From: Phascolarctobacterium sp.
Lineage (GTDB): Bacteria > Bacillota > Negativicutes > Acidaminococcales > Acidaminococcaceae
Length of the DNA: 64,000 nt
Direction of reading: 5' to 3'
Assembly (NCBI RefSeq): GCF_045124115.1
Contig: NZ_JBGVLF010000041.1
Coordinates: 5,137-69,136 of the forward strand
In this document: piece after piece, positions 1-64,000 of the stretch
How positions within the stretch are numbered: the first letter of the stretch is position 1
Layout: the number at the start of each line of letters is the position of its first letter
Notes under the pieces: model-generated
Database searches by the model: none
Seen by the model: only the letters and a program-made list of their open reading frames with translations
What the model was told of the DNA's origin: nothing
Translations under genes and position numbers: made by a program

Positions 1-3000
1 GCTTTGAATCTGACACGTATCAACGATATCCGCAGCGAAGTAGAGGCGCAGGTGGAGCCTTTGGCTCAGGCTGCTGCCAAAACGGAGCAATATAATAAGC
101 TGAGTGAAGAACTGCGTTTGTGCCGTTTAACGGTGCTGATGCGTAAATTAGATAATATGGCGGACGCCAATGCTGCTTTGATTGCCAAGAAGGATGCTGC
201 AGCTGATGCTTTTTCTGCGCAGGCAGCAGTGTTGAGCCGTAAGGAAGCGGCAATAGTCCAACTGCAGCATGAATTGGATAAGCTGGCAGAAGGCTATAGC
301 CAATTGCAGGAAGCGGTCAAGGAGCAGGAAACTGCTTTAGAAAAGTTGCGCGGCAAGCAGGGCGTGCTGGAGGAACGCAGTCAGCAAAGCGCCCGTTCTG
401 CAGAGCGTTTGCTGCAAAATAATGAGAAGCTTTCCATGCGCGCGGAAGAGCTGGAGCAAAAAATGCAGGAGCTGGCAGCGGAGTTTGATGCTGTTGACGA
501 AAAGCGTGCCCAGGCAGCTATGTCCATGGAAAAGCTGCAGGCTGAGCGAGACGTGCAGGCTAAAGCTTTGGCAGATGTACAACATGAAAGCGCTGCGGCC
601 CAAAGCAGCTTCTTTGCCGGAATGCAGGAGCTTTTAAAGCTTCGTAACGAGCTTCATGGCTTGGAGCAGCAGCAGGAGCAAAGAATGCGCCGTCGCGATG
701 CTTTGAAGAAAAGCATTGAAGAAGCAGAAGAACAACAATCTAGAGCGGAAGAACAATATAACCGCCTATTAGAAAATCAGGCTAATACAAACCATGCTTT
801 GGAATTACTCCAAAAAAATGCGACTGATATTGCGAGTCAAAAGGAAGCGAATCAAAAACGTTTGGCTACTATTACTAACGCACAGCAGCAGTGCCAACGT
901 CAATTGACGGCGGCGGAAACGCGGGAGCAAAGCTTGCGCCGTTTGCAGACTGCCTATGAGGGCTTTGGCTATGGCATTAAGTCCGTAATGAAAAGCAATG
1001 CCCCTTGGCGCAGTGAGCTCTTGGGCGTTGCTGCAGAGCTAATTAAGGTAGATGCTAAATACGTGGCAGCTATGGAAACTGCTTTAGGCGAAGGCGCCCA
1101 GAATATCGTGGCACGTACTGCTAATGCAGCGAAAGCCGCCATTGCCTACTTGAAACAGACCGGGGGAGGCAGAGCAACCTTCCTGCCCTTGGATACAGTG
1201 CAGAAGCGTACACCTACCCGTGAGGAAGAAGCGGTGGCACGTATGCCCGGTGTCTGTGGGTTCGCCGTGGACCTTATCGACTTCCGTTCGGAAGCAGAAA
1301 ATGCCATTCGTTTTCTTTTGGGACGGGTGCTGATTGCGGAAAACATGAATGCTGCCTTGGCAGCGGCAAAGGCTGCGCGCTTCCGTCTGCGGGTTGTCAC
1401 CCTTGACGGTGACGTTATTAACGCAGGCGGCAGTATGAGCGGCGGCAGCAGGAAGCAGAAGGAAGGCTATTTGAGCCGTGAAGCAGAAATAGAGCGTGCC
1501 CAAGAGCAGTGCCGCAGGCTCCATGAAGAAATGCTTAACTGGCAGGAACAACTGGAAGCAGAAGAAGCCGTGCTTATGGGACATGATCGCAAGCTGCAGA
1601 CAGTTAACGAAGATTTACAGCAGCAACGCTTAAAGGCCAGCGAAATCAAGCTGCGCTTGGAGCAGGTGCTGCAGACGAAGGATAGAGAAAACGAGCGCTT
1701 AACCGTTCTTCTTGACGACCGTAGCCAGGTAACCAATGAATACCTAGCGGATCGCGATAGAGTGAAGGCTTTGCGTGCTACCGTAGCGGAGCGGGAAAAC
1801 CAAGATACGGAAGCAAAAGCGCAAATGGAAGCACTGCAGAAGCAGATTGCTCAAGCAGGTAGTGCCTTGACGGCGTTGGAAAACCAACTGCAGGATGCTC
1901 GCGTTACTTTGGAAACATCTGCAGCCCAAAGCAAGCTGATGAGCGAACGTATGCAAGGCTTAGACCAAGATACAGTGCAGGTGCGTAAGGAAATCCTTGC
2001 CAACACTGAGGAAGCAGAGCAACTGCAAAAGGTTGTAGAGCAATGTGCTATAGAAAAGGAAGAACTGCAGGATAAAGAGCAGACTGCTATGGCGGAATTG
2101 CAGCGGATTATGGGCGGCAAGGACGCTTTTGCAGAGCAACGCGGCCAGCTGCTGACCAAGCAGGGGCAGTTGGAAGAAGAAGTTGCCCAGGTCCGTAAAG
2201 ATGTGGCAGGAGCAGAAGCGAAACTGCGACAGACGGAGCTGGAGCTGGCACGTCAGGAAAGCGACTGGCAGCATGTATTGGAGCAGCTGGCGCAGGATTA
2301 CCACATGGATGAGGCAGCAGCCCGTCAGGTGGATACCAGTGCGCTGGACACTTTTGATATAAAAGCACTGCAGAAGCAGGAAAGCAAATTGTCCTTGGCT
2401 ATTAGTGCCTTGGGCCCCATTAATGCGGCAGCCATTGAAGAATATACTGCTATTAAGGAGCGTAGCCAGTTCTTGGCACGCCAGTATGAAGATTTGTCCA
2501 CAGCAAAAGATAATTTAGAAGCGGTTATCGGTGAAATCAACAGCGGTATGACCAAGCGCTTTAAAGAAGCTTTTGCCAAAATAAATGAGTATTTTGCCCA
2601 ATGCTATGTCAAGCTTTTTGGCGGCGGTACAGCGGTACTAAAGCTGACGGAGCCTGAAGATTTGCTTAACAGCGGTATTGATATCGAAGTGCAGCCTCCC
2701 GGTAAGAAGCTGCAAAGCCTGTATCTGATGAGCGGCGGTGAAAGAGCCTTGACGGTTATCGCCCTGCTTTTTGCTTTGCTAAGCTATCAGCCGTCACCAT
2801 TCTGTATTTTGGACGAAATCGATGCTGCTTTAGATGATGCCAATATCCAGCGTTTTGCCAACTTCCTGCGTGACTATGCAGGCAAGACGCAGTTCATTGT
2901 TATTACCCACCGTAAAGGTACCATGGAATGTGCTGATATTATGTATGGCGTGACCATGGAAGAGTCCGGTGTATCGAAATTACTATCCGTTAAGATAAAT

Positions 3001-3015
3001 GCAAAGGAGAGTTGA
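1..3015 (+). CDS. smc: Chromosome segregation protein SMC, 5'-truncated by the window edge
   Basis: Very long coiled-coil-rich ORF (E/Q/K/A/L). Hinge-like segment is present. C-terminal ABC signature LMSGGERALTVIALLFALL and Walker B FCILDEIDAALD. Followed by ftsY, as in the conserved smc-ftsY arrangement. Confidence 0.92.
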   Translation, partial: ALNLTRINDIRSEVEAQVEPLAQAAAKTEQYNKLSEELRLCRLTVLMRKLDNMADANAALIAKKDAAADAFSAQAAVLSRKEAAIVQLQHELDKLAEGYSQLQEAVKEQETALEKLRGKQGVLEERSQQSARSAERLLQNNEKLSMRAEELEQKMQELAAEFDAVDEKRAQAAMSMEKLQAERDVQAKALADVQHESAAAQSSFFAGMQELLKLRNELHGLEQQQEQRMRRRDALKKSIEEAEEQQSRAEEQYNRLLENQANTNHALELLQKNATDIASQKEANQKRLATITNAQQQCQRQLTAAETREQSLRRLQTAYEGFGYGIKSVMKSNAPWRSELLGVAAELIKVDAKYVAAMETALGEGAQNIVARTANAAKAAIAYLKQTGGGRATFLPLDTVQKRTPTREEEAVARMPGVCGFAVDLIDFRSEAENAIRFLLGRVLIAENMNAALAAAKAARFRLRVVTLDGDVINAGGSMSGGSRKQKEGYLSREAEIERAQEQCRRLHEEMLNWQEQLEAEEAVLMGHDRKLQTVNEDLQQQRLKASEIKLRLEQVLQTKDRENERLTVLLDDRSQVTNEYLADRDRVKALRATVAERENQDTEAKAQMEALQKQIAQAGSALTALENQLQDARVTLETSAAQSKLMSERMQGLDQDTVQVRKEILANTEEAEQLQKVVEQCAIEKEELQDKEQTAMAELQRIMGGKDAFAEQRGQLLTKQGQLEEEVAQVRKDVAGAEAKLRQTELELARQESDWQHVLEQLAQDYHMDEAAARQVDTSALDTFDIKALQKQESKLSLAISALGPINAAAIEEYTAIKERSQFLARQYEDLSTAKDNLEAVIGEINSGMTKRFKEAFAKINEYFAQCYVKLFGGGTAVLKLTEPEDLLNSGIDIEVQPPGKKLQSLYLMSGGERALTVIALLFALLSYQPSPFCILDEIDAALDDANIQRFANFLRDYAGKTQFIVITHRKGTMECADIMYGVTMEESGVSKLLSVKINAKES

Positions 3016-3017
3016 TC

Positions 3018-3935
3018 ATGGGTTTTTTTGAGCGTTTAAAGGAGGGCCTGAGCAAGACCAGACGCAATTTTACTGACCGTATTCAAGAATTGGTCGGTAT
3101 GTCCGCAACTATTGACGAGGACTTTTTAGAAGAGCTGGAGATGATCCTGCTTACTGCGGACGTAGGTGTAAAGACTACAGAAAAATTGATTGATGCTGTT
3201 CGTCAGGCTGCCAAGAAGAAAGAGATCTCCGGTACGGAGGAAGTTATTCCTTTCTTGAAGAAGTATTTGAGCGAGCTGCTCAAGGATTCCGGCCAACGCA
3301 CCCGCATTGGTGCTAAACCTACAGTAATCTTAGTAGTAGGCGTAAATGGCGTAGGCAAGACTACTACCATCGGCAAGCTTGCTAACTATTTTACTTTGTT
3401 CAAATACAAGGTAATTATGGCAGCAGGCGATACCTTCCGTGCTGCAGCTGCAGAACAGCTGCAAATCTGGGGCGAGCGTGCTCATTGTGATGTTATCCGC
3501 CACAACGAAGGCGCAGATCCTGCGGCAGTAGTTTTTGATGCAGTGAAGGCAGCAGTTGCCCGCAAGGCAGATATTCTCTTTATCGATACTGCAGGTCGTT
3601 TGCAGAACAAAACTAATCTGATGAACGAGCTGGAAAAAATTCACCGCATTATTAAACGTGAAATTCCTGAAGCTCCTCACGAAACTTTCTTGGTGTTGGA
3701 TGCAACTACCGGTCAGAATGCCATTACCCAAGCCAAGGTGTTTATGGAAACTGCCAACGTAACCGGTGTAGTATTGACTAAACTGGATGGTACTGCTAAG
3801 GGCGGTGTTGTTGTTGCCATTAAGGAAGAGCTGGGGCTGCCTGTAAAATGGATTGGTGTTGGCGAAGGCATTATGGACTTCCGACCCTTTGAACCTGATA
3901 AGTTTGTAGAAGCTCTGTTTGATACAGGCAAATAA
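3018..3935 (+). CDS. ftsY: Signal recognition particle receptor FtsY
   Basis: SRP-GTPase motifs [36 protein letters not shown] lies upstream of ATG 3018; the track ORF begins at TTG 3012. Confidence 0.92.
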
Positions 3936-3943
3936 GCGCATAA

Positions 3944-4056
3944 AAAGAGGCTGAGACAAAACCAGTCTTAGTTGCCATATCCCAAGACGAATCATTTGCG
4001 ATTTTAGCTCATGAGTCGGGATATGGTAACTTGACTATATCTGTCTCAGCCTCTTT
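3944..4056. terminator. ~113-nt extended hairpin between convergent ftsY and the 4073-4606 gene
   Basis: Perfect 15-bp outer stem AAAGAGGCTGAGACA (3944-3958) / TGTCTCAGCCTCTTT (4042-4056). Inner stem CCATATCCC (3975-3983) / GGGATATGG (4018-4026). A T-run follows on the minus strand. Confidence 0.55.
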
Positions 4057-4072
4057 CTGTGTAAGGCATTTT

Positions 4073-4606
4073 TTATTTCAGCATACGGTTGAAGGTGTCC
4101 AGCAAACCGCCTTTAAAGCAGAGCAGCAGGCCGCCAACGGCACCAACCGCAGCTTGCAGAATTTGGTAGGGCAGTTTGATGTAAGCGTAGTAGGGAGTGC
4201 TGTAGATAAAGGCACGACCTAAAGAATAGCCTACTACCATGATGATGGCACCAACGAATACGCCCAAAGCAGCATTCTTAAAAGTTACGTTGCCGTCACG
4301 ATGGGCAATGTACCAGATGGCTGCAGCTTGCAGACCGTGGGTTGCCAAGGATACGAACATGGGCGTGGGGTAGAAGAACAGGTCGCCTAAGAAAGCGCCT
4401 ACGCCGCCAACAATGAAGGCTGCTTTGGGACTGGGCAGGAGCAGGGCTGCGGTACAGATGATTACATCGTTCAAGTAGCAGCGTCCACCGGGAACAGGTA
4501 CGCCAAAGGAGCTCATCAAAATATTTAAGCCCATAAAGAGCGCAGTTACGCATAAAGCTGTGGTGGTAGAATTAGTACGGGTTTGAGTGTTTTCCATTAT
4601 ATACAT
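4073..4606 (-). CDS. Small polytopic membrane protein, ECF-transporter S-component-like (substrate unknown)
   Basis: 177 aa with about 5-6 hydrophobic helices. Size and pattern resemble ECF substrate-capture components. Family assignment is by eye only. Confidence 0.45.
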   Translation of the reverse strand: MYIMENTQTRTNSTTTALCVTALFMGLNILMSSFGVPVPGGRCYLNDVIICTAALLLPSPKAAFIVGGVGAFLGDLFFYPTPMFVSLATHGLQAAAIWYIAHRDGNVTFKNAALGVFVGAIIMVVGYSLGRAFIYSTPYYAYIKLPYQILQAAVGAVGGLLLCFKGGLLDTFNRMLK

Positions 4607-4730
4607 CCCTTCGGTTTATATGATAGAATCTATTATAAAACTATTTGGTTATATGAATATGACCAAAATATAAAAATTTAGCATGACCAGATTGTTGGAA
4701 ACATTTCTTCTATATTTTATGCTGGAATAA

Positions 4731-5527
<797 letters not shown>

Positions 5528-5528
<1 letters not shown>

Positions 5529-6091
5529 TGGCAACTGTTAAAGAAATCACCACTAATATCGAAAGCAAAATGCATAAATCTGTAGATGCATTGAAGGTAG
5601 ACCTGGCAAGCCTGCGTGCAGGCCGTGCTACCCCGGCATTGTTGGAAAAGGTTATGGTAGACTACTATGGTTCTCCCACTCCCGTTAACCAAGTAGCAAG
5701 CGTAACTGTTCCCGAACCCCGCATGATCGTTATCCAACCTTGGGAAAAGAACTTGCTGAAGGATATTGAAAAAGCAATCATGAAATCCGACTTGGGCTTG
5801 AACCCCAACAGCGACGGCGTATGCATCCGCTTGAATCTGCCCCAGCTGACTGAAGAACGTCGTAAAGACTTGGTTAAAGTGGTACATAAGAAAGCAGAAG
5901 AATTCCGCGTAGTAGTACGCAACCTGCGCCGTGATGCTAACGATGCTATTAAAAAAGCAGAAAAAGCTAAAGAAATCACTGAGGACGAATCCAAGAAGGG
6001 CGTAGAGCAAGTACAAAAGCTCACCGACAAGATTATGAAGGATATCGATTCTGCAGCTGCTGCTAAAGAAAAAGAAGTAATGGAAATCTGA
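5528..6091 (+). CDS. frr: Ribosome recycling factor
   Basis: 187 aa with typical RRF sequence ([13 protein letters not shown]..., [14 protein letters not shown]). Start overlaps the pyrH stop. Confidence 0.94.
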
Positions 6092-6330
6092 TGGAAGTGC
6101 CGAATCTTTTGGCTTTGTCCTTGGAGGAAGCGGAGCACCGCCTGCAGGCTGCAGGTATGGAGTACGAAGTACAGCTTTTGTTACCGCCTAGGGACAGCGA
6201 AGAAGACTTTGCCGGTAAACCGGTGCGTAAATATGTAGTACGACAGCAAGTTCTGTCTGCTAATAAAGTAGGTCTTACCATAGTGTATCGATTAGGAAAG
6301 GAGGTGCACGTTAATGGCTCTGAAAATTGA
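6091..6330 (+). CDS. Small single PASTA-like domain protein
   Basis: 79 aa. VPNLLALSLEEAEHRLQAAGMEYEV...VVRQQV...GLTIVYRLG fits the PASTA pattern by eye. ATG overlaps the frr stop (tgATGg). Confidence 0.45.
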   Translation: MEVPNLLALSLEEAEHRLQAAGMEYEVQLLLPPRDSEEDFAGKPVRKYVVRQQVLSANKVGLTIVYRLGKEVHVNGSEN

Positions 6331-6478
6331 TAAAGAAGCTTGCGTAGGCTGCGGCGGCTGTGCTGCTACTTGCCCCGTTGGCGCTATTACTGAGGCTGAT
6401 GGCAAATACGAAATCGGTGAAGATTGCGTAGAATGCGGCGCTTGCGCTGCTCAATGCCCCGTTGGTGCTATTGAGTAA
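6314..6478 (+). CDS. Clostridial-type 2x[4Fe-4S] ferredoxin, 54 aa, absent from the ORF track
   Basis: MALKIDKEACVGCGGCAATCPVGAITEADGKYEIGEDCVECGACAAQCPVGAIE. Contains two CxxCxxCxxxCP motifs. TAA stop at 6476-6478. Confidence 0.8.
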   Translation: MALKIDKEACVGCGGCAATCPVGAITEADGKYEIGEDCVECGACAAQCPVGAIE

Positions 6479-6553
6479 TCCATATTGTAATTTAGAGAAG
6501 GCGGCCTCTTTTTAGGGGCCTGCCTCTTCTATTATGACGACCGGAAAGGCTTG

Positions 6554-7345
6554 ATGAATTTGTTTAAAGGCTTGTTTCAAACTAAAAGAAAAGTACAGAA
6601 CGATGTCGTTGTGGATACAACAGGTCTGGATATGGAAAATATCCCCAAGCATATCGCCATCATTATGGACGGTAACGGCCGTTGGGCCAAAGCCCAGGGC
6701 AAAGTGCGTACCTATGGCCATCAGGCAGGTGCGGAAACCTTAAAGACCATTGTTAAGGCAGCGGATAAGCTGGGTGTACAGGTTATCAGCGCCTATGCTT
6801 TTTCTACGGAAAATTGGAAGCGTCCCGTAACGGAAGTCAACTTCATCATGGAACTTTTGAGCCGTTATTTGACCAACGAGATTGAAGAATTTAACGATAA
6901 TAATGTGCAGGTACGTTTTATCGGTTCCCGGGAAGGCTTGCCGGAAATCGTAAAGCAGAAGATGGACCATGCCATCGAGGCAACCAAGAATAACACCGGC
7001 ATTATTTTAAATTTGGCTATTAACTACGGTGGCCAGGCAGAAATCTTGCATGCTGTACGCACCATTGCGGCGGAAGCTGCAGCAGGCAGTCTGGACGTAG
7101 CTAAAATAGATAAAAAAGTGGTGGAGGAGCATCTCTATACAGCAGGCTTGCCTGCACCGGATCTGCTCATCCGTCCCGGCGGTGATTTGCGCATCAGTAA
7201 TTTCCTCCTATGGCAGATCGCTTATGCCGAAATCTGGACTACTAAGGTGTTTTGGCCGGAATTTACTCCCGACCATTTGGTAGATGCTATTTTAGCCTAC
7301 CAAGGGCGTGAACGTCGTTTTGGCGGCCTAGTAGAAAAGAAATAA
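6554..7345 (+). CDS. uppS: Undecaprenyl diphosphate synthase
   Basis: HIAIIMDGNGRWA, FSTENWKRP and RISNFLLWQIAYAE motifs. Confidence 0.93.
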   Translation: MNLFKGLFQTKRKVQNDVVVDTTGLDMENIPKHIAIIMDGNGRWAKAQGKVRTYGHQAGAETLKTIVKAADKLGVQVISAYAFSTENWKRPVTEVNFIMELLSRYLTNEIEEFNDNNVQVRFIGSREGLPEIVKQKMDHAIEATKNNTGIILNLAINYGGQAEILHAVRTIAAEAAAGSLDVAKIDKKVVEEHLYTAGLPAPDLLIRPGGDLRISNFLLWQIAYAEIWTTKVFWPEFTPDHLVDAILAYQGRERRFGGLVEKK

Positions 7346-7369
7346 GTGAGAAATCAGGTGTAAGTTTTT

Positions 7370-8248
7370 ATGTTAACAAGAATTATAACCGGTCTTGTGG
7401 GCATTGCGGCGGCCATCGGCATCATCACTAAGGGTGGCTTGGTGTTTGCGGCTGCAGTCTTTCTCTTGGCAGCTATCGGTTGGTACGAATATCATAAAAT
7501 GGCTGCATCCAAGGACTATCATGTATACCCATTGACCTCCGGCTTGGGCTCCGTCTTGATTGTAGGCATGGCGGCACTGGGCTATTATGTGGAAATGGAG
7601 CAGGTCTTTACCCTGGCCTTCATGGTCATGCTGACCGCGCTCTTTTTCATTTTCAACGCTATTGAAGGTTTGTGGCGCCACTGCAACCGTGGTGATGACA
7701 AATGGCTTGCCAACACTGCCTTGTCCGCTTGGGCAATGCTGTACTGCGGCTTGCTGTTTGCCCATGTAATCCTGCTCCGTTCCTTCGACGGCGGCCCCCA
7801 CATTGATTTGGGCTTCCGTGTTTTTGAGTACGGCGAAATCTGTCTGTGGGTGGTGCTCTTAGGCACATGGGCCAGCGATACCTTTGCCTATTTCTTCGGC
7901 CGTGCTTTTGGCAAGACGCCTTTCTGCAGCGTTAGTCCCAAAAAATCTTTTGAAGGCGCAGTAAGCGGTTTTGTAGGCTGTTTCATTGTGGTTATGGCTT
8001 TGGGCATCCTGTACCTTGGCCTGCCTTTGTGGCAAGCAGTATTCCTGGGCGCAGCAGTGGCTGTTTTTGCACCTTTGGGCGATTTGATCGAGTCCATTAT
8101 CAAGCGTTCCTTTGAAATCAAGGACTCCGGCAACATTTTCCCGGGTCACGGCGGCGTACTGGACCGTTTCGACAGCTTGCTTTTTACTGCACCTGTTGTT
8201 TATTATGTTTTAATGATTATCAGCATTTTTAGCTTTTATCAATTCTAA
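7370..8248 (+). CDS. cdsA: Phosphatidate cytidylyltransferase
   Basis: Polytopic membrane protein. C-terminal CDS signature SIIKRSFEIKDSGNIFPGHGGVLDRFDS. Confidence 0.9.
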   Translation: MLTRIITGLVGIAAAIGIITKGGLVFAAAVFLLAAIGWYEYHKMAASKDYHVYPLTSGLGSVLIVGMAALGYYVEMEQVFTLAFMVMLTALFFIFNAIEGLWRHCNRGDDKWLANTALSAWAMLYCGLLFAHVILLRSFDGGPHIDLGFRVFEYGEICLWVVLLGTWASDTFAYFFGRAFGKTPFCSVSPKKSFEGAVSGFVGCFIVVMALGILYLGLPLWQAVFLGAAVAVFAPLGDLIESIIKRSFEIKDSGNIFPGHGGVLDRFDSLLFTAPVVYYVLMIISIFSFYQF

Positions 8249-8257
8249 GAGGTTCCT

Positions 8258-9409
8258 ATGAAAAATATTTCTCTTTTAGGTAGCACCGGTTCCATCGGCC
8301 GGCAAACCATTGAGGTTGCAGCTGCTAATCCTGATAAGATGAAGATTCGCGTTTTAGCTGCCCATACCAGCGACGAGCTGATGGAGCAGCAGATTAAGGC
8401 TGTGGAGCCTGATTTGGCAGTATTGTCCGATAAGGACGCTGCAGCACGTTTAGCTAAACGTTACCATGGTAAAACCGAGATTTTGGCAGGTGAGGAAGGC
8501 CTTTTGACCGCTGCTACCTATGCAGGTGCAGATACCGTCCTTGCTTCCATGGTTGGCTATGCAGGTCTGCGTCCTACTATGGCTGCCATTAAATGCGGTA
8601 AGAATATTGCCTTGGCCAACAAGGAAACACTTGTGGCTGCAGGCAGTCTGGTTATGAGTGCTGTAGCGGAGCAGGGTGTGAGCCTTACTCCTGTGGATAG
8701 CGAGCATAGCGCTATTTTCCAATCCTTGCGCGGCGGGCGTGCTAACGAAGTAAAGCGTTTATTGATTACTGCTTCCGGTGGTCCTTTCCGAGGCAGGAAG
8801 CGTGCCGATTTGGAAAACGTTACTTTGGCGCAATGCCTGCATCATCCCAACTGGAGCATGGGCAAAAAAATAACCGTTGATTCTTCTACTCTGGCTAACA
8901 AAGGCTTGGAGGTTATCGAAGCTCATTGGTTGTTTAATATGCCTTATGATAAGATTGATGTGGTAGTGCATCCTCAAAGCATCGTCCATAGTCTGGTAGA
9001 ATTTTGTGACGGCAGCGTTATTTCCCAGATGGGCGAACCCGATATGCGTTTACCCATCCAATATGCTTTAAGCTGGCCGGAGCGCTATCCTTACGCTTTT
9101 GACCAACTTGATTTGGTGAAGGCTGGCACCTTGACTTTTGAAGCACCGGATACGGAAGCTTTTCCGTCCCTGCGTATTGCTGTGGAATGCGGCAAAGCAG
9201 GCGGCACGCTGCCCTGTGTCTTCAACGCTGCCAACGAGGAAGCGGTGTATGCTTTCTTGGCAGATAAAATTAAGTATTTAGATATTCCTTATATTACGGA
9301 AACTGTTACCCAAGCTCACCAAAACATTGCTGTGCCCACTATTGAAGATATTGAAGCAGCAGATGCGTGGGGTAGGGAGCAGGCTAGAGAAATTATTGGG
9401 AGGCTCTAA
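8258..9409 (+). CDS. dxr: 1-deoxy-D-xylulose 5-phosphate reductoisomerase
   Basis: GSTGSIG, LANKE, DSEHSAIFQ and HPNWSMG motifs. Confidence 0.94.
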   Translation: MKNISLLGSTGSIGRQTIEVAAANPDKMKIRVLAAHTSDELMEQQIKAVEPDLAVLSDKDAAARLAKRYHGKTEILAGEEGLLTAATYAGADTVLASMVGYAGLRPTMAAIKCGKNIALANKETLVAAGSLVMSAVAEQGVSLTPVDSEHSAIFQSLRGGRANEVKRLLITASGGPFRGRKRADLENVTLAQCLHHPNWSMGKKITVDSSTLANKGLEVIEAHWLFNMPYDKIDVVVHPQSIVHSLVEFCDGSVISQMGEPDMRLPIQYALSWPERYPYAFDQLDLVKAGTLTFEAPDTEAFPSLRIAVECGKAGGTLPCVFNAANEEAVYAFLADKIKYLDIPYITETVTQAHQNIAVPTIEDIEAADAWGREQAREIIGRL

Positions 9410-10426
9410 TTGTTAACTATTCTTGCGGCCATTTTTGTTTTTGGCGTTCTAGTCACTGTGCACGAATTTGGCCATTTTATTACAGCTAAGCTAACCGGTA
9501 TGCGGGTGGATGAATTTGCTATCGGTTTCGGTCCCACTATCTATCAGCAAAAAGATGGGGACACTATGTATAGCTTGCGCATTATTCCTTTGGGTGGTTA
9601 TAATAAAATCGCCGGCATGGACCCTGATGATCCGGTAGAGCCCGATGCTTTCAATTCCAAGCCCATTCCTGCACGTCTGCTGGTTATTTTGGCAGGCGCT
9701 ATTATGAACTTTATCCTGCCGATTATTTTGTTTACAGGCATTTTCTTTGTCCAAGGCAGTGAACGTGTTGTCAACGAGCCTGTTTTGGGTACGGTGATGA
9801 CGGGAATGGCAGCGGAGAAGGCAGGACTACAGAAGGGCGACAGGATTTTGACTATTAACGGGCAAAAGATGCAGGATTGGTCTGCTGTCGTTACCACCTT
9901 GCGTGCTAACGGTACCAAGCCTGTGGCTTTGACTGCAGAGCGTGACGGTGTGGTTCGTGACTACACTATGACACCGGTTTTTGATACGGAGGCCAAACGT
10001 CCTTTGATCGGTATTTCTCCTAAAGTGGAGCACCGCAATATGGGGTTCTTTGAATCCGTAGGCGAAAGCATTAGCTATACTAAATATATTATTACTGCTA
10101 TGGTGGATGGCTTAGCCAAGATTATTACCGGCAAAGCTCCGGCGGAGGTTTCCGGGCCTATTGGTGTAGCTCAGATGGCAGGGCAGGTGGCAGAAAAAGG
10201 TCTGCTGCCGTTGATGAATTTTGTGGCCTTTTTAAGTATTAACTTGGGCGTTATCAATCTGCTGCCTTTACCGGCGCTGGATGGCGGTCATGTGGTGCTG
10301 TTGTTCCTAGAGGTTCTGCGTGGCAAGCCTTTGGGCAGCAAGGCTATGTATAATATCCAGATGGTTGGTGTAGGCTTGATTATAGCTTTGACACTGTTTT
10401 CCACATTTAAGGATATAACACGTTAA
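9410..10426 (+). CDS. rseP: Site-2 (RIP) zinc metalloprotease RseP/RasP family
   Basis: HEFGHF zinc motif, one PDZ-like segment, LNLLPLPALDGG motif. TTG start immediately after the dxr stop. Confidence 0.88.
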   Translation: MLTILAAIFVFGVLVTVHEFGHFITAKLTGMRVDEFAIGFGPTIYQQKDGDTMYSLRIIPLGGYNKIAGMDPDDPVEPDAFNSKPIPARLLVILAGAIMNFILPIILFTGIFFVQGSERVVNEPVLGTVMTGMAAEKAGLQKGDRILTINGQKMQDWSAVVTTLRANGTKPVALTAERDGVVRDYTMTPVFDTEAKRPLIGISPKVEHRNMGFFESVGESISYTKYIITAMVDGLAKIITGKAPAEVSGPIGVAQMAGQVAEKGLLPLMNFVAFLSINLGVINLLPLPALDGGHVVLLFLEVLRGKPLGSKAMYNIQMVGVGLIIALTLFSTFKDITR

Positions 10427-10441
10427 GAGGTGAAGTTTGTA

Positions 10442-11518
10442 ATGGAACGCAGAAAAACACGCCAGCTTAATGTAGGCGGCGTACTGATTGGCGGCGGTGC
10501 TCCCGTTGCTGTGCAATCCATGACCAATACCCATACGGATGATGCAGTTGCGACCTTGGCGCAGATCAAGCGCCTGGCGGACGCAGGCTGTGATATTATC
10601 CGTTGCGCTGTGCCCGATATGGCGGCAGCTGAAGGGTTAAAAACTATTTGCAAGGAAAGTCCTATTCCTGTTATTGCCGATATCCATTTTGATTACAAGC
10701 TGGCATTGGTTGCTATTGCAGCAGGCGTGGACGGCTTGCGTTTAAACCCAGGCAATATTGGTGGTGAAGAACGCGTGCGCGCGGTGGTAGAGGCTGCCCG
10801 TGAGCGCAATATTCCCATTCGTATTGGTGTTAACGCAGGTTCCCTGCCTAAGGATCTGCTAGAGAAATACGGCCATCCCACTGCGGAAGCATTGGTGGAG
10901 GCTGCTTGGCGCCATATCCATATTTTAGAGGATATGGATTATCGTAATATCAAGATTTCCTTGAAGGCGCACGATGTGCCTTTGACTTTGGCTGCCTACC
11001 GCCTTATGGCGTCTCAATGCGACTATCCGCTCCATGTGGGCATTACAGAAGCCGGCACTGTGAACAGCGGTATTATAAAATCAGCTGTGGGCATCGGTGC
11101 TTTGCTGGCAGAGGGCATTGGCGATACTATTCGCGTTTCGCTGACAGGCGACCCGGTCAACGAGGTCAAAGTTGCTTACGATATCTTGAAAGCCTTGGGC
11201 TTGCGTGAGCATGGACCTACTTTGATTAGCTGTCCTACTTGCGGACGTACCCGTATCAGCTTGGAGAAACTGGCGCTGGAGGTAGAACGCCGTTTGGCAG
11301 ATATTACGGAGCCTATTACTGTAGCTGTTATGGGCTGTGTGGTTAATGGACCCGGCGAAGCACGGGAGGCCGATGTGGGCCTTGCCGGAGGCATTGGCGA
11401 AGGCTTGATCTTCCGCAAGGGAGAGGTGCTGCGCAAAGTGCCGGAAGATCAATTGGTCAATGAACTCTTTGTTGAAATAGATAAAATTTTACTTGAAAGA
11501 AGTAAGAAGGCTCTTTAA
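10442..11518 (+). CDS. ispG: 4-hydroxy-3-methylbut-2-enyl diphosphate synthase
   Basis: VQSMTNT, SCPTCGR and GCVVNGPGE cysteine motifs. ATG 10442 lies 9 nt after GAGGTG; the track ORF starts at GTG 10430. Confidence 0.93.
   Translation: MERRKTRQLNVGGVLIGGGAPVAVQSMTNTHTDDAVATLAQIKRLADAGCDIIRCAVPDMAAAEGLKTICKESPIPVIADIHFDYKLALVAIAAGVDGLRLNPGNIGGEERVRAVVEAARERNIPIRIGVNAGSLPKDLLEKYGHPTAEALVEAAWRHIHILEDMDYRNIKISLKAHDVPLTLAAYRLMASQCDYPLHVGITEAGTVNSGIIKSAVGIGALLAEGIGDTIRVSLTGDPVNEVKVAYDILKALGLREHGPTLISCPTCGRTRISLEKLALEVERRLADITEPITVAVMGCVVNGPGEAREADVGLAGGIGEGLIFRKGEVLRKVPEDQLVNELFVEIDKILLERSKKAL
11481..11502 (+). repeat. 22-bp direct repeat, left copy (inside the ispG 3' end)
   Basis: ATAAAATTTTACTTGAAAGAAG is identical to 15231-15252. 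Confidence 0.9.
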
Positions 11519-11539
11519 CTGTTGTGAAAACAAAACGAA

Positions 11540-11578
11540 TAGACCGCCAAAGCGTAAGCTGAGACGGTCTAAGTTTTT
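11540..11578 (+). terminator. Intrinsic terminator after ispG
   Basis: TAGACCG / CGGTCTA stem followed by AGTTTTT. Confidence 0.55.
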
Positions 11579-11581
11579 ATA

Positions 11582-11610
11582 TTGCAAACAAAGGTGTGTT
11601 ATGATATAAT
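11582..11610 (+). promoter_or_regulatory. Sigma-A-type promoter of the small-peptide transcript
   Basis: TTGCAA (11582-11587), 17-nt spacer, TATAAT (11605-11610). Confidence 0.6.
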
Positions 11611-11673
11611 TTTTCTAGCAAGAGATGGCTGGTGGTCGGTTTTCCTACTCCCTAAGAGTAGGGGGTGATTGCT

Positions 11674-11751
11674 ATGAGCATATTTGATATCCTTCTTGTG
11701 ATATTAGATATTTTAAAAATCGTAGTGACCATCTTCTCGTTTTATTTTTAA
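11674..11751 (+). CDS. 25-aa hydrophobic peptide, candidate type I toxin
   Basis: MSIFDILLVILDILKIVVTIFSFYF. SD GGGGGTGA lies 5 nt upstream and is partly buried in the CCTACTC/GAGTAGG hairpin (11644-11662). Confidence 0.45.
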   Translation: MSIFDILLVILDILKIVVTIFSFYF

Positions 11752-11842
11752 AATGAGAAAAACCGCCTAGCGGTTAGACGGCTTCCTTCACGTATTAAAA
11801 TCACAGAGGAGAGCCGACCTACCACAACCGGCTATCTCTTGC
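11752..11842 (-). ncRNA. Candidate ~90-nt antisense RNA (antitoxin) convergent with the peptide mRNA
   Basis: Bounded by the minus-strand promoter at 11848-11877. Ends at the minus-strand hairpin AACCGC-TAG-GCGGTT plus T-run (11752-11775). Its 5' 30 nt are complementary to plus-strand 11814-11843. Confidence 0.4.
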
Positions 11843-11847
11843 TTTTT

Positions 11848-11877
11848 ATTATACTATTACATGTGGCTTTTTGTCAA
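11848..11877 (-). promoter_or_regulatory. Consensus promoter on the minus strand
   Basis: Reverse complement reads TTGACA (11877-11872), 18-nt spacer, TATAAT (11853-11848). Confidence 0.6.
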
Positions 11878-12224
11878 TTTTTTTGCGTTCTTCCGTTAGT
11901 TTGGCGTTCTTGTTATGATACTTTTTCTCTAAGGCAAGAAAAAGTATCCCAAAAGTGCCTTTGCCGCTTGCAGGATTCCGTTGCCTAGATAACGCCCGCT
12001 GCATACGCCTCACTGCGCAAAGAGAGCAATTTAATATCTGCTTTTACAACACTTGTGGGCTGACGGGCGGTCGCTCCTGTCCGTTGCTCTTTGCCGTTCA
12101 CCACGTCATCGCAATATGGCTTTATCCGGCATCCGTTCCTGTCTGCGCGGCGCGTGCTAGCGGAAGTGTGTAGTAAAGTAAAGACTCGCAGCCTACGTTT
12201 CGCTTCGGCAGCTAGTCTACACCA

Positions 12225-12397
12225 CCCCTCAGTCTGCTTCGCTTCTACGAAGCTCGCAGCCAGCTCCCCTAAATAGGGGAGCCGAGACATTTTTTGCATT
12301 CTTCCCTATGGTTATTAGAAATTTTACGTACACTAGCGGAAAAATTATATAGTGCCTCGTTCCCCCTATTAGGGAGATGTCGCGAAGCGACAGAGGG
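12225..12397. repeat. Two inverted copies of a double-hairpin intergenic repeat
   Basis: Copy a 12225-12289 (reverse orientation) and copy b 12356-12397. Each has a CCCCT..AGGGG hairpin, a hairpin containing GCGAAGC (12236-12242 rc; 12382-12388), and a GAGGG tail. A third copy lies at 51561-51609. Confidence 0.7.
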
Positions 12398-12443
12398 TTT
12401 GAAAATTCTTTACATTTAGCTTGTGGCTGGTGGTTGTCGATGT

Positions 12444-12452
12444 TATAATAAA
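12444..12452 (+). promoter_or_regulatory. Extended -10 element upstream of the autotransporter
   Basis: TGTTATAAT. No convincing -35 element. Confidence 0.4.
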
Positions 12453-12556
12453 GTTGAAAGATGCTCGTGGTCAGCGATAGACATGGCGATAAGGGGCTGT
12501 TCATGTGGTGCGTGACTGAGAGCGTAATGTGTTCGAAAAAAAGGAGCGTGTTGTTT

Positions 12557-15056
12557 ATGTTGTTTACAAGGAAGATGAAGTTAACTAAATTGCAAAAGCA
12601 AGTGCTGGGTGGAATGCTGTGCGGAGCTGTGTGCATGGGCATTTTTAATCCGGGGGGGGGCAGAGGCTGCTTATGTAACAGCTAGCATGAAGGTTTTGTC
12701 CGGTAATGCGGAACGTGTTGACGATGAAACAGTTCTGATTGATAGTAATAGTAGCGTTAAGATTAATGCATCCGATGGTACTATAGAATTGAATAGAGGA
12801 GATGCTGTTTTAGGTTCTTGTAATGATGTGAAAATTACTATGAACGATGGTGAATTACAAGTTGTTGCCGGTGGTCTCAATGTTGATGGTGGCGATTCTG
12901 TAACTGGAAATAGCGTTGTAATAAATGGTGGCTCTGTAGGTGTGACAGTTGTCGGTGGTTGTGTATGGGAAGATGGTTCGGCTAATGAAAATAAGGTTAT
13001 AGTTACCAACGGTACAATTGGTATTGAAGAATATGGTTATGTTAGCGGTGGTTATGTGGACGTAGGTGATGATGGATCAGGCAACGCTGGCAAAAACGAA
13101 GTAGCAGTTAGCGGTGGCACGATTAATTGCAATGTTTATGGTGGTTGGATAGATGAGACTTATGTAAATGGTTCTGCCAATGAAAATAAAGTAACGATTA
13201 GTGGCGGTGTGATTGTTGGCAACGAATCTGAAGTGGAAATTTATGGTGGTTATGTAGTCGGAGAGGATGATGGGTACGGTAATACCGTAAATGGTTCTGC
13301 CGATGGCAATATTGTAACTATTAGTGGCGGAACAATTGGTGCTACTGAATCTGAAGTGGAAATTTATGGTGGCAGGGTATATGGTGATGGATTCGGAGAA
13401 GGTCTTATTGTAAATGGCTCTGCAAACGGAAATACTGTGACGATTAGCGGTGGAACAATTGGTGGCGACGAATCTTATGTAGATATTTTTGGTGGTTTTG
13501 CAAGTGGAACTGGTTCCGCCAATAACAATAAAGTGATGGTGAGCGGTGTCAATGTTGGCTCCGAAGGTGTTGTTGGTGGTGGATATGCATACGGAAATGG
13601 TTCTGCAAATGGAAATACAGTAACAATCAGCGGCGAAAACACAGGAATTAGTATAATTGTTGGCGGTTATTCTGAAGAAGGCAATGCTATTAATAATACC
13701 GTTAACCTTTACGCAAATGCTAAGTTTGCAACTCTTTTTGGCGGAATGACCGGCGAAGATGGGACTGGTGATGTTAAGACAGGTAACACTTTAAATGTTA
13801 GGGGTTCTAACTTAACCGTTAAAGGAATAGAGAACTTTGAAAACATCAACTTCTACGTTCCTAGCGATGCTAAAAATGGTGATACAGTTTTGACCGTTAA
13901 GGAAAATGTAAATATCCAAGATACTACCATTAATGCGGGCGTCCAAAAGGGTTCTGAATTAAGTAAGGGTGATAGTTTAACCTTATTAAAGAGTGAAAAA
14001 GAATTAACAGGTACTGCTGCTAGCTTTGGTAAAGTTACTGAAACCGATTTCATAGACTATGATATGAAAATTACCCAAGATGGTAACTCTCTTAAAGGTA
14101 CCATTACCTCTGGAGGCTCTACCAACGAAGTCTCCAAATCCCCTGTGGAAACTATGACTGCTAATTTGGCAATGATCAACATGGGTCTTGACCAAGTAGC
14201 AAGAACCGGTTTTAACAGCGCAGCTGCAGCCATCAAGAGCGAAACTGCACAAGGTGCGGATTCCAGTGATGCGGCAATCTTCGCTAATATTTCCGGTAGC
14301 AATGTAAAAGCAGAATCCGGCTCCCATATTGATATTGATGGCTGGAACTTCAACCTGGGCTTTGCCAAAGAAATCGAAAACAATAGTGGCAAACTGTTGG
14401 TAGCTCCCATTGTTGAATACGGTCATGGCGATTACGACTCCTATTTGGACAACGGAGTACACGCTGACGGTAACAGCAAATATTGGGGCGCAGGCCTGAT
14501 GGCTCGCCAAACTAACAATAATGGCTTCTACTACGAAGGCAGCATTATTGGCGGTAAGAGCGACAGCGATTACAGCTCCTCCGATATTGGTAGCGGTGTA
14601 AGCTACGACAGCGATGCCCTCTTTGTAGCAGCACATCTGGGTGCAGGCAAAGTAGTAGAGATTGACGATGCTAGCAACATCAACTACTATGGTAAATTCT
14701 TCTACACCCATTTGGGTGGTGACGACGTAACCTTGAGCAATGGCGCAGACTACAGTTTCGACAGCAGCGAATCCAAACGCATTATGCTGGGCAGCCGCTG
14801 GACTCGCAGCATCAACGCTAAGAACGGCCTCTACGCAGGTCTTGCATGGCAGTACGAATTTGATGCCGAAGCAAGAGCAACTGTTAAAGGCATAGCTGCT
14901 CCTTCTCCCAGTATGCAGGGTCACACCGGCATTATGGAACTGGGCTGGAAAGTACAGCCTAGCGATGCTCCCATGGACGTAGACCTTGGCTTCATGGGCT
15001 ACACAGGCAAAACCAAAGGCGTGAGCCTCAACCTCAACCTGAATTGGAAATTCTAA
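12557..15056 (+). CDS. Type Va autotransporter, reading frame broken at a G9 tract (phase-variable OFF state or homopolymer error)
   Basis: AAGGAG RBS lies 10 nt before ATG 12557. This opens signal peptide MLFTRKMKLTKLQKQVLGGMLCGAVCMGIFNPGG, which runs into G9 and stops at 12685. The passenger and beta-barrel are in another frame (track ORF 12609-15056), ending ...NLNLNWKF. G8 would fuse the two frames. Confidence 0.8.
12652..12660 (+). repeat. Homopolymeric G9 tract
   Basis: Read directly: c ggggggggg c. Confidence 0.95.
12960..13640 (+). repeat. Tandem ~120-bp (~40-aa) passenger-domain repeats
   Basis: Repeated NGSAN(E/G)N.VTISGG.IG..ES.V.I.GG units. A 26-bp exact repeat GAATCTGAAGTGGAAATTTATGGTGG occurs at 13224 and 13347. 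Confidence 0.8.
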
Positions 15057-15069
15057 CTACATAAAAGCG

Positions 15070-15099
15070 AACCGCCGTGGCGAATGCTGCGGCGGTTTT
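15070..15099 (+). terminator. Intrinsic terminator after the autotransporter
   Basis: AACCGCCG / CGGCGGTT stem followed by TTG. Confidence 0.7.
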
Positions 15100-15182
15100 G
15101 CATTTTCGTTACGAATTTAAAACAATTGGCACTAATCACAACAATATACGTGGCTGGGGGTCTAGTAGAAAAGCCGAATTTG

Positions 15183-15191
15183 TGGTATAAT
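15183..15191 (+). promoter_or_regulatory. Extended -10 element upstream of proS
   Basis: TGGTATAAT. No clear -35 element. Confidence 0.45.
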
Positions 15192-15230
15192 ACTGCAGAA
15201 AATAATTTTCTTTGTGCACATTGTTACAGT

Positions 15231-15252
15231 ATAAAATTTTACTTGAAAGAAG
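15231..15252 (+). repeat. 22-bp direct repeat, right copy (covers the proS RBS region)
   Basis: Identical to 11481-11502. Confidence 0.9.
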
Positions 15253-15263
15253 GTATCCCATTA

Positions 15264-16973
15264 ATGAGAGTTTCTAAAATGTATGCACCCACCCTGCGTG
15301 AGGTTCCGTCCGAGGCAGAGATTCCTAGCCATCAACTGTTGCTGCGCGCCGGTTTCATGCGTAAATCCACCAACGGCATGTACACCTATCTGCCTTTGGC
15401 TTGGCGCGTAATCAAAAAGATTGAAAATATTATTCGTGATGAAATGGATAAGAAGGGCGCACAAGAAATTATGATGCCCATTATGCAGCCTGCAGAAATT
15501 TGGGAAGAAAGCGGTCGTTGGGGTGCTTATGGCGCTGAAATGATTCGTTTGAAGGACCGTCATGGTCATGAATACTGCCTTGGCCCCACTCACGAAGAAA
15601 TGGTAACTACTGTTGTTAAGAGCGACGTGCGTTCCTATCGCCAACTGCCCTTGAACTTGTACCAAATCCAAGATAAATTCCGCGATGAACGCCGTCCTCG
15701 TTTCGGCCTCATGCGCAGCCGTGACTTCATCATGAAAGATGCTTATTCTTTCGACCGTGATGAAGCAGGTTTGGATGTATCTTATCAAGAAATGTACGAT
15801 GCATATACCAATATCTTCAACCGTTGCGGTCTGACCTTCCGCCCTGTAGAAGCAGATAGCGGTGCTATCGGCGGCAACGGCAGCCATGAATTCATGGTTC
15901 TGGCTGAAAGTGGTGAAGCAGAAATCGTATACTGCCCCGAATGTGATTATGCAGCAGACGTAGAAAAAGCAGAACTGCATACCATCGAAGCAACAGAAGA
16001 AGCAGAACTGCCCATGGAAAAGGTGCTGACACCCAACTGCAAGACTATTGAAGATGTTTGCAAGTTCCTGAACGCTCCTGTAGAAAAATCCATGAAGGCT
16101 GTTGCTTTCCAAAGCGAAAAAGGCTTGATCCTGTGCTTTGTTCGCGGTGACCACGAAGTAAACGAAATTAAAGTAGTAAACACTGTTGGTGTTACCGAAG
16201 TAGAAATGGCTGAACCGGAACTGCTGGCAATGGCAGGTACTTTCGGCGGCTATATGGGTCCTGTAGGCTTGGATCCCAAGAAAGTTATCATTGTTGTTGA
16301 CCAAAGCGTAATGAAGATGCACAACATCTGCTGCGGTGCTAACGAAGAAGGCTACCACTTCATCAATGTTAACCCCGGCCGTGACTTTACTCCTACCTAT
16401 GTAGCAGATATCCGCCTGATGGCTGAAGGCGATCCCTGCCCGCACTGCGGCGCTCCTGTAAAGAAAGCACGTGGTATTGAAGTTGGCCAAGTATTCAAGC
16501 TGTTCACCAAATACAGCAAAGCCATGAAAGCTACCTTCTTGGACGAAAACGGCAAGGAACAACCTATGGTTATGGGTTGCTACGGTATCGGCGTTGGTCG
16601 TACTATGGCTGCATCCGTTGAACAAAACAACGATAAGGACGGCATGATTTGGCCTGCTGCTATTGCTCCCTACGAAGTTTTGGTTGTACCTGTAAACGTA
16701 AAAGACGAAGAATCCAATGCCAAGGCTGAAGCAATCTACAAAGAATTGCAAAACGCAGGCGTGGAAGTCGTTATCGACGACCGTAAAGAACGCCCCGGCG
16801 TTAAATTTAAAGATGCTGATTTGATTGGCTATCCTCTGCGTGTAGTTGTTGGTCCTAAGACTTTGACTACCGGTGAATTGGAAGTTAAAGTACGTCGCAA
16901 TGGCGAAGTACACATGCTGCCTTTGGATAGCGATTATGTAGGCACCATTAAAGAAATGCTGAAGAGTTTATAA
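15264..16973 (+). CDS. proS: Prolyl-tRNA synthetase (bacterial type)
   Basis: [15 protein letters not shown]... N-terminus. Motif 2 [25 protein letters not shown] and motif 3 GCYGIGVGR. The track ORF's 60-codon N-terminal extension has no homology-like content. Confidence 0.94.
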
Positions 16974-16992
16974 GAATTTGAGGTAAATAAAG

Positions 16993-17721
16993 TTGGATAA
17001 TCTTGCTTTTTTGCATAACCAAGAAGTAATGATGGTTGTCCGGCTGGTTGTTGCCGCCATTCTCGGCGGTATAGTTGGTATAGAAAGAGGTAGCGGTGAC
17101 CGCCCTGCCGGTTTCCGCACCCATATTTTGGTATGCGTGGGTTCTGCCCTGTTCATGCTGGTTTCCATGTACGGCTTTGATGATGTTGCTCCTGCTACCG
17201 CCATTGCGGAGGGGGACATGGGCGCTCGTCGCGATTCCGCCCGCATTGCTGCCCAAGTAGTTAGCGGTATCGGCTTTTTAGGCGCAGGTACCATTCTCCA
17301 TGAAGGCTTGACCATCCGTGGCTTGACCACGGCAGCAAGCTTGTGGATGGTTTCCGCTATTGGTTTGGCAGTGGGTAGCGGTATGTTCTTCTTGAGTACG
17401 GTGGCTACCATTATCACCATGATTACCTTGGTTACTTTCCACACTTGGGAAAAACGCTTTGCTGCCAGCAGTCGCAGTGACCGCCGTTTTGTGCGAATTA
17501 CCACCAGCAACCGTACCGGTGCCATTACAGATATTACAGGCTATCTTTCCCTTAACGGCGTGCAGGTGCGCTCCTTAAACGTAAAAAAGGATAAGGAAAA
17601 GAACAACCTGATTATTGACCTATATCTAAAGATTAGTAAGACTGCTCCTGAAAGCGCGGATATTATCCGTGGCTTACAGGGCATCGAGGGCATTTTGTCC
17701 GTAGAAAACAATAAATATTAA
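16993..17721 (+). CDS. MgtC/SapB family membrane protein
   Basis: RLVVAAILGGIVGIERGSGDRPAGFRTHILV motif plus a C-terminal ACT-like soluble domain. TTG start 9 nt after TGAGGT. Confidence 0.85.
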   Translation: MDNLAFLHNQEVMMVVRLVVAAILGGIVGIERGSGDRPAGFRTHILVCVGSALFMLVSMYGFDDVAPATAIAEGDMGARRDSARIAAQVVSGIGFLGAGTILHEGLTIRGLTTAASLWMVSAIGLAVGSGMFFLSTVATIITMITLVTFHTWEKRFAASSRSDRRFVRITTSNRTGAITDITGYLSLNGVQVRSLNVKKDKEKNNLIIDLYLKISKTAPESADIIRGLQGIEGILSVENNKY

Positions 17722-17726
17722 CAACA

Positions 17727-17758
17727 TCTCCCCCTGTTGCGTAGCGATAAGGGGGAGA
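17727..17758 (+). promoter_or_regulatory. Hairpin sequestering the polC Shine-Dalgarno
   Basis: Perfect 9-bp stem TCTCCCCCT (17727-17735) / AGGGGGAGA (17750-17758). ATG at 17761. No T-run follows. Confidence 0.5.
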
Positions 17759-17760
17759 AG

Positions 17761-20700
17761 ATGTCTATAAGAGAAATTATGACTACTAAATACTGTATCA
17801 TACCTGACGAAGAAAAACTTTATACTTTTTTATCCGGTCAGCAGTTTACTCCTGGGGAACTGATGCAGTTGCGTTTGCTGCATATTTCCCAAATCTGCGT
17901 GGACGAATCTGCCTGCAATTGGGAGGTACACTTTACTTGCGCTGCTCACTTGACCCCCGGTATTTTGGAAACTATGGCTGCCAGACTGGCGGAAGCATTT
18001 GCTTTGGCGCATGTGGACATGGTCTGCGACGGTGACGGTTTTTCCTGCCAACTGCCGGAAGCAGGGCCCAAGGTGGAGATTACGGAATGCGATGGTACAC
18101 CTTTGCCTCCTGAGCCGCCCCTGCCGCCGGAGGAACCCACAATTGACGATTTAGAAGGCCCGTTGGGCCCTTGTGACTATCCGCCACCGGAGATGGCAAG
18201 CGAGCCTGCCTATGATGCTGCCTACATGGAAGCATATAATGCTCTTTATGGCCAAAAGAAGGACAATGGACTTTTGTGGGGCAAAAATATTAAGGGTAGT
18301 AAAATTCGTCCCATTGAAACATTGTTGGAAGAAGAAAACAGGGTAATTATCGAGGGTACTTACGTCAAAAGTCTTGATAAAGACAGCGAACTGCAGCCTT
18401 TTATTGAGCGCGAAACCAAGACAGGCAGCGTAATCCTGACCTTTAATATTAGCGATGATACCAACGGTATTTTTGTTAAGATGCGTTTCCAAGATGACAA
18501 GGCATCGGAAACCAAGGCTGCCGATGAGTGCAGAGCCTTTAAAAAGAAGTTGAAATTGGGCATGCGCCTACGTATCCAAGGCAATGTTGCTCCCGACCGT
18601 TTTGCTTTCGACGAAATGACCATGACGCCTACGGGCATCATGAAGCTGGATGACCAGGAAAAACGCATGGATAATGCGCCTGAAAAGCGTGTAGAGCTCC
18701 ACTGCCATACTAAGATGAGCAAGATGGACGGTCTAACTCCCATGAAAGAGTTGGTTAAGCAGGCCATACGCTGGGGACACAAGGCTTTGGCCATTACGGA
18801 CCACGGCGTAGTGCAGGCGTTCCCCTTCTGTTTCGATGCTGCCGAAGAAGAAAAAAGCGATATTAAGCTTATCTTTGGCATGGAAGGCTATTTAATCAGT
18901 GACCGCCAACAGAAAGGCGCGGACGTGGAGCAGGAGTCCGGCGATACCATTAAAAAGACTCGTGCTGCGAAAATTCGTAGCAACCATATTATCCTTTTGG
19001 CTAAAAATGAAGCTGGTCTGCGTAATCTATACAAGCTTGTCACCATCAGCCATCTGCGTTACCTCAACAAGCGCCCTTTACTGCCTAGGGAGGTTATCAA
19101 AGAATATCGTGAAGGCTTGATCATCGGTTCTGCCTGCGAAGCGGGTGAACTGTATCAGGCTGTACGCGGTGGCGCCAGCGATGCGGAATTGGAAGAAATC
19201 GCTAGCTTCTACGATTATTTGGAAATCCAGCCTACGGGTAATAATATGTTTTTAGTGCGGGAGAACATCTGCACTTTGGCAGATTTACAGGAGCATAACC
19301 GTAAGATTTACGAATTAGGCAAGCGTATGGGGAAATTGGTAGTAGCTACCTGCGACGTCCATTTCCTCAACCCGGAGGATGCACTGCTGCGGGCTATCCT
19401 GCAGGCAGGGCAGAACTACAAGGATGCAGATCTGCAGCCACCCTTATACCTCCATACTACGGAAGAAATGTTGGAAGAGTTCGCCTATCTGGGAGAAGAA
19501 GCAGCCTACGAAGTAGTTGTTACCAATACCAATAAGATTGCGGATATGGTGGAGCGCTTTAAGCCTGTGCCTGACCGCGACCAATTATATTCTCCTACCA
19601 TCCCCGGTGCGGAGGATGCTGTACGCAACCTGTCTTATACCAAAGCCCACGAGTGGTATGGCGAAACTTTGCCGGAAGTAGTAGAAGAACGTTTGAAGAT
19701 GGAATTGGACTCCATTATCGGCAACGGTTTCTCCGTACTGTACTACATCGCACACAAATTGGTTAAGCACTCCTTGGATAGAGGCTACTTAGTTGGCTCC
19801 CGTGGCAGCGTTGGTTCGTCCTTCGTAGCGACCATGCTGGAGATTACGGAAGTTAACGCTTTACCGCCCCATTATCGCTGTCCCAAATGCAAGCACAGCG
19901 AGTTCTTCCTGAAGAATGAAGTGGATAGCGGTTTCGATTTGCCGCCGAAAGATTGTCCTAAATGCGGTACGCCGATGATTCGCGACGGACACGAAATACC
20001 TTTTGCCGTTTTCCTGGGCTTTAAAGGCGATAAGGTTCCTGATATCGACTTGAACTTCTCCGGTGGTATCGACCCTGATGATCCTTCCGCTATGTCCGAC
20101 CAATCCGTGGCGCACAAGTATACGGAAGAATTGTTCGGTAGGGACAATGTGTGCCGTGCAGGTACCATTGCTACCATTGCTAATAAAACTGCTATTGGCT
20201 ATATTCGCAAGTATTACGAGGAAAAGAATCAGCACGCCCATCCTGCGCGCATTGCAGCGCTGGTAGAAGGCTTTGCGGGGATTAAACGTACCACAGGCCA
20301 GCATCCAGGCGGTATCATGGTTGTGCCGCGTAATATGGATATCCATTACATTACGCCTATGAACCGTCCTGCCGACGACAAAACGGCGGACACCATCACT
20401 ACCCACTACGATTATCACAGCATTAACGACCGTCTTGTTAAGCTGGATATTCTTGGTCACGATGATCCCATGGTTTTGAAGATGCTGGAAAAATATATGC
20501 AGGAAAACGAGGATCCTAATTTCAATCCTAAGGAAATTCCTGTAGGCGATGAAGAGACCATGCGGATTTTCCAAAATACTTCTTCCTTAGGCGTAACTCC
20601 TGAGCAAATTTATAGCGACGTAGGCACCTTTGGCATTCCGGAATGTGGTACGACCTTTGTACGCCAGATGATTAAGGATGTACAGCCCAAGAAGTTTAGC

Positions 20701-21519
20701 GAGGTTGTCCGTGTTTCCGGTTATTCCCATGGTACTGACGTGTGGTTGAATAACGCCCAAGATTTGATTAAAGAAGGCAAGCCTGTTGCGGAGACTATCT
20801 CTACCCGTGACGATATTATGACTTACCTGATTAGTAAAGGCGTGGAGCCTAGTTTGGCGTTTAAAACTATGGAGCACGTGCGTAAGGGTAAAGCTGCTAA
20901 GAAAGGCTTGGAGCCCCAAATGCGTGAGGCGATGAAGGCTGCTAATCTGCCTGAGTGGTATATGCAGTCCTGTGAAAAGGTGCAGTACCTGTTCCCTAAA
21001 GCTCATGCGGTGGCCTATGTATTGATGGCATATCGTATTGCTTATTGTAAAGTGCATTATCCACGGGAATTCTACGCTGCCTACTTCACAGTACGCGCTA
21101 AGGATTTTGACTATGCCAACGTAGTTAAAGGTTTGCCTTACGTAAAGAATTATCTTAAAAATGTGTATGCCCAAGGTTTTCGTGCTACGGTGCAGGAAAA
21201 ATCCACGGCTACCTATTTGGAGCTTGCCAATGAGATGATGGAACGTGGCTTAATCTTTAGCAAGATGGATTTATACGAATCCGACCCGATCAAGTTCAAG
21301 GTAGTGGAGGGTGGCTTGCTGCCGCCTTTGGCTTCTTTGGGCGGTGTGGGTGAAAGCGCGGCGAAGGCTATTGCTGCAGTCCGGGATAAGGAACATCCCT
21401 TTATTTCCCAAGAGGATCTCAAGCAGCGGGCGGGCATCAGTCGCGCTGTTATTGAAAAACTGGCAGAGATTGGTGTCCTCGGCGATTTACCTGAGTCCAG
21501 CCAGACTTCGTTGTTCTAA
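17761..21519 (+). CDS. polC: DNA polymerase III PolC-type alpha subunit, apparently lacking the 3'-5' exonuclease insert
   Basis: PolC N-domain and OB fold are present. PHP motifs ELHCHTKMSKMDG and ITDHGVVQAF, Zn module CPKCKH..CPKCG, catalytic PDIDLNFSG, C-terminal HhH region. 1252 aa from ATG 17761. Confidence 0.93.
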   Translation: MSIREIMTTKYCIIPDEEKLYTFLSGQQFTPGELMQLRLLHISQICVDESACNWEVHFTCAAHLTPGILETMAARLAEAFALAHVDMVCDGDGFSCQLPEAGPKVEITECDGTPLPPEPPLPPEEPTIDDLEGPLGPCDYPPPEMASEPAYDAAYMEAYNALYGQKKDNGLLWGKNIKGSKIRPIETLLEEENRVIIEGTYVKSLDKDSELQPFIERETKTGSVILTFNISDDTNGIFVKMRFQDDKASETKAADECRAFKKKLKLGMRLRIQGNVAPDRFAFDEMTMTPTGIMKLDDQEKRMDNAPEKRVELHCHTKMSKMDGLTPMKELVKQAIRWGHKALAITDHGVVQAFPFCFDAAEEEKSDIKLIFGMEGYLISDRQQKGADVEQESGDTIKKTRAAKIRSNHIILLAKNEAGLRNLYKLVTISHLRYLNKRPLLPREVIKEYREGLIIGSACEAGELYQAVRGGASDAELEEIASFYDYLEIQPTGNNMFLVRENICTLADLQEHNRKIYELGKRMGKLVVATCDVHFLNPEDALLRAILQAGQNYKDADLQPPLYLHTTEEMLEEFAYLGEEAAYEVVVTNTNKIADMVERFKPVPDRDQLYSPTIPGAEDAVRNLSYTKAHEWYGETLPEVVEERLKMELDSIIGNGFSVLYYIAHKLVKHSLDRGYLVGSRGSVGSSFVATMLEITEVNALPPHYRCPKCKHSEFFLKNEVDSGFDLPPKDCPKCGTPMIRDGHEIPFAVFLGFKGDKVPDIDLNFSGGIDPDDPSAMSDQSVAHKYTEELFGRDNVCRAGTIATIANKTAIGYIRKYYEEKNQHAHPARIAALVEGFAGIKRTTGQHPGGIMVVPRNMDIHYITPMNRPADDKTADTITTHYDYHSINDRLVKLDILGHDDPMVLKMLEKYMQENEDPNFNPKEIPVGDEETMRIFQNTSSLGVTPEQIYSDVGTFGIPECGTTFVRQMIKDVQPKKFSEVVRVSGYSHGTDVWLNNAQDLIKEGKPVAETISTRDDIMTYLISKGVEPSLAFKTMEHVRKGKAAKKGLEPQMREAMKAANLPEWYMQSCEKVQYLFPKAHAVAYVLMAYRIAYCKVHYPREFYAAYFTVRAKDFDYANVVKGLPYVKNYLKNVYAQGFRATVQEKSTATYLELANEMMERGLIFSKMDLYESDPIKFKVVEGGLLPPLASLGGVGESAAKAIAAVRDKEHPFISQEDLKQRAGISRAVIEKLAEIGVLGDLPESSQTSLF

Positions 21520-21568
21520 AAAAGTTAATAGGGGAGAAAGCTTTTGTCAAGCTTTCTTCCGCATGTAA

Positions 21569-21602
21569 AAAATCCCCCGTCATTGATTTGACGGGGGATT
21601 TT
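21569..21602. terminator. Bidirectional intrinsic terminator (polC / Rpn-like gene)
   Basis: AAAATCCCCCGTCA-TTGATT-TGACGGGGGATTTT. Confidence 0.8.
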
Positions 21603-21614
21603 TGCTGTAAGTTC

Positions 21615-22466
21615 TTACATAACAAGGGTTGTGTTCAGACTTTTTGCCAGTTCTTGTAGTTTTTCCAAAGACAGCTTGCTGTATTTGATAATCATGCTCG
21701 CAGGCAGACCATCTTTAATCATATCCGTAGCGGTGGAAATGTTGGCTTCCGCTTTGCCTTGATTTTTTGCAATTTCTAATATACCTGCCATATTCTCATC
21801 CTCCTTGCATAATTCATTAAATTGTATGGGATTTGCGCTACTACAAATGTTTACCAAAACTTCAAAATTATATTTTTCTCTTTTATTGGTGAGCTTAAAA
21901 ATCGAGTTAAGCAACAACTTGACGTCTTCTTTATCTACGTTTTTAGAAAGAATTCTCAATGGACTGTGCTCTGATGGTCGCAAGTTTTTAGAAACTATAA
22001 TTTGAATGGGGAATGGATATGAACCTCTAATTTGGAAGATTCCCGGAGCACTCTCGCCAATAATAGCGTTCTCTTCTTTAAGTCGTTTGAAAAGTTCTCG
22101 TGGAAAAGCTTCTTGTACTAACGAAACGGTAATTTCAGTAGCTGGGATTTCATTAGTTTTGCGACCGATGCTTTTATAGAGTCCGGCATAGGAGAGAACT
22201 TTGTAAAAATCATCTATGGTCAAGTTGTCGCCGGGACTTTTGTATTCCCAAATGTTGTACTTGCGAAATATTTTTCCAATCTCATTGCGAAGCACTCTGC
22301 CGTCCAATTTTTTGATGATACACAAGTCGATACTAAGCGGTTCTTTGCTAAGCTTATATTCTGGATTGAATTCCAAAATATCTGCATCCTCTCTAAACTC
22401 TAGCTCTGTAGCACTGCAGAATGGAGGATGCCAATGGATCTTTTCTTCTTTTTGTTTCTTTGCCAA
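21615..22466 (-). CDS. PD-(D/E)XK nuclease-like / Rpn (recombination-promoting nuclease)-like protein
   Basis: 283 aa, visibly AT-rich. IDLCIIKK...NIWEYKSP resembles a D..E.K nuclease core. C-terminal IKDGLPASMIIKYSKLSLEKLQEL resembles the Rpn C-terminal helix. By eye only. Confidence 0.45.
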   Translation of the reverse strand: MAKKQKEEKIHWHPPFCSATELEFREDADILEFNPEYKLSKEPLSIDLCIIKKLDGRVLRNEIGKIFRKYNIWEYKSPGDNLTIDDFYKVLSYAGLYKSIGRKTNEIPATEITVSLVQEAFPRELFKRLKEENAIIGESAPGIFQIRGSYPFPIQIIVSKNLRPSEHSPLRILSKNVDKEDVKLLLNSIFKLTNKREKYNFEVLVNICSSANPIQFNELCKEDENMAGILEIAKNQGKAEANISTATDMIKDGLPASMIIKYSKLSLEKLQELAKSLNTTLVM

Positions 22467-22814
22467 TAATATCAGTCCTTTCTTTGGGATTTGGATGATA
22501 CTATTGACTGCTACTTATCTAAGCGTAGGTATGCAATAGAACCATCCGATAAAGGTGGATAAAGTTACTACTACAGTGGCGTTCAAGACAAAGCTTTAAT
22601 CATCGCATGCCTGCGGATGAACCACCCAGCTGCTAGCTAAAATGTAGCTAGCGCTGGCTCCTACTATTTAGATGTATAGCAATTTTTTAAAAAGATTGCC
22701 GGATGAGCGAAGCTATTCGCTTATCACTTTTATTATAGCACAAATAAGGGAAGAGGATGGGAAAATATTTACAACGAGAAAAGCTAGATGCAAAGGACGT
22801 TTAGCTTTGGATGT

Positions 22815-22862
22815 TTACATAACAAGGGGTGTGTTTAGGCTTCTTACCAATTTCTGGAGTTT
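22815..22862 (-). pseudogene. Remnant of the 3' end of a paralog of the 21615-22466 gene
   Basis: TTACATAACAAGGGGTGTGTTTAGGCTTCTTACCAATTTCTGGAGTTT aligns with 21614-21661 at roughly four-fifths identity by eye. It translates to ...LQKLVRSLNTPLVM* versus ...LQELAKSLNTTLVM*. Confidence 0.5.
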
Positions 22863-22967
22863 ATTATTGATGTGTACGAAAAATGGAAGGAAAATTTTAT
22901 AAATATGTTTCAATCTTTACGGTTTCGCAAGACTCGCTGACAATAATCTTAATTTAAACTGAATGTC

Positions 22968-22995
22968 TTGCGTGGGGGTACAGAAGTGCTATAAT
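22968..22995 (+). promoter_or_regulatory. Promoter of the second autotransporter
   Basis: TTGCGT, 16-nt spacer, TGCTATAAT (extended -10). Confidence 0.5.
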
Positions 22996-23130
22996 AAACG
23001 CAAGAAGTGTTGTAAAATTTAGATAAATTTGCAATGCTTTTAGTAGCATCAGTATATGTGAATGTTATAGCTTGCTGTTATAGTAAAACATATACGCAAC
23101 TCTTAATTTTATGAAAGGTTGGGATGATCT

Positions 23131-25359
23131 ATGAAAAGGAAAATGTTGAAACGCAGTTTGGCATTGGGAGCTTTAATGGCGTTTGCGATTACCGGGAGCG
23201 CAATGGCAAAGGAAGTTTCTTTTAATGAAGGTGTTTTTCTTGATGCAGACTATTCTGCTTTAGGTAATTATGCCAGATTTAATGAAGCTATTAAGGGAGA
23301 CGATGTAGAGAAAATTGATATAACTAATACCGATACAACTAGGGTGAAAGCTCCTGGTGTAGGCATTTGGGGACGTCATGGAGCAGACAACGAGACTATT
23401 AATATAATTAAGCCTAATGCTGATTTAAATGTTGTTGCTGAATCATATGGTATTGCTTTCGTATCTAATTCAAGCATAAATGTAAAAAATTTAGATGTTA
23501 AATCAAAAGATAATGCAATCCACATTGACAACGGTAAAGCGACAATAGTAGCAAACAATGTTAATTTGCAATCACAAACAAGAGGCATCCTCGTTATGAC
23601 TAGTAATCCTAGTGATGGATTGGCTGGTGATTTAAACTTAACTGTTAAAGAGTCTTTAACAATTAATAGTGATGAGCATAGTTTGCGTGTCGGGACTGGC
23701 AATTTAACTATTGATGCTAGCAATGCGGATGTAACAATCACTTCTAAAAACGAAACTGCTATGAAAACCAGTGGGACTTCTGCAGAGGATGGAAAAATTG
23801 GTATTACTTCCAAAAATTTAACAGTAAATGGTGTAGTTTATGCTGATAAGGGTACTATTGCCTTAGAAGCTACCAATTTGATGAAATTAAGCAGCAATAC
23901 CTACGATGCAAATGCCCTAAAGGTTGATAGTGGTTCTGTTATCAAATTAGCCGGAGCATCTACAATGCAAATTAACGGTGACGTAGAAGCAACAGGTACT
24001 CTTGAGGGTCTGAATTTGGTAGGTAGTGATTCTCATTTGAATGGTAAAATCATTGCCGGTATAGATGCTCCTGTTGCCTTCTCTGATAGCGCATTTTGGA
24101 ATAACAGCGGTGCAAGTCATGTTAGCAAACTTACCGGTACTAACGCTGTGATTAATCAAAAATCTTCTGAAAGTATTATTGCAGGTGAATTTAATGGTGA
24201 TGCTACTGTTACATTCACTAACAGCGGCAAGTTTTTGATGGATAAAGGCGAGGGTACTTTAAGGCTTGCTATGGACACCGAATCCGACCTTGAAAAAATT
24301 GCAGAACATATTGGCAGAAAAGATGCTGATGTTGATGTTAAAGCAACTATCATCAGAGCAGAAGGAATCGTTGAAGGGGAGACTGTTGTAGAAGTTGGCT
24401 ATGATAACAATACCACTAATGTTGTCCTTGATAATGCTGGGGCTACAGCTGACTACTATCTTGGTACCGTTGCAAAAGTAGTTTCTAAGGAAAACACCAC
24501 TAACGCAGGTATTGCGGACATGGCAGCTTTGGGCTTGGGCGCATGGCGCGCAGACAACGACACTCTTATGAAACGTATGGGCGAATTGCGTAATGCTAAC
24601 GGCGAGCAAGGTACTTGGGCTCGTATGACCCGTAGGGAAAGCGAATATGGTGCAGCCAATATGCAGGATAATACCTACAGCGTAGGCTATGACCAAAAAG
24701 TTGCTGATGACTGGACTGTCGGCGCAGCCATTACCTATAAAGATGGCTCCGCAAGCTTTGCGAAAGGCAGTGCAGACATCGAACAAAAAGGTATCGCTTT
24801 CTATGGTACAAAACTGAACGAAAATGGTAGCTATATCGATATCGTTGCTAAGTATACCAATCTGGACAATGACTATACTGTAAATGGTGGCATCGGCAGT
24901 GGCGATTATGATGCTGATGCCTACAGCCTGAGTGCAGAATACGGCAAACGCTTTACTCAAGACAATGGCTTCTGGGTAGAACCTCAAGCAGAGTTGACCT
25001 ATGGTCATGTTGGCAGTGCTTCCTACACTACCGCAGCAGGCAAAGCAGCTCAAGACAGCTTTGATAGCTTCGTTGGCCGCGTAGGCGTATTGCTGGGCAA
25101 AGATGTGGCTGCAGGCAATGTATACGCAAAAGCTTCCTACCTGTATGACTTCGACGGTGAAGCATCCATGAGCTTCAGCGACGGCAAGATTACCAAGACC
25201 GTTGAAGACGATCTCGGTGGCGGTTGGTTCGAAGTTGGCGTTGGTACCAACATCAACTTGAGTAAAGCAACTTACGTATATGCAGACGTAGAGAAGACCT
25301 TCGGTGGCGACGTAGACACCAAATGGCAATGGAATTTGGGCGTACGTTACAGCTTCTAA
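23131..25359 (+). CDS. Type Va autotransporter (intact)
   Basis: Signal peptide MKRKMLKRSLALGALMAFAITGSAMA. Beta-helix-like passenger rich in N/T/G/S. C-terminal beta-barrel ends WQWNLGVRYSF. Confidence 0.85.
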   Translation: MKRKMLKRSLALGALMAFAITGSAMAKEVSFNEGVFLDADYSALGNYARFNEAIKGDDVEKIDITNTDTTRVKAPGVGIWGRHGADNETINIIKPNADLNVVAESYGIAFVSNSSINVKNLDVKSKDNAIHIDNGKATIVANNVNLQSQTRGILVMTSNPSDGLAGDLNLTVKESLTINSDEHSLRVGTGNLTIDASNADVTITSKNETAMKTSGTSAEDGKIGITSKNLTVNGVVYADKGTIALEATNLMKLSSNTYDANALKVDSGSVIKLAGASTMQINGDVEATGTLEGLNLVGSDSHLNGKIIAGIDAPVAFSDSAFWNNSGASHVSKLTGTNAVINQKSSESIIAGEFNGDATVTFTNSGKFLMDKGEGTLRLAMDTESDLEKIAEHIGRKDADVDVKATIIRAEGIVEGETVVEVGYDNNTTNVVLDNAGATADYYLGTVAKVVSKENTTNAGIADMAALGLGAWRADNDTLMKRMGELRNANGEQGTWARMTRRESEYGAANMQDNTYSVGYDQKVADDWTVGAAITYKDGSASFAKGSADIEQKGIAFYGTKLNENGSYIDIVAKYTNLDNDYTVNGGIGSGDYDADAYSLSAEYGKRFTQDNGFWVEPQAELTYGHVGSASYTTAAGKAAQDSFDSFVGRVGVLLGKDVAAGNVYAKASYLYDFDGEASMSFSDGKITKTVEDDLGGGWFEVGVGTNINLSKATYVYADVEKTFGGDVDTKWQWNLGVRYSF

Positions 25360-25402
25360 TGTAGTCCAGCCTTTCTGATAGTTCCCAGCTATCAGAGTAC
25401 TA

Positions 25403-25434
25403 GCGGGGTGAGTTAATGCTCACCTCGCTTTTTT
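25403..25434 (+). terminator. Intrinsic terminator after autotransporter 2
   Basis: GCGGGGTGAG-TTAATG-CTCACCTCGC followed by TTTTTT. Confidence 0.8.
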
Positions 25435-25440
25435 GCGCAC

Positions 25441-25469
25441 GTAAAAAAGCCCCCGTCATTGACGGGGGC
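25441..25469 (-). terminator. Intrinsic terminator after ilvD
   Basis: GCCCCCGTC-ATT-GACGGGGGC, with a T-run on the minus strand. Confidence 0.75.
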
Positions 25470-25491
25470 GTTGAACTTTAGTTAGTAGTTT

Positions 25492-27168
25492 TTAGTTTTG
25501 GCCGGGAACTTTCAGTACAGCACCGGTAGCAGCGGAAGAAACGAGAGCTGCGTAGCGTGCCAGGTAACCGGATTTAACTTTCGGTTCAGGGCAAACCCAT
25601 TTAGCACGGCGTTCCGCCAGTTCTTCATCGCTGAGCTTAACGTTCAGGGTACGTGCCGGAATATCGATTTCGATAATATCGCCATTTTCAATCAGAGCGA
25701 TGTTACCGCCTTCGCGTGCTTCTGGAGAAATGTGGCCGATGCAGGCACCGCGGGTAGCACCGGAGAAACGACCGTCGGTGAGCAGGGCAACGTCTTTATC
25801 ATGGCCCATGCCTGCCAATACGGAAGTGGGGTTGAGCATTTCGCGCATGCCGGGGCCGCCTTTAGGACCTTCGTAGCGGATAACTACAACGTCACCGGAT
25901 TGAACTTCTTTAGCGCAGATAGCAGCGATTGCTTCATCTTCGCTGTTGTAAACTTTAGCAGGACCGCTGAATACCTTCATGGAAGGATCTACTGCGGACT
26001 CTTTAACAACGGAGCATTCGGGAGCGATGTTGCCCTTCAGAACAGCGATACCGCCAGTCTTGTTGTAGGGGTTCTCAATGCTGTGAATAACGTCAGGACG
26101 TTGGATTTCAGCGCCATCGATGATTTCACCAACAGTTTTGCCGCTAACAGTGATGCAGTCTTTGTTGATGATGTTCAGACGATCCAGTTCGTGCATAACT
26201 GCGGGGATGCCGCCTGCTTCGTTCAAATCGATAATGTGGTGGGTGCCGCCGGGGCTCAGTTTGGTCAGATAGGGAGTGTGTTTGGAGATTTCGTCAAACA
26301 GTTCCAAGGGCAGTTCCAAACCTGCTTCGTGAGCAATTGCAGGCAGATGCAGTGCGGTGTTGGAAGAACCGCCGATAGCCATATCTACAGTGATAGCATT
26401 TTTGAATGCTTCCATAGTCATAATGTCGCGAGGGCATTTGTTTTCAGCAACCAGTTTCATAACTGCCATGCCGGCGTGTTTAGCTAAAGCAATACGTTTG
26501 CCGTTGTAGGCAGCGGGGATGGTGCCGTTGCCGGGCAGACCCATGCCCAATACTTCAGTCAGGCAGTTCATGGTATTAGCAGTGAACAGGCCGGAGCAGC
26601 TGCCGCAGCCGGGGCAAGCGCAATGTTCGATTTCGCTCAGTTGGCAAGCATCGATTTGACCGGATTCAAAACGGCCTGCAGCTTCGAATACGGTGGATAC
26701 GCTGATATCCTTGCCATGGAGACGGCCGGGGAGCATAGGACCACCGCTAACAACTACAGCAGGGATGTTCAGACGAGCAGCTGCCATGAGCATGCCGGGA
26801 ACAATCTTGTCGCAGTTAGGAATCAAAACCAAGCCGTCGAAAGCGTGGCCGTTAGCAACAGCTTCGATGCTGTCGGCAACCAGTTCGCGGCTAGCCAGAG
26901 GATATTTCATACCGTCATGGCCCATAGCGATGCCGTCGCAAATGCCGATTGCGGGGAACTCGATGGGAGTACCGCCTGCTTCCAATACGCCATATTTAGC
27001 AGCTTGAGCAATGGTGTCCAGGTGCATGTGGCCGGGGATGATTTCGTTGGCGGCACAGCAGATGCCAATTAACGGTTTTTGTAATTCTTCTTCAGTATAA
27101 CCCATCGCATAGAACAAGGAGCGATGAGCTGCGCGGGTAGAACCCTTTTTAACTTCGATACTGCGCAT
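25492..27168 (-). CDS. ilvD: Dihydroxy-acid dehydratase
   Basis: [18 protein letters not shown]..., [25 protein letters not shown] 27168 follows AAAGAGG; the track ORF has a 12-codon extension. Confidence 0.94.
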
Positions 27169-27239
27169 AGTGTATACCTCTTTCCCTTTATAAAATATAA
27201 ACATATATAAAATTGGAACCTAAAAAGGTTACTCATAAA

Positions 27240-27268
27240 ATTTTACATTTTTTGTGTTCAAAAGTCAA
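27240..27268 (-). promoter_or_regulatory. ilvD promoter
   Basis: Minus strand reads TTGACT, 17-nt spacer, TAAAAT. Confidence 0.5.
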
Positions 27269-27473
27269 CTTTTTACACAGGAGAATGTAAATTTTACTAA
27301 AAATGCCGGGATAATTGCTTTCTTTAGTAACAAACTTTACAGCTAGAAAGTTTCCAAAGAATTCACTAGGAGATGTGCTTGGGATGCTGTATAATTATAG
27401 ATGAAAGATAACCGCGGTCTTTGTTTTCGCAAGCTAACCAAGGCTGGGGAATTTACCGTAGGAGGTAGTATAA

Positions 27474-28418
27474 ATGAAAACCAGATTTACCGAACTTTTA
27501 GGCATTAAGTATCCTGTTATCCAAGGCGGCATGGCGTGGACCAGTGACGCAGTTTTGGCAGCAGCTGTTTCCAACGCAGGCGGTGCAGGCATTATCGGCA
27601 GCGGCGGCCGTACTGTGGAGTGGACTCGTGACGAAGTACGCAAGGCAAAATCTTTGACTGATAAACCTTTTGGCGTTAACGTTATGCTGATGGCTCCCAA
27701 TATTGACGAGATTATCGATATGCTGTGTGAAGAAAAGGTTGCTTTTGTAACTTTGGGTGCAGGCAATCCTGTACCTCATATTGCTAAATTCCATGCAGCA
27801 GGGATTAAGGTTATTCCTGTTGTGCCCAATGTAAAGCTGGCGAAACGTATTGAAGCTGCAGGCGCAGATGCCATGGTTATTGAAGGTATGGAAGCAGGCG
27901 GTCATATCGGCAAACAGACTACTATGTCTTTAATGGAGAATGTTCTGCCCAATGTAAAGAATGTGCCTGTACTGGTTGCCGGTGGTATCAGCGACGGTCG
28001 CGCTATTGCTGCTGCTTTGCTCATGGGTGCGGATGGCGTGCAAATGGGCAGCCGTTTTATCCTTACTACGGAATGTCCTGCACATCCTGATGCGAAGGCT
28101 GCTATTGTTAAAGCTACGGATACGGATAGTGTTGCTACCGGTTACAGCCGTAATTTGGGCGTGCGCTGCCTGGCTAACGCTTTTACTGACGCTTACACTG
28201 CCAAGGAAGTTGCGGGTGCGCCTAACTCCGAGCTGATGGCTATGGGCACAGGTACCAATCGTCGTGGTATCGTGGAAGGCGATACCGTGAACGGCACTGT
28301 TATGGTTGGCCAAGCGCTGAATGTGCTTAATGATATCCTGCCTTGCCAAGAGGTTATGGAACGCTTGATGGCAGAAGCTAAGGAAGCTATCGAGAGAGTG
28401 AAGAAGATAGAGTTCTAA
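27474..28418 (+). CDS. fabK: Enoyl-ACP reductase II (FabK), FMN-dependent nitronate monooxygenase family
   Basis: Near-colinear by memory with streptococcal FabK: MKTR.TELL.I.YP..QGGMAW, SLTDKPFGVN.ML, EGMEAGGHIGK.TTM. Confidence 0.78.
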   Translation: MKTRFTELLGIKYPVIQGGMAWTSDAVLAAAVSNAGGAGIIGSGGRTVEWTRDEVRKAKSLTDKPFGVNVMLMAPNIDEIIDMLCEEKVAFVTLGAGNPVPHIAKFHAAGIKVIPVVPNVKLAKRIEAAGADAMVIEGMEAGGHIGKQTTMSLMENVLPNVKNVPVLVAGGISDGRAIAAALLMGADGVQMGSRFILTTECPAHPDAKAAIVKATDTDSVATGYSRNLGVRCLANAFTDAYTAKEVAGAPNSELMAMGTGTNRRGIVEGDTVNGTVMVGQALNVLNDILPCQEVMERLMAEAKEAIERVKKIEF

Positions 28419-28430
28419 AAGATAAATAAT

Positions 28431-28478
28431 AACGCACGTAGATGTCTTACAGCAGGCATTTACGTGCGTTTTCTTTTT
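28431..28478. terminator. Bidirectional terminator (fabK / DUF805 gene)
   Basis: 10-bp stem AACGCACGTA / TACGTGCGTT followed by TTCTTTTT. Confidence 0.7.
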
Positions 28479-28483
28479 GTTTG

Positions 28484-28810
28484 TTATTGCAACGGGTCGG
28501 GACCGTAGGTATTGGGGCCGTCAGTGCCTTTGCAGAAGATTAAGTAGAGACAGAAGACAAAGTTTACCAAGGGAATAAAGAGCAGTGCTGCCCACATACC
28601 GCTTTTGTCTAGGTCGTGCAAACGGCGAACATGGAAGGACAGGCCAATGAGCAGAAATACTGCGTTAACGATGGACGCCATAGTGCCAACTTCACCTACT
28701 ACCATGATGATAAGGGCGCTGATGAAGTTGAGAACGATTGGAACCAAGATGTAGGGCTGGCGGTTCATGCGACCGTCAAAGCTCAAGACTTCGTAACCAA
28801 AAAGTGTCAT
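28484..28810 (-). CDS. DUF805 family inner-membrane protein
   Basis: GRMNRQPY..., RRLHDLDKSGMW, C-terminal GPNTYGPDP. Confidence 0.7.
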   Translation of the reverse strand: MTLFGYEVLSFDGRMNRQPYILVPIVLNFISALIIMVVGEVGTMASIVNAVFLLIGLSFHVRRLHDLDKSGMWAALLFIPLVNFVFCLYLIFCKGTDGPNTYGPDPLQ

Positions 28811-29087
28811 AATAAAATACCTCCTAATTTTTGCAGGAACAAATTGTATAAGGCATAATTCTACACAAGTCAGTATTTATCCTGCTAGCTGATTCTTTCC
28901 TGAAGTGTTTATTAGTAGTAAATATTCCTTATAAAATAAAATTTCACTAAATGATAAAAATTTAAAATTGGTGTTGCTTTTTTCTTGTAATTATTGAGAA
29001 TATATGCTAATATATGGTTATTATCAGTGCATGCTCAGTTGCTAGAGCAGTGCATTAAATAGCTGTATAGGAAATGAGGTTGTGTAT

Positions 29088-31016
29088 ATGAAGAAGAGTG
29101 AAATGCTGCGTAACGCAGTGCTGCTGTCTTTATTAGTGGGTGCTACCACCGGTTTCAGCATGGCTGCACAAGCAGAAGAAGTTGCAGATTCCATGGAATT
29201 TGCTATGGATGAATATGTTGTTACTGCAAGCCGTACCCAAACTGCTAAAGTGGATACCCCTGCCAATGTAACTGTTATTGATGCGGAAAAAATTGAAAGC
29301 GGACGTTATCAAGATGTGTCTGAAGTGCTGAAAGATGTACCGGGCGCGCAGGTAATTGATAATGGTTCAGGTGCCACTGTAAAATCTGTTATTTTAAATG
29401 GTGATGATCGTGTGCTTGTAATGGTTGATGGTCGTCGCATGAATTTAGATATGGGTACTACCAATGGCAACTCTGGCTTTGATATGCGTTTTTTACCTGA
29501 TGTAAGTTTAATTGAACGCATCGAAGTAGTTAAAGGACATGGTGGTGCTTTATATGGTTCTGATGCAGTTGGTGGCGTAATTAATATTATCACTAAAAAG
29601 GCAGATCGTAGTTTTGGTAAAATTGGCATGGGCTTTGGTTCTGGTCAATATCGTGATATGAAAGCAATTTACTCCTTTAAAGAAGGTAAAACAGGAGTAG
29701 ATGTTGCTGCTTCTAAAGAGAAGCAGGGCTACTATAAATACAAAGATGTTGTTACTAAATCTACAAATAGATGGCCTGGTAGCTCTAAATATGAAAATGA
29801 GAATGTAGCATTAACAGTAAGACAAGATATTACCGACACTAAAAATTTGGAGGTTGGTTTCCAACATTCTAAAACCGATGGTACAAGTTATGCTTTCATG
29901 TCCAATACTCCGGGATATGTTCATAATATGAATCTAAAATCAGATAGATTCCATGCTAAGTATGCATGGACCGTGAATGATACTGATGATGGCTACTTCC
30001 AAATTTATCATAATGAATTTGAAAGTGATGACTATTGTTTGAGTGATGTACCAAGTAACTTGAACGAAAAAACCATTGGCATGGATGTTCAACAAAAAGT
30101 TACTTTGAGTGACAATAATAGCATTGTTGTCGGTTCTTCCTATAGACACACGAAAGCAAAGAATAGCGGCACTTATGGGATGGCTCCGTATGAGGACAAT
30201 GTAGATAATGTTGCTGTATTTGTTAGTGATATTTGGGAGTTTGCTCCTTCCTGGTCTTTGAATACCGGTGCACGTTATGATCATCACAGTGAAGCAGGTG
30301 GTGAAACTACATTAAGTGCTGGATTGAACAAGAAATTTGATGAAAACAGTCACGCTTATGTAAACTGGGGACAAGTATTTAGAGCTCCTACTACAGAAGA
30401 TGTTTATTATGCTGGTAATGGAGTGTCTAGCAAAGATTTGGAAGCAGAAACTGGTGATACTTGGACTATTGGTTATGGTACTAAAATTGCAGACAAAACT
30501 GACGTAAACATCAGCTACTTCCAAAGTGATATTGATGATGCTATTGATTGGTACAACGATAAAGGTGATTATACTGTTAGAAATGTATCAGAACAGAAAA
30601 AACGTGGCGTTGAGTTAAGCGTAAATCACGAAATTGATGACAATTGGGATTTAAATGCTTCTTATACCTATGTTCGTGTTCGCAATAGCTATAACAATTC
30701 TGGTTTTGTTAGAGAAACTAATTACATTCCTAATATCTATAGATTAGGTGTTCGTTATCATGATGAAAAATGGAATGCTGATGTGACCATGCGTGCTGGA
30801 ACTGGAGCTGATAAAACTTCCTTTGTTGATAATAGTTATGTAACTGTAGATATGGCAGTTAACTATAAAGCAACTACTGCGTGGACATTGTATGCTAAGG
30901 GTTATAACTTGTTCAACAGAGCTTATGCAGAACGTGGTGGTGTAAATTATTTAGGCACCTATGATTACCCTGCACAATCCCGTCGCTTCATTGTTGGTGC
31001 AGAGTATAGCTTCTAA
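29088..31016 (+). CDS. TonB-dependent outer-membrane receptor (substrate unknown)
   Basis: Signal peptide, plug DEYVVTASRTQTAKVDTPANVTVI, C-terminal FIVGAEYSF. No riboswitch is visible upstream. Confidence 0.85.
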   Translation: MKKSEMLRNAVLLSLLVGATTGFSMAAQAEEVADSMEFAMDEYVVTASRTQTAKVDTPANVTVIDAEKIESGRYQDVSEVLKDVPGAQVIDNGSGATVKSVILNGDDRVLVMVDGRRMNLDMGTTNGNSGFDMRFLPDVSLIERIEVVKGHGGALYGSDAVGGVINIITKKADRSFGKIGMGFGSGQYRDMKAIYSFKEGKTGVDVAASKEKQGYYKYKDVVTKSTNRWPGSSKYENENVALTVRQDITDTKNLEVGFQHSKTDGTSYAFMSNTPGYVHNMNLKSDRFHAKYAWTVNDTDDGYFQIYHNEFESDDYCLSDVPSNLNEKTIGMDVQQKVTLSDNNSIVVGSSYRHTKAKNSGTYGMAPYEDNVDNVAVFVSDIWEFAPSWSLNTGARYDHHSEAGGETTLSAGLNKKFDENSHAYVNWGQVFRAPTTEDVYYAGNGVSSKDLEAETGDTWTIGYGTKIADKTDVNISYFQSDIDDAIDWYNDKGDYTVRNVSEQKKRGVELSVNHEIDDNWDLNASYTYVRVRNSYNNSGFVRETNYIPNIYRLGVRYHDEKWNADVTMRAGTGADKTSFVDNSYVTVDMAVNYKATTAWTLYAKGYNLFNRAYAERGGVNYLGTYDYPAQSRRFIVGAEYSF

Positions 31017-31137
31017 GCCGGTAATGTAGTATAATAGGTAGAGCTGATTTCAGTAACGCCTAAAGAACTAAGTCCAAGATTAAAACTATAAGTCTTAGAC
31101 TAAAACAAAAATAAAAACACATACAGGAGGCAGAAAG

Positions 31138-32103
31138 ATGAAGTTGGTAATGAAAATTATGCAGGTCGCTTTTTGCCTCCTGTTCTTATTTGCAGCAAGC
31201 GGTTGCAAAAGCCCTGTGCCCCAAATGCAGCCCAAAAACAGCGGGCAAGTGCTGTACACTGTAACGGATGCTACGGGTACGGAGCTAAAGTTTTACGAAA
31301 AGCCCCAGCGCATAGTCAGCTTGAACGTTTCTGTTGACGAAATCCTTTTGGATTTAGTAGACTCCAAACGTATCGCTGCTTTAAGCGCAATGGCGGACGA
31401 CGCCAACCTTTGTAACGCAGCAGCTAAAGCAAAAGTTGTTAAAGGGCGTGTCAACACCACTAATATAGAAGGCATTTTGGCAATGCAACCGGATTTAGTG
31501 GTTATTCCGGACTACTCCATGACACCTGTAAACGCCATGCGCAACGCAGGACTCAAGGTGTACATTTGCAGTACTCCCGATAGTCTGCAGGGCATTTACA
31601 GCTTTATGGAAAGTATAGGCAGCGCTGTAGGGGAGCCTGAGCGTGGCAAGGCCATGACCAACGGTATGCAGGAACGCTTGGACGCAATCCGCAACAAGGT
31701 TGTAGCAAATGTGCCGGAAAACAAGCGCCTTAAAGTGCTGGGTATGAGCTTTATGGGTCCTATGGGTATGAAGGGAACCTTTAATGATGTGTGCTACTAT
31801 AGCGGTGTCCGTAATGCTTTGGATGGGGTGGACGTTCCTCCCCAAAGCACATTGTCCGAGGAAAAAATGTTAGAGTTGGATCCTGATATGATTATCACTC
31901 CTAGCTGGGACTATAGCAAGGAAGGCGATCCTGAGAAGTTCCGCCAAAAAATCTTGAACAATCCTTTGTATAAGAACATCAAAGCCATCAAAACCGGTAA
32001 AGTTGTCATGCTTCACGATAATTACTTGTTGTGTACCTCCCAGTACACAGTCAAGGCAGCAGAAGAGATGGCACAGGCTGCTTACCCCGAACTATTTAAA
32101 TAA
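31138..32103 (+). CDS. Lipoprotein, cluster-8 ABC substrate-binding protein (siderophore/heme/cobalamin class)
   Basis: Lipobox LFAASGC. RIVSLNVSVDEILLDL... resembles the Peripla_BP_2 family. No permease or ATPase gene is adjacent. Confidence 0.7.
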   Translation: MKLVMKIMQVAFCLLFLFAASGCKSPVPQMQPKNSGQVLYTVTDATGTELKFYEKPQRIVSLNVSVDEILLDLVDSKRIAALSAMADDANLCNAAAKAKVVKGRVNTTNIEGILAMQPDLVVIPDYSMTPVNAMRNAGLKVYICSTPDSLQGIYSFMESIGSAVGEPERGKAMTNGMQERLDAIRNKVVANVPENKRLKVLGMSFMGPMGMKGTFNDVCYYSGVRNALDGVDVPPQSTLSEEKMLELDPDMIITPSWDYSKEGDPEKFRQKILNNPLYKNIKAIKTGKVVMLHDNYLLCTSQYTVKAAEEMAQAAYPELFK

Positions 32104-32109
32104 AAAGAA

Positions 32110-32152
32110 ATGGCAGTTACTAGACGAAAAATCTAGCAACTGCCATATTTTT
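32110..32152. terminator. Bidirectional terminator (SBP / TetR)
   Basis: ATGGCAGTT / AACTGCCAT outer stem, CTAGA/TCTAG inner stem, then ATTTTTG. Confidence 0.7.
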
Positions 32153-32163
32153 GTTCGCTAGTT

Positions 32164-32727
32164 TTATAAAATTGGTTCGATTACAGAGCGGAAGTAGGTG
32201 TCCAGTTCTTCCGGAGTTTGGCGCCTGCCGCTTTTAATCCACCACAGTACCATTTCCACAAAGCTGCCGGAAATATGATTGATTAAGAAATCTTCAGGAA
32301 CATTGTGCTTGCGGCGCACAGTACGTTCCACAAACTGCTTTTCGATTACTTCGTTAAGACTGTCTTTAAAGTAGCGCAGGAAGATATCGTTATTGGTGCA
32401 GGAAAGCAGCTGCAGAATATTGTTATCATTGCGCTGCAGATGCTGGAGCAAATGGCAGAAAATTGATTCAGAAGCTTTACAATCGGAGAAAAACCAATGG
32501 TTGCCGGTACAGTCAAGCCCACTGTGAAGCAGATGCTGGAACAGTTCCTGACATAGCGCTTTTAGTAATTCGTCTTTAGTTTCAAAATGAGCGTAAAAGG
32601 TAGTGCGCCCAATGTTGGCTGCGTCGATAATGTCTTGTACCGTAATTTTGTCATAGCCTTTTTGTGCTAACAGGGTAATAAACGCTGTAAAAATAGCGGT
32701 TCTTGTTTTTAATTGACGTCTATCCAT
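32164..32727 (-). CDS. TetR/AcrR family transcriptional regulator
   Basis: N-terminal HTH ITVQDIIDAANIGRTTFYAHF. Confidence 0.87.
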   Translation of the reverse strand: MDRRQLKTRTAIFTAFITLLAQKGYDKITVQDIIDAANIGRTTFYAHFETKDELLKALCQELFQHLLHSGLDCTGNHWFFSDCKASESIFCHLLQHLQRNDNNILQLLSCTNNDIFLRYFKDSLNEVIEKQFVERTVRRKHNVPEDFLINHISGSFVEMVLWWIKSGRRQTPEELDTYFRSVIEPIL

Positions 32728-32823
32728 AAATCCTCCCGTACAAATTTCATGCTTTGTTCCGTAAAGTACAGCTAGCGAAATTTGCTTATTGTGCTTTGCT
32801 ATAAAGTCTTTATAATTAGTTAT

Positions 32824-32838
32824 AGAACAAGCTGTTCT
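32824..32838. promoter_or_regulatory. Palindromic candidate operator abutting the ATPase -10 element
   Basis: AGAACA-AGC-TGTTCT, followed by TATAAT at 32840-32845. Confidence 0.4.
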
Positions 32839-32890
32839 TTATAATACTAAGTATACGGAATAAAGATTATTTGTCAAGGAGGGACGTGTA

Positions 32891-34759
32891 ATGTTAGAGG
32901 AACTATTAGAAAAATTTGAGAGCATACCTGCTACAGCAGTGGGCGGCATCTGCCTTGTGGCAAGCTATATGCTTAGCGAGCAGGGGATGGCGACACCTGT
33001 AGACCTTGCGTGGGTGACAGTATTACTCAGCGGTACGCCTATTGTGTACAGCGCAATACGTAAGCTCTTCTATAACCAAGGCATCAGCCGTATTTCCTCC
33101 GCATTGCTTATTACTATCGCTATGATAGCTTCCATCGCCATTGGCGACCTTTTCGCTGCAGGCGAAGTCGCTTTTATTATGGCAATTGGCGAGATTTTGG
33201 AAGATAAGACTACGGAACGCGCGCAAAGAGGTTTGCATAAGCTGATGAGCCTTGCTCCCGTGCAAGGGCGTCGTTTGGTTAACGGAAGAGAAGAAATAAT
33301 AGCTGCCAGTGCTATCGTCAAAGGTGATCTTTTGCGCGTGCAACCCGGTGAAACTATCCCTGTGGACGGCATTATCCGCACAGGTGAAACTACTGTCAAT
33401 CAAGCGGTTATGACCGGTGAATCACTGCCTGTGGACAAGAGCGAGGGCGACACAGTATACTGCGGTACGATTAACTGTTTTGGCGCAATTGATATGGTAG
33501 CGACCAAAGTAGGCGAGGATTCTTCCCTGCAGCGTTTAATCCGTTTAGTACAACAGGCAGAAGTACAACAGGCTCCCATGCAAAGAATAGCTGATAAAGC
33601 AGCTAGCTGGCTGGTTCCTGCAGCCTTGGCAGTGGCGCTGCTTGCAGGCTGGTATCAGCAAGATATAGTTGTGGCTGTAACCGTTCTGGTTGTGTTCTGT
33701 CCTTGCGCTTTGGTTTTGGCTACGCCTACAGCGATTATGGCTGCCATAGGCCAAGCAACCAAGCATGGTGTGATTATCAAATCAGGCGAAGCCTTGGAAA
33801 AAATGCAGAGTGTAGATGTGGTTGCTTTTGATAAGACAGGTACTTTGACCCAAGGCAAGCTAGCAGTCAGCGATGTTGTAGCGCTAGAATCTGCAGTAAC
33901 GCAGGAGGAACTGCTGGCAGCAGTTGCGGCAGTGGAAGTTAAAAGCGAACATCCTTTGGGTAAGGCGGTTGTCGCTTACGCCAAGGAGCAAGGCGTGCAG
34001 GTGCAGGAAGGTGAAGATTTCCAAATGACGGCAGGACGTGGCGTCATGGCTACGCTGGATGGTAAAAATATTATTTGCGGCAATGAGCATTACTTGCGCG
34101 AGCACGGCGTTGCACTGCCTCCTACATTGGCGCAAAAACTTGCGAGTCTGCGTGGTGAAGGCAAAGCTACGCTGGTTGTAGGCACGGACGGTAATGCAGT
34201 TGGCGTTATCGCTTTGTCCGATGTAGTGCGTCCGCAAGCTACGGCTACCATTGCCAAACTAGCATCCATGGGTACGGAAGCGGTACTGTTGACAGGTGAT
34301 AACGCTCAGGCTGCCCTATATCTGGCGGAGCAAGTGGGAATTAACAATGTTCTTGCGGAACTGCTGCCCCAGGACAAAGTAAAAGCTGTAGAAGCTTTGC
34401 AAAAAGACGGTCGCAAGGTATGTATGCTGGGTGATGGCGTTAATGATGCGCCTGCTTTGAAAACTGCAGCAGTAGGCGTTGCTATGGGCTGCATGGGTAG
34501 CGATATTGCGGTAGAAGCAGCGGATATCGCTCTGATGGACGATGATATTAGCAAAGTAGCGTATTTAAAACGCCTTGCCCAAGCAACTGTAGCAACTATC
34601 AAGTTTAGCATTGCTTTGAGTTTGGTAATAAACTTTGTGGCGGTGATGATGTCTGTTATGCATTTGCTGAATCCTACTACCGGTGCTTTGGTGCACAATT
34701 TGGGCTCTTTTGTTGTTATTTTGATTGCTGCGATGCTTTATGACCGTAAGCTAATCTGA
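32891..34759 (+). CDS. P1B-type heavy-metal-translocating ATPase (no N-terminal HMA domain)
   Basis: CPC transmembrane motif (VFCPCALVLATP), DKTGTLT, GDGVNDAP. Confidence 0.88.
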   Translation: MLEELLEKFESIPATAVGGICLVASYMLSEQGMATPVDLAWVTVLLSGTPIVYSAIRKLFYNQGISRISSALLITIAMIASIAIGDLFAAGEVAFIMAIGEILEDKTTERAQRGLHKLMSLAPVQGRRLVNGREEIIAASAIVKGDLLRVQPGETIPVDGIIRTGETTVNQAVMTGESLPVDKSEGDTVYCGTINCFGAIDMVATKVGEDSSLQRLIRLVQQAEVQQAPMQRIADKAASWLVPAALAVALLAGWYQQDIVVAVTVLVVFCPCALVLATPTAIMAAIGQATKHGVIIKSGEALEKMQSVDVVAFDKTGTLTQGKLAVSDVVALESAVTQEELLAAVAAVEVKSEHPLGKAVVAYAKEQGVQVQEGEDFQMTAGRGVMATLDGKNIICGNEHYLREHGVALPPTLAQKLASLRGEGKATLVVGTDGNAVGVIALSDVVRPQATATIAKLASMGTEAVLLTGDNAQAALYLAEQVGINNVLAELLPQDKVKAVEALQKDGRKVCMLGDGVNDAPALKTAAVGVAMGCMGSDIAVEAADIALMDDDISKVAYLKRLAQATVATIKFSIALSLVINFVAVMMSVMHLLNPTTGALVHNLGSFVVILIAAMLYDRKLI

Positions 34760-34786
34760 AACTAAATATAATGACAATAATGCTCT

Positions 34787-34837
34787 AAAGGTCTTCTACT
34801 TCCGCATTTATGCAGAGGAAGAAGACCTTTTTGTTTT
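34787..34837 (+). terminator. Intrinsic terminator after the ATPase
   Basis: AAAGGTCTTC...GAAGACCTTT stem followed by TTGTTTT. Confidence 0.75.
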
Positions 34838-34910
34838 GTGAAATAATATAGATAGCATATATACTAGAATTGAATATGGAAAAAATGTAAAATCTTATTA
34901 AGAATAGTTC

Positions 34911-34939
34911 TTGCAATATAGTGCGCTTGGTAGTATACT
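34911..34939 (+). promoter_or_regulatory. Promoter of the riboswitch-btuB unit
   Basis: TTGCAA, 17-nt spacer, TATACT. Confidence 0.55.
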
Positions 34940-34949
34940 GTAGGAGTAA

Positions 34950-35115
34950 TTTAAAATCGGGTTCTTGGGTAATTTATGTTGGAAGCAGGTGCGATTCCTG
35001 CACGATCCCGTCGCTGTAATAGGGAGTGAGTCTGCGGTATGCCACTGGCGCAAGCTGGGAAGGCGCGGAGGAGCGATGATCTTAAGTCAGAAGACCTGCC
35101 CAGGGATAGAAGCTA
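34950..35115 (+). promoter_or_regulatory. Cobalamin riboswitch (canonical class)
   Basis: GGAAGCAGGTGCGATTCCTGCACGATCCCGTCGCTGTAA core. GCCACTGG...GGGAAGGC motif. B12 box AGTCAGAAGACCTGCC (35085-35100). Confidence 0.88.
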
Positions 35116-35182
35116 CTGCTGCGCGAGACGGTAAGGGCGGAAATAGGTATCAGTACTTTTAGGAGAAGTGTACCTGTTTTTG

Positions 35183-35221
35183 AGCCTTTCGCTGTTTTGT
35201 TGACGGTGAAAGGCTTTTTTG
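35183..35221 (+). terminator. Riboswitch expression-platform terminator
   Basis: GCCTTTC / GAAAGGC stem followed by TTTTTTG. Confidence 0.7.
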
Positions 35222-35282
35222 TTTGCAAATAAGAGCGCTGTAAAACGGGGTGCGGTGTTAGCAAAGAATAGGAGTGGATGTT

Positions 35283-37292
35283 ATGCAAAAAGTAATGTTT
35301 AAAGGTGCATTGTTAGCAGCAATGATGACAGGTTCTGTGTTGGGCAGTCAATGCGTTTGGGCAGCAGAGACAGTGGGAGAATTTACCCTCGATCCCATGG
35401 TTGTAACTGCATCCAGAATGGAGAAACGCGACTTGGATACACCTGCGGCAGTCGATGTTATTACTAGGGAACAAGTTGAACGCATTGGTGGTGCAAGTGC
35501 TTTTGAAGTATTGCGTCAATCTTTAGGCGTTAGTGTGACTAGCCAAGGTCCTAATGGTGTATCCTATGGCTCCATGACCAGTGAAGCTACGATTCGTGGT
35601 GTTGAACGCGGCACTTTGGTTTTGGTAGATGGTATGCCTCTTAACCAAGATGGCAAATACAATTTGGAAGACATTCCTGCGGAAATGATTGAAAAGATTG
35701 AGATTGTTCGCAGTGGTGGTTCCGTTCTCTACGGTAGTGAAGCTAGTGGCGGTGTTATCAACATTATTACTAAACGCGGACCTATTAATAAAGTAAAGAT
35801 TTCTGCAGGTAATTTGGGGAGAGAAAACTATAGCTTAGTAGTTGGTGACAAAAATTTCGGCGCAACTGCTTATTATGAAAATCGCGGCACTATAAATCGC
35901 ACATCTACTACAGCTCTTTCCGGTATGGCAGGGAAAAAGACAAAAAAATACTATCGCTATGACAGCGGTGATCGTAAAGGTATTCGCTGGCACTATGATA
36001 TTAATGATAAGCTGACTTTTACTCATCAATATTCAGAGAATGAAAACGTCGTTTCTCAGATTAATCCCGAAGGCAAATACAAAAATGGACTGTATCAACG
36101 CAATACTTATATTGATACGGACAATAACTTCGCATTGAATCTGGACGATAAGCAAGGATTTAAGGCTCATTTATCCTATGGCACCCAAGAAAAGCAATAT
36201 GATAAAGATAGCTATAGTGCAAAAGGGGCTCTGACAAGGCAAACACCTTATAGTTGGCGCAAGGGACACAACACCAATCTTGATCTGCAAAAGAGCTTTA
36301 ATATGGGCACTAACAAGCTTTTGGTGGGTGCTACTTATAAGAATGAAAATATGGATATTCTTGGCGACAAAATAGGCACTACTGAATCCGTTAAAGGTCG
36401 TGCAACTTATGATCGCGATATATATTCTGTATATGCATCTTATGATTGGGCGCTTACGGATAAAGATAATCTTATTTTTAATGCTCGCGAGACTTGGGCA
36501 AAAAATTGCAACGCTGATTACCAAACCTTTAACTTTGATTCTGAACAAAAGGACATGAATCAATTTACGCCGGAGGTACAATATATCAAAAAATTGACGG
36601 AAGATAGCTCCGTATACGCTAAATTTGGTAAATCCTTCCGCCTGCCCGATTTGACCCGTATTTATGGTAGTGGCAATATTCGTCCGCAAATGGAGCTTTA
36701 TCCTGAAAAAGGCACGCATTATGAATTAGGCTACAAGTTAAACGAAAACAATAGAGCGTGGCGTTTAGCTTTGTATAAGTATGATATTGAAGACACCATT
36801 ACTAAAGTGGCGGGTACTTCTGCTGCTGAAGGTAATTTGGAATATACTAACGTTGATACTAAAAGTGTAGGTGTGGAATTGTCCTGCGATATCCAGCATA
36901 GTGATTTAGTTAGCAGCTCTTGGGGAGTTTCTTACTCTAATCCTGAAAAGCGTACCGATGCAGGTCATTTTGAAGATTATGGCAATAGATTGCAATTAAC
37001 TGGTTCTGTAGATTATCACGAAGAAAAATTTGGGGCTTCTGCAGTCTTTAACTACCTTGGTAAACGACTTGATGATGATGTGGATGCTTATGCTGGCAAA
37101 AAGGTTAAGCCTGCACTGTATACTGATGTGCATTTCTCTTATGCTCCGGAAAAAAACCACAAGGTATTCCTGCATGTAAATAATATCTTTGATCGTGATG
37201 ATTTTACTACTAATACCTCTCCCAGCGACGAGCATCTTGCTTATTTGTCCGTCGGTCGCAACTTTATGCTTGGCTATGAATACAGCTTCTGA
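35283..37292 (+). CDS. btuB: TonB-dependent receptor, BtuB-like (cobalamin/corrinoid uptake inferred from the riboswitch)
   Basis: Signal peptide, plug DPMVVTASRMEKRDLDTPAAVDVIT, C-terminal FMLGYEYSF. ATG lies 8 nt after AGGAG. Confidence 0.82.
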   Translation: MQKVMFKGALLAAMMTGSVLGSQCVWAAETVGEFTLDPMVVTASRMEKRDLDTPAAVDVITREQVERIGGASAFEVLRQSLGVSVTSQGPNGVSYGSMTSEATIRGVERGTLVLVDGMPLNQDGKYNLEDIPAEMIEKIEIVRSGGSVLYGSEASGGVINIITKRGPINKVKISAGNLGRENYSLVVGDKNFGATAYYENRGTINRTSTTALSGMAGKKTKKYYRYDSGDRKGIRWHYDINDKLTFTHQYSENENVVSQINPEGKYKNGLYQRNTYIDTDNNFALNLDDKQGFKAHLSYGTQEKQYDKDSYSAKGALTRQTPYSWRKGHNTNLDLQKSFNMGTNKLLVGATYKNENMDILGDKIGTTESVKGRATYDRDIYSVYASYDWALTDKDNLIFNARETWAKNCNADYQTFNFDSEQKDMNQFTPEVQYIKKLTEDSSVYAKFGKSFRLPDLTRIYGSGNIRPQMELYPEKGTHYELGYKLNENNRAWRLALYKYDIEDTITKVAGTSAAEGNLEYTNVDTKSVGVELSCDIQHSDLVSSSWGVSYSNPEKRTDAGHFEDYGNRLQLTGSVDYHEEKFGASAVFNYLGKRLDDDVDAYAGKKVKPALYTDVHFSYAPEKNHKVFLHVNNIFDRDDFTTNTSPSDEHLAYLSVGRNFMLGYEYSF

Positions 37293-37392
37293 TTTACAAA
37301 GTAGAAAAGTTCAAATCTTATAAGTGTAAAACATGAATATGATATTAAATTCTATTTAAACTATATTATAATATGTGTACAATAATAGTAAT

Positions 37393-37410
37393 AACTTCTA
37401 ATTAGAAGTT
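37393..37410. promoter_or_regulatory. Perfect 18-bp palindrome upstream of the cbi promoter
   Basis: AACTTCTAATTAGAAGTT, about 20 bp upstream of the -35 element. Confidence 0.35.
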
Positions 37411-37429
37411 AAAATTTATGCTTTTGGTA

Positions 37430-37458
37430 TTGGAAATTTTACAGGGGTGTGCTATAAT
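37430..37458 (+). promoter_or_regulatory. cbi operon promoter
   Basis: TTGGAA, 17-nt spacer, TGCTATAAT (extended -10). Confidence 0.6.
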
Positions 37459-37658
37459 GAAAACACTGTAATATAGATGCTATAGGCATAAAAGGTTAGA
37501 AAACGCTTTGTGGACGGTCCTGCAGCTGTACGAATAGATTCCTGTTTTAATAAGCAGTCTGCGTATCGTTTCTTCTGTATCCACAAGCGATAAAGACAGC
37601 GAATTTCAGTAGTATTGCAAAGTAGTGTTGTAGCGATATTAGGGAATTTTGTCTTTAT

Positions 37659-37695
37659 GGGCTTCTGTCGGATTCGGCGGAAGCCCGTTTTCTTG
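37659..37695 (+). terminator. Leader attenuator/terminator upstream of cbiD
   Basis: GGGCTTC / GAAGCCC stem followed by GTTTTCTT, 37 nt before the cbiD ATG. Confidence 0.6.
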
Positions 37696-37731
37696 ATATT
37701 TATGGAATATGTATTAGAAGGGAAGAAACCT

Positions 37732-38874
37732 ATGGAAACATATCAATTTTCCCAAGGAAAAAATCTGCGTTGTGGATATACTACAGGTAGCTGCGCTACC
37801 GCCGCAGCTAAAGCAGCAGCCTTGATGCTGTTGACAGGCCAACGGATTGACTCTGTGCAGATTGATACACCCAAGGGCGTAGTGCTTAACCTTGAACCGG
37901 AAGATGTGGAAATGGCCAGCGACTATGTTAGCTGTGCCATCCGCAAGGACAGCGGCGACGACCCTGACGATACTAATGGTATTCTCGTTTACGCCAAAGT
38001 ACAGCGTGCTGTAGCACCTGGGGTGCGTATTGAAGGCGGCGTAGGCGTGGGCAAGGTAACTAAACCCGGCTTAGCTTGTGCAGTAGGCGGTCCTGCCATC
38101 AATCCAACACCTAAACGAATGATGATTAGTGAAGTGTCTGCTGCTATGGAGCAAATTGGCTACCATAAAGGCTTGAATGTGACTATCTCTATTCCCGAGG
38201 GCGTGGAAATTGCCAAGAAGACCTTCAACCCTCGTTTGGGTATTGTGGGCGGGCTTTCTGTCCTCGGTACCAGCGGCATTGTGGAACCCATGAGCGAAAG
38301 CGCTCTAATTGAAACCATGCGCGTGGAAATGCGGGCGCAGCAGGCTAGAGGCAACAAGCATCTTTTAGTATTCTTCGGTAATTATGGCGAAGACTTTACC
38401 CGTGATGTGCTTGGTATGGATATAGAAAACGCCGTAACCTGCAGTAACTTTGTAGGTGAGCTTTTGGATTACGCAGTTTTCTGTGGCTTTGAAACACTTT
38501 TGCTTGTTGGCCACAGCGGTAAGCTTGTCAAGCTTGCTCAAGGCGTGATGAATACCCATTCTAAATATGCGGACTGCCGTACAGAGTTATTTGCCTTAGA
38601 AGCGATGTTCCATGGAGCATCCGTAGAAGTGGGCAAGGAAATATATAATTGCTTAACTACGGACGAAGTAACTAAAGTTTTGCAACGAGAAGGACTTTTT
38701 GCTGCAGTTATGACTAAAGTGACGGAAAAAATTGATTTTTACATGCAGCATAGAGTGCATGGCAAAATAAAGACAGGCGCCTTGATGTTTTCTAATGTTT
38801 ATGGGATTTTAGGAAAAACTAAAGACGCTGATGAACTGGTAAAATTACATTTACGTATAGGAGAAGGTGAATAA
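37732..38874 (+). CDS. cbiD: Cobalt-precorrin-5B (C1)-methyltransferase
   Basis: METYQFSQGKNLRCGYTTGSCATAAAKAA is a typical CbiD N-terminus. The track ORF's 39-codon extension covers the leader terminator. Confidence 0.9.
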   Translation: METYQFSQGKNLRCGYTTGSCATAAAKAAALMLLTGQRIDSVQIDTPKGVVLNLEPEDVEMASDYVSCAIRKDSGDDPDDTNGILVYAKVQRAVAPGVRIEGGVGVGKVTKPGLACAVGGPAINPTPKRMMISEVSAAMEQIGYHKGLNVTISIPEGVEIAKKTFNPRLGIVGGLSVLGTSGIVEPMSESALIETMRVEMRAQQARGNKHLLVFFGNYGEDFTRDVLGMDIENAVTCSNFVGELLDYAVFCGFETLLLVGHSGKLVKLAQGVMNTHSKYADCRTELFALEAMFHGASVEVGKEIYNCLTTDEVTKVLQREGLFAAVMTKVTEKIDFYMQHRVHGKIKTGALMFSNVYGILGKTKDADELVKLHLRIGEGE

Positions 38875-38875
38875 G

Positions 38876-39577
38876 ATGCGTGGCAAACTTTATAGCGTTG
38901 GTATTGGTCCGGGAGATCCGGAGTTGATGACACTGAAATCTGTACGTCTTCTCAAAGAATGTGATGTGGTTGCCTTACCCAAAGGCGATACAGACATCAT
39001 GACCGCCAAAAACATTGTGGAACAAATAGTAGATTTGGATGCCAAAGAGCAGATTGCTATTTATATGCCTATGACTAAGGATATGGCAGTGATGGACAAA
39101 GCACATAGAGAAGGTGCGGACGTCATTGAAAAGTTGTTAGATGAAGGTAAAAATGTGGTATTCATTACCTTGGGCTGTCCCACTATTTATGCTACCTGCA
39201 TTTATGTTCATAAACTGGTGTTAGCGGATGGTTATGATGCAGAGCTTGTAGCAGGTGTAACCTCCATTTGCGCAGTGGCTGCTAAATTGAATACCAGCTT
39301 GTGCGAGCGCTCAGAACCGTTGATTATCCTACCCGGTAGTTATAAGGATTCTGCCAAGTTTTTGGATGGCCCCGGTAACAAAGTATTGATGAAGTCTGCC
39401 AGTGAAATTGGTCGTGTACGTGATGACCTACGTGCCAGAGGCTTAATCAAAAACGCGGGTATGGTCGAGCGCTGCGGTCTGCCCGGTGAAAAGGTATACC
39501 GCAATTTAGAGGATATAGATCCTGCTAGCAGTTATTTTTCCGTAATTTTAGTTAAAGAAAAGGAGTTTGATAAATAA
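38876..39577 (+). CDS. cbiL: Cobalt-precorrin-2 C20-methyltransferase
   Basis: TP-methylase motif VGIGPGDPELMTLK. ATG follows GGAGAAGGTG. Confidence 0.88.
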   Translation: MRGKLYSVGIGPGDPELMTLKSVRLLKECDVVALPKGDTDIMTAKNIVEQIVDLDAKEQIAIYMPMTKDMAVMDKAHREGADVIEKLLDEGKNVVFITLGCPTIYATCIYVHKLVLADGYDAELVAGVTSICAVAAKLNTSLCERSEPLIILPGSYKDSAKFLDGPGNKVLMKSASEIGRVRDDLRARGLIKNAGMVERCGLPGEKVYRNLEDIDPASSYFSVILVKEKEFDK

Positions 39578-40362
39578 TGATTTATTTTATTGGTGCAGGC
39601 CCCGGTGCCGCTGATCTGATTACTGTGAAGGGTAAAGAACTGCTGGAAAAATGCGATTTGTGCATTTATGCAGGTTCTCTTGTGAACCCCGAACTGCTGA
39701 AATATTGCAAACCTGAATGTGTAATTATGAATAGTGCAGAAATGACTTTGGAAGAAGTTGTTGCCGCCATGGTTCCCGCCGCGCAAGCAGGCAAAATGGT
39801 AGTACGGCTGCACACCGGCGACCCCAGTGTTTATGGTGCCCACAGAGAGCAAATCGACTTGATTCGCGGTTATAATCTGGAGTACGAAGTTGTGCCCGGC
39901 GTATCTTCTTTCTGTGCAGCTGCAGCCTGCCTCAAAGCAGAATATACGCTGCCCAATGTCAGCCAATCCGTAATCATTACCCGTATGGAAGGTAGAACTC
40001 CTGTACCTCCTCATCAAAAAATTGCTGACTATGCTGCTCATAAGGCAACCATGGTTATCTTCCTCAGTAGCGGTATGCTGGATAAACTGCAAAACGAGCT
40101 GATTAGGGGCGGTTATACCATGGATACTCCTGCAGCCATCGTTTACAAAGCTTCTTGGCCTGATGAAAAGGTTATTCGCTGCACTGTCGGTACTTTAGCA
40201 GAGAATGCTGAAAAATACGGCATTACTAAAACAGCGCTGATTACTGTTGGTGGTTTCTTGGGCAACGAGTACGACCGCAGTGAATTGTATAATCCCACTT
40301 TCTCTCATGAATTCCGTCAGGCAGATCCCAGTAAGCTGAATGTTAAGCCTGAGGTGAAATAA
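39577..40362 (+). CDS. cbiF: Cobalt-precorrin-4 C11-methyltransferase
   Basis: MIYFIGAGPGAADLITVKG..IYAGSLV. Confidence 0.9.
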   Translation: MIYFIGAGPGAADLITVKGKELLEKCDLCIYAGSLVNPELLKYCKPECVIMNSAEMTLEEVVAAMVPAAQAGKMVVRLHTGDPSVYGAHREQIDLIRGYNLEYEVVPGVSSFCAAAACLKAEYTLPNVSQSVIITRMEGRTPVPPHQKIADYAAHKATMVIFLSSGMLDKLQNELIRGGYTMDTPAAIVYKASWPDEKVIRCTVGTLAENAEKYGITKTALITVGGFLGNEYDRSELYNPTFSHEFRQADPSKLNVKPEVK

Positions 40363-40363
40363 G

Positions 40364-41428
40364 ATGCAGGCTGCCATCTATTCCTTTTCCCTGCGAGGAG
40401 CGGAATTGAGCAAAAAAGTGGAGCAGTATCTGCGCAGCGTTGGTTACGAAGTGCGGAACCTTACTTTTGTAAAGTATGCCGAAACTGCAGGATTGGAACC
40501 TATGCTGCCTGACCACAATGCAGTTTGCAGCGTGGATTTCCTGCGTTGCCAGACTTTGGTGTTTATCGGTGCAGTAGGAATTGCTGTGCGTACCATCGCT
40601 CCCTTTATCAAAAGTAAACTGACAGATCCTGCTGTAATTTCTATGGATGAACGCGGTACTTTTGTCATTCCTTTGGTGGCAGGCCATATTGGCGGTTCTA
40701 ACGAATTGGCACGCTGCTTGGCAGCTAATTTGGGAGGCACTGCCTGCGTTACCACTGCCAGCGATGTTAATGGGCTTTTCGCAGTAGACGAATGGGCAGC
40801 ACGGAATAATATGGTGCTTTGTTCTTTAAAAGCAGCCAAAGACTTTGCAGCAGCTTTAGTGGGTGGCGAAAAAGTTGGTCTGTACGTAGATGAGGACATC
40901 AATGTTAACAGCGCACTGCCGCAGCAAGTGGAATATAGTTCTACTTTACCCATTGGCATGGCGATTACCTTGACTAAGGATTTACAGCCGTTTAAAACCA
41001 CGGTTCGCTTACTGCCGAAGATTGTGCATCTTGGCATTGGTTGTAGGCGCGGCACTGCTATGGAGAAAATAGAGGACCTCGTCTTATCCCAATTGGCGCA
41101 GCTCAATTTGGACAAGCGCAGTGTGGTAAGCATTGCCTCCATCGACGTAAAAAAAGATGAGCAAGGCTTGTTAGCTTTTGCTGAAAAATATAAAGTTCCT
41201 GTGAGTTTTTACTCTGCTGCTGAGTTGAACAAAGTAGCAGGAGAATTTACTGCTTCCGACTTTGTAGCCCATACTGTGGGCGTTAGCAATGTGTGCGAGC
41301 GTAGCGCAGTGTTGGATAGTAAAGGCGGACGCCTCCTGTTGCACAAAACCTGTAGGGATGGTGTGACATTGGCGGTGGCAGTGGAAAAACTGCAAGTGGA
41401 TTTTCAACATACAGGATTAAAGAAATAA
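40364..41428 (+). CDS. cbiG: Cobalt-precorrin-5A hydrolase
   Basis: Size, position between cbiF and cbiH, and CbiG-like N-, mid- and C-terminal segments. Confidence 0.82.
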   Translation: MQAAIYSFSLRGAELSKKVEQYLRSVGYEVRNLTFVKYAETAGLEPMLPDHNAVCSVDFLRCQTLVFIGAVGIAVRTIAPFIKSKLTDPAVISMDERGTFVIPLVAGHIGGSNELARCLAANLGGTACVTTASDVNGLFAVDEWAARNNMVLCSLKAAKDFAAALVGGEKVGLYVDEDINVNSALPQQVEYSSTLPIGMAITLTKDLQPFKTTVRLLPKIVHLGIGCRRGTAMEKIEDLVLSQLAQLNLDKRSVVSIASIDVKKDEQGLLAFAEKYKVPVSFYSAAELNKVAGEFTASDFVAHTVGVSNVCERSAVLDSKGGRLLLHKTCRDGVTLAVAVEKLQVDFQHTGLKK

Positions 41429-41525
41429 AACCCCTTGTCGATATGCAACATTCCTTTAGTAGGGGGAACGAGATAGGTAGATGTGCTACCTATACTGTAC
41501 TTAGAAATGATTGAAGGAGATAAAG

Positions 41526-42254
41526 ATGAAACTTTATGTAGTAGGTCTGGGCCCCGGCGGTGTGGAGCAAATGACCAAACGTGCTTATGATGTATTAAAG
41601 TCTTGTGATGTTATTGCAGGCTATCATGTATATGTAAATCTGATTAAAGAAGACTTTGCAGAAAAGGAATTCCTTTCTACCGGTATGCGCAAAGAAGTTG
41701 ATCGTTGCAAATTGGCTTTGGATGAAGCATTGAAAGGTAAGACTGTAGCCATGATTTCCAGCGGTGATGCAGGCGTTTACGGCATGGCAGGCATTATGTG
41801 CCAGGTAGCTAAGGACCATCCTGAAGTAGACATTGAAGTTGTACCCGGTATTACTGCAGCCTGCAGCGGTGCAGCTGTTTTGGGTGCGCCTTTAATCAGC
41901 GACTTCTGCCTGATTTCCCTTAGTGACCTTTTAACTCCTTGGGAAAAAATCGCAAAACGTTTGGATTGTGCTTCCCAAGCAGATTTCTGCATCTGTATCT
42001 ACAATCCTTCCAGTATTAAGCGTCATGATTATCTGCAAAGAGCTTGTGACATTATGCTGAAGAACCAGCCTGCGACCATTCCTGCCGGTATTGTCCGCAA
42101 CATCGGTCGTGAAGGTCAAAGCTATGAATTGACTACTTTAGGCGAACTCCGCGACAAAGAAGTGGATATGTTCTCCACTGTTATTATTGGTAACACCCAG
42201 ACCGAGGTTATTAACGGCCGTCTGGTAACCCCACGCGGTTACAGATTAGCATGA
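41526..42254 (+). CDS. cbiH: Cobalt-precorrin-3B C17-methyltransferase
   Basis: MKLYVVGLGPGGVEQMT..., ISSGDAGVYGMAG. Confidence 0.9.
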   Translation: MKLYVVGLGPGGVEQMTKRAYDVLKSCDVIAGYHVYVNLIKEDFAEKEFLSTGMRKEVDRCKLALDEALKGKTVAMISSGDAGVYGMAGIMCQVAKDHPEVDIEVVPGITAACSGAAVLGAPLISDFCLISLSDLLTPWEKIAKRLDCASQADFCICIYNPSSIKRHDYLQRACDIMLKNQPATIPAGIVRNIGREGQSYELTTLGELRDKEVDMFSTVIIGNTQTEVINGRLVTPRGYRLA

Positions 42255-43015
42255 AACCGGTAATCTGGCTTATTGGCGGTACTAGCGAAGGCAGGCTGCT
42301 GATTAAGGAGCTGGCGGATTATCCTGTGGAGCTTTATGTAAGCGTTGCTACGGAGTATGGTGCGGAACTCATAGAAGCTCAAGCTAATCTGCATTTGTTG
42401 GCTGAACGTATGGACGAGGCTGCCATGTGTGCCTTTATCCGCCAACATAAGCCTGAACTGGTTATAGATGCAACCCATCCTTATGCTACTATCGTCACTG
42501 CAACTATTAAAGCTGCTTGCGCTAAAGAAACTGCAAGCTATGTACGCTTGGTACGTCCTGTAGGAGAGCGTGGTAGCTATACTGTTTTAAACGATTTTAC
42601 AGAAGCAGTGGATTTGCTCAACCAAGTTAAAGGGAAGATTTTCCTTACAACAGGTAGCAAAAATCTGCGTGATTTTACAAGCGTTCAAGATTATGCCGAA
42701 CGTATTGCCTTGCGCATCCTGCCTATGGAGGATAGCTTGCATACTGCCTTGAGCCTAGGCTATAAGCCTGCTAATATTGTGTGTATGCAGGGCCCTTTTA
42801 GCAAGGAAATGAATGTTGCTACGTTGCGCAAATTCGGTTGCAGCTTTATGGTAACTAAGGATAGTGGCAGTGTAGGTGGCTTTACGGAAAAGGTGGAGGC
42901 AGCTACTGCAGCAGGCGCTCACTTAATCGTTATTGGTAGAGCGCAGGAAGAGCAAGGCTTGGAATACAATGCAGTGGTTAACCTGCTGCGCACTACATAT
43001 AAAAAAGAACCTTAA
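42251..43015 (+). CDS. cbiJ: Cobalt-precorrin-6A reductase
   Basis: IGGTSEGR N-terminus, about 250 aa, operon context. Confidence 0.85.
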   Translation: MKPVIWLIGGTSEGRLLIKELADYPVELYVSVATEYGAELIEAQANLHLLAERMDEAAMCAFIRQHKPELVIDATHPYATIVTATIKAACAKETASYVRLVRPVGERGSYTVLNDFTEAVDLLNQVKGKIFLTTGSKNLRDFTSVQDYAERIALRILPMEDSLHTALSLGYKPANIVCMQGPFSKEMNVATLRKFGCSFMVTKDSGSVGGFTEKVEAATAAGAHLIVIGRAQEEQGLEYNAVVNLLRTTYKKEP

Positions 43016-43026
43016 GGAGGCGTGCT

Positions 43027-44247
43027 ATGCTAAAAGTAAATATCATCGGCATTGGACCCGGTAATCCGGAGCTGTTGACCGGCGCAGCGCGTCAGGCAAT
43101 TATAGATAGCAATATTCTTATTGGCGATAAAAGAATGTTAAATATCTATGGAGAATTTGCAGAAAATGCAAAAATGGTGTATCCTACTATAAGGGCTGCT
43201 GAAATTGCAGAGATTGCCGCTAAGGCTGATCCTGCCAAAGATGTTTTAGCAGTTCTTGTTAGTGGGGACGTGGGCTTTTTTAGTTTGGCAAAAACTATCA
43301 GTGGCAAATTGCCCAACTGTCAATGCGTGCGCTATGCAGGGATTAGCAGTTTGGTGTATTTTGCCAGCAAACTGGAAATGTCATGGGATGATGCCAAAAT
43401 CGTCAGCATGCATGGCAGGGAGCAAAAACTGGTAGCTGCTGTGCAGCAAAACAGCAAGGTCTTTTCTCTGACAGGAGGGGATAACTCTCCCCAAGTTCTG
43501 TGTGGCCAACTTTGCGACCATGGCCTTGGTGGTGTGCAAGTATATGTAGGCGAAAACCTGAGCTATCCTGAAGAAAAAATTACTTGCGGTACTGCGGAAG
43601 AAATTGCCAAAGGACAATTCCCGTCTTTGTCCGTTATGATGATCATTAATGAACAACCTTGTCCTGCTGTTAATGTTCATGGCATTCCTGATGACGCTTT
43701 TTTGCGGAGCAAGGTGCCTATGACAAAGCAGGAAGTACGCAGCATCTCTATGTCCAAACTCCAGCCCAAACCTGCCGATGTTATTTATGACATAGGCGCA
43801 GGTACGGGTTCTTGTTCCATCGAACTGGCGCTGCTGGCACCTTACGGAAAGGTATTCGCTTTCGAGCGTAATCCGGTGGCTGTGGAGCTGTTAGGGAAGA
43901 ATAAGGAGCTTTTTGGAATTGATAATCTAACCATTGTTGCAGGGGAGGCTTTGGCGAATATCCAAAGCGCGCCTACGCCGGACTGTGTCTTTATTGGCGG
44001 CAGCGGTGGCGACCTGTGCCAAATGTTAGATGTAGTCTATGCCAAGAACAGTTCTTGCTGGGTAGTAATCAACGCTATTACGGTGGAAACCTTGGCAGAG
44101 GTTGCAGGTTACTACAAAGAGCATCAGGAATATGCACTGGAAATCGTTAATGTAAGCATTGCCCGCAACAAAACTTTGGGCAGCTACAATCTGATGATGG
44201 CGCAAAATCCTGTGTATGTGATGACTGCAGTAAAGAGGGATGACTGA
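43027..44247 (+). CDS. cbiET: Fused cobalt-precorrin-7 C5-methyltransferase / cobalt-precorrin-6B C15-methyltransferase (decarboxylating)
   Basis: N-terminal half IGIGPGNPELLT (CbiE). C-terminal half MTKQEVRSISMSKL..DIGAGTGSCSIE (CbiT SAM motif). Confidence 0.88.
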   Translation: MLKVNIIGIGPGNPELLTGAARQAIIDSNILIGDKRMLNIYGEFAENAKMVYPTIRAAEIAEIAAKADPAKDVLAVLVSGDVGFFSLAKTISGKLPNCQCVRYAGISSLVYFASKLEMSWDDAKIVSMHGREQKLVAAVQQNSKVFSLTGGDNSPQVLCGQLCDHGLGGVQVYVGENLSYPEEKITCGTAEEIAKGQFPSLSVMMIINEQPCPAVNVHGIPDDAFLRSKVPMTKQEVRSISMSKLQPKPADVIYDIGAGTGSCSIELALLAPYGKVFAFERNPVAVELLGKNKELFGIDNLTIVAGEALANIQSAPTPDCVFIGGSGGDLCQMLDVVYAKNSSCWVVINAITVETLAEVAGYYKEHQEYALEIVNVSIARNKTLGSYNLMMAQNPVYVMTAVKRDD

Positions 44248-45622
44248 CATGGCCATTAGCAACGTACCCCGCATTATGATCAGCGCTACCGGAAGCGGTG
44301 TAGGCAAAACCACTTTGGTCTGCGGTTTGCTAAAAGCTTTGCTTAACCAAGGTGTGAGCGTATCCGCTTTTAAATCCGGGCCTGACTATATTGATCCTAT
44401 GTTCCATACCCGAGTGATGGGTGCCCATTCCCGTAACCTTGATTTGTTCATGTTAGGAGAGGACACAGCCCGCTATTTGGTGGCGAAGAATGCAGCACAG
44501 GCAGATGTGGCTGTTTTTGAAGGTGCCATGGGTTTTTACGATGGTATGGGCAAAACTACGGAGGCAAGCGCTTATGCTTTGGCAAAGGCTTGTGATGTTC
44601 CTGTTGTTTTGGTAGTTAATGGCAAAGGAGCCGCCTTATCCGTTGCTGCGACTATCAAAGGCTTTAAGGAATTCCGTAAGGACAGCCATATTGCAGGTGC
44701 GATTCTAAACAACGTCAATCCCATGAGCTATGCTTTCTATAAGGAAGCAATTGAAGCGGAAACAGGCGTTAAGCTTTTGGGGTATTTTCCTAAAATGGAT
44801 AATTGCAATTTTGAAAGCCGTCATTTAGGACTAGTAACAGCGGAAGAAATTGGTGACCTGCAGGAGATTGTGGAACGTTTGGCTCAGCAGGCAGCAAAAT
44901 CCCTGGATATAGAAGGCATTGTTGCTTTGGCTAAGGGAGCAGCGCCCTTGCCCTACGAACCGGTAGGCCTTGAACCGGTTGGTAAAGCAAGGATTGCGAT
45001 TGCGCAAGACAAAGCTTTTTGCTTTTATTACCGGGATGCCTTGGATTTGCTGGCTGAACTGGGTGCGGAGCTAGTACCTTTCAGCCCTGTAGAGGATAAA
45101 CATCTTCCTGACTGTGATGGCATTATTTTTGGCGGTGGTTATCCTGAACTGTATGCACAGCAATTGGCAGATAACAGCACAATGCTGCAGGAAGTAAAGA
45201 CCGCTATCCTTAGCGCTATGCCTTGCTTTGCTGAATGCGGCGGTTTTATGTATCTGCTGGAGCGCTACGTGGAAGGGGAGCATGCTTATAATTGGGTAGG
45301 CGCTATCCCCGGGGAAACGGCTATGACCAAAAGCCTTAAACGTTTTGGCTACGTGCAGCTTACTGCCCAACAGGATAACGTGCTGTGTAAAAAGGGTGGC
45401 TGCATCAACGGACATGAATTTCACTATTCGGACAGTACTAATAACGGCGATGGTTTTACGGCTGTAAAAGCCAGCGGTCGTGGTACGTGGGACTGTGTCC
45501 ACGTTTCGGACAGTCTCTATGCAGGCTATCCGCATATCCATCTTTATGGGAATGTGGAGTTCGCCCGCAGCTTCGTGCAGCATTGCTGCGCGTTTGCCCA
45601 AAAGAAGCAACAGACAGAGTAG
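44240..45622 (+). CDS. cbiA: Cobyrinate a,c-diamide synthase
   Basis: ATGSGVGKTT P-loop and GATase ECGGFMYL. Confidence 0.9.
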   Translation: MTDMAISNVPRIMISATGSGVGKTTLVCGLLKALLNQGVSVSAFKSGPDYIDPMFHTRVMGAHSRNLDLFMLGEDTARYLVAKNAAQADVAVFEGAMGFYDGMGKTTEASAYALAKACDVPVVLVVNGKGAALSVAATIKGFKEFRKDSHIAGAILNNVNPMSYAFYKEAIEAETGVKLLGYFPKMDNCNFESRHLGLVTAEEIGDLQEIVERLAQQAAKSLDIEGIVALAKGAAPLPYEPVGLEPVGKARIAIAQDKAFCFYYRDALDLLAELGAELVPFSPVEDKHLPDCDGIIFGGGYPELYAQQLADNSTMLQEVKTAILSAMPCFAECGGFMYLLERYVEGEHAYNWVGAIPGETAMTKSLKRFGYVQLTAQQDNVLCKKGGCINGHEFHYSDSTNNGDGFTAVKASGRGTWDCVHVSDSLYAGYPHIHLYGNVEFARSFVQHCCAFAQKKQQTE

Positions 45623-45637
45623 AAGGGGATTGTGCTT

Positions 45638-46603
45638 ATGTTACATTTAGCTGCCATTGTGGCAGGCTTTATCTTAGATTTAATATTTGGCGACCCCCAT
45701 TGGCTACCTCATCCTATTTGCCTTATAGGCAATATGATTGGTTTTTTGGAGCGTAACCTGCGCAAATTGCTGGAGCCTAATAAAACAGCGCTTTTGTGCG
45801 GCGGTGCCTTGATGGTGGTAATTGTTATAATTGCTTCCTTCGCCGTGCCCTATGCTATTTTATTGGCAGCAGGCAGCGTAAGCTCATGGCTGGCCTTTGC
45901 CTTGGAGACAGTTATGTGCTACCAGATTTTTGCAACTAAGTCCCTTCGTGATGAAAGCATGAAGGTGTACGATGCTTTGGCAAAAGGTGATCTGGTGGAT
46001 GCGCGTAAAAAGCTTAGTTGGATTGTAGGCCGTGATACTCAGAATCTGGATGCTGAAGAAGTTACTAAGGGAGCAGTGGAAACTATAGCGGAAAATACTT
46101 CCGACGGTATTGTTGCTCCTATGCTGTATATGGTTCTTGGTGGCGCTCCTTTGGCTTTTCTTTATAAGGGTATCAATACCATGGATTCCATGGTTGGATA
46201 TAAAAATGACAAGTATCTGTATTTCGGACGCTGTGCAGCTAAATTGGATGATTTGGCCAACCTGCTTCCGGCGAGGATTACGGGGCTGGTGATGGTAATG
46301 GCATCCTATATTCTGGATTTAGATGCTAGGAATGCTTGGAGAATATTTAAGCGTGACCGTTATAACCATTTAAGTCCTAATTCTGCTATGACGGAATCAG
46401 TAACGGCCGGTGCCTTGGACATCCAATTGGGCGGTGACCATTATTATTTTGGCAAGCTGGTGCATAAGGATACTATTGGCGATAATATTCGTCCTGTGTG
46501 TCCTGAAGACATTGTACTCACAAATAATCTGCTGTATATGACAGCGGTACTGTGCTTGCTGCTCTTTGCTTTAGTTTATCTTGTGAGTTTATTTTTATTC
46601 TAG
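45638..46603 (+). CDS. cbiB: Adenosylcobinamide-phosphate synthase
   Basis: Polytopic CobD/CbiB family protein (HPICLIGN..., ENTSDGIVAP). GTG 45632 is an alternative start. Confidence 0.9.
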   Translation: MLHLAAIVAGFILDLIFGDPHWLPHPICLIGNMIGFLERNLRKLLEPNKTALLCGGALMVVIVIIASFAVPYAILLAAGSVSSWLAFALETVMCYQIFATKSLRDESMKVYDALAKGDLVDARKKLSWIVGRDTQNLDAEEVTKGAVETIAENTSDGIVAPMLYMVLGGAPLAFLYKGINTMDSMVGYKNDKYLYFGRCAAKLDDLANLLPARITGLVMVMASYILDLDARNAWRIFKRDRYNHLSPNSAMTESVTAGALDIQLGGDHYYFGKLVHKDTIGDNIRPVCPEDIVLTNNLLYMTAVLCLLLFALVYLVSLFLF

Positions 46604-46626
46604 AAGCTAATAAATGAGGTGGAACA

Positions 46627-47715
46627 ATGTACGCATACCAGCATGGCGGCGATATTTATACAGAAAAGTGTACTGCCCAAGGCAAAGAGTTTGTGGACTT
46701 TTCCGCTAACATCAATCCTTTGGGCCTGCCTGCGGGGGTAAAGCAGGCTGTTAAGGACGCTATAAAAAATTGCGTCAATTACCCTGATCCTTTCTGCAGG
46801 GATTTGCGGGCGGCAACAGCTCAATATCTGCAGGTACCTGAAGAATACCTTTTCTTTGGTAATGGCGCTGCAGATGTACTTTTTCGTTTGGCCTTGGCAG
46901 CGAAGCCCAAAAGAGCGCTGCTACTAGCGCCTACCTTCGCTGATTACGAAAAAGCATTGCGCTCTGTAGGCTGTATCTGTAAAGACTACCAGTTGCAGGA
47001 GGACGATAATTTTACTGTTACTAAAAACATCGTGGGCAAGGTTTCTGCCCGCATGGATTTTATAGTAATCTGCAATCCAAATAATCCTACAGGTCAATTG
47101 ACTGATAGACAGTATTTGGAACGTATCCTCATGAAATGCCGGATGATTGGTGCCAAGCTTTTGGTAGACGAATGTTTTATGGATTTCGTTGACGAAGATA
47201 AGGCTTTCAGCATGCGCGACATGTTGGCGGAATATCCGGAGCTGATCATATTGAAAGCTTTTACGAAGACTTTCGCTATGCCCGGTATCCGTCTTGGTTA
47301 CTGCATGACGTCCGACATGGAGCTGCTTAACGCGCTCCACCAAAGCGGCCAGGATTGGAGCGTATCCGTACTGGCCCAAGCAGCAGGTATTGCTGCTTTA
47401 AAAGAGCAGGATTACCTGAGTGAGTCCTTCCAATTGATTAGGGAGGAACGTCAATATTTAATCAGCGAACTTAAAGCGTTGGGAGCCAAAGTTTACGGCT
47501 CTGAAGCTAACTATATATTCTTCTTTTTGTCCGAGCCGGTGGATTTACAGGCAAGACTGCGTGAACAAGGGTATTTAATTCGCTCTTGTGCTAATTACCA
47601 TAACCTTGGCTCGGGATATTACCGCATAGCTGTAAAAACAAGAACTCTTAATAAAGGCTTGATTAAAGCAATTAAGGAAGCAAGGAAGAATGCGAGCATT
47701 ATTAGTATTGATTGA
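46627..47715 (+). CDS. cobD: L-threonine-O-3-phosphate decarboxylase
   Basis: Class I/II aminotransferase fold. N-terminus HGGDIY...DFSANINPLG. PLP lysine context FTKTFAMPGIRLGY. Confidence 0.85.
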   Translation: MYAYQHGGDIYTEKCTAQGKEFVDFSANINPLGLPAGVKQAVKDAIKNCVNYPDPFCRDLRAATAQYLQVPEEYLFFGNGAADVLFRLALAAKPKRALLLAPTFADYEKALRSVGCICKDYQLQEDDNFTVTKNIVGKVSARMDFIVICNPNNPTGQLTDRQYLERILMKCRMIGAKLLVDECFMDFVDEDKAFSMRDMLAEYPELIILKAFTKTFAMPGIRLGYCMTSDMELLNALHQSGQDWSVSVLAQAAGIAALKEQDYLSESFQLIREERQYLISELKALGAKVYGSEANYIFFFLSEPVDLQARLREQGYLIRSCANYHNLGSGYYRIAVKTRTLNKGLIKAIKEARKNASIISID

Positions 47716-48823
47716 TGGATTGGGTGATGACCCTATTTCTCAATGGTGTGGACGGACACCGTTTGAGAAGGCAGAGCATCCTGTAATGGATGAGATTGCT
47801 GCTAAAGGGAGCTTTGCTCAATTCAGCATTTGTGAACAGGATATTGTCCCTGAAAGCTGTAGCTGTATTCTCCGGCTTTTAGGTGTAGATAAAAAGGATA
47901 TGCCTACAAATCGGGCGTACCTTGAGCTTTTAGCCCATAATAGAGATATTTCCGAGTACGAGATGGTGCTGCGCTGTAATCTGGCTGTAGTGGACGATGC
48001 AGGCAGATTGGCGGCCTTTAACGGCGCTGGGCTTGACCAAGCCCAAATGCGCAGGGCGGCGCAGCTTTGTGATGATGTGCTCAAGGATATTGAGTTCATC
48101 CATTTATCCGAGTACCGTAATCTACTGATTATGAATAGGGAACAGAAGGTGCTTGACTGCAATGTACGTCCTCCTCATGAGAGTGTGGGGGAGGATGTAG
48201 CAGAGCTGTTGGCGCCTTTGCGGAAGCAGTCCTTGGCTATAGACTATTTTCTGAAAGAAACTACTAAACGCTTAGAGCCTTTTGCTAAAAAAGGCTTGCA
48301 TTACATTCTTTATCCATGGGGTGCCAGTGCTAGGCAGACGATGCCAAGCTTTGCTCAATTGCATGGCTTTTACGGTGGAGCTGTGTGCAAGGCAGAGATT
48401 GTAGCAGGCATTGCCCGCGCACTGGGATTGGAAACCATTGTGCCATTTACGGCAACCGGAGATGTGGACACGGATTTGGCTGCCAAAGCGCAGGCTGCTA
48501 TAGAGCTGCTGCAGCGGAACAAATTCGTCCTCGCCCATTTTAATGGTTCCGATGAAGCTTCCCACCGCTATGACTATCAAGGCAAGGCAGATTTTATTGC
48601 CCGCATTGACAGGGAGTTCCTGCAGGTGGTGGCTGATAAGATTTCTGAGCCTACGAAGGTGGTTATTTGTGGTGATCACGTAACCAGTAGCGTAACAGGC
48701 AGGCATGACGCAGGCTGTACGCCGGTGGTGGCAGGTTATCTGCCTTTAGGCACAGCAGGCAAAGCGATTAGCCTTTACAGCTATGGTGATATTCTGGACT
48801 TTTTGATGAAAGAGAGTGATTGA
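47690..48823 (+). CDS. ApgM-like cofactor-independent phosphoglycerate-mutase / metalloenzyme superfamily protein embedded in the B12 operon
   Basis: LLVLIDGLGDDP...GRTPFEKAEHPVMDEIA N-terminus and ICGDHVTSSVTGRHD C-terminus resemble archaeal-type iPGM. Overlaps cobD by 26 nt and cobQ by 8 nt. Confidence 0.65.
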   Translation: MRALLVLIDGLGDDPISQWCGRTPFEKAEHPVMDEIAAKGSFAQFSICEQDIVPESCSCILRLLGVDKKDMPTNRAYLELLAHNRDISEYEMVLRCNLAVVDDAGRLAAFNGAGLDQAQMRRAAQLCDDVLKDIEFIHLSEYRNLLIMNREQKVLDCNVRPPHESVGEDVAELLAPLRKQSLAIDYFLKETTKRLEPFAKKGLHYILYPWGASARQTMPSFAQLHGFYGGAVCKAEIVAGIARALGLETIVPFTATGDVDTDLAAKAQAAIELLQRNKFVLAHFNGSDEASHRYDYQGKADFIARIDREFLQVVADKISEPTKVVICGDHVTSSVTGRHDAGCTPVVAGYLPLGTAGKAISLYSYGDILDFLMKESD

Positions 48824-50345
48824 TGTGGCAAAAGCATTAATGATCGTTGGTACCACGTCCAATGCAGGCAAGAGTCTGGTAACTGCAGGGTTATGCCGTG
48901 TGTTTAATCAAGATGGGTACAAGGTTGCTCCCTTTAAATCCCAAAATATGGCACTAAACTCCTTTATTACTAAGGAAGGTGCGGAAATGGGACGCGCCCA
49001 AGTGGTGCAGGCGGAAGCTGCCAATATTGAGCCTAGCGTGCTTATGAACCCTATTTTGTTAAAACCTACGGGTGACAGCGGTTCCCAAGTTATTGTAAAC
49101 GGTGAGGCGATAGGCACGTATACCGCTGCAGAATATTATGCTATGAAGCATAACCTGCGGGGTGAAGTGCAAAAGGCTTTTGATACTTTGGCGGACCAAT
49201 ATGATGTTGTATGCATTGAAGGTGCAGGCAGTCCTGCGGAAATCAACATCAATCAGGACGATTTCGTCAATATGGGTATGGCAAAAATGGCTAAAGCTCC
49301 GGCACTACTAGTGGCGGATATAGATCGTGGTGGTGTTTTTGCCTCTATCTACGGTACAATTATGCTGTTAGGTGAGGAAGAACGTGCGATGATCAAGGGC
49401 GTGGTCATCAATAAATTTCGCGGAGATGTAGAAATCCTGCGTCCCGGGTTGAAGATGATCGAGGATAAGACGGGCGTACCCATTGTGGGCGTGCTGCCTA
49501 TGCTTAATGTGGATATTGAAGACGAGGACAGCCTGTCCGAACGCATTAGCGGTAAAGCACAGGTTGATTTAGTGGATATTGCGGTGGTACGCATTCCCCG
49601 CATGTCCAACTACACGGATTTCAATGTTTTTGAGCTTATTCCCGGTGTTTCTTTGCGCTACGTGCAAAAAGTACGTGAGCTTGGTAATCCGGATATGATT
49701 ATTATTCCCGGTACTAAAAACACCATTGGAGATTTGCTGTGGTTGCGCCAAAGCGGTATGGAAGCAGCTATTTTAAAACGCGCCAATAATGGGACGGTTA
49801 TTTGGGGCGTTTGCGGTGGCTACCAGATGCTGGGCAAGAAGATTTCTGACCCCTTTGGGGTGGAGGAAGGCGGCGATTTTGCCGGACTTGGACTTTTGGA
49901 CGTGGAAACTTCTTTTATCGAGCACAAGCGGACTATCCAAATGGAAGGTAGTTTTGGCAAAGTACAGGGCGTTTTCTCCGCCTTGAGCGGCGTACCCCTT
50001 GTGGGCTACGAAATTCATTCCGGAGTTACTACTTATGCGGAAGAAACGGCGTTGACCGCTATTAAGCCCATTCATGAGCAGGGCGAAGTTTTTGCCGAAG
50101 GCAGCCAAAATGTTGCCGATAAGCTAAATGTTTATGGTACGTATGTACACGGTGTTTTTGACGGTGATGGTATTGCTGTGAAGATTGTGGAGGCGCTTTT
50201 GGCGAAGAAGGGTCTACGGATGGACGACGTAGAAACGATAAATTTTGCTGATTACAAGCGTCAACAGTATGATATCCTGGCAGACAGTATCCGCAAAAAT
50301 TTGGATATGAAGAAGATTTATGAAATTTTGGAGGCTGGTATCTGA
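48816..50345 (+). CDS. cobQ: Cobyric acid synthase
   Basis: GTTSNAGKS P-loop and GATase CGGYQMLG. Confidence 0.9.
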   Translation: MIDVAKALMIVGTTSNAGKSLVTAGLCRVFNQDGYKVAPFKSQNMALNSFITKEGAEMGRAQVVQAEAANIEPSVLMNPILLKPTGDSGSQVIVNGEAIGTYTAAEYYAMKHNLRGEVQKAFDTLADQYDVVCIEGAGSPAEININQDDFVNMGMAKMAKAPALLVADIDRGGVFASIYGTIMLLGEEERAMIKGVVINKFRGDVEILRPGLKMIEDKTGVPIVGVLPMLNVDIEDEDSLSERISGKAQVDLVDIAVVRIPRMSNYTDFNVFELIPGVSLRYVQKVRELGNPDMIIIPGTKNTIGDLLWLRQSGMEAAILKRANNGTVIWGVCGGYQMLGKKISDPFGVEEGGDFAGLGLLDVETSFIEHKRTIQMEGSFGKVQGVFSALSGVPLVGYEIHSGVTTYAEETALTAIKPIHEQGEVFAEGSQNVADKLNVYGTYVHGVFDGDGIAVKIVEALLAKKGLRMDDVETINFADYKRQQYDILADSIRKNLDMKKIYEILEAGI

Positions 50346-50875
50346 TGCAGAATGGTGGCCTAATCCATCTTTACTGTGGCGACGGCAAGGGCAAGACCAC
50401 TGCCGCTATTGGTTTGGCAGTGCGCTGCGCCGGTCATGGTAACCATGTACTATTGGTACAGTTTCTCAAAAGCCGCCCTACGGGTGAGCTTAAAAGTTTA
50501 GCATTAATCCCCGGTATTGAAGTTATGCGGGGGAAGGAAACTAAAAAATTCACCTTCCAAATGAATGAGGAAGAGAAGGCTAAGGTGAAAGGTGAGCACC
50601 AAATCCTTTTCGAGAAGGTTAAACAAAAATGCATGGACGAGCATCTTGACCTGCTTATTCTGGACGAAGTTATCGGCGCCTGCAATACTGGTGTTTTCGA
50701 TGTGGATGCTTTGGTAGCTTTCCTCAAGCAGAAGCCTGCAGAGCTGGAGGTAGTGCTGACAGGACGTAATCCTGCACCACAGCTGGTGGAGCTTGCGGAT
50801 TATGTTTCTGAAGTTTGTAAACGTAAACATCCTTATGAAAAGGGCATCCCTGCACGGACGGGTGTAGAGAGATAA
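50345..50875 (+). CDS. cobO: Cob(I)yrinic acid a,c-diamide adenosyltransferase
   Basis: GDGKGKTTAAIGLA, about 176 aa. Confidence 0.88.
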   Translation: MQNGGLIHLYCGDGKGKTTAAIGLAVRCAGHGNHVLLVQFLKSRPTGELKSLALIPGIEVMRGKETKKFTFQMNEEEKAKVKGEHQILFEKVKQKCMDEHLDLLILDEVIGACNTGVFDVDALVAFLKQKPAELEVVLTGRNPAPQLVELADYVSEVCKRKHPYEKGIPARTGVER

Positions 50876-50915
50876 AAACCCTTTGGTGAGAGTGAAGAAA
50901 GGATAGGTAAAGGTT

Positions 50916-51545
50916 ATGCAACTACAAAATGTTTTGCCTGCGGATATTGAGAAACGCAGTATGGAAATTATTGGCGAAGAGCTGGGACAAATTAAGATTG
51001 ATGAGGAAAAGCTGGATATTGTTAAGCGCGTTATCCACACTTCCGCAGATTTTGATTATGCTCGCACTTTGCTTTTTAGTGATGGTGTAGTGGAGAAGGC
51101 TTTGGCAGCTTTGCAAAAAGGTGCTACGATTATCACAGATACCAATATGGCCTGTACCGGTATTAACAAGATGGGTTTAGCTAAGCTGGGCGCTAAGGCA
51201 GTGTGCTTTATGGCGGATGCCGATGTGGCAGCCCGCGCCAAGGAAGCAGGCTCTACCCGTGCTGCGGCCTGCATGGAAAAGGCTTGCACTGTTGAAGGAC
51301 CGGTGATTATTGCTGTTGGCAATGCGCCTACAGCGTTGGTACGTCTTGATGAACTGGTAAAGGAAGGCAAGATTAAGCCTGAACTTGTTATCGGCGTGCC
51401 TGTTGGCTTTGTTAATGTAGTGGAGTCTAAGGAAATCATTATGAAGACCGGGATTCCCTATATTGTGGCTCGTGGACGCAAGGGTGGCAGCAATGTTGCT
51501 GCGGCTATCTGCAACGCTTTAATTTACAAGCTGACAAGAAAATAG
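50916..51545 (+). CDS. cbiC: Cobalt-precorrin-8 methylmutase
   Basis: VIHTSADFDY and GNAPTAL motifs. Confidence 0.9.
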   Translation: MQLQNVLPADIEKRSMEIIGEELGQIKIDEEKLDIVKRVIHTSADFDYARTLLFSDGVVEKALAALQKGATIITDTNMACTGINKMGLAKLGAKAVCFMADADVAARAKEAGSTRAAACMEKACTVEGPVIIAVGNAPTALVRLDELVKEGKIKPELVIGVPVGFVNVVESKEIIMKTGIPYIVARGRKGGSNVAAAICNALIYKLTRK

Positions 51546-51560
51546 AATATTTCTGACAAA

Positions 51561-51609
51561 TCTCTCGGCTCTCCTTGGGGAGAGCTGGCGCGAAGCGCCT
51601 GAGAGGGGA
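51561..51609 (+). repeat. Third copy of the double-hairpin intergenic repeat
   Basis: TCTCTCGGCTCTCCTTGGGGAGAGCTGGCGCGAAGCGCCTGAGAGGGGA, with GCGAAGC at 51590-51596. Confidence 0.7.
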
Positions 51610-51624
51610 ACTTTTTAGAAAAAG

Positions 51625-51732
51625 AAGAGACCTATGTAGATTTTACACATCTGCATAGGTCTTTTTTAATGGGCGAAAACGTTTCTGGAATAGAAAAGTG
51701 TGAAAGGTTGCAAAAATCTATTCTAGAAAATG
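51625..51732 (+). repeat. 108-bp direct repeat, left copy (terminator plus 46-bp palindromic box)
   Basis: 102/108 identical to 53135-53242 by manual alignment. Contains terminator GACCTATGTAGAT-TTTACAC-ATCTGCATAGGTC+T6 (51627-51667). Contains box TTCTGGAATAGA-N22-TCTATTCTAGAA (51683-51728). Confidence 0.9.
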
Positions 51733-51766
51733 GCGGTTGGATTGATTTTGCAGCACGAAAGTGGTA

Positions 51767-51812
51767 TTCTAGAATAGAAAAGTGTAAAAAGTTGCAAAAA
51801 TCTATTCTAGAG
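51767..51812 (+). repeat. Extra copy of the 46-bp palindromic box, 11 nt before the ATPase start
   Basis: TTCTAGAATAGA-N22-TCTATTCTAGAG. Confidence 0.85.
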
Positions 51813-51822
51813 AGGTGCTAGC

Positions 51823-53121
51823 ATGGAAATAAAAAGAGATTTTTACTTAGAGCAATTAATTAAGCGCAAGGGCAATGGTCTGATCAAAATAATCACAGGT
51901 ATTCGTCGTTGTGGTAAATCATATTTGTTAAATACTTTGTTCTACAACCATCTTTTGGAGCAAGGCGTAACTGCTGACCACATTCTCCGTTTTGCTTTCG
52001 ATTCTGCTGATGATCTGCATCTTATAGGCGAAAGCTTAATCAGTATGCAAAAAGAAAAAAGAGGTGTTGATCCGGAAAAATTTGTTGAATATATTCAGTC
52101 ACAAGTAAAGGATGATGATACTTACTATCTGCTTTTGGACGAGATTCAGATGTTAGACTGTTTTGAAGCTGTTTTAAACGGCTATTTACGGATAAGCAAT
52201 CTAGACGTTTTCGTTACCGGTAGTAATGCTAAGCTGTTATCTAAGGATGTGGCTACGGAGTTTGCCGGCCGTGGTGATGAAATCCGTATGTATCCTTTAA
52301 GTTTTGCAGAGTTTATGTCCGTTTATCAAGGCGACAAGTATATGGGGTTGTCTGAGTATATGCTTTATGGTGGTATTCCCCTTGTAGTGTTGCGGGAAGA
52401 TGCTAAGGATAAAATTGCTTTGCTGCAGAATCTTTTTAGTGAAATATATATTAGAGATATCAAAATACGCAATAAGGTTAAAAACATTGGTGAATTAGAA
52501 GATCTGTTAAATATGCTGTCTTCTGCTATCGGTTCTTTGACTAATTTCGAGAAGCTGCGCAATACTTTTAGAAGCATAAAGAAGTCTAAGATTACGGCTG
52601 CGACTATTAAGAAGTATTTGGATTATCTGGAAGACTCTTTTTTGGTGGAGGCTGCTGTACGATATGATATCAAGGGCAAGGCATATATTGAAACTCCGAA
52701 GAAGTTTTATTTCTCTGATCTTGGCTTGCGTAATGCGAGAATTAATTTTAGGCAGTTTGAACAGACTCATTCCATGGAGAATGTGATTTATAATGAGCTG
52801 CGTATGCGTGGCTATAGTGTGGATGTGGGCATTGTGCCGGTGGCGGAGAAGGATGCGGATGGCAATGTAAAGCGCAAACAGTTGGAGGTTGATTTCGTGT
52901 GCAATTTGGGCTCGACTAGGTGTTATATCCAATCTGCCTATGCACTTCCGGATGAGGCCAAGCGGATGCAGGAGATACGTCCATTTAGACGAATAGATGA
53001 TTCTTTTAAGAAGGTTGTAGTTACGAAGGATTTAGTGGTTCCTTTTTATGATGATTACGGCATTCTTACTGTGAGCATTTATGATTTTTTACTTAAGCCC
53101 GATTTACTAGAGGCAATTTAA
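51823..53121 (+). CDS. AAA+ ATPase with DUF4143-type C-terminal domain
   Basis: Walker A GIRRCGKSYLL and Walker B LLLDEIQ. C-terminal half is typical of the AAA_14/DUF4143 family, by eye. Confidence 0.78.
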   Translation: MEIKRDFYLEQLIKRKGNGLIKIITGIRRCGKSYLLNTLFYNHLLEQGVTADHILRFAFDSADDLHLIGESLISMQKEKRGVDPEKFVEYIQSQVKDDDTYYLLLDEIQMLDCFEAVLNGYLRISNLDVFVTGSNAKLLSKDVATEFAGRGDEIRMYPLSFAEFMSVYQGDKYMGLSEYMLYGGIPLVVLREDAKDKIALLQNLFSEIYIRDIKIRNKVKNIGELEDLLNMLSSAIGSLTNFEKLRNTFRSIKKSKITAATIKKYLDYLEDSFLVEAAVRYDIKGKAYIETPKKFYFSDLGLRNARINFRQFEQTHSMENVIYNELRMRGYSVDVGIVPVAEKDADGNVKRKQLEVDFVCNLGSTRCYIQSAYALPDEAKRMQEIRPFRRIDDSFKKVVVTKDLVVPFYDDYGILTVSIYDFLLKPDLLEAI

Positions 53122-53134
53122 TATTGTGGTGATC

Positions 53135-53242
53135 AAGAGACCTATGTAGATTTTACACATCTGCATAGGTCTTTTTTTATGGATAAAAACGTTTCTAGAA
53201 TAGAAAAGTGTGAAGGGTTGCAAAAATCTATTCTAGAAAATG
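53135..53242 (+). repeat. 108-bp direct repeat, right copy
   Basis: See 51625-51732. Terminator at 53137-53178 and box at 53193-53238. Confidence 0.9.
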
Positions 53243-53335
53243 TTGTTGGCGTTCCACATTGCCCCTAAAACTGCGGAAGCAGTCGGTACTGGGGATACAA
53301 GTGCAGTAACCACCGCACATTTCAGCCTAAATGTC

Positions 53336-53364
53336 TTGTATGGGGGGGGCAAAGGTGTTATAAT
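53336..53364 (+). promoter_or_regulatory. Candidate promoter of the polysaccharide locus with a G8 tract in the spacer
   Basis: TTGTAT (weak -35), 17-nt spacer starting with G8 (53342-53349), then TGTTATAAT extended -10 (53356-53364). Confidence 0.5.
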
Positions 53365-53452
53365 GATATGACGAATACAATGCGTGGCAAAGATGCGTGT
53401 TAGAAAAAGACAGTCTATTTTTATAAATGATGAAGCGGAGTGAAGGTTTGGC

Positions 53453-54079
53453 ATGAGCAATTTTTGCGGCAAGCTAGCGAAGACGGTGTTTGATTACAGT
53501 TTAACGGCAGTAGGTACGGTGTGTATCAGTCCGCTGTTAGTTTATATTGCCTATAGAATAAAAAAAGAGGATCCGGGTCCGGTGTTTTTTGCTCATGAGC
53601 GTATTGGCAAGGATGGCAAGCCTTTTCCTTGCTATAAGTTCCGGAGCATGGTTGTAAATTCCCAGGAGATGCTAGAAAAATATTTGGCAGAAAATTCCGA
53701 CGCCCGTGCGGAGTGGGAACGTGATTTCAAGTTGAAGGATGATCCGCGGATTACGCCTATTGGCAAGGTGTTGCGCAGGACAAGTTTGGATGAGCTGCCG
53801 CAGATTTTTAATGTGCTGCGGGGCGAGATGAGCCTTGTAGGTCCGCGTCCTGTGATTCAGGAGGAGTTGGACAAGTATTATGGCGAGACTGCGAAGCTGT
53901 ACGCCAGTGTGAAGCCTGGGATTACGGGTTTGTGGCAGGTGAGCGGACGCAGCGATTTGGGGTATGACCAGCGTGTGGCGCTGGATGCGGAGTATATCAA
54001 GCACAGAAGCTTTTGGGGCGATGTGGTGATTTTGTGGAAGACTATTGGCGTGGTGCTGATGAAGAAAGGTGCGTATTAA
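53453..54079 (+). CDS. Initiating undecaprenyl-phosphate sugar phosphotransferase (small PGT, bacterial sugar transferase family)
   Basis: SLDELPQIFNVLRGEMSLVGPRP and KPGITGLWQVSGRS. Confidence 0.9.
   Translation: MSNFCGKLAKTVFDYSLTAVGTVCISPLLVYIAYRIKKEDPGPVFFAHERIGKDGKPFPCYKFRSMVVNSQEMLEKYLAENSDARAEWERDFKLKDDPRITPIGKVLRRTSLDELPQIFNVLRGEMSLVGPRPVIQEELDKYYGETAKLYASVKPGITGLWQVSGRSDLGYDQRVALDAEYIKHRSFWGDVVILWKTIGVVLMKKGAY
54055..54077 (+). repeat. 23-bp direct repeat, left copy (3' end of the sugar transferase gene)
   Basis: GCTGATGAAGAAAGGTGCGTATT is identical to 56184-56206. Confidence 0.9.
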
Positions 54080-54180
54080 ATATATGCACAATGAACTTGT
54101 AGAGTTTTTCAACTTTTAAAAAGATCTTTGGAGTCGTGTAATGACTTTGTTTCTAGCAGAAAGGTGGAAATGATGCCTGT

Positions 54181-56151
54181 ATGTGTTCTTGTTCTAATAG
54201 TGAAATCATAGACATTCTAGACAGATATTTTGATATTAATGACACTGACTATGCTGTACTGATAGATGGTAAATGGGGTACCGGTAAAACATATTTTGCT
54301 AAAAACACACTGCGAGCACACATTTATTCTAAGTATATAACTGACACAAAGAGGTTTAAGGAAGTAATTTATATATCTTTATTCTCTTGTGAATCCGTAG
54401 ATAAACTGTATGACAATATTATTGGTCAAACATTTTTAGGAAATCTAGAAAATAAAAGCAGAGATGTTTATCAAACTGAAACAGAAAAACCGCTTGAGAA
54501 AAGAGGCTTTTGTAATGTAAACGGGATTTCTTCCATTGTTAAAGCAATGGGTGCTGTAACTGATTTACTTGGTGAAAATAAAAAAGAGTTAATTAGGAAC
54601 GTCGCTAAGGATACGATTATTAATTACGAAAATTACGTTTATGTTTTGGACGATTTAGAGCGTTCAAAAATCCCTCTTGAAGAAATTTTGGGATTTATAG
54701 ATTTTCTTGCAGATCAGAATCATGCGAAGGTTATAGTTTTAGCTAATGAAAGTGAATTAAAGAGTAAAAATCATCAAGAAGAAGTAAAAGAGAAACCTGC
54801 TGATAAGATAGATACTTCCCCAAAGGGAAGGGATGAAAGATTGGTTGATGATGCTTGCTCTGATATTGTAGACGATGTTGCTAATGTTGAATACTATAAA
54901 TTTAAAGAAAAGGTTATAGGGGTTACAGTAACTTTTGAAAATGATTTTGCTACTCTTTATGACATATTCATCAATGGCAAAGACGAAGAAGTGAAAGAAG
55001 TATTGGCAAGTAATAAGGACTGTATTCTTGATGTATTCCGGATGTGCCAATGTAGTAATTTACGAACATTGTCTTTTACGTTGAATACTTTCTGTCATAT
55101 ATATCACGATATAAAGGATTCTTTTAGTCGCTTAGTTGGTTCAAGAGAAGTTAGTTTTAAGTCCGTTATATGTGTAATACTTGTCGATTTGGCTTTTAAT
55201 TCCATATTAGTCAAAGATAAGAGAAAGAAACCCAATTTTAAGGATGATAGCATAAAAATGGAATTTCCTATAGGTGCGTATTACAGAACCATAGGAATAA
55301 AAGCATATAACCCTTTTGAAGGTAGAACTATGTATAAATTTGTAGATAACTATATACGTAGTTTTAAACTTAATAAAAATGATCTTGATCAAGCTGTGGA
55401 AGACTTCATTGTGCAATGTGAATTAAAAGCTCAGTGGGTGTTTGATACTATTGAACAAGCTCATTTTTCTGATGAAGAAACCTGCAAAGAATTATTAGAT
55501 GCTGTTGTACAGAAATTAGAAAAAGATGAAATCAACATCAAGCTTTACGCCAAAATTGTTACTAATATTTTTACTTTAGCTGCAATATTGGAAAATGATG
55601 ATTTAGTTACACGTACCAAAGCTGCAATGAAGCACAATATCTTACGTCATTTTTCTGAATACAGAGATGGTGATTGGCATGTTTTTAGTGAGAATGGTAA
55701 AGACGCAGTGGTTTTCATCGAAGAACTGGAAGAATATATAAGAGTGCTGGTGGTTAATTCAAAAAAGGAAGAGTATAGATTAATCTACCAAAAGACTGAT
55801 GTAGAGTTGGTCGATTATTTGCGAAAGCGTGCAAGTGATGCTCAATATGGCATACACGATTATATCAAAGTACTTTGCTCGCTGCCCCTAAAACAGTTTG
55901 TCGCTAGAATAAGGAAGATGTCTATACGAGACTTGTTTGAGTTATCAAGTACTGTGAGTTCTTTTGCGTATTACTTTAATACGCTTAATGATTACACTGA
56001 TGATGATTATGAGTACTTAGTAGTTCTTAAGGCTGAAATAGATAAAATAGAGCAGGATAGGGATGAGGATAAAATGCGTAGGTTCCACTGTGAACTATTT
56101 AGCAAAAATCTTGAAGAACTGCTTCAAAAAATGGCTAAAGCGACCAATTAA
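54181..56151 (+). CDS. KAP-family-like P-loop NTPase (soluble form)
   Basis: Walker A DGKWGTGKTYF and Walker B-like VYVLDDLERS. Long alpha-helical C-terminal region with no obvious TM insert. Visibly AT-rich. Confidence 0.65.
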   Translation: MCSCSNSEIIDILDRYFDINDTDYAVLIDGKWGTGKTYFAKNTLRAHIYSKYITDTKRFKEVIYISLFSCESVDKLYDNIIGQTFLGNLENKSRDVYQTETEKPLEKRGFCNVNGISSIVKAMGAVTDLLGENKKELIRNVAKDTIINYENYVYVLDDLERSKIPLEEILGFIDFLADQNHAKVIVLANESELKSKNHQEEVKEKPADKIDTSPKGRDERLVDDACSDIVDDVANVEYYKFKEKVIGVTVTFENDFATLYDIFINGKDEEVKEVLASNKDCILDVFRMCQCSNLRTLSFTLNTFCHIYHDIKDSFSRLVGSREVSFKSVICVILVDLAFNSILVKDKRKKPNFKDDSIKMEFPIGAYYRTIGIKAYNPFEGRTMYKFVDNYIRSFKLNKNDLDQAVEDFIVQCELKAQWVFDTIEQAHFSDEETCKELLDAVVQKLEKDEINIKLYAKIVTNIFTLAAILENDDLVTRTKAAMKHNILRHFSEYRDGDWHVFSENGKDAVVFIEELEEYIRVLVVNSKKEEYRLIYQKTDVELVDYLRKRASDAQYGIHDYIKVLCSLPLKQFVARIRKMSIRDLFELSSTVSSFAYYFNTLNDYTDDDYEYLVVLKAEIDKIEQDRDEDKMRRFHCELFSKNLEELLQKMAKATN

Positions 56152-56183
56152 AATAAAATGAGAAACTGTTATTGTTTTTTGAA

Positions 56184-56206
56184 GCTGATGAAGAAAGGTG
56201 CGTATT
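56184..56206 (+). repeat. 23-bp direct repeat, right copy
   Basis: Identical to 54055-54077. Reads LMKKGAY then a stop (TGA here, TAA in the left copy). Confidence 0.9.
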
Positions 56207-56234
56207 GAAAAGATTTTTAAGGAGAATATAGATT

Positions 56235-56450
56235 ATGGGAACAATCTTTGTCAAATATAATCAGAAAGAAAATATTTGGGAAGTTTATGGACCGGATGAT
56301 AGGTGGGTTGATTCTGTAAAAGAAAAAAGATACGCATTAGTAGAAGCTAATAAGATAAAAAATAGCAATCAGTTATGCCAAATATTAGTGATTGACGAAG
56401 TTGGCGAAATTCATACATGTGGTGCTGACAAAAAAGATGATTTGAAATAG
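56235..56450 (+). CDS. Small hypothetical protein, possibly DUF2188-like
   Basis: 71 aa. AAGGAG RBS lies upstream. W.V.G......KE.A...A pattern, by eye only. Confidence 0.35.
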   Translation: MGTIFVKYNQKENIWEVYGPDDRWVDSVKEKRYALVEANKIKNSNQLCQILVIDEVGEIHTCGADKKDDLK

Positions 56451-56452
56451 GT

Positions 56453-57256
56453 ATGGTGCGAATGGAAAAATATGAGTTTAGAGAAGGATTAGTTTCTATT
56501 ATTATGCCGGCATATAATGCTAGTAAATATATTGAAGTAGCAATACGAAGTGTTCTCGAACAATCATTTGAAAATTGGGAGTTATTGGTTATCAATGATT
56601 GTTCTACAGATAATACTGCGGAGTTGGTAAAGAAATATGAAGCACTTGATTCTAGGATTAGACTAGTTAATTTTGAGACTAATCAAGGCGTTGCATCTGC
56701 TAGAAATCATGGCCTGAATATTGCTGCCGGCGAGTATGTTGCGTTTCTTGATAGTGATGATGTATGGGAGAAAAATAAGCTAGAAAAACAGATTTCTTTT
56801 ATAAAAATCCAGAAGGCTGATATGGTATGCACTGCGTACTCCATGATTAATGGCTCTGGTGACATTATAAAAAATAGAAGCGTACCTAAGGTGTTGACTT
56901 ATGATGACCTGTTAAAGGAGAACGTCGTGATTTTTTCATCAACGCTTTTTTTACATAATGCTATAGAAAACTTAAAGTTTAGTAAAGAATGGTTTCATGA
57001 AGATTATATTTTCCTGCTAGATTTTCTTAGAAGTAATCACAGCATTGCTGGGCTAAATGATGTGTTAATGAAATACCGTATTCAGAATCAAGGGCGATCT
57101 TTTAATAAGATAAATGCTGCGAAAAATAGATGGCTTATATACAGACGTTATCTGAAACTTGGTATTATAAAAAGCTTATGGTATTTTAGTTCTTACACTG
57201 TTCGTGGCATTATTAAATATAAAATAGTTTTATGGAGTTATAGTACTTTTCTGTAG
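56453..57256 (+). CDS. Family 2 glycosyltransferase
   Basis: VSIIMPAYNASKYI, NDCSTDNT, AFLDSDD. Confidence 0.87.
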   Translation: MVRMEKYEFREGLVSIIMPAYNASKYIEVAIRSVLEQSFENWELLVINDCSTDNTAELVKKYEALDSRIRLVNFETNQGVASARNHGLNIAAGEYVAFLDSDDVWEKNKLEKQISFIKIQKADMVCTAYSMINGSGDIIKNRSVPKVLTYDDLLKENVVIFSSTLFLHNAIENLKFSKEWFHEDYIFLLDFLRSNHSIAGLNDVLMKYRIQNQGRSFNKINAAKNRWLIYRRYLKLGIIKSLWYFSSYTVRGIIKYKIVLWSYSTFL

Positions 57257-57264
57257 GTGATAAT

Positions 57265-58359
57265 ATGAACAATCAGAAAAAAGTAGGAGTGATTTGCTTT
57301 AATGAGCGAGGGCTCGTACCATTTGTTGAAAATTATATCCAAGCTTTAGAAAGACATGATATTGATTATGAGTGTATTTTTTGGGATAGATATACTAATG
57401 CCGAAACTGAGAAAAAAGGAAACATATATACTCTTCATGCAGTGTGCAAGCCGGGAGGAAGTAAGCTTAGCAAGGTTTTGCCAATGTTTAAATATAAATG
57501 GATAGTTGAACGGATAATAAAAAAGGAAAAATACACGCATTTAATTATATTGACAACACAACCTGGATTTTTGCTTCATGGTTTACTTTGTAAGAATTAC
57601 AGCGGTAAATATATTTTTGACTATAGAGACTACACTTATGAACGATTTGAGTATTATAAAAATATAGTTAATGATTTGATAGATCAATCCTATTTTACAG
57701 CGGTATCTTCAAAAGGTTTTCTTAGATTTCTTGAACCGCATCAGAAAATGTATTTTTGTCATAATGTTACTAACCTAGAGAGCATTGTGTCAAACAAAAT
57801 AGATATAAAAGGAAAAGATAACATTACCATAGGATTTGTTGGTGGAGTAAGGTATTTCAGCGAGAACGCAAAATTCTTGCAATCTTTAGCTAACATAAAC
57901 AGATATACACTAACCTATGTCGGAAGACAAAATATTGATTGCGATTTGAAAAGTTATTGCAAGGAAAAGAAAATACTAAATACCATTTTTAAGGGGTCTT
58001 TTGATAATAACGAAAAACCTCGAATATATCAAACTATAGATATGATTAATTCAATCTATGGTAATCAAAGCCTTGAAGTAACTACCGCGTTACCTAACAG
58101 ACTTTATGATGCATTAATTTATAAAAAACCAATAATTACTTCTGCAGGAACCTATTTAGGTAAAATAGTTGTAGAAAACAAAGTTGGTATTAGTGTTGAT
58201 TTAGATAAAGATGATATACATGCTGTTATAGAGGATTATGTAAATAATTTTGATGCAAATATATTTAATGAAAATGCTGAGCGTTTGTTAAAACAGGTTC
58301 TTGATGAGCAACAGATGTATATCAACAAAATTGAAGAGTTCGTGAATTTAGAGGACTAA
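57265..58359 (+). CDS. Putative GT-B-fold glycosyltransferase / capsule biosynthesis protein
   Basis: 364 aa in locus context. The C-terminal half resembles the GT4 nucleotide-sugar-binding region. Weak call. Confidence 0.5.
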   Translation: MNNQKKVGVICFNERGLVPFVENYIQALERHDIDYECIFWDRYTNAETEKKGNIYTLHAVCKPGGSKLSKVLPMFKYKWIVERIIKKEKYTHLIILTTQPGFLLHGLLCKNYSGKYIFDYRDYTYERFEYYKNIVNDLIDQSYFTAVSSKGFLRFLEPHQKMYFCHNVTNLESIVSNKIDIKGKDNITIGFVGGVRYFSENAKFLQSLANINRYTLTYVGRQNIDCDLKSYCKEKKILNTIFKGSFDNNEKPRIYQTIDMINSIYGNQSLEVTTALPNRLYDALIYKKPIITSAGTYLGKIVVENKVGISVDLDKDDIHAVIEDYVNNFDANIFNENAERLLKQVLDEQQMYINKIEEFVNLED

Positions 58360-58365
58360 GTTGAT

Positions 58366-59460
58366 ATGAAAAAAATCTTACTTGTTTTTGGTACACGACC
58401 TGAAGCTATCAAGATGTGCCCCTTGGTAAACGAACTAAAGAAGCATAGTTGTTTTGCAGTCAAAGTGTGTGTTACTGGGCAACATAGGCAGATGTTGGAT
58501 CAAGTGCTAGAGGCTTTTGTTGTGCAACCAGATTATGACCTTGCCATTATGAAGGAACGTCAGACGTTATTTGATGTTACTACAGAGGTACTGAATAAGC
58601 TAAAGTCTATTTTGGAAGCGGAGAAACCTGATATTGTGCTTGTGCATGGAGATACGACTACTACTTTTGCTGCATCTTTAGCGTGTTTTTATTTGAATAT
58701 TGCTGTGGGGCATGTTGAAGCTGGTTTGCGCACTTATAATGTGGCTTCACCTTTTCCAGAAGAGTTCAATCGTCAAGCAGTTGGTATTGTAGCAAAGTAT
58801 AACTTCGCTCCTACGGAAACTGCCAAAGAGAACTTGCTAAGAGAGGGTAAGAATGCAGAGCAGATTTACGTTACCGGTAATACTGTGATTGATGCCTTAC
58901 AGACCACAGTAAAGGATTATTACCAGCATCCAGAATTGGAGTGGGCAAAGGGGAGTAGGCTTATCCTTTTGACTGCTCACAGACGTGAGAACTTGGGGGC
59001 GCCGATGCAATCTATGTTCCGCGCCATTAAGCGTATTGTTGATGAACATGAGGATGTAAAGGTTATTTACCCTATTCACATGAATCCTGTGGTACGCAGC
59101 ACTGCTGCAGAAATTTTCTGTGATGACGATAAGATCCATATTATAGAACCATTAGACGTTTTAGACTTTCATAATTTTATGGCGAGAGCACATCTTATTC
59201 TTACAGATAGTGGAGGAATACAAGAGGAAGCACCTAGTTTGGGTAAGCCAGTTCTTGTAATGCGCGATACTACTGAAAGACCGGAAGGAATTGCTGCAGG
59301 TACGTTGCGATTAGTTGGAACTAAAGAAGATGTTATATATAGAGAGTTCAAACGCTTGTTGGATGACGTACAAGCTTATGAACGAATGGCACATGCAGCT
59401 AATCCATATGGTGATGGCCATGCGTGCGAGAAAATAGCTGATATTTTGGAGAAGAGATAG
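58366..59460 (+). CDS. wecB: UDP-N-acetylglucosamine 2-epimerase (non-hydrolysing)
   Basis: FGTRPEAIKM, HVEAGLRT, DSGGIQEEAP. Confidence 0.92.
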   Translation: MKKILLVFGTRPEAIKMCPLVNELKKHSCFAVKVCVTGQHRQMLDQVLEAFVVQPDYDLAIMKERQTLFDVTTEVLNKLKSILEAEKPDIVLVHGDTTTTFAASLACFYLNIAVGHVEAGLRTYNVASPFPEEFNRQAVGIVAKYNFAPTETAKENLLREGKNAEQIYVTGNTVIDALQTTVKDYYQHPELEWAKGSRLILLTAHRRENLGAPMQSMFRAIKRIVDEHEDVKVIYPIHMNPVVRSTAAEIFCDDDKIHIIEPLDVLDFHNFMARAHLILTDSGGIQEEAPSLGKPVLVMRDTTERPEGIAAGTLRLVGTKEDVIYREFKRLLDDVQAYERMAHAANPYGDGHACEKIADILEKR

Positions 59461-59494
59461 GTATCTTTCTTGTTTTAAAACAGGAGTGAATTTG

Positions 59495-60667
<1,173 letters not shown>

Positions 60668-60669
60668 GA

Positions 60670-61737
60670 ATGAAAACATTGACCATTACCTTACATGATA
60701 CAGATAATTGCGGTTCATCCTTACAGTCTTTTGCTTTGCAGCATTTTTTATTAAGTCAAGGAATTGATAATGAATTAATAGATTACGTTCCTTCCTATAC
60801 TCAGAATAATGGTAGAGCATTTAAGACTTTTTTGAGAAAGGTTATATTTTTTAAGGCTTCTCGTGAACGAAAACAAAAATTTGCAGATTTTAAGAATCGT
60901 TTTCTTAAGCTTACTAGGAAAAAATATACTACATACGATGAATTAAAAAAAGGTGGGTTAAGTGCGGAGGTTTACATTACTGGTAGCGACCAGCTGTGGA
61001 ATAGTATGTATCTTTGCGGACAGGATCCAGCTTTTTATCTTGATTTTGTAAAAGAGGCTAAAAAGATAGGTTATGCTGTTAGTTTGGGTAGAGAAGATAT
61101 ACCTGAAGATAATCTTACAATCGTTCAAAAATATGCGCATGGTTTTTCTTGGCTCTCATTACGAGAATCTTGTGCTATTCATCAACTGAAAACTATTTTA
61201 CCAAATGTTACTATGGATTATGTTTGTGATCCCGTGCTGCTTAATGAGGTTCAGGAGTATGAGCCCATTAAATCTGATAGACTTATTAAAGATAAATATA
61301 TATTGGTATATTTGGCTCAAAAGTATGATAAGAAATCTTTGGATAAGGTTGTCGCTCATATTAAGGGAAATAAAGGTGTAAAGGTTGTATTTATTGGTAC
61401 ATACCTAAATCGCTGTACTTGTGATATCCATATTCGTGATGTTGCTCCTGGAGATTTTTTGAGCTTGATTGCTAATGCCGAATATATTATCTCTAATTCA
61501 TTCCATGCTACAGTTTTCTCAATAATGTATAATAAGCAATTTATTGCAGTTATGCCTCCTGAGAACAGCAGTCGTATAAAAGAAGTGTTGGCTGTTGCTG
61601 GTATAAAGGGACATGAATATTCTAAAGATATGAAAGTTCCATATATAAGTGAAGGTGAGTATGAGGAAGTAAATAAACGTATTGCAACTTTTAGAGAAAA
61701 GTCAAGAGAGTTATTGATGAATAATTTGGGTAAATAA
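60670..61737 (+). CDS. Polysaccharide pyruvyl transferase
   Basis: N-terminal DNCGSSLQSFALQ and GSDQLWN motifs typical of the PS_pyruv_trans family. Confidence 0.82.
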   Translation: MKTLTITLHDTDNCGSSLQSFALQHFLLSQGIDNELIDYVPSYTQNNGRAFKTFLRKVIFFKASRERKQKFADFKNRFLKLTRKKYTTYDELKKGGLSAEVYITGSDQLWNSMYLCGQDPAFYLDFVKEAKKIGYAVSLGREDIPEDNLTIVQKYAHGFSWLSLRESCAIHQLKTILPNVTMDYVCDPVLLNEVQEYEPIKSDRLIKDKYILVYLAQKYDKKSLDKVVAHIKGNKGVKVVFIGTYLNRCTCDIHIRDVAPGDFLSLIANAEYIISNSFHATVFSIMYNKQFIAVMPPENSSRIKEVLAVAGIKGHEYSKDMKVPYISEGEYEEVNKRIATFREKSRELLMNNLGK

Positions 61738-61770
61738 GTGGGGTAAAAAGTCAATTTTTGGAGAGTACGA

Positions 61771-62775
61771 ATGGATTCAATGAATAAAAACAGTTTTTTG
61801 GTTAGTATTGTTGTTCCAGTTTATAATGCTGAAAAATATATCACTAGATGTGTTGAGAGCATAGTTAATCAGACATATGTAAATATAGAAATACTACTCA
61901 TTGATGATGGTAGCACTGATAATGGCGGCTGCATTTGCGATACTCTTGCTAAAGATGATGTTAGAATAAGGGTCATTCACAAATCTAATGGTGGAGTTAG
62001 TAGTGCTAGAAACGTGGGAATAGAACTATGTACTGGTGATTTAGTGATGTTTGTAGATGCTGATGATACTATTGAAGATTGTTGTGTTGAGGAGTTATGT
62101 AAACCATTTTTTTCTAACAACAATGATATAGATATTTCCATATGTGGTTATAACGAATTTTTTCAAAAGAATAATTCTGTGAAAACATGGCTTCCAGTTG
62201 AGTTAAAAGGAGATATAAAGGTTGACTATTATGCATTAAGGAGTTATATATCTTCTCCTTGGGGAATCGCATACAGGAAATCCATAATATTAGAAAATAA
62301 AGTTCGCTTTCCTAACATGCGATTCGGAGAAGATCAATTTTTCAATTTCATGTATTTATATTGGGGTTATAGGTTTTGCTTTATAAACAAGGCTCTTTAC
62401 AATTATTGGCACCATGACAATGAAAGTCTCAGTACTAAACGAGAGTTGAAAAGCTATGAAGGTTTTCTCGAACGTCTGAAATTTGAAAAGAAACTTTTAA
62501 AAAAATTGGAAATTAAACGTGACGTAGATATATTATGTAATCATTTCGTTGTAGGATTAGCACATTTTGCTGTTCTTGATGATGCCAAAAATGATTATGA
62601 TAGTTTTAATTTTAGAGTGCAGCAAGGTATTGGAGTTTTAGATGGTAAGTTTGGAGCAGTTTCATTAAAAGCAAATGCAATGGCTTCACTGATCAAGTAC
62701 AAACTCACATTTTTAGTATATATGTTGTATGTTGGTCGGTTTTACTTAAATAAGTATTTTAGGAGTAAAGGATAA
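61771..62775 (+). CDS. Family 2 glycosyltransferase
   Basis: VSIVVPVYNAEKYI, IDDGSTDN, FVDADD. Confidence 0.87.
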   Translation: MDSMNKNSFLVSIVVPVYNAEKYITRCVESIVNQTYVNIEILLIDDGSTDNGGCICDTLAKDDVRIRVIHKSNGGVSSARNVGIELCTGDLVMFVDADDTIEDCCVEELCKPFFSNNNDIDISICGYNEFFQKNNSVKTWLPVELKGDIKVDYYALRSYISSPWGIAYRKSIILENKVRFPNMRFGEDQFFNFMYLYWGYRFCFINKALYNYWHHDNESLSTKRELKSYEGFLERLKFEKKLLKKLEIKRDVDILCNHFVVGLAHFAVLDDAKNDYDSFNFRVQQGIGVLDGKFGAVSLKANAMASLIKYKLTFLVYMLYVGRFYLNKYFRSKG

Positions 62776-62777
62776 TT

Positions 62778-64000
62778 ATGGGAATAAATAAAAGTTTTAG
62801 GGATGGATTATTTTTTCTTATATGTTTCTTTCTTCTATTTAATAATATTCCATTATCTATTCAAATAACAGCATTTGTTGGACCATTTGGTAGTAAATTA
62901 GTATGTTTTCCATTAATCATTGGCTTAATATATTCTTTGGTTATGCATTATAGATATAAAAATGTATTTGTTTCTATAAATGCCTTTAAAAAATTCTTAT
63001 ATTTTCTTTTTGGTGTTTCTTTTTTATCTTTGGTAACTGGTCTTTGGGTATTTCCCTATTATGATTTGATTTTAAAAGGTCCGCCTGAACAAATGGGTAA
63101 ATTTCTGACTCTATTGAAGTTTTCAGGAAGATATACTGACTATTTATCTGATAAACAATTACTTTCCTTTTGGATGATAGTAAAACCAATTAGAGGACTT
63201 TTTTTGAATACAATTTTTTCCTTTGGTACCGCATACTTGATTTATTGCTGGTATCACGATGACTGGAAACGTGCTTTGAATATTATTACCAAAGCGGCAC
63301 TGTGTTCTATTGGAGTAATTTTTGCATATTGTATTGTTGAAGTTAATTATCTAGCAGGCAGCCAATGGGCAACGAAGGTTTTAGAAACCATTAATCCATA
63401 TATCCACGAAGTTAGAACAGATGGTAAATGGTGCCTCCTCTATTGTGGAAGGGGCAGTTACGTTCGCTATTTGCAGAGCCATCTTATTTCGGTATGTACA
63501 GCGCATTTTGCCTTCCGTTCCTTTGGTTGCAAATCATAAAGAAAAAACACTATTTATACATATGCGTAACTGTAATCATGACATTTTTACTATTCTTAAC
63601 CAAGGCTAGAACAGGATTCATGCTTCACTTAGGAGAGCTTGTGTTGCTGTTGCTGGTAGTTCTCTTGTTGCGACAAAAAGAGAATTGGAAAGGTTTAGCA
63701 ATTATATTATGTTGCAGTGCAGTAGCGTTTGTTGGTAGCAATGTTTTTATATCCAATTATATGACACCTAAAAATAATTCTCACCAAAAGATTGTTGCCC
63801 AAAAAAGAATGACTAAAAATGTAAAAACTACTATTTCTGATAGCATGAAAAATTACGTAGAAAGTAATGCTGCTTCCTTGGCTAATCCAGATAAACGTAG
63901 TAATCGTGCTAGGTATTCCGTAATGGAAGCGGATTTCAAAATAGGTTTAGACCATCCGTTACTTGGCGTTGGCATGGGTTTACGCGATGCGTATATGCCG
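62778..64000 (+). pseudogene. Wzy-like O-antigen polymerase/ligase-family membrane protein, frame broken near 63429-63434, 3' end beyond the window
   Basis: Polytopic N-terminal part is in frame 0 (62778-~63431). The continuation is in another frame from 63428 (MVPPLLWKGQLRSLFAEPSYFG...TKARTGFM...HPLLGVGMG), open to the window end. One extra G would give ...DGKWWPPLLW... Confidence 0.6.

Follow-up and report, generated by a model that had tools for sequence, protein, structure and literature searches.

Type I toxin-antitoxin systems hardly ever receive an annotation; for Negativicutes or Phascolarctobacterium, the latter an abundant gut commensal, targeted literature searches surfaced no report of one. 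The T1TAdb paper likewise contains no mention of Negativicutes (PMC8594479). [quoted passage not shown] A convergent antisense RNA at the 3′ side is known from Firmicute families, and an antisense RNA that on this side overlaps the UTR and not the ORF is recorded in T1TAdb as a layout of Gram-positive families (PMC8594479). Binding of the antitoxin can promote decay of the toxin mRNA, as is the case for SR4 acting on bsrG, whose SD helix is remodelled by the binding as well (PMC3834814).

We have analyzed a 64,000-nucleotide stretch of Phascolarctobacterium sp. DNA (hereafter, the window), for a part of which an initial annotation had proposed a type I toxin-antitoxin-like module. The five sequence items on which the proposal was based, i.e., a plus-strand promoter, complementary mRNA ends, a hairpin at the SD, a 25-codon ORF and a convergent minus-strand promoter with a terminator-like hairpin, all exist at the positions given below and are far from chance. 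On balance, we consider it somewhat more probable than not that the locus is a type I toxin-antitoxin-like module residing on small accessory DNA, with a locked mRNA that is targeted by a convergent antisense RNA. It combines an ORF for a hydrophobic peptide of fewer than 60 aa that has its own ribosome-binding site, an antisense gene with, at the sequence level, extended complementarity to the candidate toxin mRNA and a predicted occlusion of the SD that would restrain translation. Related copies keeping both the ORF and the helices, a typical though non-defining trait of the class, are absent from the databases searched.

The module is located within an insertion of 3.75 kb that separates ispG from proS and is lineage-specific. 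A 22-bp direct repeat with identical copies marks its two ends; the left copy (11481–11502, plus strand) lies within the 3′ end of ispG and the right copy (15231–15252, plus strand) just upstream of the proS start. In all examined relatives with 88–94% IspG identity ispG overlaps proS, and there is no module. The insertion also carries a phase-variable gene for an outer-membrane autotransporter, and none of the copies sampled has this gene in frame; no integrase was found within the 3.75 kb. Paralogues of the autotransporter are only 41–44% identical to it; the two paralogous loci examined lie directly after coaE, and the module is absent from them. No tRNA was found across positions 11000–16000, and the ORF-poor stretch 11880–12560 gave no sign of structured RNA (fold z-score only −1.5). 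A possible degenerate tandem second copy of the module at 11911–11931 was rejected, its score of 27 being not significant against shuffled sequences (20.7 ± 2.0, maximum 30).

Such surroundings could also house a MITE-like or relic element, i.e., a ~227-bp non-autonomous element with 20–30-bp terminal inverted repeats, or insertion debris, the promoters and the ORF being incidental or decayed. Positions 11617–11636 and 11824–11843 indeed form an imperfect inverted repeat around a core of ~190 bp, and the recently acquired insert, with its direct-repeat ends, missing integrase and out-of-frame autotransporter gene, would agree with this explanation. However, there is one copy in the 64 kb, nothing related was detected in the genome, metagenome, virus, plasmid and phage collections searched (see below), and no target-site duplication is seen beside the inverted repeats. 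Moreover, inward-directed promoters matching the consensus at 10/12 and 12/12 positions just outside the arms, with predicted transcription starts at the arm ends, would not be expected of a MITE. We therefore regard an element of this kind as very unlikely.

The organization of the locus is more readily described in terms of a toxin-antitoxin-like module. It is preceded by a predicted ispG terminator (11540–11578, plus strand), an inverted repeat with the stem TAGACCGCC/GACGGTCTA and a T-run, whose stem is perfect in other contigs, which have a G at 11564. Judging from its sequence, this putative terminator shields the module from upstream transcription. The predicted promoter of the peptide mRNA follows at 11582–11610 (plus strand) and consists, as the initial annotation had it, of a TTGCAA −35 element, a 17-nt spacer and a TATAAT −10 element; there is also an extended −10 TG at 11602–11603. 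When scored against the σ70 consensus of E. coli and B. subtilis, which may not be that of this organism, the promoter matches at 10/12 positions, and only three sites in the 64 kb combine a 10/12 match with the TG. Both predicted transcription start points, one per strand, fall 0–3 nt from the outer end of an inverted-repeat arm. The idea that the whole promoter arose as an inverted duplication was discarded (spacer similarity p = 0.13, not significant).

The start of the mRNA was placed 7 nt past the −10 box and its end at the U-run beyond the closing helix, which gives a predicted transcript of ~231 nt (11617–11847, plus strand) encoding the peptide, the candidate toxin. The minimum free energy (MFE) of this RNA is −97.8 kcal/mol, compared with −53.1 ± 4.3 kcal/mol for shuffled sequences (z = −10.5), and none of 200 shuffles folded equally well. 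Pairing of the two ends, with TTTTT behind the 3′ arm, had been claimed to comprise 17 and 6 bp. Folding of 11617–11847 recovered this closing helix and showed it to be longer: 17 bp are followed by a 7-nt bulge and 13 further pairs, so that 30/30 nt of the 5′ arm (11617–11646, plus strand) are paired with positions ~11805–11843 in the MFE fold. The energy of the duplex between the arms is −50.7 kcal/mol. The 3′ arm together with the UUUUU that follows it (11805–11847, plus strand) is, in the modelled structure, the likely mRNA terminator and the likely target of the antisense 5′ end. It counts against the toxin-antitoxin reading that termination would have to rely either on the long-range helix or on an alternative local hairpin in the 3′ arm region, which is weak (−12.8 kcal/mol).

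The predicted 5′-3′ closure of the full-length mRNA is reminiscent of hok/sok of plasmid R1 and aapA/IsoA of Helicobacter, as are the sequestration of the SD by anti-SD elements both nearby and distant, the small hydrophobic peptide and, again by prediction, strong constitutive promoters on both sides. The closure shared with Hok/Sok and AapA/IsoA is to be understood as an analogy of mechanism and not as homology. Scans of Pfam and NCBIfam at E ≤ 10 did not match the peptide to Hok_Gef, a family of toxins of ~50 aa, nor was there an Rfam match to Sok. The antisense RNAs of hok and aapA overlap either the 5′ leader or the beginning of the ORF, Sok lying over the mok/hok leader, whereas here the predicted antisense RNA covers the 3′ end of the mRNA and is complementary to a fold-back arm. 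Furthermore, the hok and aapA antisense RNAs bind only once 3′ processing has opened the mRNA, whereas our modelling yielded no translation-competent truncated form.

The 25-codon ORF with its stop codon (11674–11751, plus strand), reported in the initial annotation, is present and encodes MSIFDILLVILDILKIVVTIFSFYF, a candidate membrane toxin. Its start is preceded at a distance of 5 nt by a near-consensus SD, GGGGGTGA (11661–11669). This is the sole ATG-initiated ORF of 15–50 aa in the window that has an SD and a GRAVY of at least 2 (0.03 expected from shuffles). T occupies the second codon position in 18/25 codons (p = 6e-5), compared with 9/25 in each of the alternative frames, both of which contain stops. 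The SD-sequestering element (11644–11669, plus strand) can be drawn as CCTACTC/GAGTAGG or as UACUCCCUA/UAGGGGGUG. The former hairpin (11644–11662) overlaps the SD, as had been noticed before, and the alternative local hairpin, with an energy of −12 kcal/mol, buries the SD entirely. Hairpin formation is predicted already for an 84-nt nascent RNA and onward to longer forms. In the full-length mRNA, helices formed locally and with the coding region bury both the SD (predicted probability of being unpaired, 0.14) and the AUG (0.01), and the value for the SD stays between 0.14 and 0.26 across all modelled RNA forms. No open ribosome-binding site was found in the full-length, 3′-truncated, 5′-truncated or antisense-bound forms modelled; it follows that no activation route is visible and that the ORF may never be translated. 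The type I reading of the initial annotation is supported in part, by the anatomy of the locus and by its location on accessory DNA, while the closed ribosome-binding site speaks against it, and we treat it as the best available explanation and not as an established one.

A ribosome-binding site that is shut in all modelled forms would also suit a non-coding convergent RNA pair, that is, a structured small RNA and its antisense forming a sense/antisense regulatory pair or, at the insert's edge, a transcriptional-interference or insulator unit; the ORF would then go untranslated, as a side product of an AU-rich hairpin. The coding region is a long hairpin of GATAT repeats, and RNA structure could therefore account for part of the ORF sequence; the databases searched, moreover, provide no conservation signal for coding. 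However, a near-consensus SD ideally spaced from an ATG, together with the frame-specific second-position T periodicity and with the other frames stopped, would be an odd coincidence in a non-coding RNA, as would the presence in 64 kb of an SD combined with a hydrophobic ORF when shuffles hardly ever produce one, and the region matches no Rfam family. We consider the non-coding explanation improbable and return to the coding one.

The 25-aa peptide (GRAVY 2.14) is predicted to be a strongly hydrophobic helix on which D5, D12, K15, T19 and S22 line up as a single narrow stripe of polar character, the polar residues being confined to a 100-degree arc. Its hydrophobic moment, 0.31, exceeds that of shuffled peptides (0.15 ± 0.07, p ~ 0.02). 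A cationic or polar tail is common in type I toxins; the peptide, whose net charge is −1, has none, which argues against the toxin-antitoxin reading. Many bacterial peptides of less than 50 aa are harmless partners of membrane proteins, and the product could accordingly be a benign small membrane protein, for instance one that modulates a transporter or a sensor, perhaps linked to the autotransporter, with its level tuned by a cis-antisense RNA. The ORF, the SD and the hydrophobicity fit such a protein equally, the net-negative peptide is devoid of the cationic tail typical of pore-forming toxins, and the module does accompany an outer-membrane autotransporter gene. Yet the paralogous autotransporter genes examined have no module upstream. 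In addition, the extreme locking of the mRNA and the AUG, combined with a consensus antisense promoter, is a mark of products that must not be made and would be unusual for a harmless micro-protein. A benign function therefore appears unlikely to us, and below we proceed with the candidate toxin.

The predicted antisense promoter (11848–11877, minus strand), annotated initially as TTGACA-18-TATAAT followed by a hairpin and a T-run, is indeed present. It matches the σ70 consensus of E. coli and B. subtilis at 12/12 positions, the only such match on either strand of the 64 kb (0.06 expected from shuffles). The RNA initiated from it, the candidate antitoxin, is predicted to be ~90 nt long (11752–11843, minus strand; −36.1 kcal/mol, z = −4.3) and to end at ~11752, one base beyond the stop codon (11749–11751), at a terminator-like hairpin with a U-run (11752–11786, minus strand) that can be drawn in 12-pair and 6-pair versions (11786/11775–11752). 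The terminator is one-directional, as the plus strand has no T-run. Over ~90 nt the predicted antisense RNA can pair with the mRNA 3′ UTR, including the fold-back 3′ arm, and the complementarity is perfect. Between its 5′ end, AGCAAGAGAUAGCCGGUUGU, and that of the mRNA there are differences at 3/20 positions; both the near identity of the two 5′ ends and the full complementarity to the 3′ arm noted earlier were confirmed. The antisense:3′-arm duplex has an energy of −79 kcal/mol, versus the −50.7 kcal/mol of the intramolecular duplex, and the cofold of the mRNA with the antisense RNA reaches −225.6 kcal/mol versus −133.9 kcal/mol for the two RNAs separately. The best duplex of the antisense RNA with the ribosome-binding site is long, gapped and discontinuous (−27.1 kcal/mol) and defines no clear site of action in trans.

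These features suggest how the module might operate. The full-length mRNA would be stable and translationally inert, as hok or aapA mRNAs are. The antisense RNA would outcompete the mRNA 5′ end for the 3′ arm, because its duplex with the arm is perfect while the intramolecular helix contains G-U pairs, a mismatch and a bulge. The resulting ~90-bp duplex would be cut by RNase III and the mRNA destroyed; such RNase III-dependent decay is the outcome expected by analogy with txpA/RatA and bsrG/SR4. Should the supply of antisense RNA stop, for instance because the insert is lost or the cell is stressed, whatever mRNA is left would undergo processing or be translated at a slow rate, and the peptide would insert into the membrane and cause arrest or death of the cell. 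In this way the 3.75-kb insert would be stabilized.

The position of the antisense gene places the locus next to Firmicute systems. As in txpA/RatA, bsrG/SR4, BsrE/SR5 and YonT, a predicted convergent antisense RNA covers the 3′ part of the mRNA (PMC8594479). Similar to txpA/RatA and bsrG/SR4, which are found in prophage regions of Bacillus subtilis, the module belongs to a Firmicute lineage and resides on DNA acquired horizontally. The antisense overlap takes in the ORF in all four families, and the toxins of txpA/RatA and bsrG/SR4 are longer peptides of unrelated sequence, whereas here the predicted overlap ends just past the stop codon and the peptide is 25 aa long and net acidic. We know of no 5′-3′ fold-back described for txpA/RatA or bsrG/SR4. 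Models of the TxpA/RatA, BsrG/SR4, BsrE/SR5 and YonT families gave no match in Rfam, Pfam or NCBIfam.

An antisense RNA on the 3′ side that overlaps the UTR and not the ORF is shared with sprA1/SprA1AS of Staphylococcus aureus and fst/RNAII of pAD1 par (PMC8594479), and so are convergent transcription, a very short hydrophobic peptide and a sequestered SD. In both systems functional pairing takes place outside the overlap, SprA1AS acting at the SD region and RNAII at 5′ direct repeats. The overlap geometry of SprA1AS fits the present locus, but the gapped antisense:ribosome-binding-site duplex described above offers no clear counterpart of its site. In fst/RNAII, direct repeats give the two RNAs complementary 5′ ends and a bidirectional terminator is shared, whereas here inverted repeats make the 5′ ends alike and there are two separate terminators. 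Fst family models in Pfam and NCBIfam did not match the peptide.

Taken together, the comparisons raise the doubtful, though not far-fetched, possibility of a new type I design that would join a fold-back lock of the hok/aapA type to a 3′-convergent antisense RNA of the Firmicute type. The antitoxin would mimic the mRNA 5′ end and invade the helix by strand displacement, a single element would serve as lock, terminator stem and target, and the 25-aa acidic amphipathic peptide would found a new family; the module would possibly be the first in Negativicutes.

Rfam searches of the whole window at gathering thresholds, and of positions 11450–12650 at E ≤ 10, returned sub-threshold noise only (e.g., rli28, E = 1.2), and the region was thus not assigned to a known non-coding RNA family; such an assignment would, according to the initial annotation, have refuted the proposal. 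The peptide, which the same annotation had placed outside any named family, had no significant match in Pfam, NCBIfam, PADLOC, PHROGs or PDB sequences. Plasmids searched by blastn, and plasmids and phages searched by tblastn, yielded nothing relevant, bearing in mind that a low-complexity filter may mask the peptide. No relatives of the module turned up among 185,579 species genomes, nor among plasmids, phages, viral contigs and the metagenomes of JGI, and there is no paralogue in the 64-kb window. Twelve contigs of the same species carry the module, and 12/12 are identical across it. Contig JBGVIX010000109.1 of NCBI assembly GCA_045129095.1 harbours the locus. With no homologues and only identical copies, there is neither a signal of purifying selection on the ORF nor covariation in the helices. 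The 104-aa ORF adjoining the module matched only its own cluster among 5.8e9 proteins.

The degenerate peptide pattern M-x-h-h-[DE]-h6-[DE]-h2-[KR]-h3 was also searched as DNA; since the pattern is strict, absence of matches is weakly informative. The matches retrieved were attributed to chance. Two viral ones (L007, L008) lie in AT-rich sequence with a weak or absent SD, one from a genome (L010, MSFLDILLFIIDLFKILFYFLNTF) shares its sequence with a bidirectional terminator hairpin and with the end of a convergent gene, and three more from genomes (L009, L011, L012) are repetitive or evidently coding in another frame. A pattern derived from the arm sequences had no match in viral contigs, and its three matches in metagenome contigs (L037–L039), which have only the 12-nt termini in common with the arms, are parts of a repeat that is unrelated to the module.

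If real, the module would contribute a new family of toxins and a compact regulatory design in which the arm responsible for locking and terminating the toxin mRNA is also what the antitoxin is aimed at, and it could help explain the chromosomal retention of an integrase-less insert with a phase-variable surface protein. Being small and self-contained, it lends itself to direct testing and to reuse as an RNA device. In the opposite case the locus calls for caution, as near-perfect promoter, SD and fold signals would then have arisen in orphan sequence that has no evolutionary support.

A last observation concerns TisB of E. coli tisB/istR-1. The antitoxin of that system is divergent and 5′-located and the system is under SOS control, whereas the layout here is convergent and at the 3′ side, and scans of Pfam and NCBIfam at E ≤ 10 did not match the peptide to TisB. 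Both peptides are short, mostly hydrophobic helices with a few charged residues on one face, and both begin with M-x-h-h-D-I, a likeness that we take as a lead only.

Direct reading of the candidate type I toxin-antitoxin-like module (11582-11877) recovered every element described in the initial annotation, and its observation of the sequence is confirmed. The proposed plus-strand promoter, TTGCAA-17-TATAAT, is present at 11582-11610, and the promoter scan adds a TG extended -10 element. The minus-strand promoter, TTGACA-18-TATAAT (11877-11848), matches the σ70 consensus of E. coli and B. subtilis, which may not be that of the host, at 12 of 12 positions, and is the single such occurrence on both strands of the 64-kb window (0.06 in block shuffles). 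An inverted repeat with arms at 11617-11636 and 11824-11843 was found independently of the annotation; the predicted start points, 7 nt past each -10 box, both fall 0-3 nt from its outer ends. The minus-strand hairpin with a T-run is likewise present (11786/11775-11752), and such a terminator-like structure is seen on this strand only.

The 25-codon ORF reported on the plus strand (11674-11751) encodes MSIFDILLVILDILKIVVTIFSFYF, with the Shine-Dalgarno (SD) sequence GGGGGTGA five bases 5′ of it. In a scan of the whole window, it was the only ATG-initiated ORF of 15-50 aa that combined an SD core 4-10 nt away with a GRAVY of at least 2 (0.03 in shuffles). Thymine occupies position 2 in 18 of its 25 codons (p = 6e-5, given a T content of 32% for the transcript); in the other two frames over the ORF the count is 9/25, with stops in both. 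On a helical wheel, the polar residues D5, D12, T19, K15 and S22 lie inside a 100-degree arc, and the hydrophobic moment of the peptide, 0.31, exceeds that of its shuffles (0.15 ± 0.07; p ~ 0.02).

The predicted peptide mRNA (231-232 nt) folds at -97.8 kcal/mol, compared with -53.1 ± 4.3 for dinucleotide shuffles (z = -10.5), and none of 200 shuffles folded as well. The 5′/3′ fold-back that had been noticed is part of this predicted structure: 30 nt at the mRNA 5′ end pair continuously with ~11805-11843 through 17 bp, a 7-nt bulge and 13 pairs, and UUUUU stands directly 3′ of the closing helix. The SD is predicted to be buried by either of two local hairpins, each of about -12 kcal/mol and one of them already formed in an 84-nt nascent RNA, and codons ~17-21 are the predicted partner of the AUG region. 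In the full-length mRNA the SD is unpaired with a predicted probability of 0.14 and the AUG with 0.01.

The predicted minus-strand RNA (~97 nt) folds at -36.1 kcal/mol (z = -4.3), and its 5′ end, AGCAAGAGAUAGCCGGUUGU, differs from that of the mRNA, AGCAAGAGAUGGCUGGUGGU, at 3 of 20 positions. The intramolecular duplex of the 5′ and 3′ arms (-50.7 kcal/mol) includes two G-U pairs and is interrupted by a mismatch and a bulge, whereas the duplex of the antisense RNA with the 3′ arm is perfect (-79 kcal/mol). Since the latter is the stronger, the antisense RNA can, on these modelled energies, out-compete the mRNA 5′ end for the fold-back arm. Cofolding of the two RNAs yields -225.6 kcal/mol, compared with -133.9 separately.

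The anatomy, thermodynamics and statistics are established by sequence and computation, and the best-supported explanation for the locus, with somewhat better than even probability, is a type I toxin-antitoxin-like module. Both strands would be transcribed; a locked, long-lived mRNA would be translated into a putatively toxic 25-aa amphipathic membrane peptide, and the strongly transcribed convergent antisense RNA would pair with the mRNA 3′ UTR, including the fold-back arm, which would most likely trigger RNase III-dependent decay of the mRNA. With the antisense RNA bound, or after modelled 3′ or 5′ truncations, the SD is unpaired with a probability of 0.14-0.26, i.e., the ribosome-binding site is closed, and the AUG with 0.03 or less, the 84-nt nascent form (0.35) being the exception. 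No translation-competent form was found among the full-length, 3′-truncated, 5′-truncated and antisense-bound models, which leaves the toxin interpretation with a genuine weakness. A purely non-coding RNA pair is an unlikely alternative.

Assignment to a known non-coding family, an outcome the initial annotation had allowed for, was not obtained: within the module locus, Rfam gave no match at gathering thresholds and only noise at E ≤ 10 (best rli28, 24.5 bits vs. a threshold of 45). The peptide, which had been described as belonging to no named family, indeed has no significant match to Pfam, NCBIfam, PADLOC or PHROGs models or to PDB chains. Pfam and NCBIfam include models for Hok, Fst, Ldr, Ibs and TisB. 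It follows from these searches that the locus belongs to none of the named type I families. The alternative of a benign micro-protein whose regulator is a cis-antisense RNA is given little weight.

In the T1TAdb layout of Fst/RNAII and SprA1/SprA1AS, the antisense RNA lies on the 3′ side, over the UTR and not the ORF, and a 3′-side antisense characterizes Gram-positive 3′-overlap families more broadly (PMC8594479); the module is arranged in the same way. The hok and aapA mRNAs combine a 5′-3′ long-distance interaction with SD hairpins (PMC6733600), as is predicted for the module. In bsrG/SR4, the antitoxin promotes decay of the toxin mRNA and also remodels the SD helix upon binding (PMC3834814). 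By analogy, the toxin-antitoxin-like module would work as a hybrid of the hok/aapA fold-back lock and the Firmicute 3′-overlap convergent antisense, while being a member of none of these families.

IspG, encoded directly upstream of the module, is 93-94% identical to Phascolarctobacterium MAG proteins. In ten loci from relatives (IspG identity 89-94%) ispG overlaps proS directly; in the window, a lineage-specific 3.75-kb insert (11503-15230) separates them. A perfect 22-bp direct repeat, ATAAAATTTTACTTGAAAGAAG, bounds it on the left at 11481-11502 and on the right at 15231-15252, and the ancestral ispG-end/proS-start junction is kept in the right-hand copy. The insert contains, in order, the ispG terminator, the module, an ORF-poor stretch of 680 nt, an autotransporter gene interrupted by poly-G and a terminator; no integrase or tRNA was found inside it. 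Since the insert is absent from the relatives examined and bounded by direct repeats, the module is, from this comparison of loci, on recently acquired accessory DNA, a location compatible with an addiction or stabilisation role, though not proof of it. The repeat resembles the -10/start region of the module, ATATAATTTTTCTAGCAAGAGA (11604-11625), at 16 of 22 positions, which may be AT-rich chance or a trace of the insert's recombination.

The module is 100% identical in twelve same-species contigs from independent samples, including NCBI GCA_045129095.1, and the flanks differ among them by one SNP and by poly-G length. The SNP, at 11564, lies in the stem of the ispG terminator: the window and NCBI contig JBGVIX010000109.1 have A, and the ENA contigs have G, which gives a perfect stem. 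No other substitution was seen between 11519 and 12200 in the 12 contigs; L002 and L003 also differ at 12231-12238, close to their ends. A MITE-like or relic fragment is considered a very improbable reading of the module.

No related sequence was found in plasmids or phages. A degenerate peptide pattern retrieved two viral-contig matches and four among 185,579 reference genomes, all by chance; the best-looking, L010, was rejected, as it lies on a bidirectional terminator and overlaps a convergent gene. A two-arm pattern had no match in viral contigs and three in JGI metagenomes (Ga0056126, Ga0209458): L037 877-1089, L038 332-563 and L039 569-786. These are 213-232-bp elements with termini AGCAAGAGATAG...CTATCTCTTGCT, whose interiors and flanks are related among themselves and unrelated to the module; they look like a dispersed terminal-inverted-repeat element of another organism, matched by chance. 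The module is a clean, testable candidate in an unexplored lineage, and an orphan in the collections searched.

The ORF-poor stretch (11880-12560) that separates the module from the autotransporter gene matches nothing in Rfam or Pfam, and its fold z-score is only -1.5; it contains a perfect 12-bp hairpin (11917-11948) and a 104-aa minus-strand ORF annotated by gene callers (11985-12299). The latter, used as a handle for a protein search, has no relative outside this species: among 5.8 billion proteins, nothing beyond its own cluster was retrieved. A homopolymeric G tract (12652-12660) divides the downstream autotransporter-family gene (12575-15056), which has homologues annotated in Phascolarctobacterium; the signal-peptide ORF (ATG 12575) and the body coding for passenger and barrel (12687-15056) are not in the same frame. 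Where the window has G9, 10 other contigs have G7, and a single frame would be restored by G8. The pattern looks like phase variation by strand slippage, all sampled copies being OFF. The module is absent from both autotransporter paralogue loci examined.

Elsewhere in the window, the sole Rfam family above threshold is a cobalamin riboswitch (RF00174, 94.2 bits, 34950-35117, plus strand) upstream of ORF 35274-37292. The region ~54000-64000, a run of co-directional genes with a G+C content of 0.29-0.38 compared with ~0.45-0.50 elsewhere, is possibly another acquired island, e.g., a surface-polysaccharide cluster.

Follow-up and report, generated by a model that had tools for sequence, protein, structure and literature searches.

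Simple-sequence contingency loci are textbook features of Neisseria, Haemophilus, Campylobacter and Helicobacter. In the opa genes of Neisseria, the outer membrane protein (OMP) genes of Helicobacter and lav of Haemophilus, repeats in the signal-peptide region lead to translational ON/OFF switching, and these multi-gene families generate combinatorial surface variation. Their repeats are composed of pentamer, dinucleotide or tetranucleotide units, and their protein families differ from the autotransporter described here.

In meningococcal autB, the repeats are present within the DNA for the signal sequence, and about 1% of isolates carry the gene in the ON state (PMC5118866). In Bifidobacterium breve UCC2003, the sortase-dependent pilin genes bbr_0113 and bbr_1889 contain a G-tract between the ORF for the Sec signal and the ORF for the mature protein. 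In the reference genome these genes are OFF. In-frame lengths make up a minority, enriched in vivo, and other species have such tracts in their homologous clusters (PMC9187656). Campylobacter capD contains an intragenic poly-G tract and capC an upstream one, with lengths from G4 to G10 or more among genomes (PMC7168839).

The locus described here is present in a 64,000-nt stretch of DNA from Phascolarctobacterium sp. (contig NZ_JBGVLF010000041.1), hereafter the window. It is on balance probably a slipped-strand translational contingency locus, seen in two OFF states. As in autB and autA of Neisseria meningitidis, the repeat number sets the frame, and the sampling is dominated by the OFF state as for autB (PMC5118866). 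The repeat is the tetranucleotide AAGC in N. meningitidis, a proteobacterial pathogen, while it is a homopolymer here. Switching and expression were shown by experiment in N. meningitidis, while the present locus is known from its sequence. The B. breve pilin genes share with it the gut commensal host, the intragenic G-tract that splits the signal ORF from the mature ORF, and the OFF reference. They differ in that B. breve is a monoderm actinobacterium, that the product is an LPXTG pilin and not an autotransporter of the outer membrane, and that the tracts are longer (G10–G12). The heterogeneity of their lengths was measured by maximum-depth sequencing, while the lengths reported here come from assemblies. 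In Campylobacter, poly-G tracts are likewise associated with autotransporter genes, at a position conserved within the family. The hosts are Epsilonproteobacteria, however, and most inactivation is ascribed there to gene decay, not to the tract (PMC7168839).

The mechanism and the layout are already known from autB/autA, the B. breve pilins and Campylobacter capD. Full-text literature searches found no report of phase variation by simple sequence repeats in autotransporters of Negativicutes, Veillonella or Phascolarctobacterium. Here the known device, a poly-G tract placed where the signal peptide of an autotransporter ends, is seen in an abundant gut commensal genus. If the reading is correct, the outer-membrane surface of diderm Firmicutes is subject to stochastic variation. 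Autotransporters called "hypothetical" or "frameshifted" in metagenome-assembled genomes (MAGs), such as the 789-aa product of this gene, would then hide switchable genes. Strain-level metagenomic reads could give the ON/OFF state directly, and this state could be related to, e.g., pressure from IgA or phages.

Reading frames around the poly-G tract

All features of the gene are on the forward strand. The ribosome-binding site AAGGAG (12541–12546) is located 10 nt ahead of ATG 12557. This ATG opens the signal-peptide ORF (12557–12685), which in the G9 state has 42 codons and a TAG stop codon (12683–12685). Its translation is MLFTRKMKLTKLQKQVLGGMLCGAVCMGIFNPGGGRGCLCNS*, with the n-region MLFTRKMKLTKLQKQ and the h-region VLGGMLCGAVCMGIF, followed by NPGG and an out-of-frame read-through. 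The poly-G tract, G9 in the window (12652–12660), corresponds to codons 32–35. The passenger and the barrel are encoded in a different frame, in a long ORF of 815 codons that starts at GTG (12609–15056). On inspection, neither GTG 12609 nor the internal ATG 12687 has a Shine-Dalgarno sequence within usable distance. The original prediction had described the ribosome-binding site, the signal peptide from ATG 12557 to 12685, the G9 tract, and the 815-codon ORF with its unaided GTG, and these descriptions agree exactly with the sequence.

The length of the tract determines which frame is continued. When one G is removed (G8), the product is 832 aa in length and contains ...GIFNPGGAEAAYV..., also shown as ...GIFNPGGAEAAYVTASMKV...; when two are added (G11), it is 833 aa. 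Tract editing thus recovers the precursor of about 832 aa with an AEA-A site, as had been claimed for G8 and G11. The reading frame of the mature protein (12660–15056) extends from the Ala codon GCA of this signal-peptidase-like site to TAA, and 797 codons are open downstream of the tract. In an in-silico series from G7 to G11, the ORFs are 864 and 865 aa at G8 and G11, and 71–74 aa at the other lengths. G7, G9 and G10 are out of frame and meet a stop codon 5–8 codons past the tract. The gene in the window is therefore OFF, as predicted. A repeat tract in the 5′ coding region, with the frame set by its length, is the arrangement seen in slipped-strand contingency loci.

A putative sigma-70 promoter (12421–12449) was recognized by eye about 110 nt 5′ of ATG 12557. 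It consists of the −35 element TTGTGG (12421–12426), a 17-nt spacer and the extended −10 element TGTTATAAT (12441–12449). A consensus promoter scan omits this candidate, whose −35 element matches at only three of six positions. Downstream, a strong intrinsic terminator-like hairpin (15069–15098) with 13 pairs and a following T run is found 13 nt past the stop codon. The adjoining genes are ispG (PF04551) and proS, and the autotransporter gene looks monocistronic. A search of the 1-kb gap upstream of the gene for an RNA element or a tRNA found none.

Protein architecture and ancestral frame

In the public annotation, the product is a 789-aa "hypothetical protein" (WP_405381413.1). The AlphaFold model of this product (mean pLDDT 82.9) can be divided into three parts. 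The first is a predicted beta-helical passenger (12804–14111), based on the modelled strands over residues 40–475 and on the homologue alignment. Its repeat units have the pattern G-N-x-V-x-I-S-G-G, with GN(T/K)V(T)ISGG as the repeated sequence. The second is an alpha-helical linker ahead of the barrel (14127–14249), a 41-residue helix at residues 481–521. The third is a C-terminal 12-strand beta-barrel translocator (14274–15047), which corresponds to residues 530–787 and ends with ...NLNWKF. The best PDB matches in Foldseek are the translocators of EspP, BrkA, EstA, Hbp, AIDA-I and NalP, with E-values from 1e-11 to 1e-8; among them are EspP 3slt (E = 1.4e-11), BrkA (TM 0.82–0.84, with 0.84 for 3qq2) and NalP 1uyo. 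A 12-stranded barrel together with a helical linker and a beta-helical passenger, all present in the model, is the architecture of type Va autotransporters.

The restored protein has no match in Pfam even at E ≤ 1, and thus none to PF03797, nor did a profile search against PDB sequences give a match. PF03797 is matched by nine of 20 aligned homologues (best E-value 1.9e-21). These nine align with the window protein over the full length, with 40–43% overall identity and dense invariant columns in the barrel. A homology search with the restored protein found over 1300 homologues; those covering the full length are 35–39% identical, and many of them have PF03797. Because the model combines a beta-helix and a linker helix with a 12-strand barrel and matches known translocators, the protein as modelled is a type Va autotransporter despite the missing PF03797. 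The predicted autotransporter with passenger and barrel is thus supported by the AlphaFold architecture and the Foldseek matches, and the host, assigned in the original prediction to diderm Firmicutes, is indeed one of them (Phascolarctobacterium sp.; Negativicutes, Acidaminococcaceae).

At G9, the passenger polypeptide has no Sec signal. After the correction of one nucleotide, it acquires a positive n-region, a 15-residue h-region and AEA-A. In an alignment of 20 sequences, this restored N-terminus aligns column by column and gap-free with the signal peptides of 19 homologues. L12, K14, V16, P32 and A37 are invariant across the 20 sequences and are situated on either side of the tract. Its codons, P-G-G, fill the positions that are P-S-V/P in homologues, ahead of the conserved (A/V)-E-A. 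Since the restored N-terminus aligns and the invariant residues straddle the tract, the G8/G11 frame is, as judged from the alignment, the ancestral frame.

Tract lengths among copies of the gene

Seventeen further contigs with this gene were gathered via the products from the internal ATG, the products from the GTG start, and their cluster mates. The 90% protein cluster has nine members of 506–826 aa, and all of them start either at MKV (the internal ATG, in the G7 frame) or at GTG (in the G9 frame). No other cluster in the homology search is more than 58% identical to this protein. When JGI metagenomes were scanned with a gapped pattern for the tract of this gene, there was no match, and the exact IspG sequence, used as an anchor gene, retrieved no record.

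Fifteen contigs (L001–L012 and L050–L052), drawn from assemblies of ENA, NCBI and Logan and from several run-accession series, have G7. The tract is G9 in three sequences: the window and two independent Logan assemblies (L013 and L014), which are 100% identical to the window, G9 included. Over 8372 nt, L002, a MAG from NCBI (GCA_045129095.1) with G7, is free of mismatches to the window and shows one gap, of 2 nt. The same is true of L003, also with G7, over 5511 nt. For both, the tract is the only difference. The tract thus differs in length, G7 versus G9, between otherwise identical genomes, as is seen in contingency loci. The comparison of related strains suggested in the original prediction shows that the tract is not fixed at G9. 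Neither a single in-frame length nor a fixed G9, which would have pointed to an assembly error and a plain pseudogene respectively, was found, because the tract varies between G7 and G9 on backgrounds with no other difference over 8.4 kb.

Two samples are informative here. SRR25030046 (G7) and SRR25030064 (G9) contain an identical Bac_transf protein that is on record only in these two, and the DNA upstream of it is also identical. Judged from these sequences, they are probably one strain with different tract lengths in different samples. G9 is confined to the SRR250300xx run series and the window. With only two lengths, one of them so confined, as little as one mutational event is required.

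Could the true tract be in frame, with G9 generated by homopolymer miscalling? Homopolymers are error-prone on some platforms, and Illumina reads can misbehave at G-tracts (PMC9187656). The recovery of G9 from two independent Logan assemblies, and of G7 from 15 contigs in ENA, Logan and NCBI, makes such an artefact extremely improbable. Besides, G7 and G9 are 2 nt apart and both out of frame, and the ORF map shows no other frameshifted-looking gene in the window. Assembly error was rejected, each of the two lengths being reproduced in independent assemblies.

No ON length (G8 or G11) is present among the copies: all 18 sequences are OFF, 15 with G7 and three with G9. A contingency locus is expected to show both ON and OFF lengths, and for this gene only the latter were found. 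The close cluster contains no protein of 832, 833 or 869 aa, and the 832- or 869-aa form is absent from a protein collection of about 15 billion. The lack of an ON allele weighs most heavily against the phase-variation reading, without being fatal to it: autB and the B. breve pilins also show OFF-dominated sampling, and the change from G7 to G9 most simply passes G8. Single-unit slips dominate homopolymer mutation, so G7 most simply becomes G9 via G8, which is the ON length. On the other hand, G7 is at the lower edge of the tracts usually counted as hypermutable, and this is a point against a switch. Of the phase-variable adhesin originally predicted, the OFF state, the autotransporter architecture and the polymorphism of the tract stand; the role as an adhesin is putative, and no ON length was found among the 18 sequences.

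If the locus is a contingency locus, the following mechanism can be proposed. The tract encodes the Gly-Gly with which the signal peptide of the type Va autotransporter ends, and slipped-strand mispairing in replication would be the likely cause of changes in its length. G8 or G11 would give a secreted precursor of 832 or 833 aa, with predicted cleavage after A-E-A. G7, G9 or G10 would give only a signal-peptide fragment of 39–42 aa, and the passenger and the barrel would be without an export signal. The window represents the G9 OFF allele, and most public copies the G7 OFF allele. ON cells could be a minority or transient, with G7 converted to G9 most simply through G8. It can be speculated that the niche from which the samples come selects against expression and thereby favours OFF; OFF-only sampling would point to this, as for meningococcal autB. 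Frequent and reversible switching between ON and OFF may be surmised from this scheme.

The same OFF-only sampling could also be explained by a young pseudogene. The tract would have changed to G7 in a recent ancestor of a near-clonal population and drifted to G9 by homopolymer mutability, and the ORF would be intact only because the time for decay has been too short. The gene has a second polymorphism, an in-frame 37-aa repeat in the passenger, which separates 789-aa from 826-aa alleles, and G7 is common to both types. Together with the absence of any ON protein from the collection, this fits such an inactivation. The 37-aa repeat aside, the window and L004 differ at two of 789 aligned codons, one synonymous and one not. 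The divergence is too low for dN/dS to reveal purifying selection on the passenger, and the intact ORF thus weighs little against a pseudogene. There is also a precedent, as PMC7168839 reports that Campylobacter autotransporter genes with poly-G decay by pseudogenisation, not phase variation. Nevertheless, this explanation is rather unlikely. A 2-nt change with no SNPs in 8.4 kb implies that the mutability of the tract is well above the substitution rate, and its simplest path leads through G8. To arrive at CCG GGG GGG, at positions that are P-S-V/P in homologues, several substitutions are needed, in a genome otherwise without G6 or G7 runs.

G7 and G9 are each one nucleotide away from an in-frame length. 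This raises another explanation, in which the out-of-frame alleles are expressed at a low level by RNA polymerase slippage or ribosomal frameshifting (−1 on G7 and +1 on G9), and the tract acts as a translational attenuator. In the G7 allele, CCG GGG GGG in the 0-frame forms the heptamer G_GGG_GGG, at which a −1 shift would produce exactly ...NPGGAEAAY. In-frame alleles are absent from public data, and their complete absence would be the signature of such expression. Still, the explanation is very unlikely. GGG-type slippery sites are poor shifters. No significant stimulatory RNA structure is seen past the tract (z-score −1.36; 15 of 200 shuffles fold as well), and the two alleles would need shifts in opposite directions. 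That the gene is permanently one nucleotide out of frame and expressed only via slippage, with rare, low-level display and no heritable DNA switch, is accordingly hardly credible.

Poly-G tracts in related genes and in the window

A scan with one genome per species covered 35 autotransporter loci, taken from both MAGs and isolates of Negativicutes. Six G/C runs of at least 8 nt were found, and five of them are within the signal-peptide-coding region of an autotransporter gene. For a C8 run in L034, no tie to an autotransporter signal peptide was found. The phase of the homologue tracts was verified by tract editing. L018 (G8) and L035 (G12) are ON, while L026 (G9), L038 (G8) and L044 (G9) are OFF; L035 and L044 belong to one MAG. 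A further homologue, L060 (P0051), has G9 and is ON. These six tracts, three ON and three OFF, are all within codons 22–35 of the precursors. They come from several Negativicutes MAGs and metagenome contigs, and span Selenomonadales and Acidaminococcaceae from rumen and gut. Recurrence in related genes in both phases is what contingency loci show.

The positions of the homologue tracts are not the same. They encode either T-G-G in the h-region or (T/P/M)-G-G just ahead of the cleavage region. In L059 (P0048), the codons of the L060 tract are interrupted, ACT GGG GGT GGA. The occupation of non-identical codons suggests that the tracts could have originated independently, at a site that tolerates extra glycines. 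The L018-type tract is G8 in five of five contigs, and a second scan, for this type of tract, gave four contigs, all with G8. This constancy indicates that such tracts are not wildly unstable at the consensus level.

These homologues bear on the alternatives above. A pseudogene leaves unexplained why such tracts have arisen at this site time and again, in six other genes and three times in frame, despite the genome-wide avoidance of G runs. L026, however, bears a second disruption 88 codons past its tract, as a decaying gene would. As for slippage, the in-frame tracts (G8, G9 and G12) indicate that an out-of-frame length is not conserved. Of the features of a programmed frameshift or slippage site, the motif is present in the G7 allele, without a downstream structure or a conserved out-of-frame arrangement.

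Judged by composition alone, the tract is not a great rarity. The pattern GGGGGGGG matches three times in the window, against a mean of 0.76 in dinucleotide shuffles, and 8 of 100 shuffles reach three matches. Under a first-order Markov model, 0.49 runs of G8 or longer are expected in the window, and two are observed. The spectrum of run lengths is bimodal. For G5, G6, G7 and G8 or longer, the observed numbers are 13, 0, 0 and 2, and the expected numbers are 29.7, 7.1, 1.7 and 0.49. G6 and G7 together are thus absent against 8.8 expected. Compared with expectation, this bimodal spectrum indicates that long G runs are avoided except at two places. In 219 kb of the related loci, there are 127, 26 and 1 G/C runs of lengths 5, 6 and 7, and then six of lengths 8–12. 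The case for more than chance comes from the placement of the tract at the junction of signal peptide and passenger, its length polymorphism in identical backgrounds, and its recurrence in homologues.

Both runs of at least G8 in the window are at surface-structure genes. The only long G run other than the autotransporter tract is a G8 at 53342–53349, 100 nt upstream of the Bac_transf gene that opens a polysaccharide locus. It is positioned between TTGTAT and TGTTATAAT, in a 17-nt spacer, and could be considered a candidate promoter-spacer switch. This tract is also G8 in the two other contigs available.

Long G tracts and the putative promoter region of the Bac_transf gene

G/C homopolymers are avoided by the genome, with the exception of the two long tracts of the window. 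Under a first-order Markov model (positions 1-64000), 8.8 G runs of 6-7 nucleotides are expected and none is observed, and G5 runs are halved (13 observed versus 29.7 expected). The longest C run over the same 64,000 nucleotides is not longer than five. Besides the G9 tract of the autotransporter gene, the second outlier is a G8 run at 53342-53349. It is flanked by promoter-like elements (53336-53364): TTGTAT, which resembles a -35 box, and TGTTATAAT, which reads as an extended -10. The tract falls exactly between the two, and the resulting spacer is 17 nt long. The Bac_transf (PF02397) gene, at 53453-54079, starts approximately 100 nt downstream of the tract, and heads an apparent surface-polysaccharide locus. 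The G8 tract is a candidate phase or "volume" switch that would act through the promoter spacer. Only two other contigs covering this tract were found, the Logan contigs L053 and L054, which carry the Bac_transf gene, and both also have G8.

These two independent contigs share the identical end base, their position 1 corresponding to 53148 of the window, 305 nt upstream of the Bac_transf gene. This base lies close to the AAA_14/DUF4143 gene (51823-53121). Because both contigs stop at one base, a repeat or strain-variable boundary is suggested near this gene.

Variation among copies of the autotransporter gene

Besides the poly-G tract, the main polymorphism of the autotransporter gene is an in-frame passenger repeat unit of 111 bp (37 aa). 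Most public copies, namely L004 and the other 826-aa alleles, carry this unit, and it is missing from the window, which has the 789-aa allele. In the 789-aa product the corresponding site follows residue 256, near position 13455 of the window.

The metagenome contig L001 differs from every other copy at three positions within its nucleotides 1-20, just upstream of the poly-G tract, and the contig ends there. This deviant end may be an assembly-graph tip originating from heterogeneity near the tract. The homologue from a sheep-rumen Selenomonadaceae (L026) has a G9 tract (OFF) and, just 88 codons past it, a further interruption (region 701-975 of L026). A genuine pseudogene or an assembly error may explain this copy.

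Other outer-membrane and regulatory features

The 1-kb gap separating ispG from the autotransporter gene contains a promoter and hairpin pair on the minus strand (11877-11755). The promoter, TTGACA and TATAAT with an 18-nt spacer, is a perfect sigma-70 consensus (12/12 matches). A terminator-like hairpin (11786-11758, minus strand) lies roughly 60 nt downstream of it. The pair could encode a small RNA of ~85 nt; the region matches neither Rfam nor tRNA.

A second autotransporter gene (23131-25359; 742 aa; PF03797, E=6e-40) is free of long homopolymers. Most members of its cluster are 727 aa long, and thus the start codon call varies between assemblies. The window also contains a TonB-dependent receptor gene (29082-31016) and a cobalamin riboswitch (RF00174, 94 bits) at 34950-35117, upstream of the ORF at 35274-37292.

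What the first reader, a model, noticed from the sequence alone, without database searches (positions are those of the whole stretch)
53336..53364. G8 tract in the promoter spacer of the surface-polysaccharide locus
Seen: the only recognisable promoter upstream of the initiating sugar transferase is TTGTAT-(17 nt)-TGTTATAAT. The first 8 nt of the spacer are a G8 run (53342-53349).

Established knowledge: homopolymer length changes between -35 and -10 modulate promoter strength in known phase-variable loci, for example neisserial porA/opc-type promoters.

Inference: together with the G9 tract at 12652, these are the only two G runs of 8 nt or longer that I found by eye in 64 kb. Both sit at surface-structure genes, which argues for selection rather than chance.

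Caveat: the -35 element is weak (TTG only). The extended -10 may make the spacer length less critical.
Basis: partly seen in the sequence, partly recalled or inferred. Interest (0 to 1): 0.62.

Follow-up and report, generated by a model that had tools for sequence, protein, structure and literature searches.

The report
Variable poly-G promoter of glycan locus
A run of eight G's sits between the two promoter boxes of a surface-sugar gene cluster in a ruminant gut bacterium (Phascolarctobacterium). It changes length between otherwise identical strains and is kept across the genus, so it looks like a slippage "dimmer switch" of a kind so far described mainly in pathogens.

Summary
TTGTAT (53336-41), G8 (53342-49), a 17-nt spacer and TGT-TATAAT (53356-64) lie 89 nt upstream of a WbaP-type initiating sugar transferase. 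A strong terminator of the upstream gene precedes them. G8 and the G9 at 12652 are the only G or C runs of 6 nt or more in 64 kb.

The organism is a Phascolarctobacterium (Negativicutes) from ruminant gut. In public metagenome contigs, both haplotypes of this promoter region occur with G8 (11 samples) and with G7 (5 samples). No other indel falls in the promoter core (53288-53367). A G5 in a paralogous promoter never varies.

At least four other Phascolarctobacterium lineages keep a -35 box, then G(n), about 9-10 nt, then a -10 box at the head of their polysaccharide loci. Their flanks are unrelated, and tract lengths run G6, G7, G8, G9 and G12. The commonest length always gives a 16-17-nt spacer.

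The best explanation is slipped-strand length change that modulates operon transcription. The promoter assignment and the effect on expression are inferred, because no RNA data or raw reads were available. It is a new member of a known kind (porA/opc/fim-type promoters), and I found no earlier report for this genus or class.

The parts
53135..53178 (+). Intrinsic terminator of the upstream AAA_14/DUF4143 gene (17-bp stem, 7-nt loop, T7). It insulates the polysaccharide operon from read-through.
   Evidence: (I1): MFE -23.2 kcal/mol, z = -4.99.
53317..53334 (+). Weak inverted repeat ACATTT-N6-AAATGT next to the -35 box. It is not significant here, but stronger counterparts sit at the same place in related lineages.
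   Evidence: window z = -1.8; L004, the P0018 group and the P0108 group z = -4.7 to -5.7.
53336..53341 (+). Putative -35 hexamer TTGTAT (3 of 6 matches; TTGACT in related lineages).
53342..53349 (+). G8 homopolymer, the first 8 nt of the 17-nt spacer. It is the length-variable element (G7 or G8 in public samples).
53356..53364 (+). Extended -10 element TGT-TATAAT.
   Evidence: The -10 box is conserved in alignment A1.
53370..53372 (+). Inferred transcription start, 6-8 nt after the -10 box. It is not mapped.
   Evidence: Inference from promoter geometry. No RNA runs were available.
53453..54079 (+). Initiating polyprenyl-phosphate sugar-1-phosphate transferase. It is 208 aa and matches the catalytic domain of WbaP/EPS-type enzymes.
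   Evidence: PF02397, 5e-66; TIGR03022 C-terminal part, 4e-99, below the full-length cut-off.
54181..63539 (+). Downstream co-oriented low-GC (29-38%) glycan genes: KAP NTPase, GT2, an unknown 364-aa protein, UDP-GlcNAc 2-epimerase, a FrhB-like protein, a pyruvyl transferase, GT2 and an unknown protein. They are presumed to form one operon with the transferase.
   Evidence: no intergenic terminator; GC drop.
12652..12660 (+). Companion G9 tract inside the signal-peptide coding region of an autotransporter-like gene (ATG 12557; long frame to 15056). G9 and G7 are out of frame. G8 or G11 gives an 832/833-aa protein.
22968..22995 (+). Paralogous promoter TTGCGT-G5-TACAGAAGTGC-TATAAT upstream of the autotransporter gene 23131-25359. 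Its short tract is invariant and serves as an internal control.

Best explanation
The G8 run is a hypermutable simple-sequence tract that fills the 5' half of the spacer of the sigma-70-type promoter driving the surface-polysaccharide operon of a ruminant-gut Phascolarctobacterium.

Slipped-strand mispairing during replication adds or removes a G. This switches the -35/-10 spacing between 17 nt (G8, optimal) and 16 nt (G7). In relatives the spacing also reaches 18, 19 and 21 nt. The -35 box is thereby shifted and rotated relative to the -10 box, which should change how often RNA polymerase starts transcription. A clonal population would then always contain cells that make more or less of the polysaccharide. 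That is a heritable and reversible volume control, useful against phages, host immunity or a changing niche.

Shown here:
- the tract and the promoter-like boxes;
- the upstream terminator;
- recurrent length polymorphism with no other indel in the promoter core;
- conservation of the architecture across the genus;
- the rarity of such runs elsewhere in the window.

Inferred:
- that this site is the active promoter;
- that a length change alters transcription;
- that switching is fast and reversible within one population.
For: 1. Anatomy. The site is the best promoter candidate in the 270 nt between a strong terminator and the ATG.

2. Length polymorphism in the same species.
- Haplotype A, identical to the window, has G8 in X1-4, X21 and X22. 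It has G7 in X5 and X11.
- Haplotype B, about 89% identical and matching L114, has G8 in X6, X7, X8, X25 and L114. It has G7 in X5, X9, X10 and X30.
- Both lengths occur within study P4.

3. Control. A G5 at the same position of a paralogous promoter is invariant in X1, X5, X7 and X10.

4. Conservation with unrelated flanks.
- L004 has TTGACT-G7-N9-TATAAT.
- L005 has CTTTAC-G8-N10-TATAAT upstream of a 481-aa transferase.
- The P0018/P0044/P0085 group has 28 promoters of the form TTGACT-G(n)-N10-TATAAT. Twenty-two have G7. True length variants are one G6, two G8 and one G9. Two further contigs carry substitutions that keep the 17-nt spacing.
- In a 593-column alignment of 25 of these sequences, the only internal indel columns are the G tract and one T-run.
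- The human-gut P0108 group has TTGACT-G7-N9-TACACT at the head of an HTH-CpsB-Wza-Wzc-transferase capsule-type locus. One contig there has G12.

5. The commonest length always gives a 16-17-nt spacer.

6. Rarity. There are no other G/C runs of 6 nt or more in 64 kb, and about 0.12 runs of 8 or more are expected.

7. A second variable tract, G9/G7, frameshifts a surface protein. A G8 also frameshifts a GT4-like gene in L006.

8. Precedent. In porA, 11G, 10G and 9G give high, 2-fold lower and 13-fold lower expression (PMC3639595). In fimX, C7 versus C8 differ 3.8-fold (PMC1891110).
Against: - No transcript data exist, so the start site and any effect on expression are unverified.
- In this lineage the -35 box is poor (TTG only) and the -10 box is extended (TGn). 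In model organisms that combination lessens dependence on the -35 box and the spacer.
- Only the 16- and 17-nt states were seen here. Both are usually functional, so the effect may be a modest modulation rather than ON/OFF.
- All population data are assembled contigs at 3-30x depth. Heterogeneity within a population was not observed directly, and samples from one study may be related.
- The JGI metagenome scan found no further copies.
Confidence: 0.7

Rival explanations
1. The tract really is mutable, but this has almost no consequence. The extended -10 box makes the promoter largely independent of the -35 box and the spacer. G7/G8 would then be tolerated polymorphism, and the G run a conserved but passive spacer sequence.
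For: The window has TGT-TATAAT with a weak TTGTAT. Only the 16- and 17-nt states were seen in this species.
Against: - Lineages without a TG motif and with a near-consensus TTGACT keep the same tract (L004 and the P0018 group).
- An uninterrupted G run of 7 or more is kept where the flanks have diverged beyond alignment. Runs of 6 or more are otherwise absent.
- G12, G9 and G8 variants in relatives give 21-, 19- and 18-nt spacers. By established knowledge of sigma-70 promoters, such spacings are poor.
Confidence: 0.15
2. The G run is conserved because it is a recognition or structural element, and mutability is not what is selected. It could be a site for a regulator of surface genes, or part of a promoter class with a G-rich spacer that follows an upstream hairpin or operator. 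Length changes would then be incidental damage.
For: - A paralogous promoter with a G5 at the same position precedes an autotransporter gene and shares AATGTCTTG...GTGYTATAAT.
- Inverted repeats sit directly next to the -35 box in the related lineages.
- The P0108 locus starts with an XRE-type HTH gene.
Against: - The inverted repeats differ completely in sequence between lineages, and the one in the window is not significant.
- A protein site would not explain why lengths of 6-12 coexist among near-identical sequences.
- A regulator site and slippage are not exclusive. The Bordetella fim promoters combine both (PMC1891110).
Confidence: 0.08
3. The finding is an artefact or chance. Either homopolymer length errors in Illumina assemblies create apparent G7/G8 differences, or the real promoter lies elsewhere and the tract is an irrelevant intergenic run.
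For: Coverage of several contigs is low, at 2.7-10x. No raw reads and no RNA data were available.
Against: - The same call recurs in independent samples and at up to 29x depth.
- The G5 control and all flanking sequence show no indels.
- Independent ENA and NCBI assemblies of other species show the same site-specific variability.
- No other candidate promoter scores close to this one.
Confidence: 0.05

Closest known systems
Neisseria meningitidis porA (poly-G) and opc (poly-C) phase-variable promoters
   Same: A G/C homopolymer lies between the -35 and -10 boxes. Changes of one nucleotide alter the spacing and give graded expression of a surface component. In porA, 11G is high, 10G is 2-fold lower and 9G is 13-fold lower (PMC3639595).
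   Different: - The tract here is shorter (7-8 versus 9-14).
- It fills only half of the spacer.
- It controls a whole polysaccharide operon rather than a single outer-membrane protein gene.
- The host is an anaerobic commensal Negativicute, not a proteobacterial pathogen.
- No expression data exist.
Bordetella pertussis fim2/fim3/fimX promoters (C-stretch)
   Same: A homopolymer lies between the upstream promoter or activator region and the -10 box. Even a short tract matters there: C7 versus C8 changed transcript level 3.8-fold (PMC1891110). Related Phascolarctobacterium promoters also have a structured element directly upstream of the tract.
   Different: The fim promoters depend on the BvgA activator and its 'fim box'. 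No activator or conserved box was identified here. The upstream inverted repeats differ in sequence between lineages, and the one in the window is weak.
Campylobacter jejuni poly-G contingency loci (capsule, LOS, flagellar glycosylation)
   Same: Poly-G runs of 8-11 nt are strikingly over-represented and concentrated in surface-glycan and surface-protein genes of a gut bacterium (PMC8355987, PMC8437040). The companion G9 tract (12652) and the L006 GT4 tract are of this intragenic type.
   Different: Most Campylobacter tracts are intragenic ON/OFF switches. The tract studied here is in a promoter. Campylobacter lacks MutS/MutL-type mismatch repair (my own knowledge), and the repair status of this organism was not examined.
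Bacteroides invertible capsular-polysaccharide promoters
   Same: The ecological role is the same. Both give stochastic, heritable variation of surface polysaccharide expression in a gut commensal by changing the promoter at the head of a variable glycan locus.
   Different: The mechanism is different. Bacteroides uses site-specific inversion between inverted repeats by a recombinase. No flanking inverted repeats enclose this promoter, and no recombinase gene is adjacent.

Membership tests
SSR (slipped-strand) phase-variable promoter / contingency locus | An uninterrupted simple-sequence repeat long enough to slip (a homopolymer of about 7 nt or more) | tested here: met
   G8 at 53342-53349.
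SSR (slipped-strand) phase-variable promoter / contingency locus | The repeat lies within the core promoter, between the -35 and -10 boxes of the regulated gene | tested here: inconclusive
   The sequence criteria are met. This is the best candidate promoter, it follows a terminator, and its architecture is conserved. The transcription start is not mapped, because no RNA runs were available.
SSR (slipped-strand) phase-variable promoter / contingency locus | Repeat number differs among otherwise identical or closely related genomes, and has changed more than once | tested here: met
   G7 and G8 both occur on haplotypes A and B. Lengths G6-G9 and G12 occur in sister lineages. The nearest neighbours of each variant carry the modal length.
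SSR (slipped-strand) phase-variable promoter / contingency locus | The repeat is statistically over-represented against the genome background | tested here: met
   There are no G/C runs of 6-7 nt, yet a G8 and a G9 are present. About 0.12 runs of 8 or more are expected.
SSR (slipped-strand) phase-variable promoter / contingency locus | A length change alters transcription or phenotype | not testable with these tools
   This needs reporter fusions or qRT-PCR of G7, G8 and G9 variants.
SSR (slipped-strand) phase-variable promoter / contingency locus | High-frequency, reversible switching within a clonal population | not testable with these tools
   Only assembled contigs were available and no raw reads. 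The same change recurring on different haplotypes is indirect support.
SSR (slipped-strand) phase-variable promoter / contingency locus | The regulated gene encodes a surface or host/phage-interaction function | tested here: met
   A WbaP-type initiating transferase heads a low-GC, strain-variable glycan gene cluster.
Invertible (recombinase-driven) promoter | The promoter is bracketed by inverted repeats, with a site-specific recombinase nearby | tested here: not met
   No inverted repeat encloses 53336-53364. The only perfect one (53192-53204 / 53227-53239) lies upstream of it. No recombinase domain is found in the neighbouring genes.
Bordetella fim-type activator-dependent homopolymer promoter | A conserved activator-binding box lies upstream of the tract | tested here: inconclusive
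   Inverted repeats lie next to the -35 box in the relatives (z = -4.7 to -5.7), but their sequences are unrelated. The copy in the window is weak (z = -1.8).

The most novel reading that the evidence does not exclude
Phascolarctobacterium, an abundant succinate-consuming gut commensal of the diderm Firmicutes, may carry a genus-wide, anciently conserved poly-G 'phasome'. One part is an insulated promoter cassette, made of a hairpin, a -35 box, a G(n) run and a -10 box, that dials the whole surface-glycan locus up or down. The other part is a set of intragenic G tracts that switch autotransporters and glycosyltransferases on and off. If so, simple-sequence contingency loci are not only a pathogen strategy. 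They would be a second general route to surface variation in gut commensals, beside the invertible promoters of Bacteroides.
Probability: 0.5. Interest if true: 0.68.

Novelty: new member of a known kind. Interest (0 to 1): 0.56.

Why it matters
Stochastic surface variation in gut commensals is known almost only from Bacteroidales, through DNA inversion. Simple-repeat contingency loci are textbook features of mucosal pathogens such as Neisseria, Haemophilus, Campylobacter, Helicobacter and Bordetella.

Here a homopolymer sits in the promoter spacer at the head of the polysaccharide locus. It is conserved across ruminant, pig and human-gut Phascolarctobacterium lineages and is visibly polymorphic in metagenomes. 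This would extend the pathogen-type mechanism to an abundant anaerobic commensal of the Negativicutes.

It also gives a concrete, easily genotyped marker, the tract length, for following phage- or host-driven selection on the cell surface in vivo. Finally, it warns that metagenome-assembled genomes of this genus will show apparent frameshifts and promoter variants that are biological rather than errors.

Literature searches found no earlier report for this genus or class.

Tried and rejected
- JGI metagenome pattern scan. The only hit (L003) has a 4-nt non-G insert and unrelated flanks. It is a chance match and was discarded.
- RNA runs for start-site mapping. None was available.
- Raw-read runs for heterogeneity within a sample. 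Only Logan contigs were available, so read-level variation could not be measured.
- Rfam on the whole window. It found only a cobalamin riboswitch at 34950-35117 and no known RNA element in the 5' UTR of the transferase gene.
- Invertible-promoter hypothesis. It was rejected because no bracketing inverted repeats exist.
- The tool's consensus promoter scan. It misses the site because the -35 box matches only 3 of 6 positions. The promoter-like hits it lists on the minus strand at 53390-53363 and 53766-53739 face away from any gene and occur at chance frequency.
- I first treated the contigs of X8, X9, X25 and X30 as a third haplotype. Comparison with L114 showed that they are haplotype B, aligned over a shorter reference.
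- The inverted repeat next to the -35 box was considered as a conserved operator. It was not adopted for the window, because its copy is weak.
- An order-5 Markov simulation is inflated by the tracts themselves and was not used as the null model.
- No G8 (in-frame, ON) allele of the G9 gene was found in the six samples that covered it.

Full report
**1. What is in the sequence**

At 53336-53364 the plus strand reads TTGTAT-GGGGGGGG-CAAAGGTGT-TATAAT.
- The putative -35 box TTGTAT lies at 53336-41.
- G8 lies at 53342-49 and fills the first 8 of a 17-nt spacer.
- A TG at 53356-57 makes an extended -10 box, and a perfect TATAAT follows at 53359-64.
- The ATG of a 208-aa PF02397 sugar transferase follows at 53453. 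This protein matches the catalytic, C-terminal part of WbaP/EPS-type initiating phosphoglycosyl transferases.

The upstream gene (51823-53121, AAA_14/DUF4143) ends in a 17-bp hairpin with a T7 tail at 53135-53178. Its energy is -23 kcal/mol with z = -5. The transferase operon therefore needs its own promoter within about 270 nt. My scoring scan ranks the G8 site clearly first. The tool's stricter consensus scan omits it, because TTGTAT matches TTGACA at only 3 of 6 positions.

Downstream lie co-oriented genes:
- a KAP NTPase;
- a GT2 glycosyltransferase;
- an unassigned 364-aa protein;
- a UDP-GlcNAc 2-epimerase;
- a FrhB-like protein;
- a polysaccharide pyruvyl transferase;
- a second GT2.

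No intergenic terminator separates them. GC content drops from about 45% to 29-38%, which is typical of exchangeable surface-glycan loci.

**2. Is it more than chance?**

The window is 43.6% GC. It has 13 G5 runs, no G6 or G7, one G8 and one G9, and no C run longer than 5. Extrapolating the run-length decay predicts about 0.12 G runs of 8 or more, and about 3 of length 6-7, where none is seen. An order-3 Markov simulation gave two or more such runs in 1% of trials. The length distribution is bimodal, as expected if two tracts are maintained by selection.

**3. Organism**

The closest genomic relatives of the transferase are Phascolarctobacterium MAGs (Acidaminococcaceae, Negativicutes). Runs that hold the sequence are bovine or gut metagenomes.

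**4. Tract length in nature, same species**

Two haplotypes of the promoter region exist in Logan contigs of public runs.
- Haplotype A is identical to the window.
- Haplotype B is about 89% identical over 53249-53600 and lacks 53182-53248. It matches ENA contig L114.

| Haplotype | G8 | G7 |
|---|---|---|
| A | X1-X4, X21, X22 (one study) | X5, X11 (another study) |
| B | X6, X7, X8, X25, L114 | X5, X9, X10, X30 |

Both lengths of haplotype B occur within study P4. Within each haplotype there are no other indels in the promoter core (53288-53367). The same change has therefore arisen more than once, which is the signature of a slippage-prone tract.

A G5 occupies the same position in a paralogous promoter at 22968-22995, upstream of an autotransporter gene. 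It is invariant in X1, X5, X7 and X10. This argues against a general homopolymer artefact.

**5. Conservation in other lineages**

| Lineage | Promoter | Notes |
|---|---|---|
| L004 (transferase 90% identical) | TTGACT-G7-ACAAGGGAT-TATAAT | Flanks unrelated to the window |
| L005 (67% identical, 481-aa full-length transferase) | CTTTAC-G8-ACAACAGTGC-TATAAT | |
| P0018/P0044/P0085 group (28 contigs from pig and other gut metagenomes) | TTGACT-G(n)-TA[TG]AT[GA]GGAT-TATAAT | About 126 nt upstream of the ATG |
| P0108 group (human gut) | TTGACT-G7-ACAACGTGG-TACACT | Sits upstream of the first gene of an HTH-CpsB-Wza-Wzc-kinase-transferase capsule-type locus; G7 in six contigs, G12 in one |

In the P0018/P0044/P0085 group:
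- 22 contigs have G7, which gives a 17-nt spacer.
- L104 has G6 (16 nt).
- L108 and L121 have G8 (18 nt).
- L103 has G9 (19 nt).
- L096 and L110 carry substitutions at the end of the tract that keep the 17-nt spacing.

In a 593-column alignment of 25 of these sequences, the only internal indel columns are the G tract and one T-run. Each length variant's nearest neighbours carry G7.

Alignment A1 shows invariant TT of the -35 box, the G run and the TA-A-T of the -10 box, amid divergent flanks. The commonest length always gives a 16-17-nt spacer.

**6. Companion tracts**

The G9 at 12652-60 lies after the codons for a signal peptide (ATG 12557, MLFTRKMKLTKLQKQVLGGMLCGAVCMGIFNPGG...). With G9 the frame stops at 12683-85. 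With G8 or G11 an 832/833-aa protein is read that ends ...NLNLNWKF, which looks like an autotransporter. X1 has G9. X5, X6, X7, X8 and X10 have G7, with no other change in 281 nt. Both states are out of frame.

In L006 a G8 interrupts a GT4-like gene. This genus therefore uses poly-G tracts at several surface loci.

**7. Mechanism**

The best-supported reading is slipped-strand mispairing that changes the -35/-10 spacing and so the strength of the operon promoter. This would be a volume control rather than a strict switch, as in two documented cases:
- In meningococcal porA, 11G is high, 10G is 2-fold lower and 9G is 13-fold lower (PMC3639595).
- In Bordetella fimX, C7 and C8 differ 3.8-fold (PMC1891110).

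The tract, its polymorphism, its conservation and its rarity are shown. The promoter identity and the effect on expression are inferred. In this lineage the weak -35 box with an extended -10 box may reduce the effect. The relatives with TTGACT and no TG motif should be more sensitive to spacing.

**8. Alternatives**

- A tolerated, nearly neutral polymorphism is possible (0.15).
- A conserved recognition or structural element is less likely (0.08). Inverted repeats next to the -35 box are strong in the relatives, but they differ in sequence and the copy in the window is weak.
- Artefact or chance is unlikely (0.05).
- An invertible promoter is excluded.

**9. Novelty**

The mechanism is a known kind. 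Searches of the literature found no report of simple-repeat phase variation in Phascolarctobacterium, Veillonella or the Negativicutes. I therefore class it as a new member of a known kind, of moderate interest. The finding is well supported and genus-wide, and it is relevant to how gut commensals vary their surface.

Noticed in passing
window 12557-15056 (G9 at 12652-12660): An autotransporter-like surface protein gene is split by the G9 tract just after its signal peptide. G8 or G11 restores an 832/833-aa open frame. Public samples carry G9 (X1) or G7 (X5, X6, X7, X8, X10), and both are out of frame.
   Followed up: partly
window 22968-22995: A paralogous promoter, AATGTC-TTGCGT-G5-TACAGAAGTGC-TATAAT, lies upstream of an autotransporter gene (23131-25359, PF03797). 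It shares flanking motifs with the G8 promoter. Its G5 is invariant in four runs. Run X10 holds a further copy of this promoter type at another locus.
   Followed up: partly
window 51625-51732 and 53135-53242: A 108-nt direct repeat (94% identical) flanks the AAA_14/DUF4143 gene. It contains the terminator hairpin and a 45-nt element with perfect 13-bp inverted arms. That element is present three times, at 51683, 51767 and 53193. Haplotype B (L114) lacks 53182-53248. Logan contigs join these segments in several contexts.
   Followed up: partly
window 11640-11830: A small hydrophobic ORF (MSIFDILLVILDILKIVVTIFSFYF, about 11675-11752) lies between long inverted-repeat arms and downstream of a TGTTATGATATAAT promoter. 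It looks like a type I toxin.
   Followed up: no
L006:3612-3619 (CAYZOZ010000052, Phascolarctobacterium MAG): A G8 lies inside a GT4-like glycosyltransferase ORF. The frame after the tract is shifted, and G9 or G6 would restore the typical ...VRILHNHST... reading. It is a candidate for intragenic phase variation.
   Followed up: no
L004:2793-2821; L099 about 1340-1368; L145 about 1245-1275; L005 about 2000-2047: Each related lineage has a stable inverted repeat ending at or inside the -35 box (DNA-fold z of -2.3 to -5.7). The sequence differs in each lineage. It may be an insulating hairpin or an operator. The counterpart in the window (53317-53334) is weak.
   Followed up: partly
L013:1995-2030 (Duodenibacillus sp., Sutterellaceae): GGTTGC-G7-N11-TATAAT lies about 1 kb upstream of this organism's sugar transferase. 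It may be an independent case of a poly-G promoter spacer in an unrelated gut bacterium.
   Followed up: no
window 54181-56151: A 656-aa KAP-family P-loop NTPase gene sits between the initiating transferase and the first glycosyltransferase. This is an unusual passenger in a glycan operon, and it is also present in haplotype B (L114).
   Followed up: no
L147:1248-1259: The human-gut Phascolarctobacterium capsule-locus promoter carries G12 in one metagenome, against G7 in six others. G12 gives a 21-nt spacer, which is probably an OFF state.
   Followed up: partly
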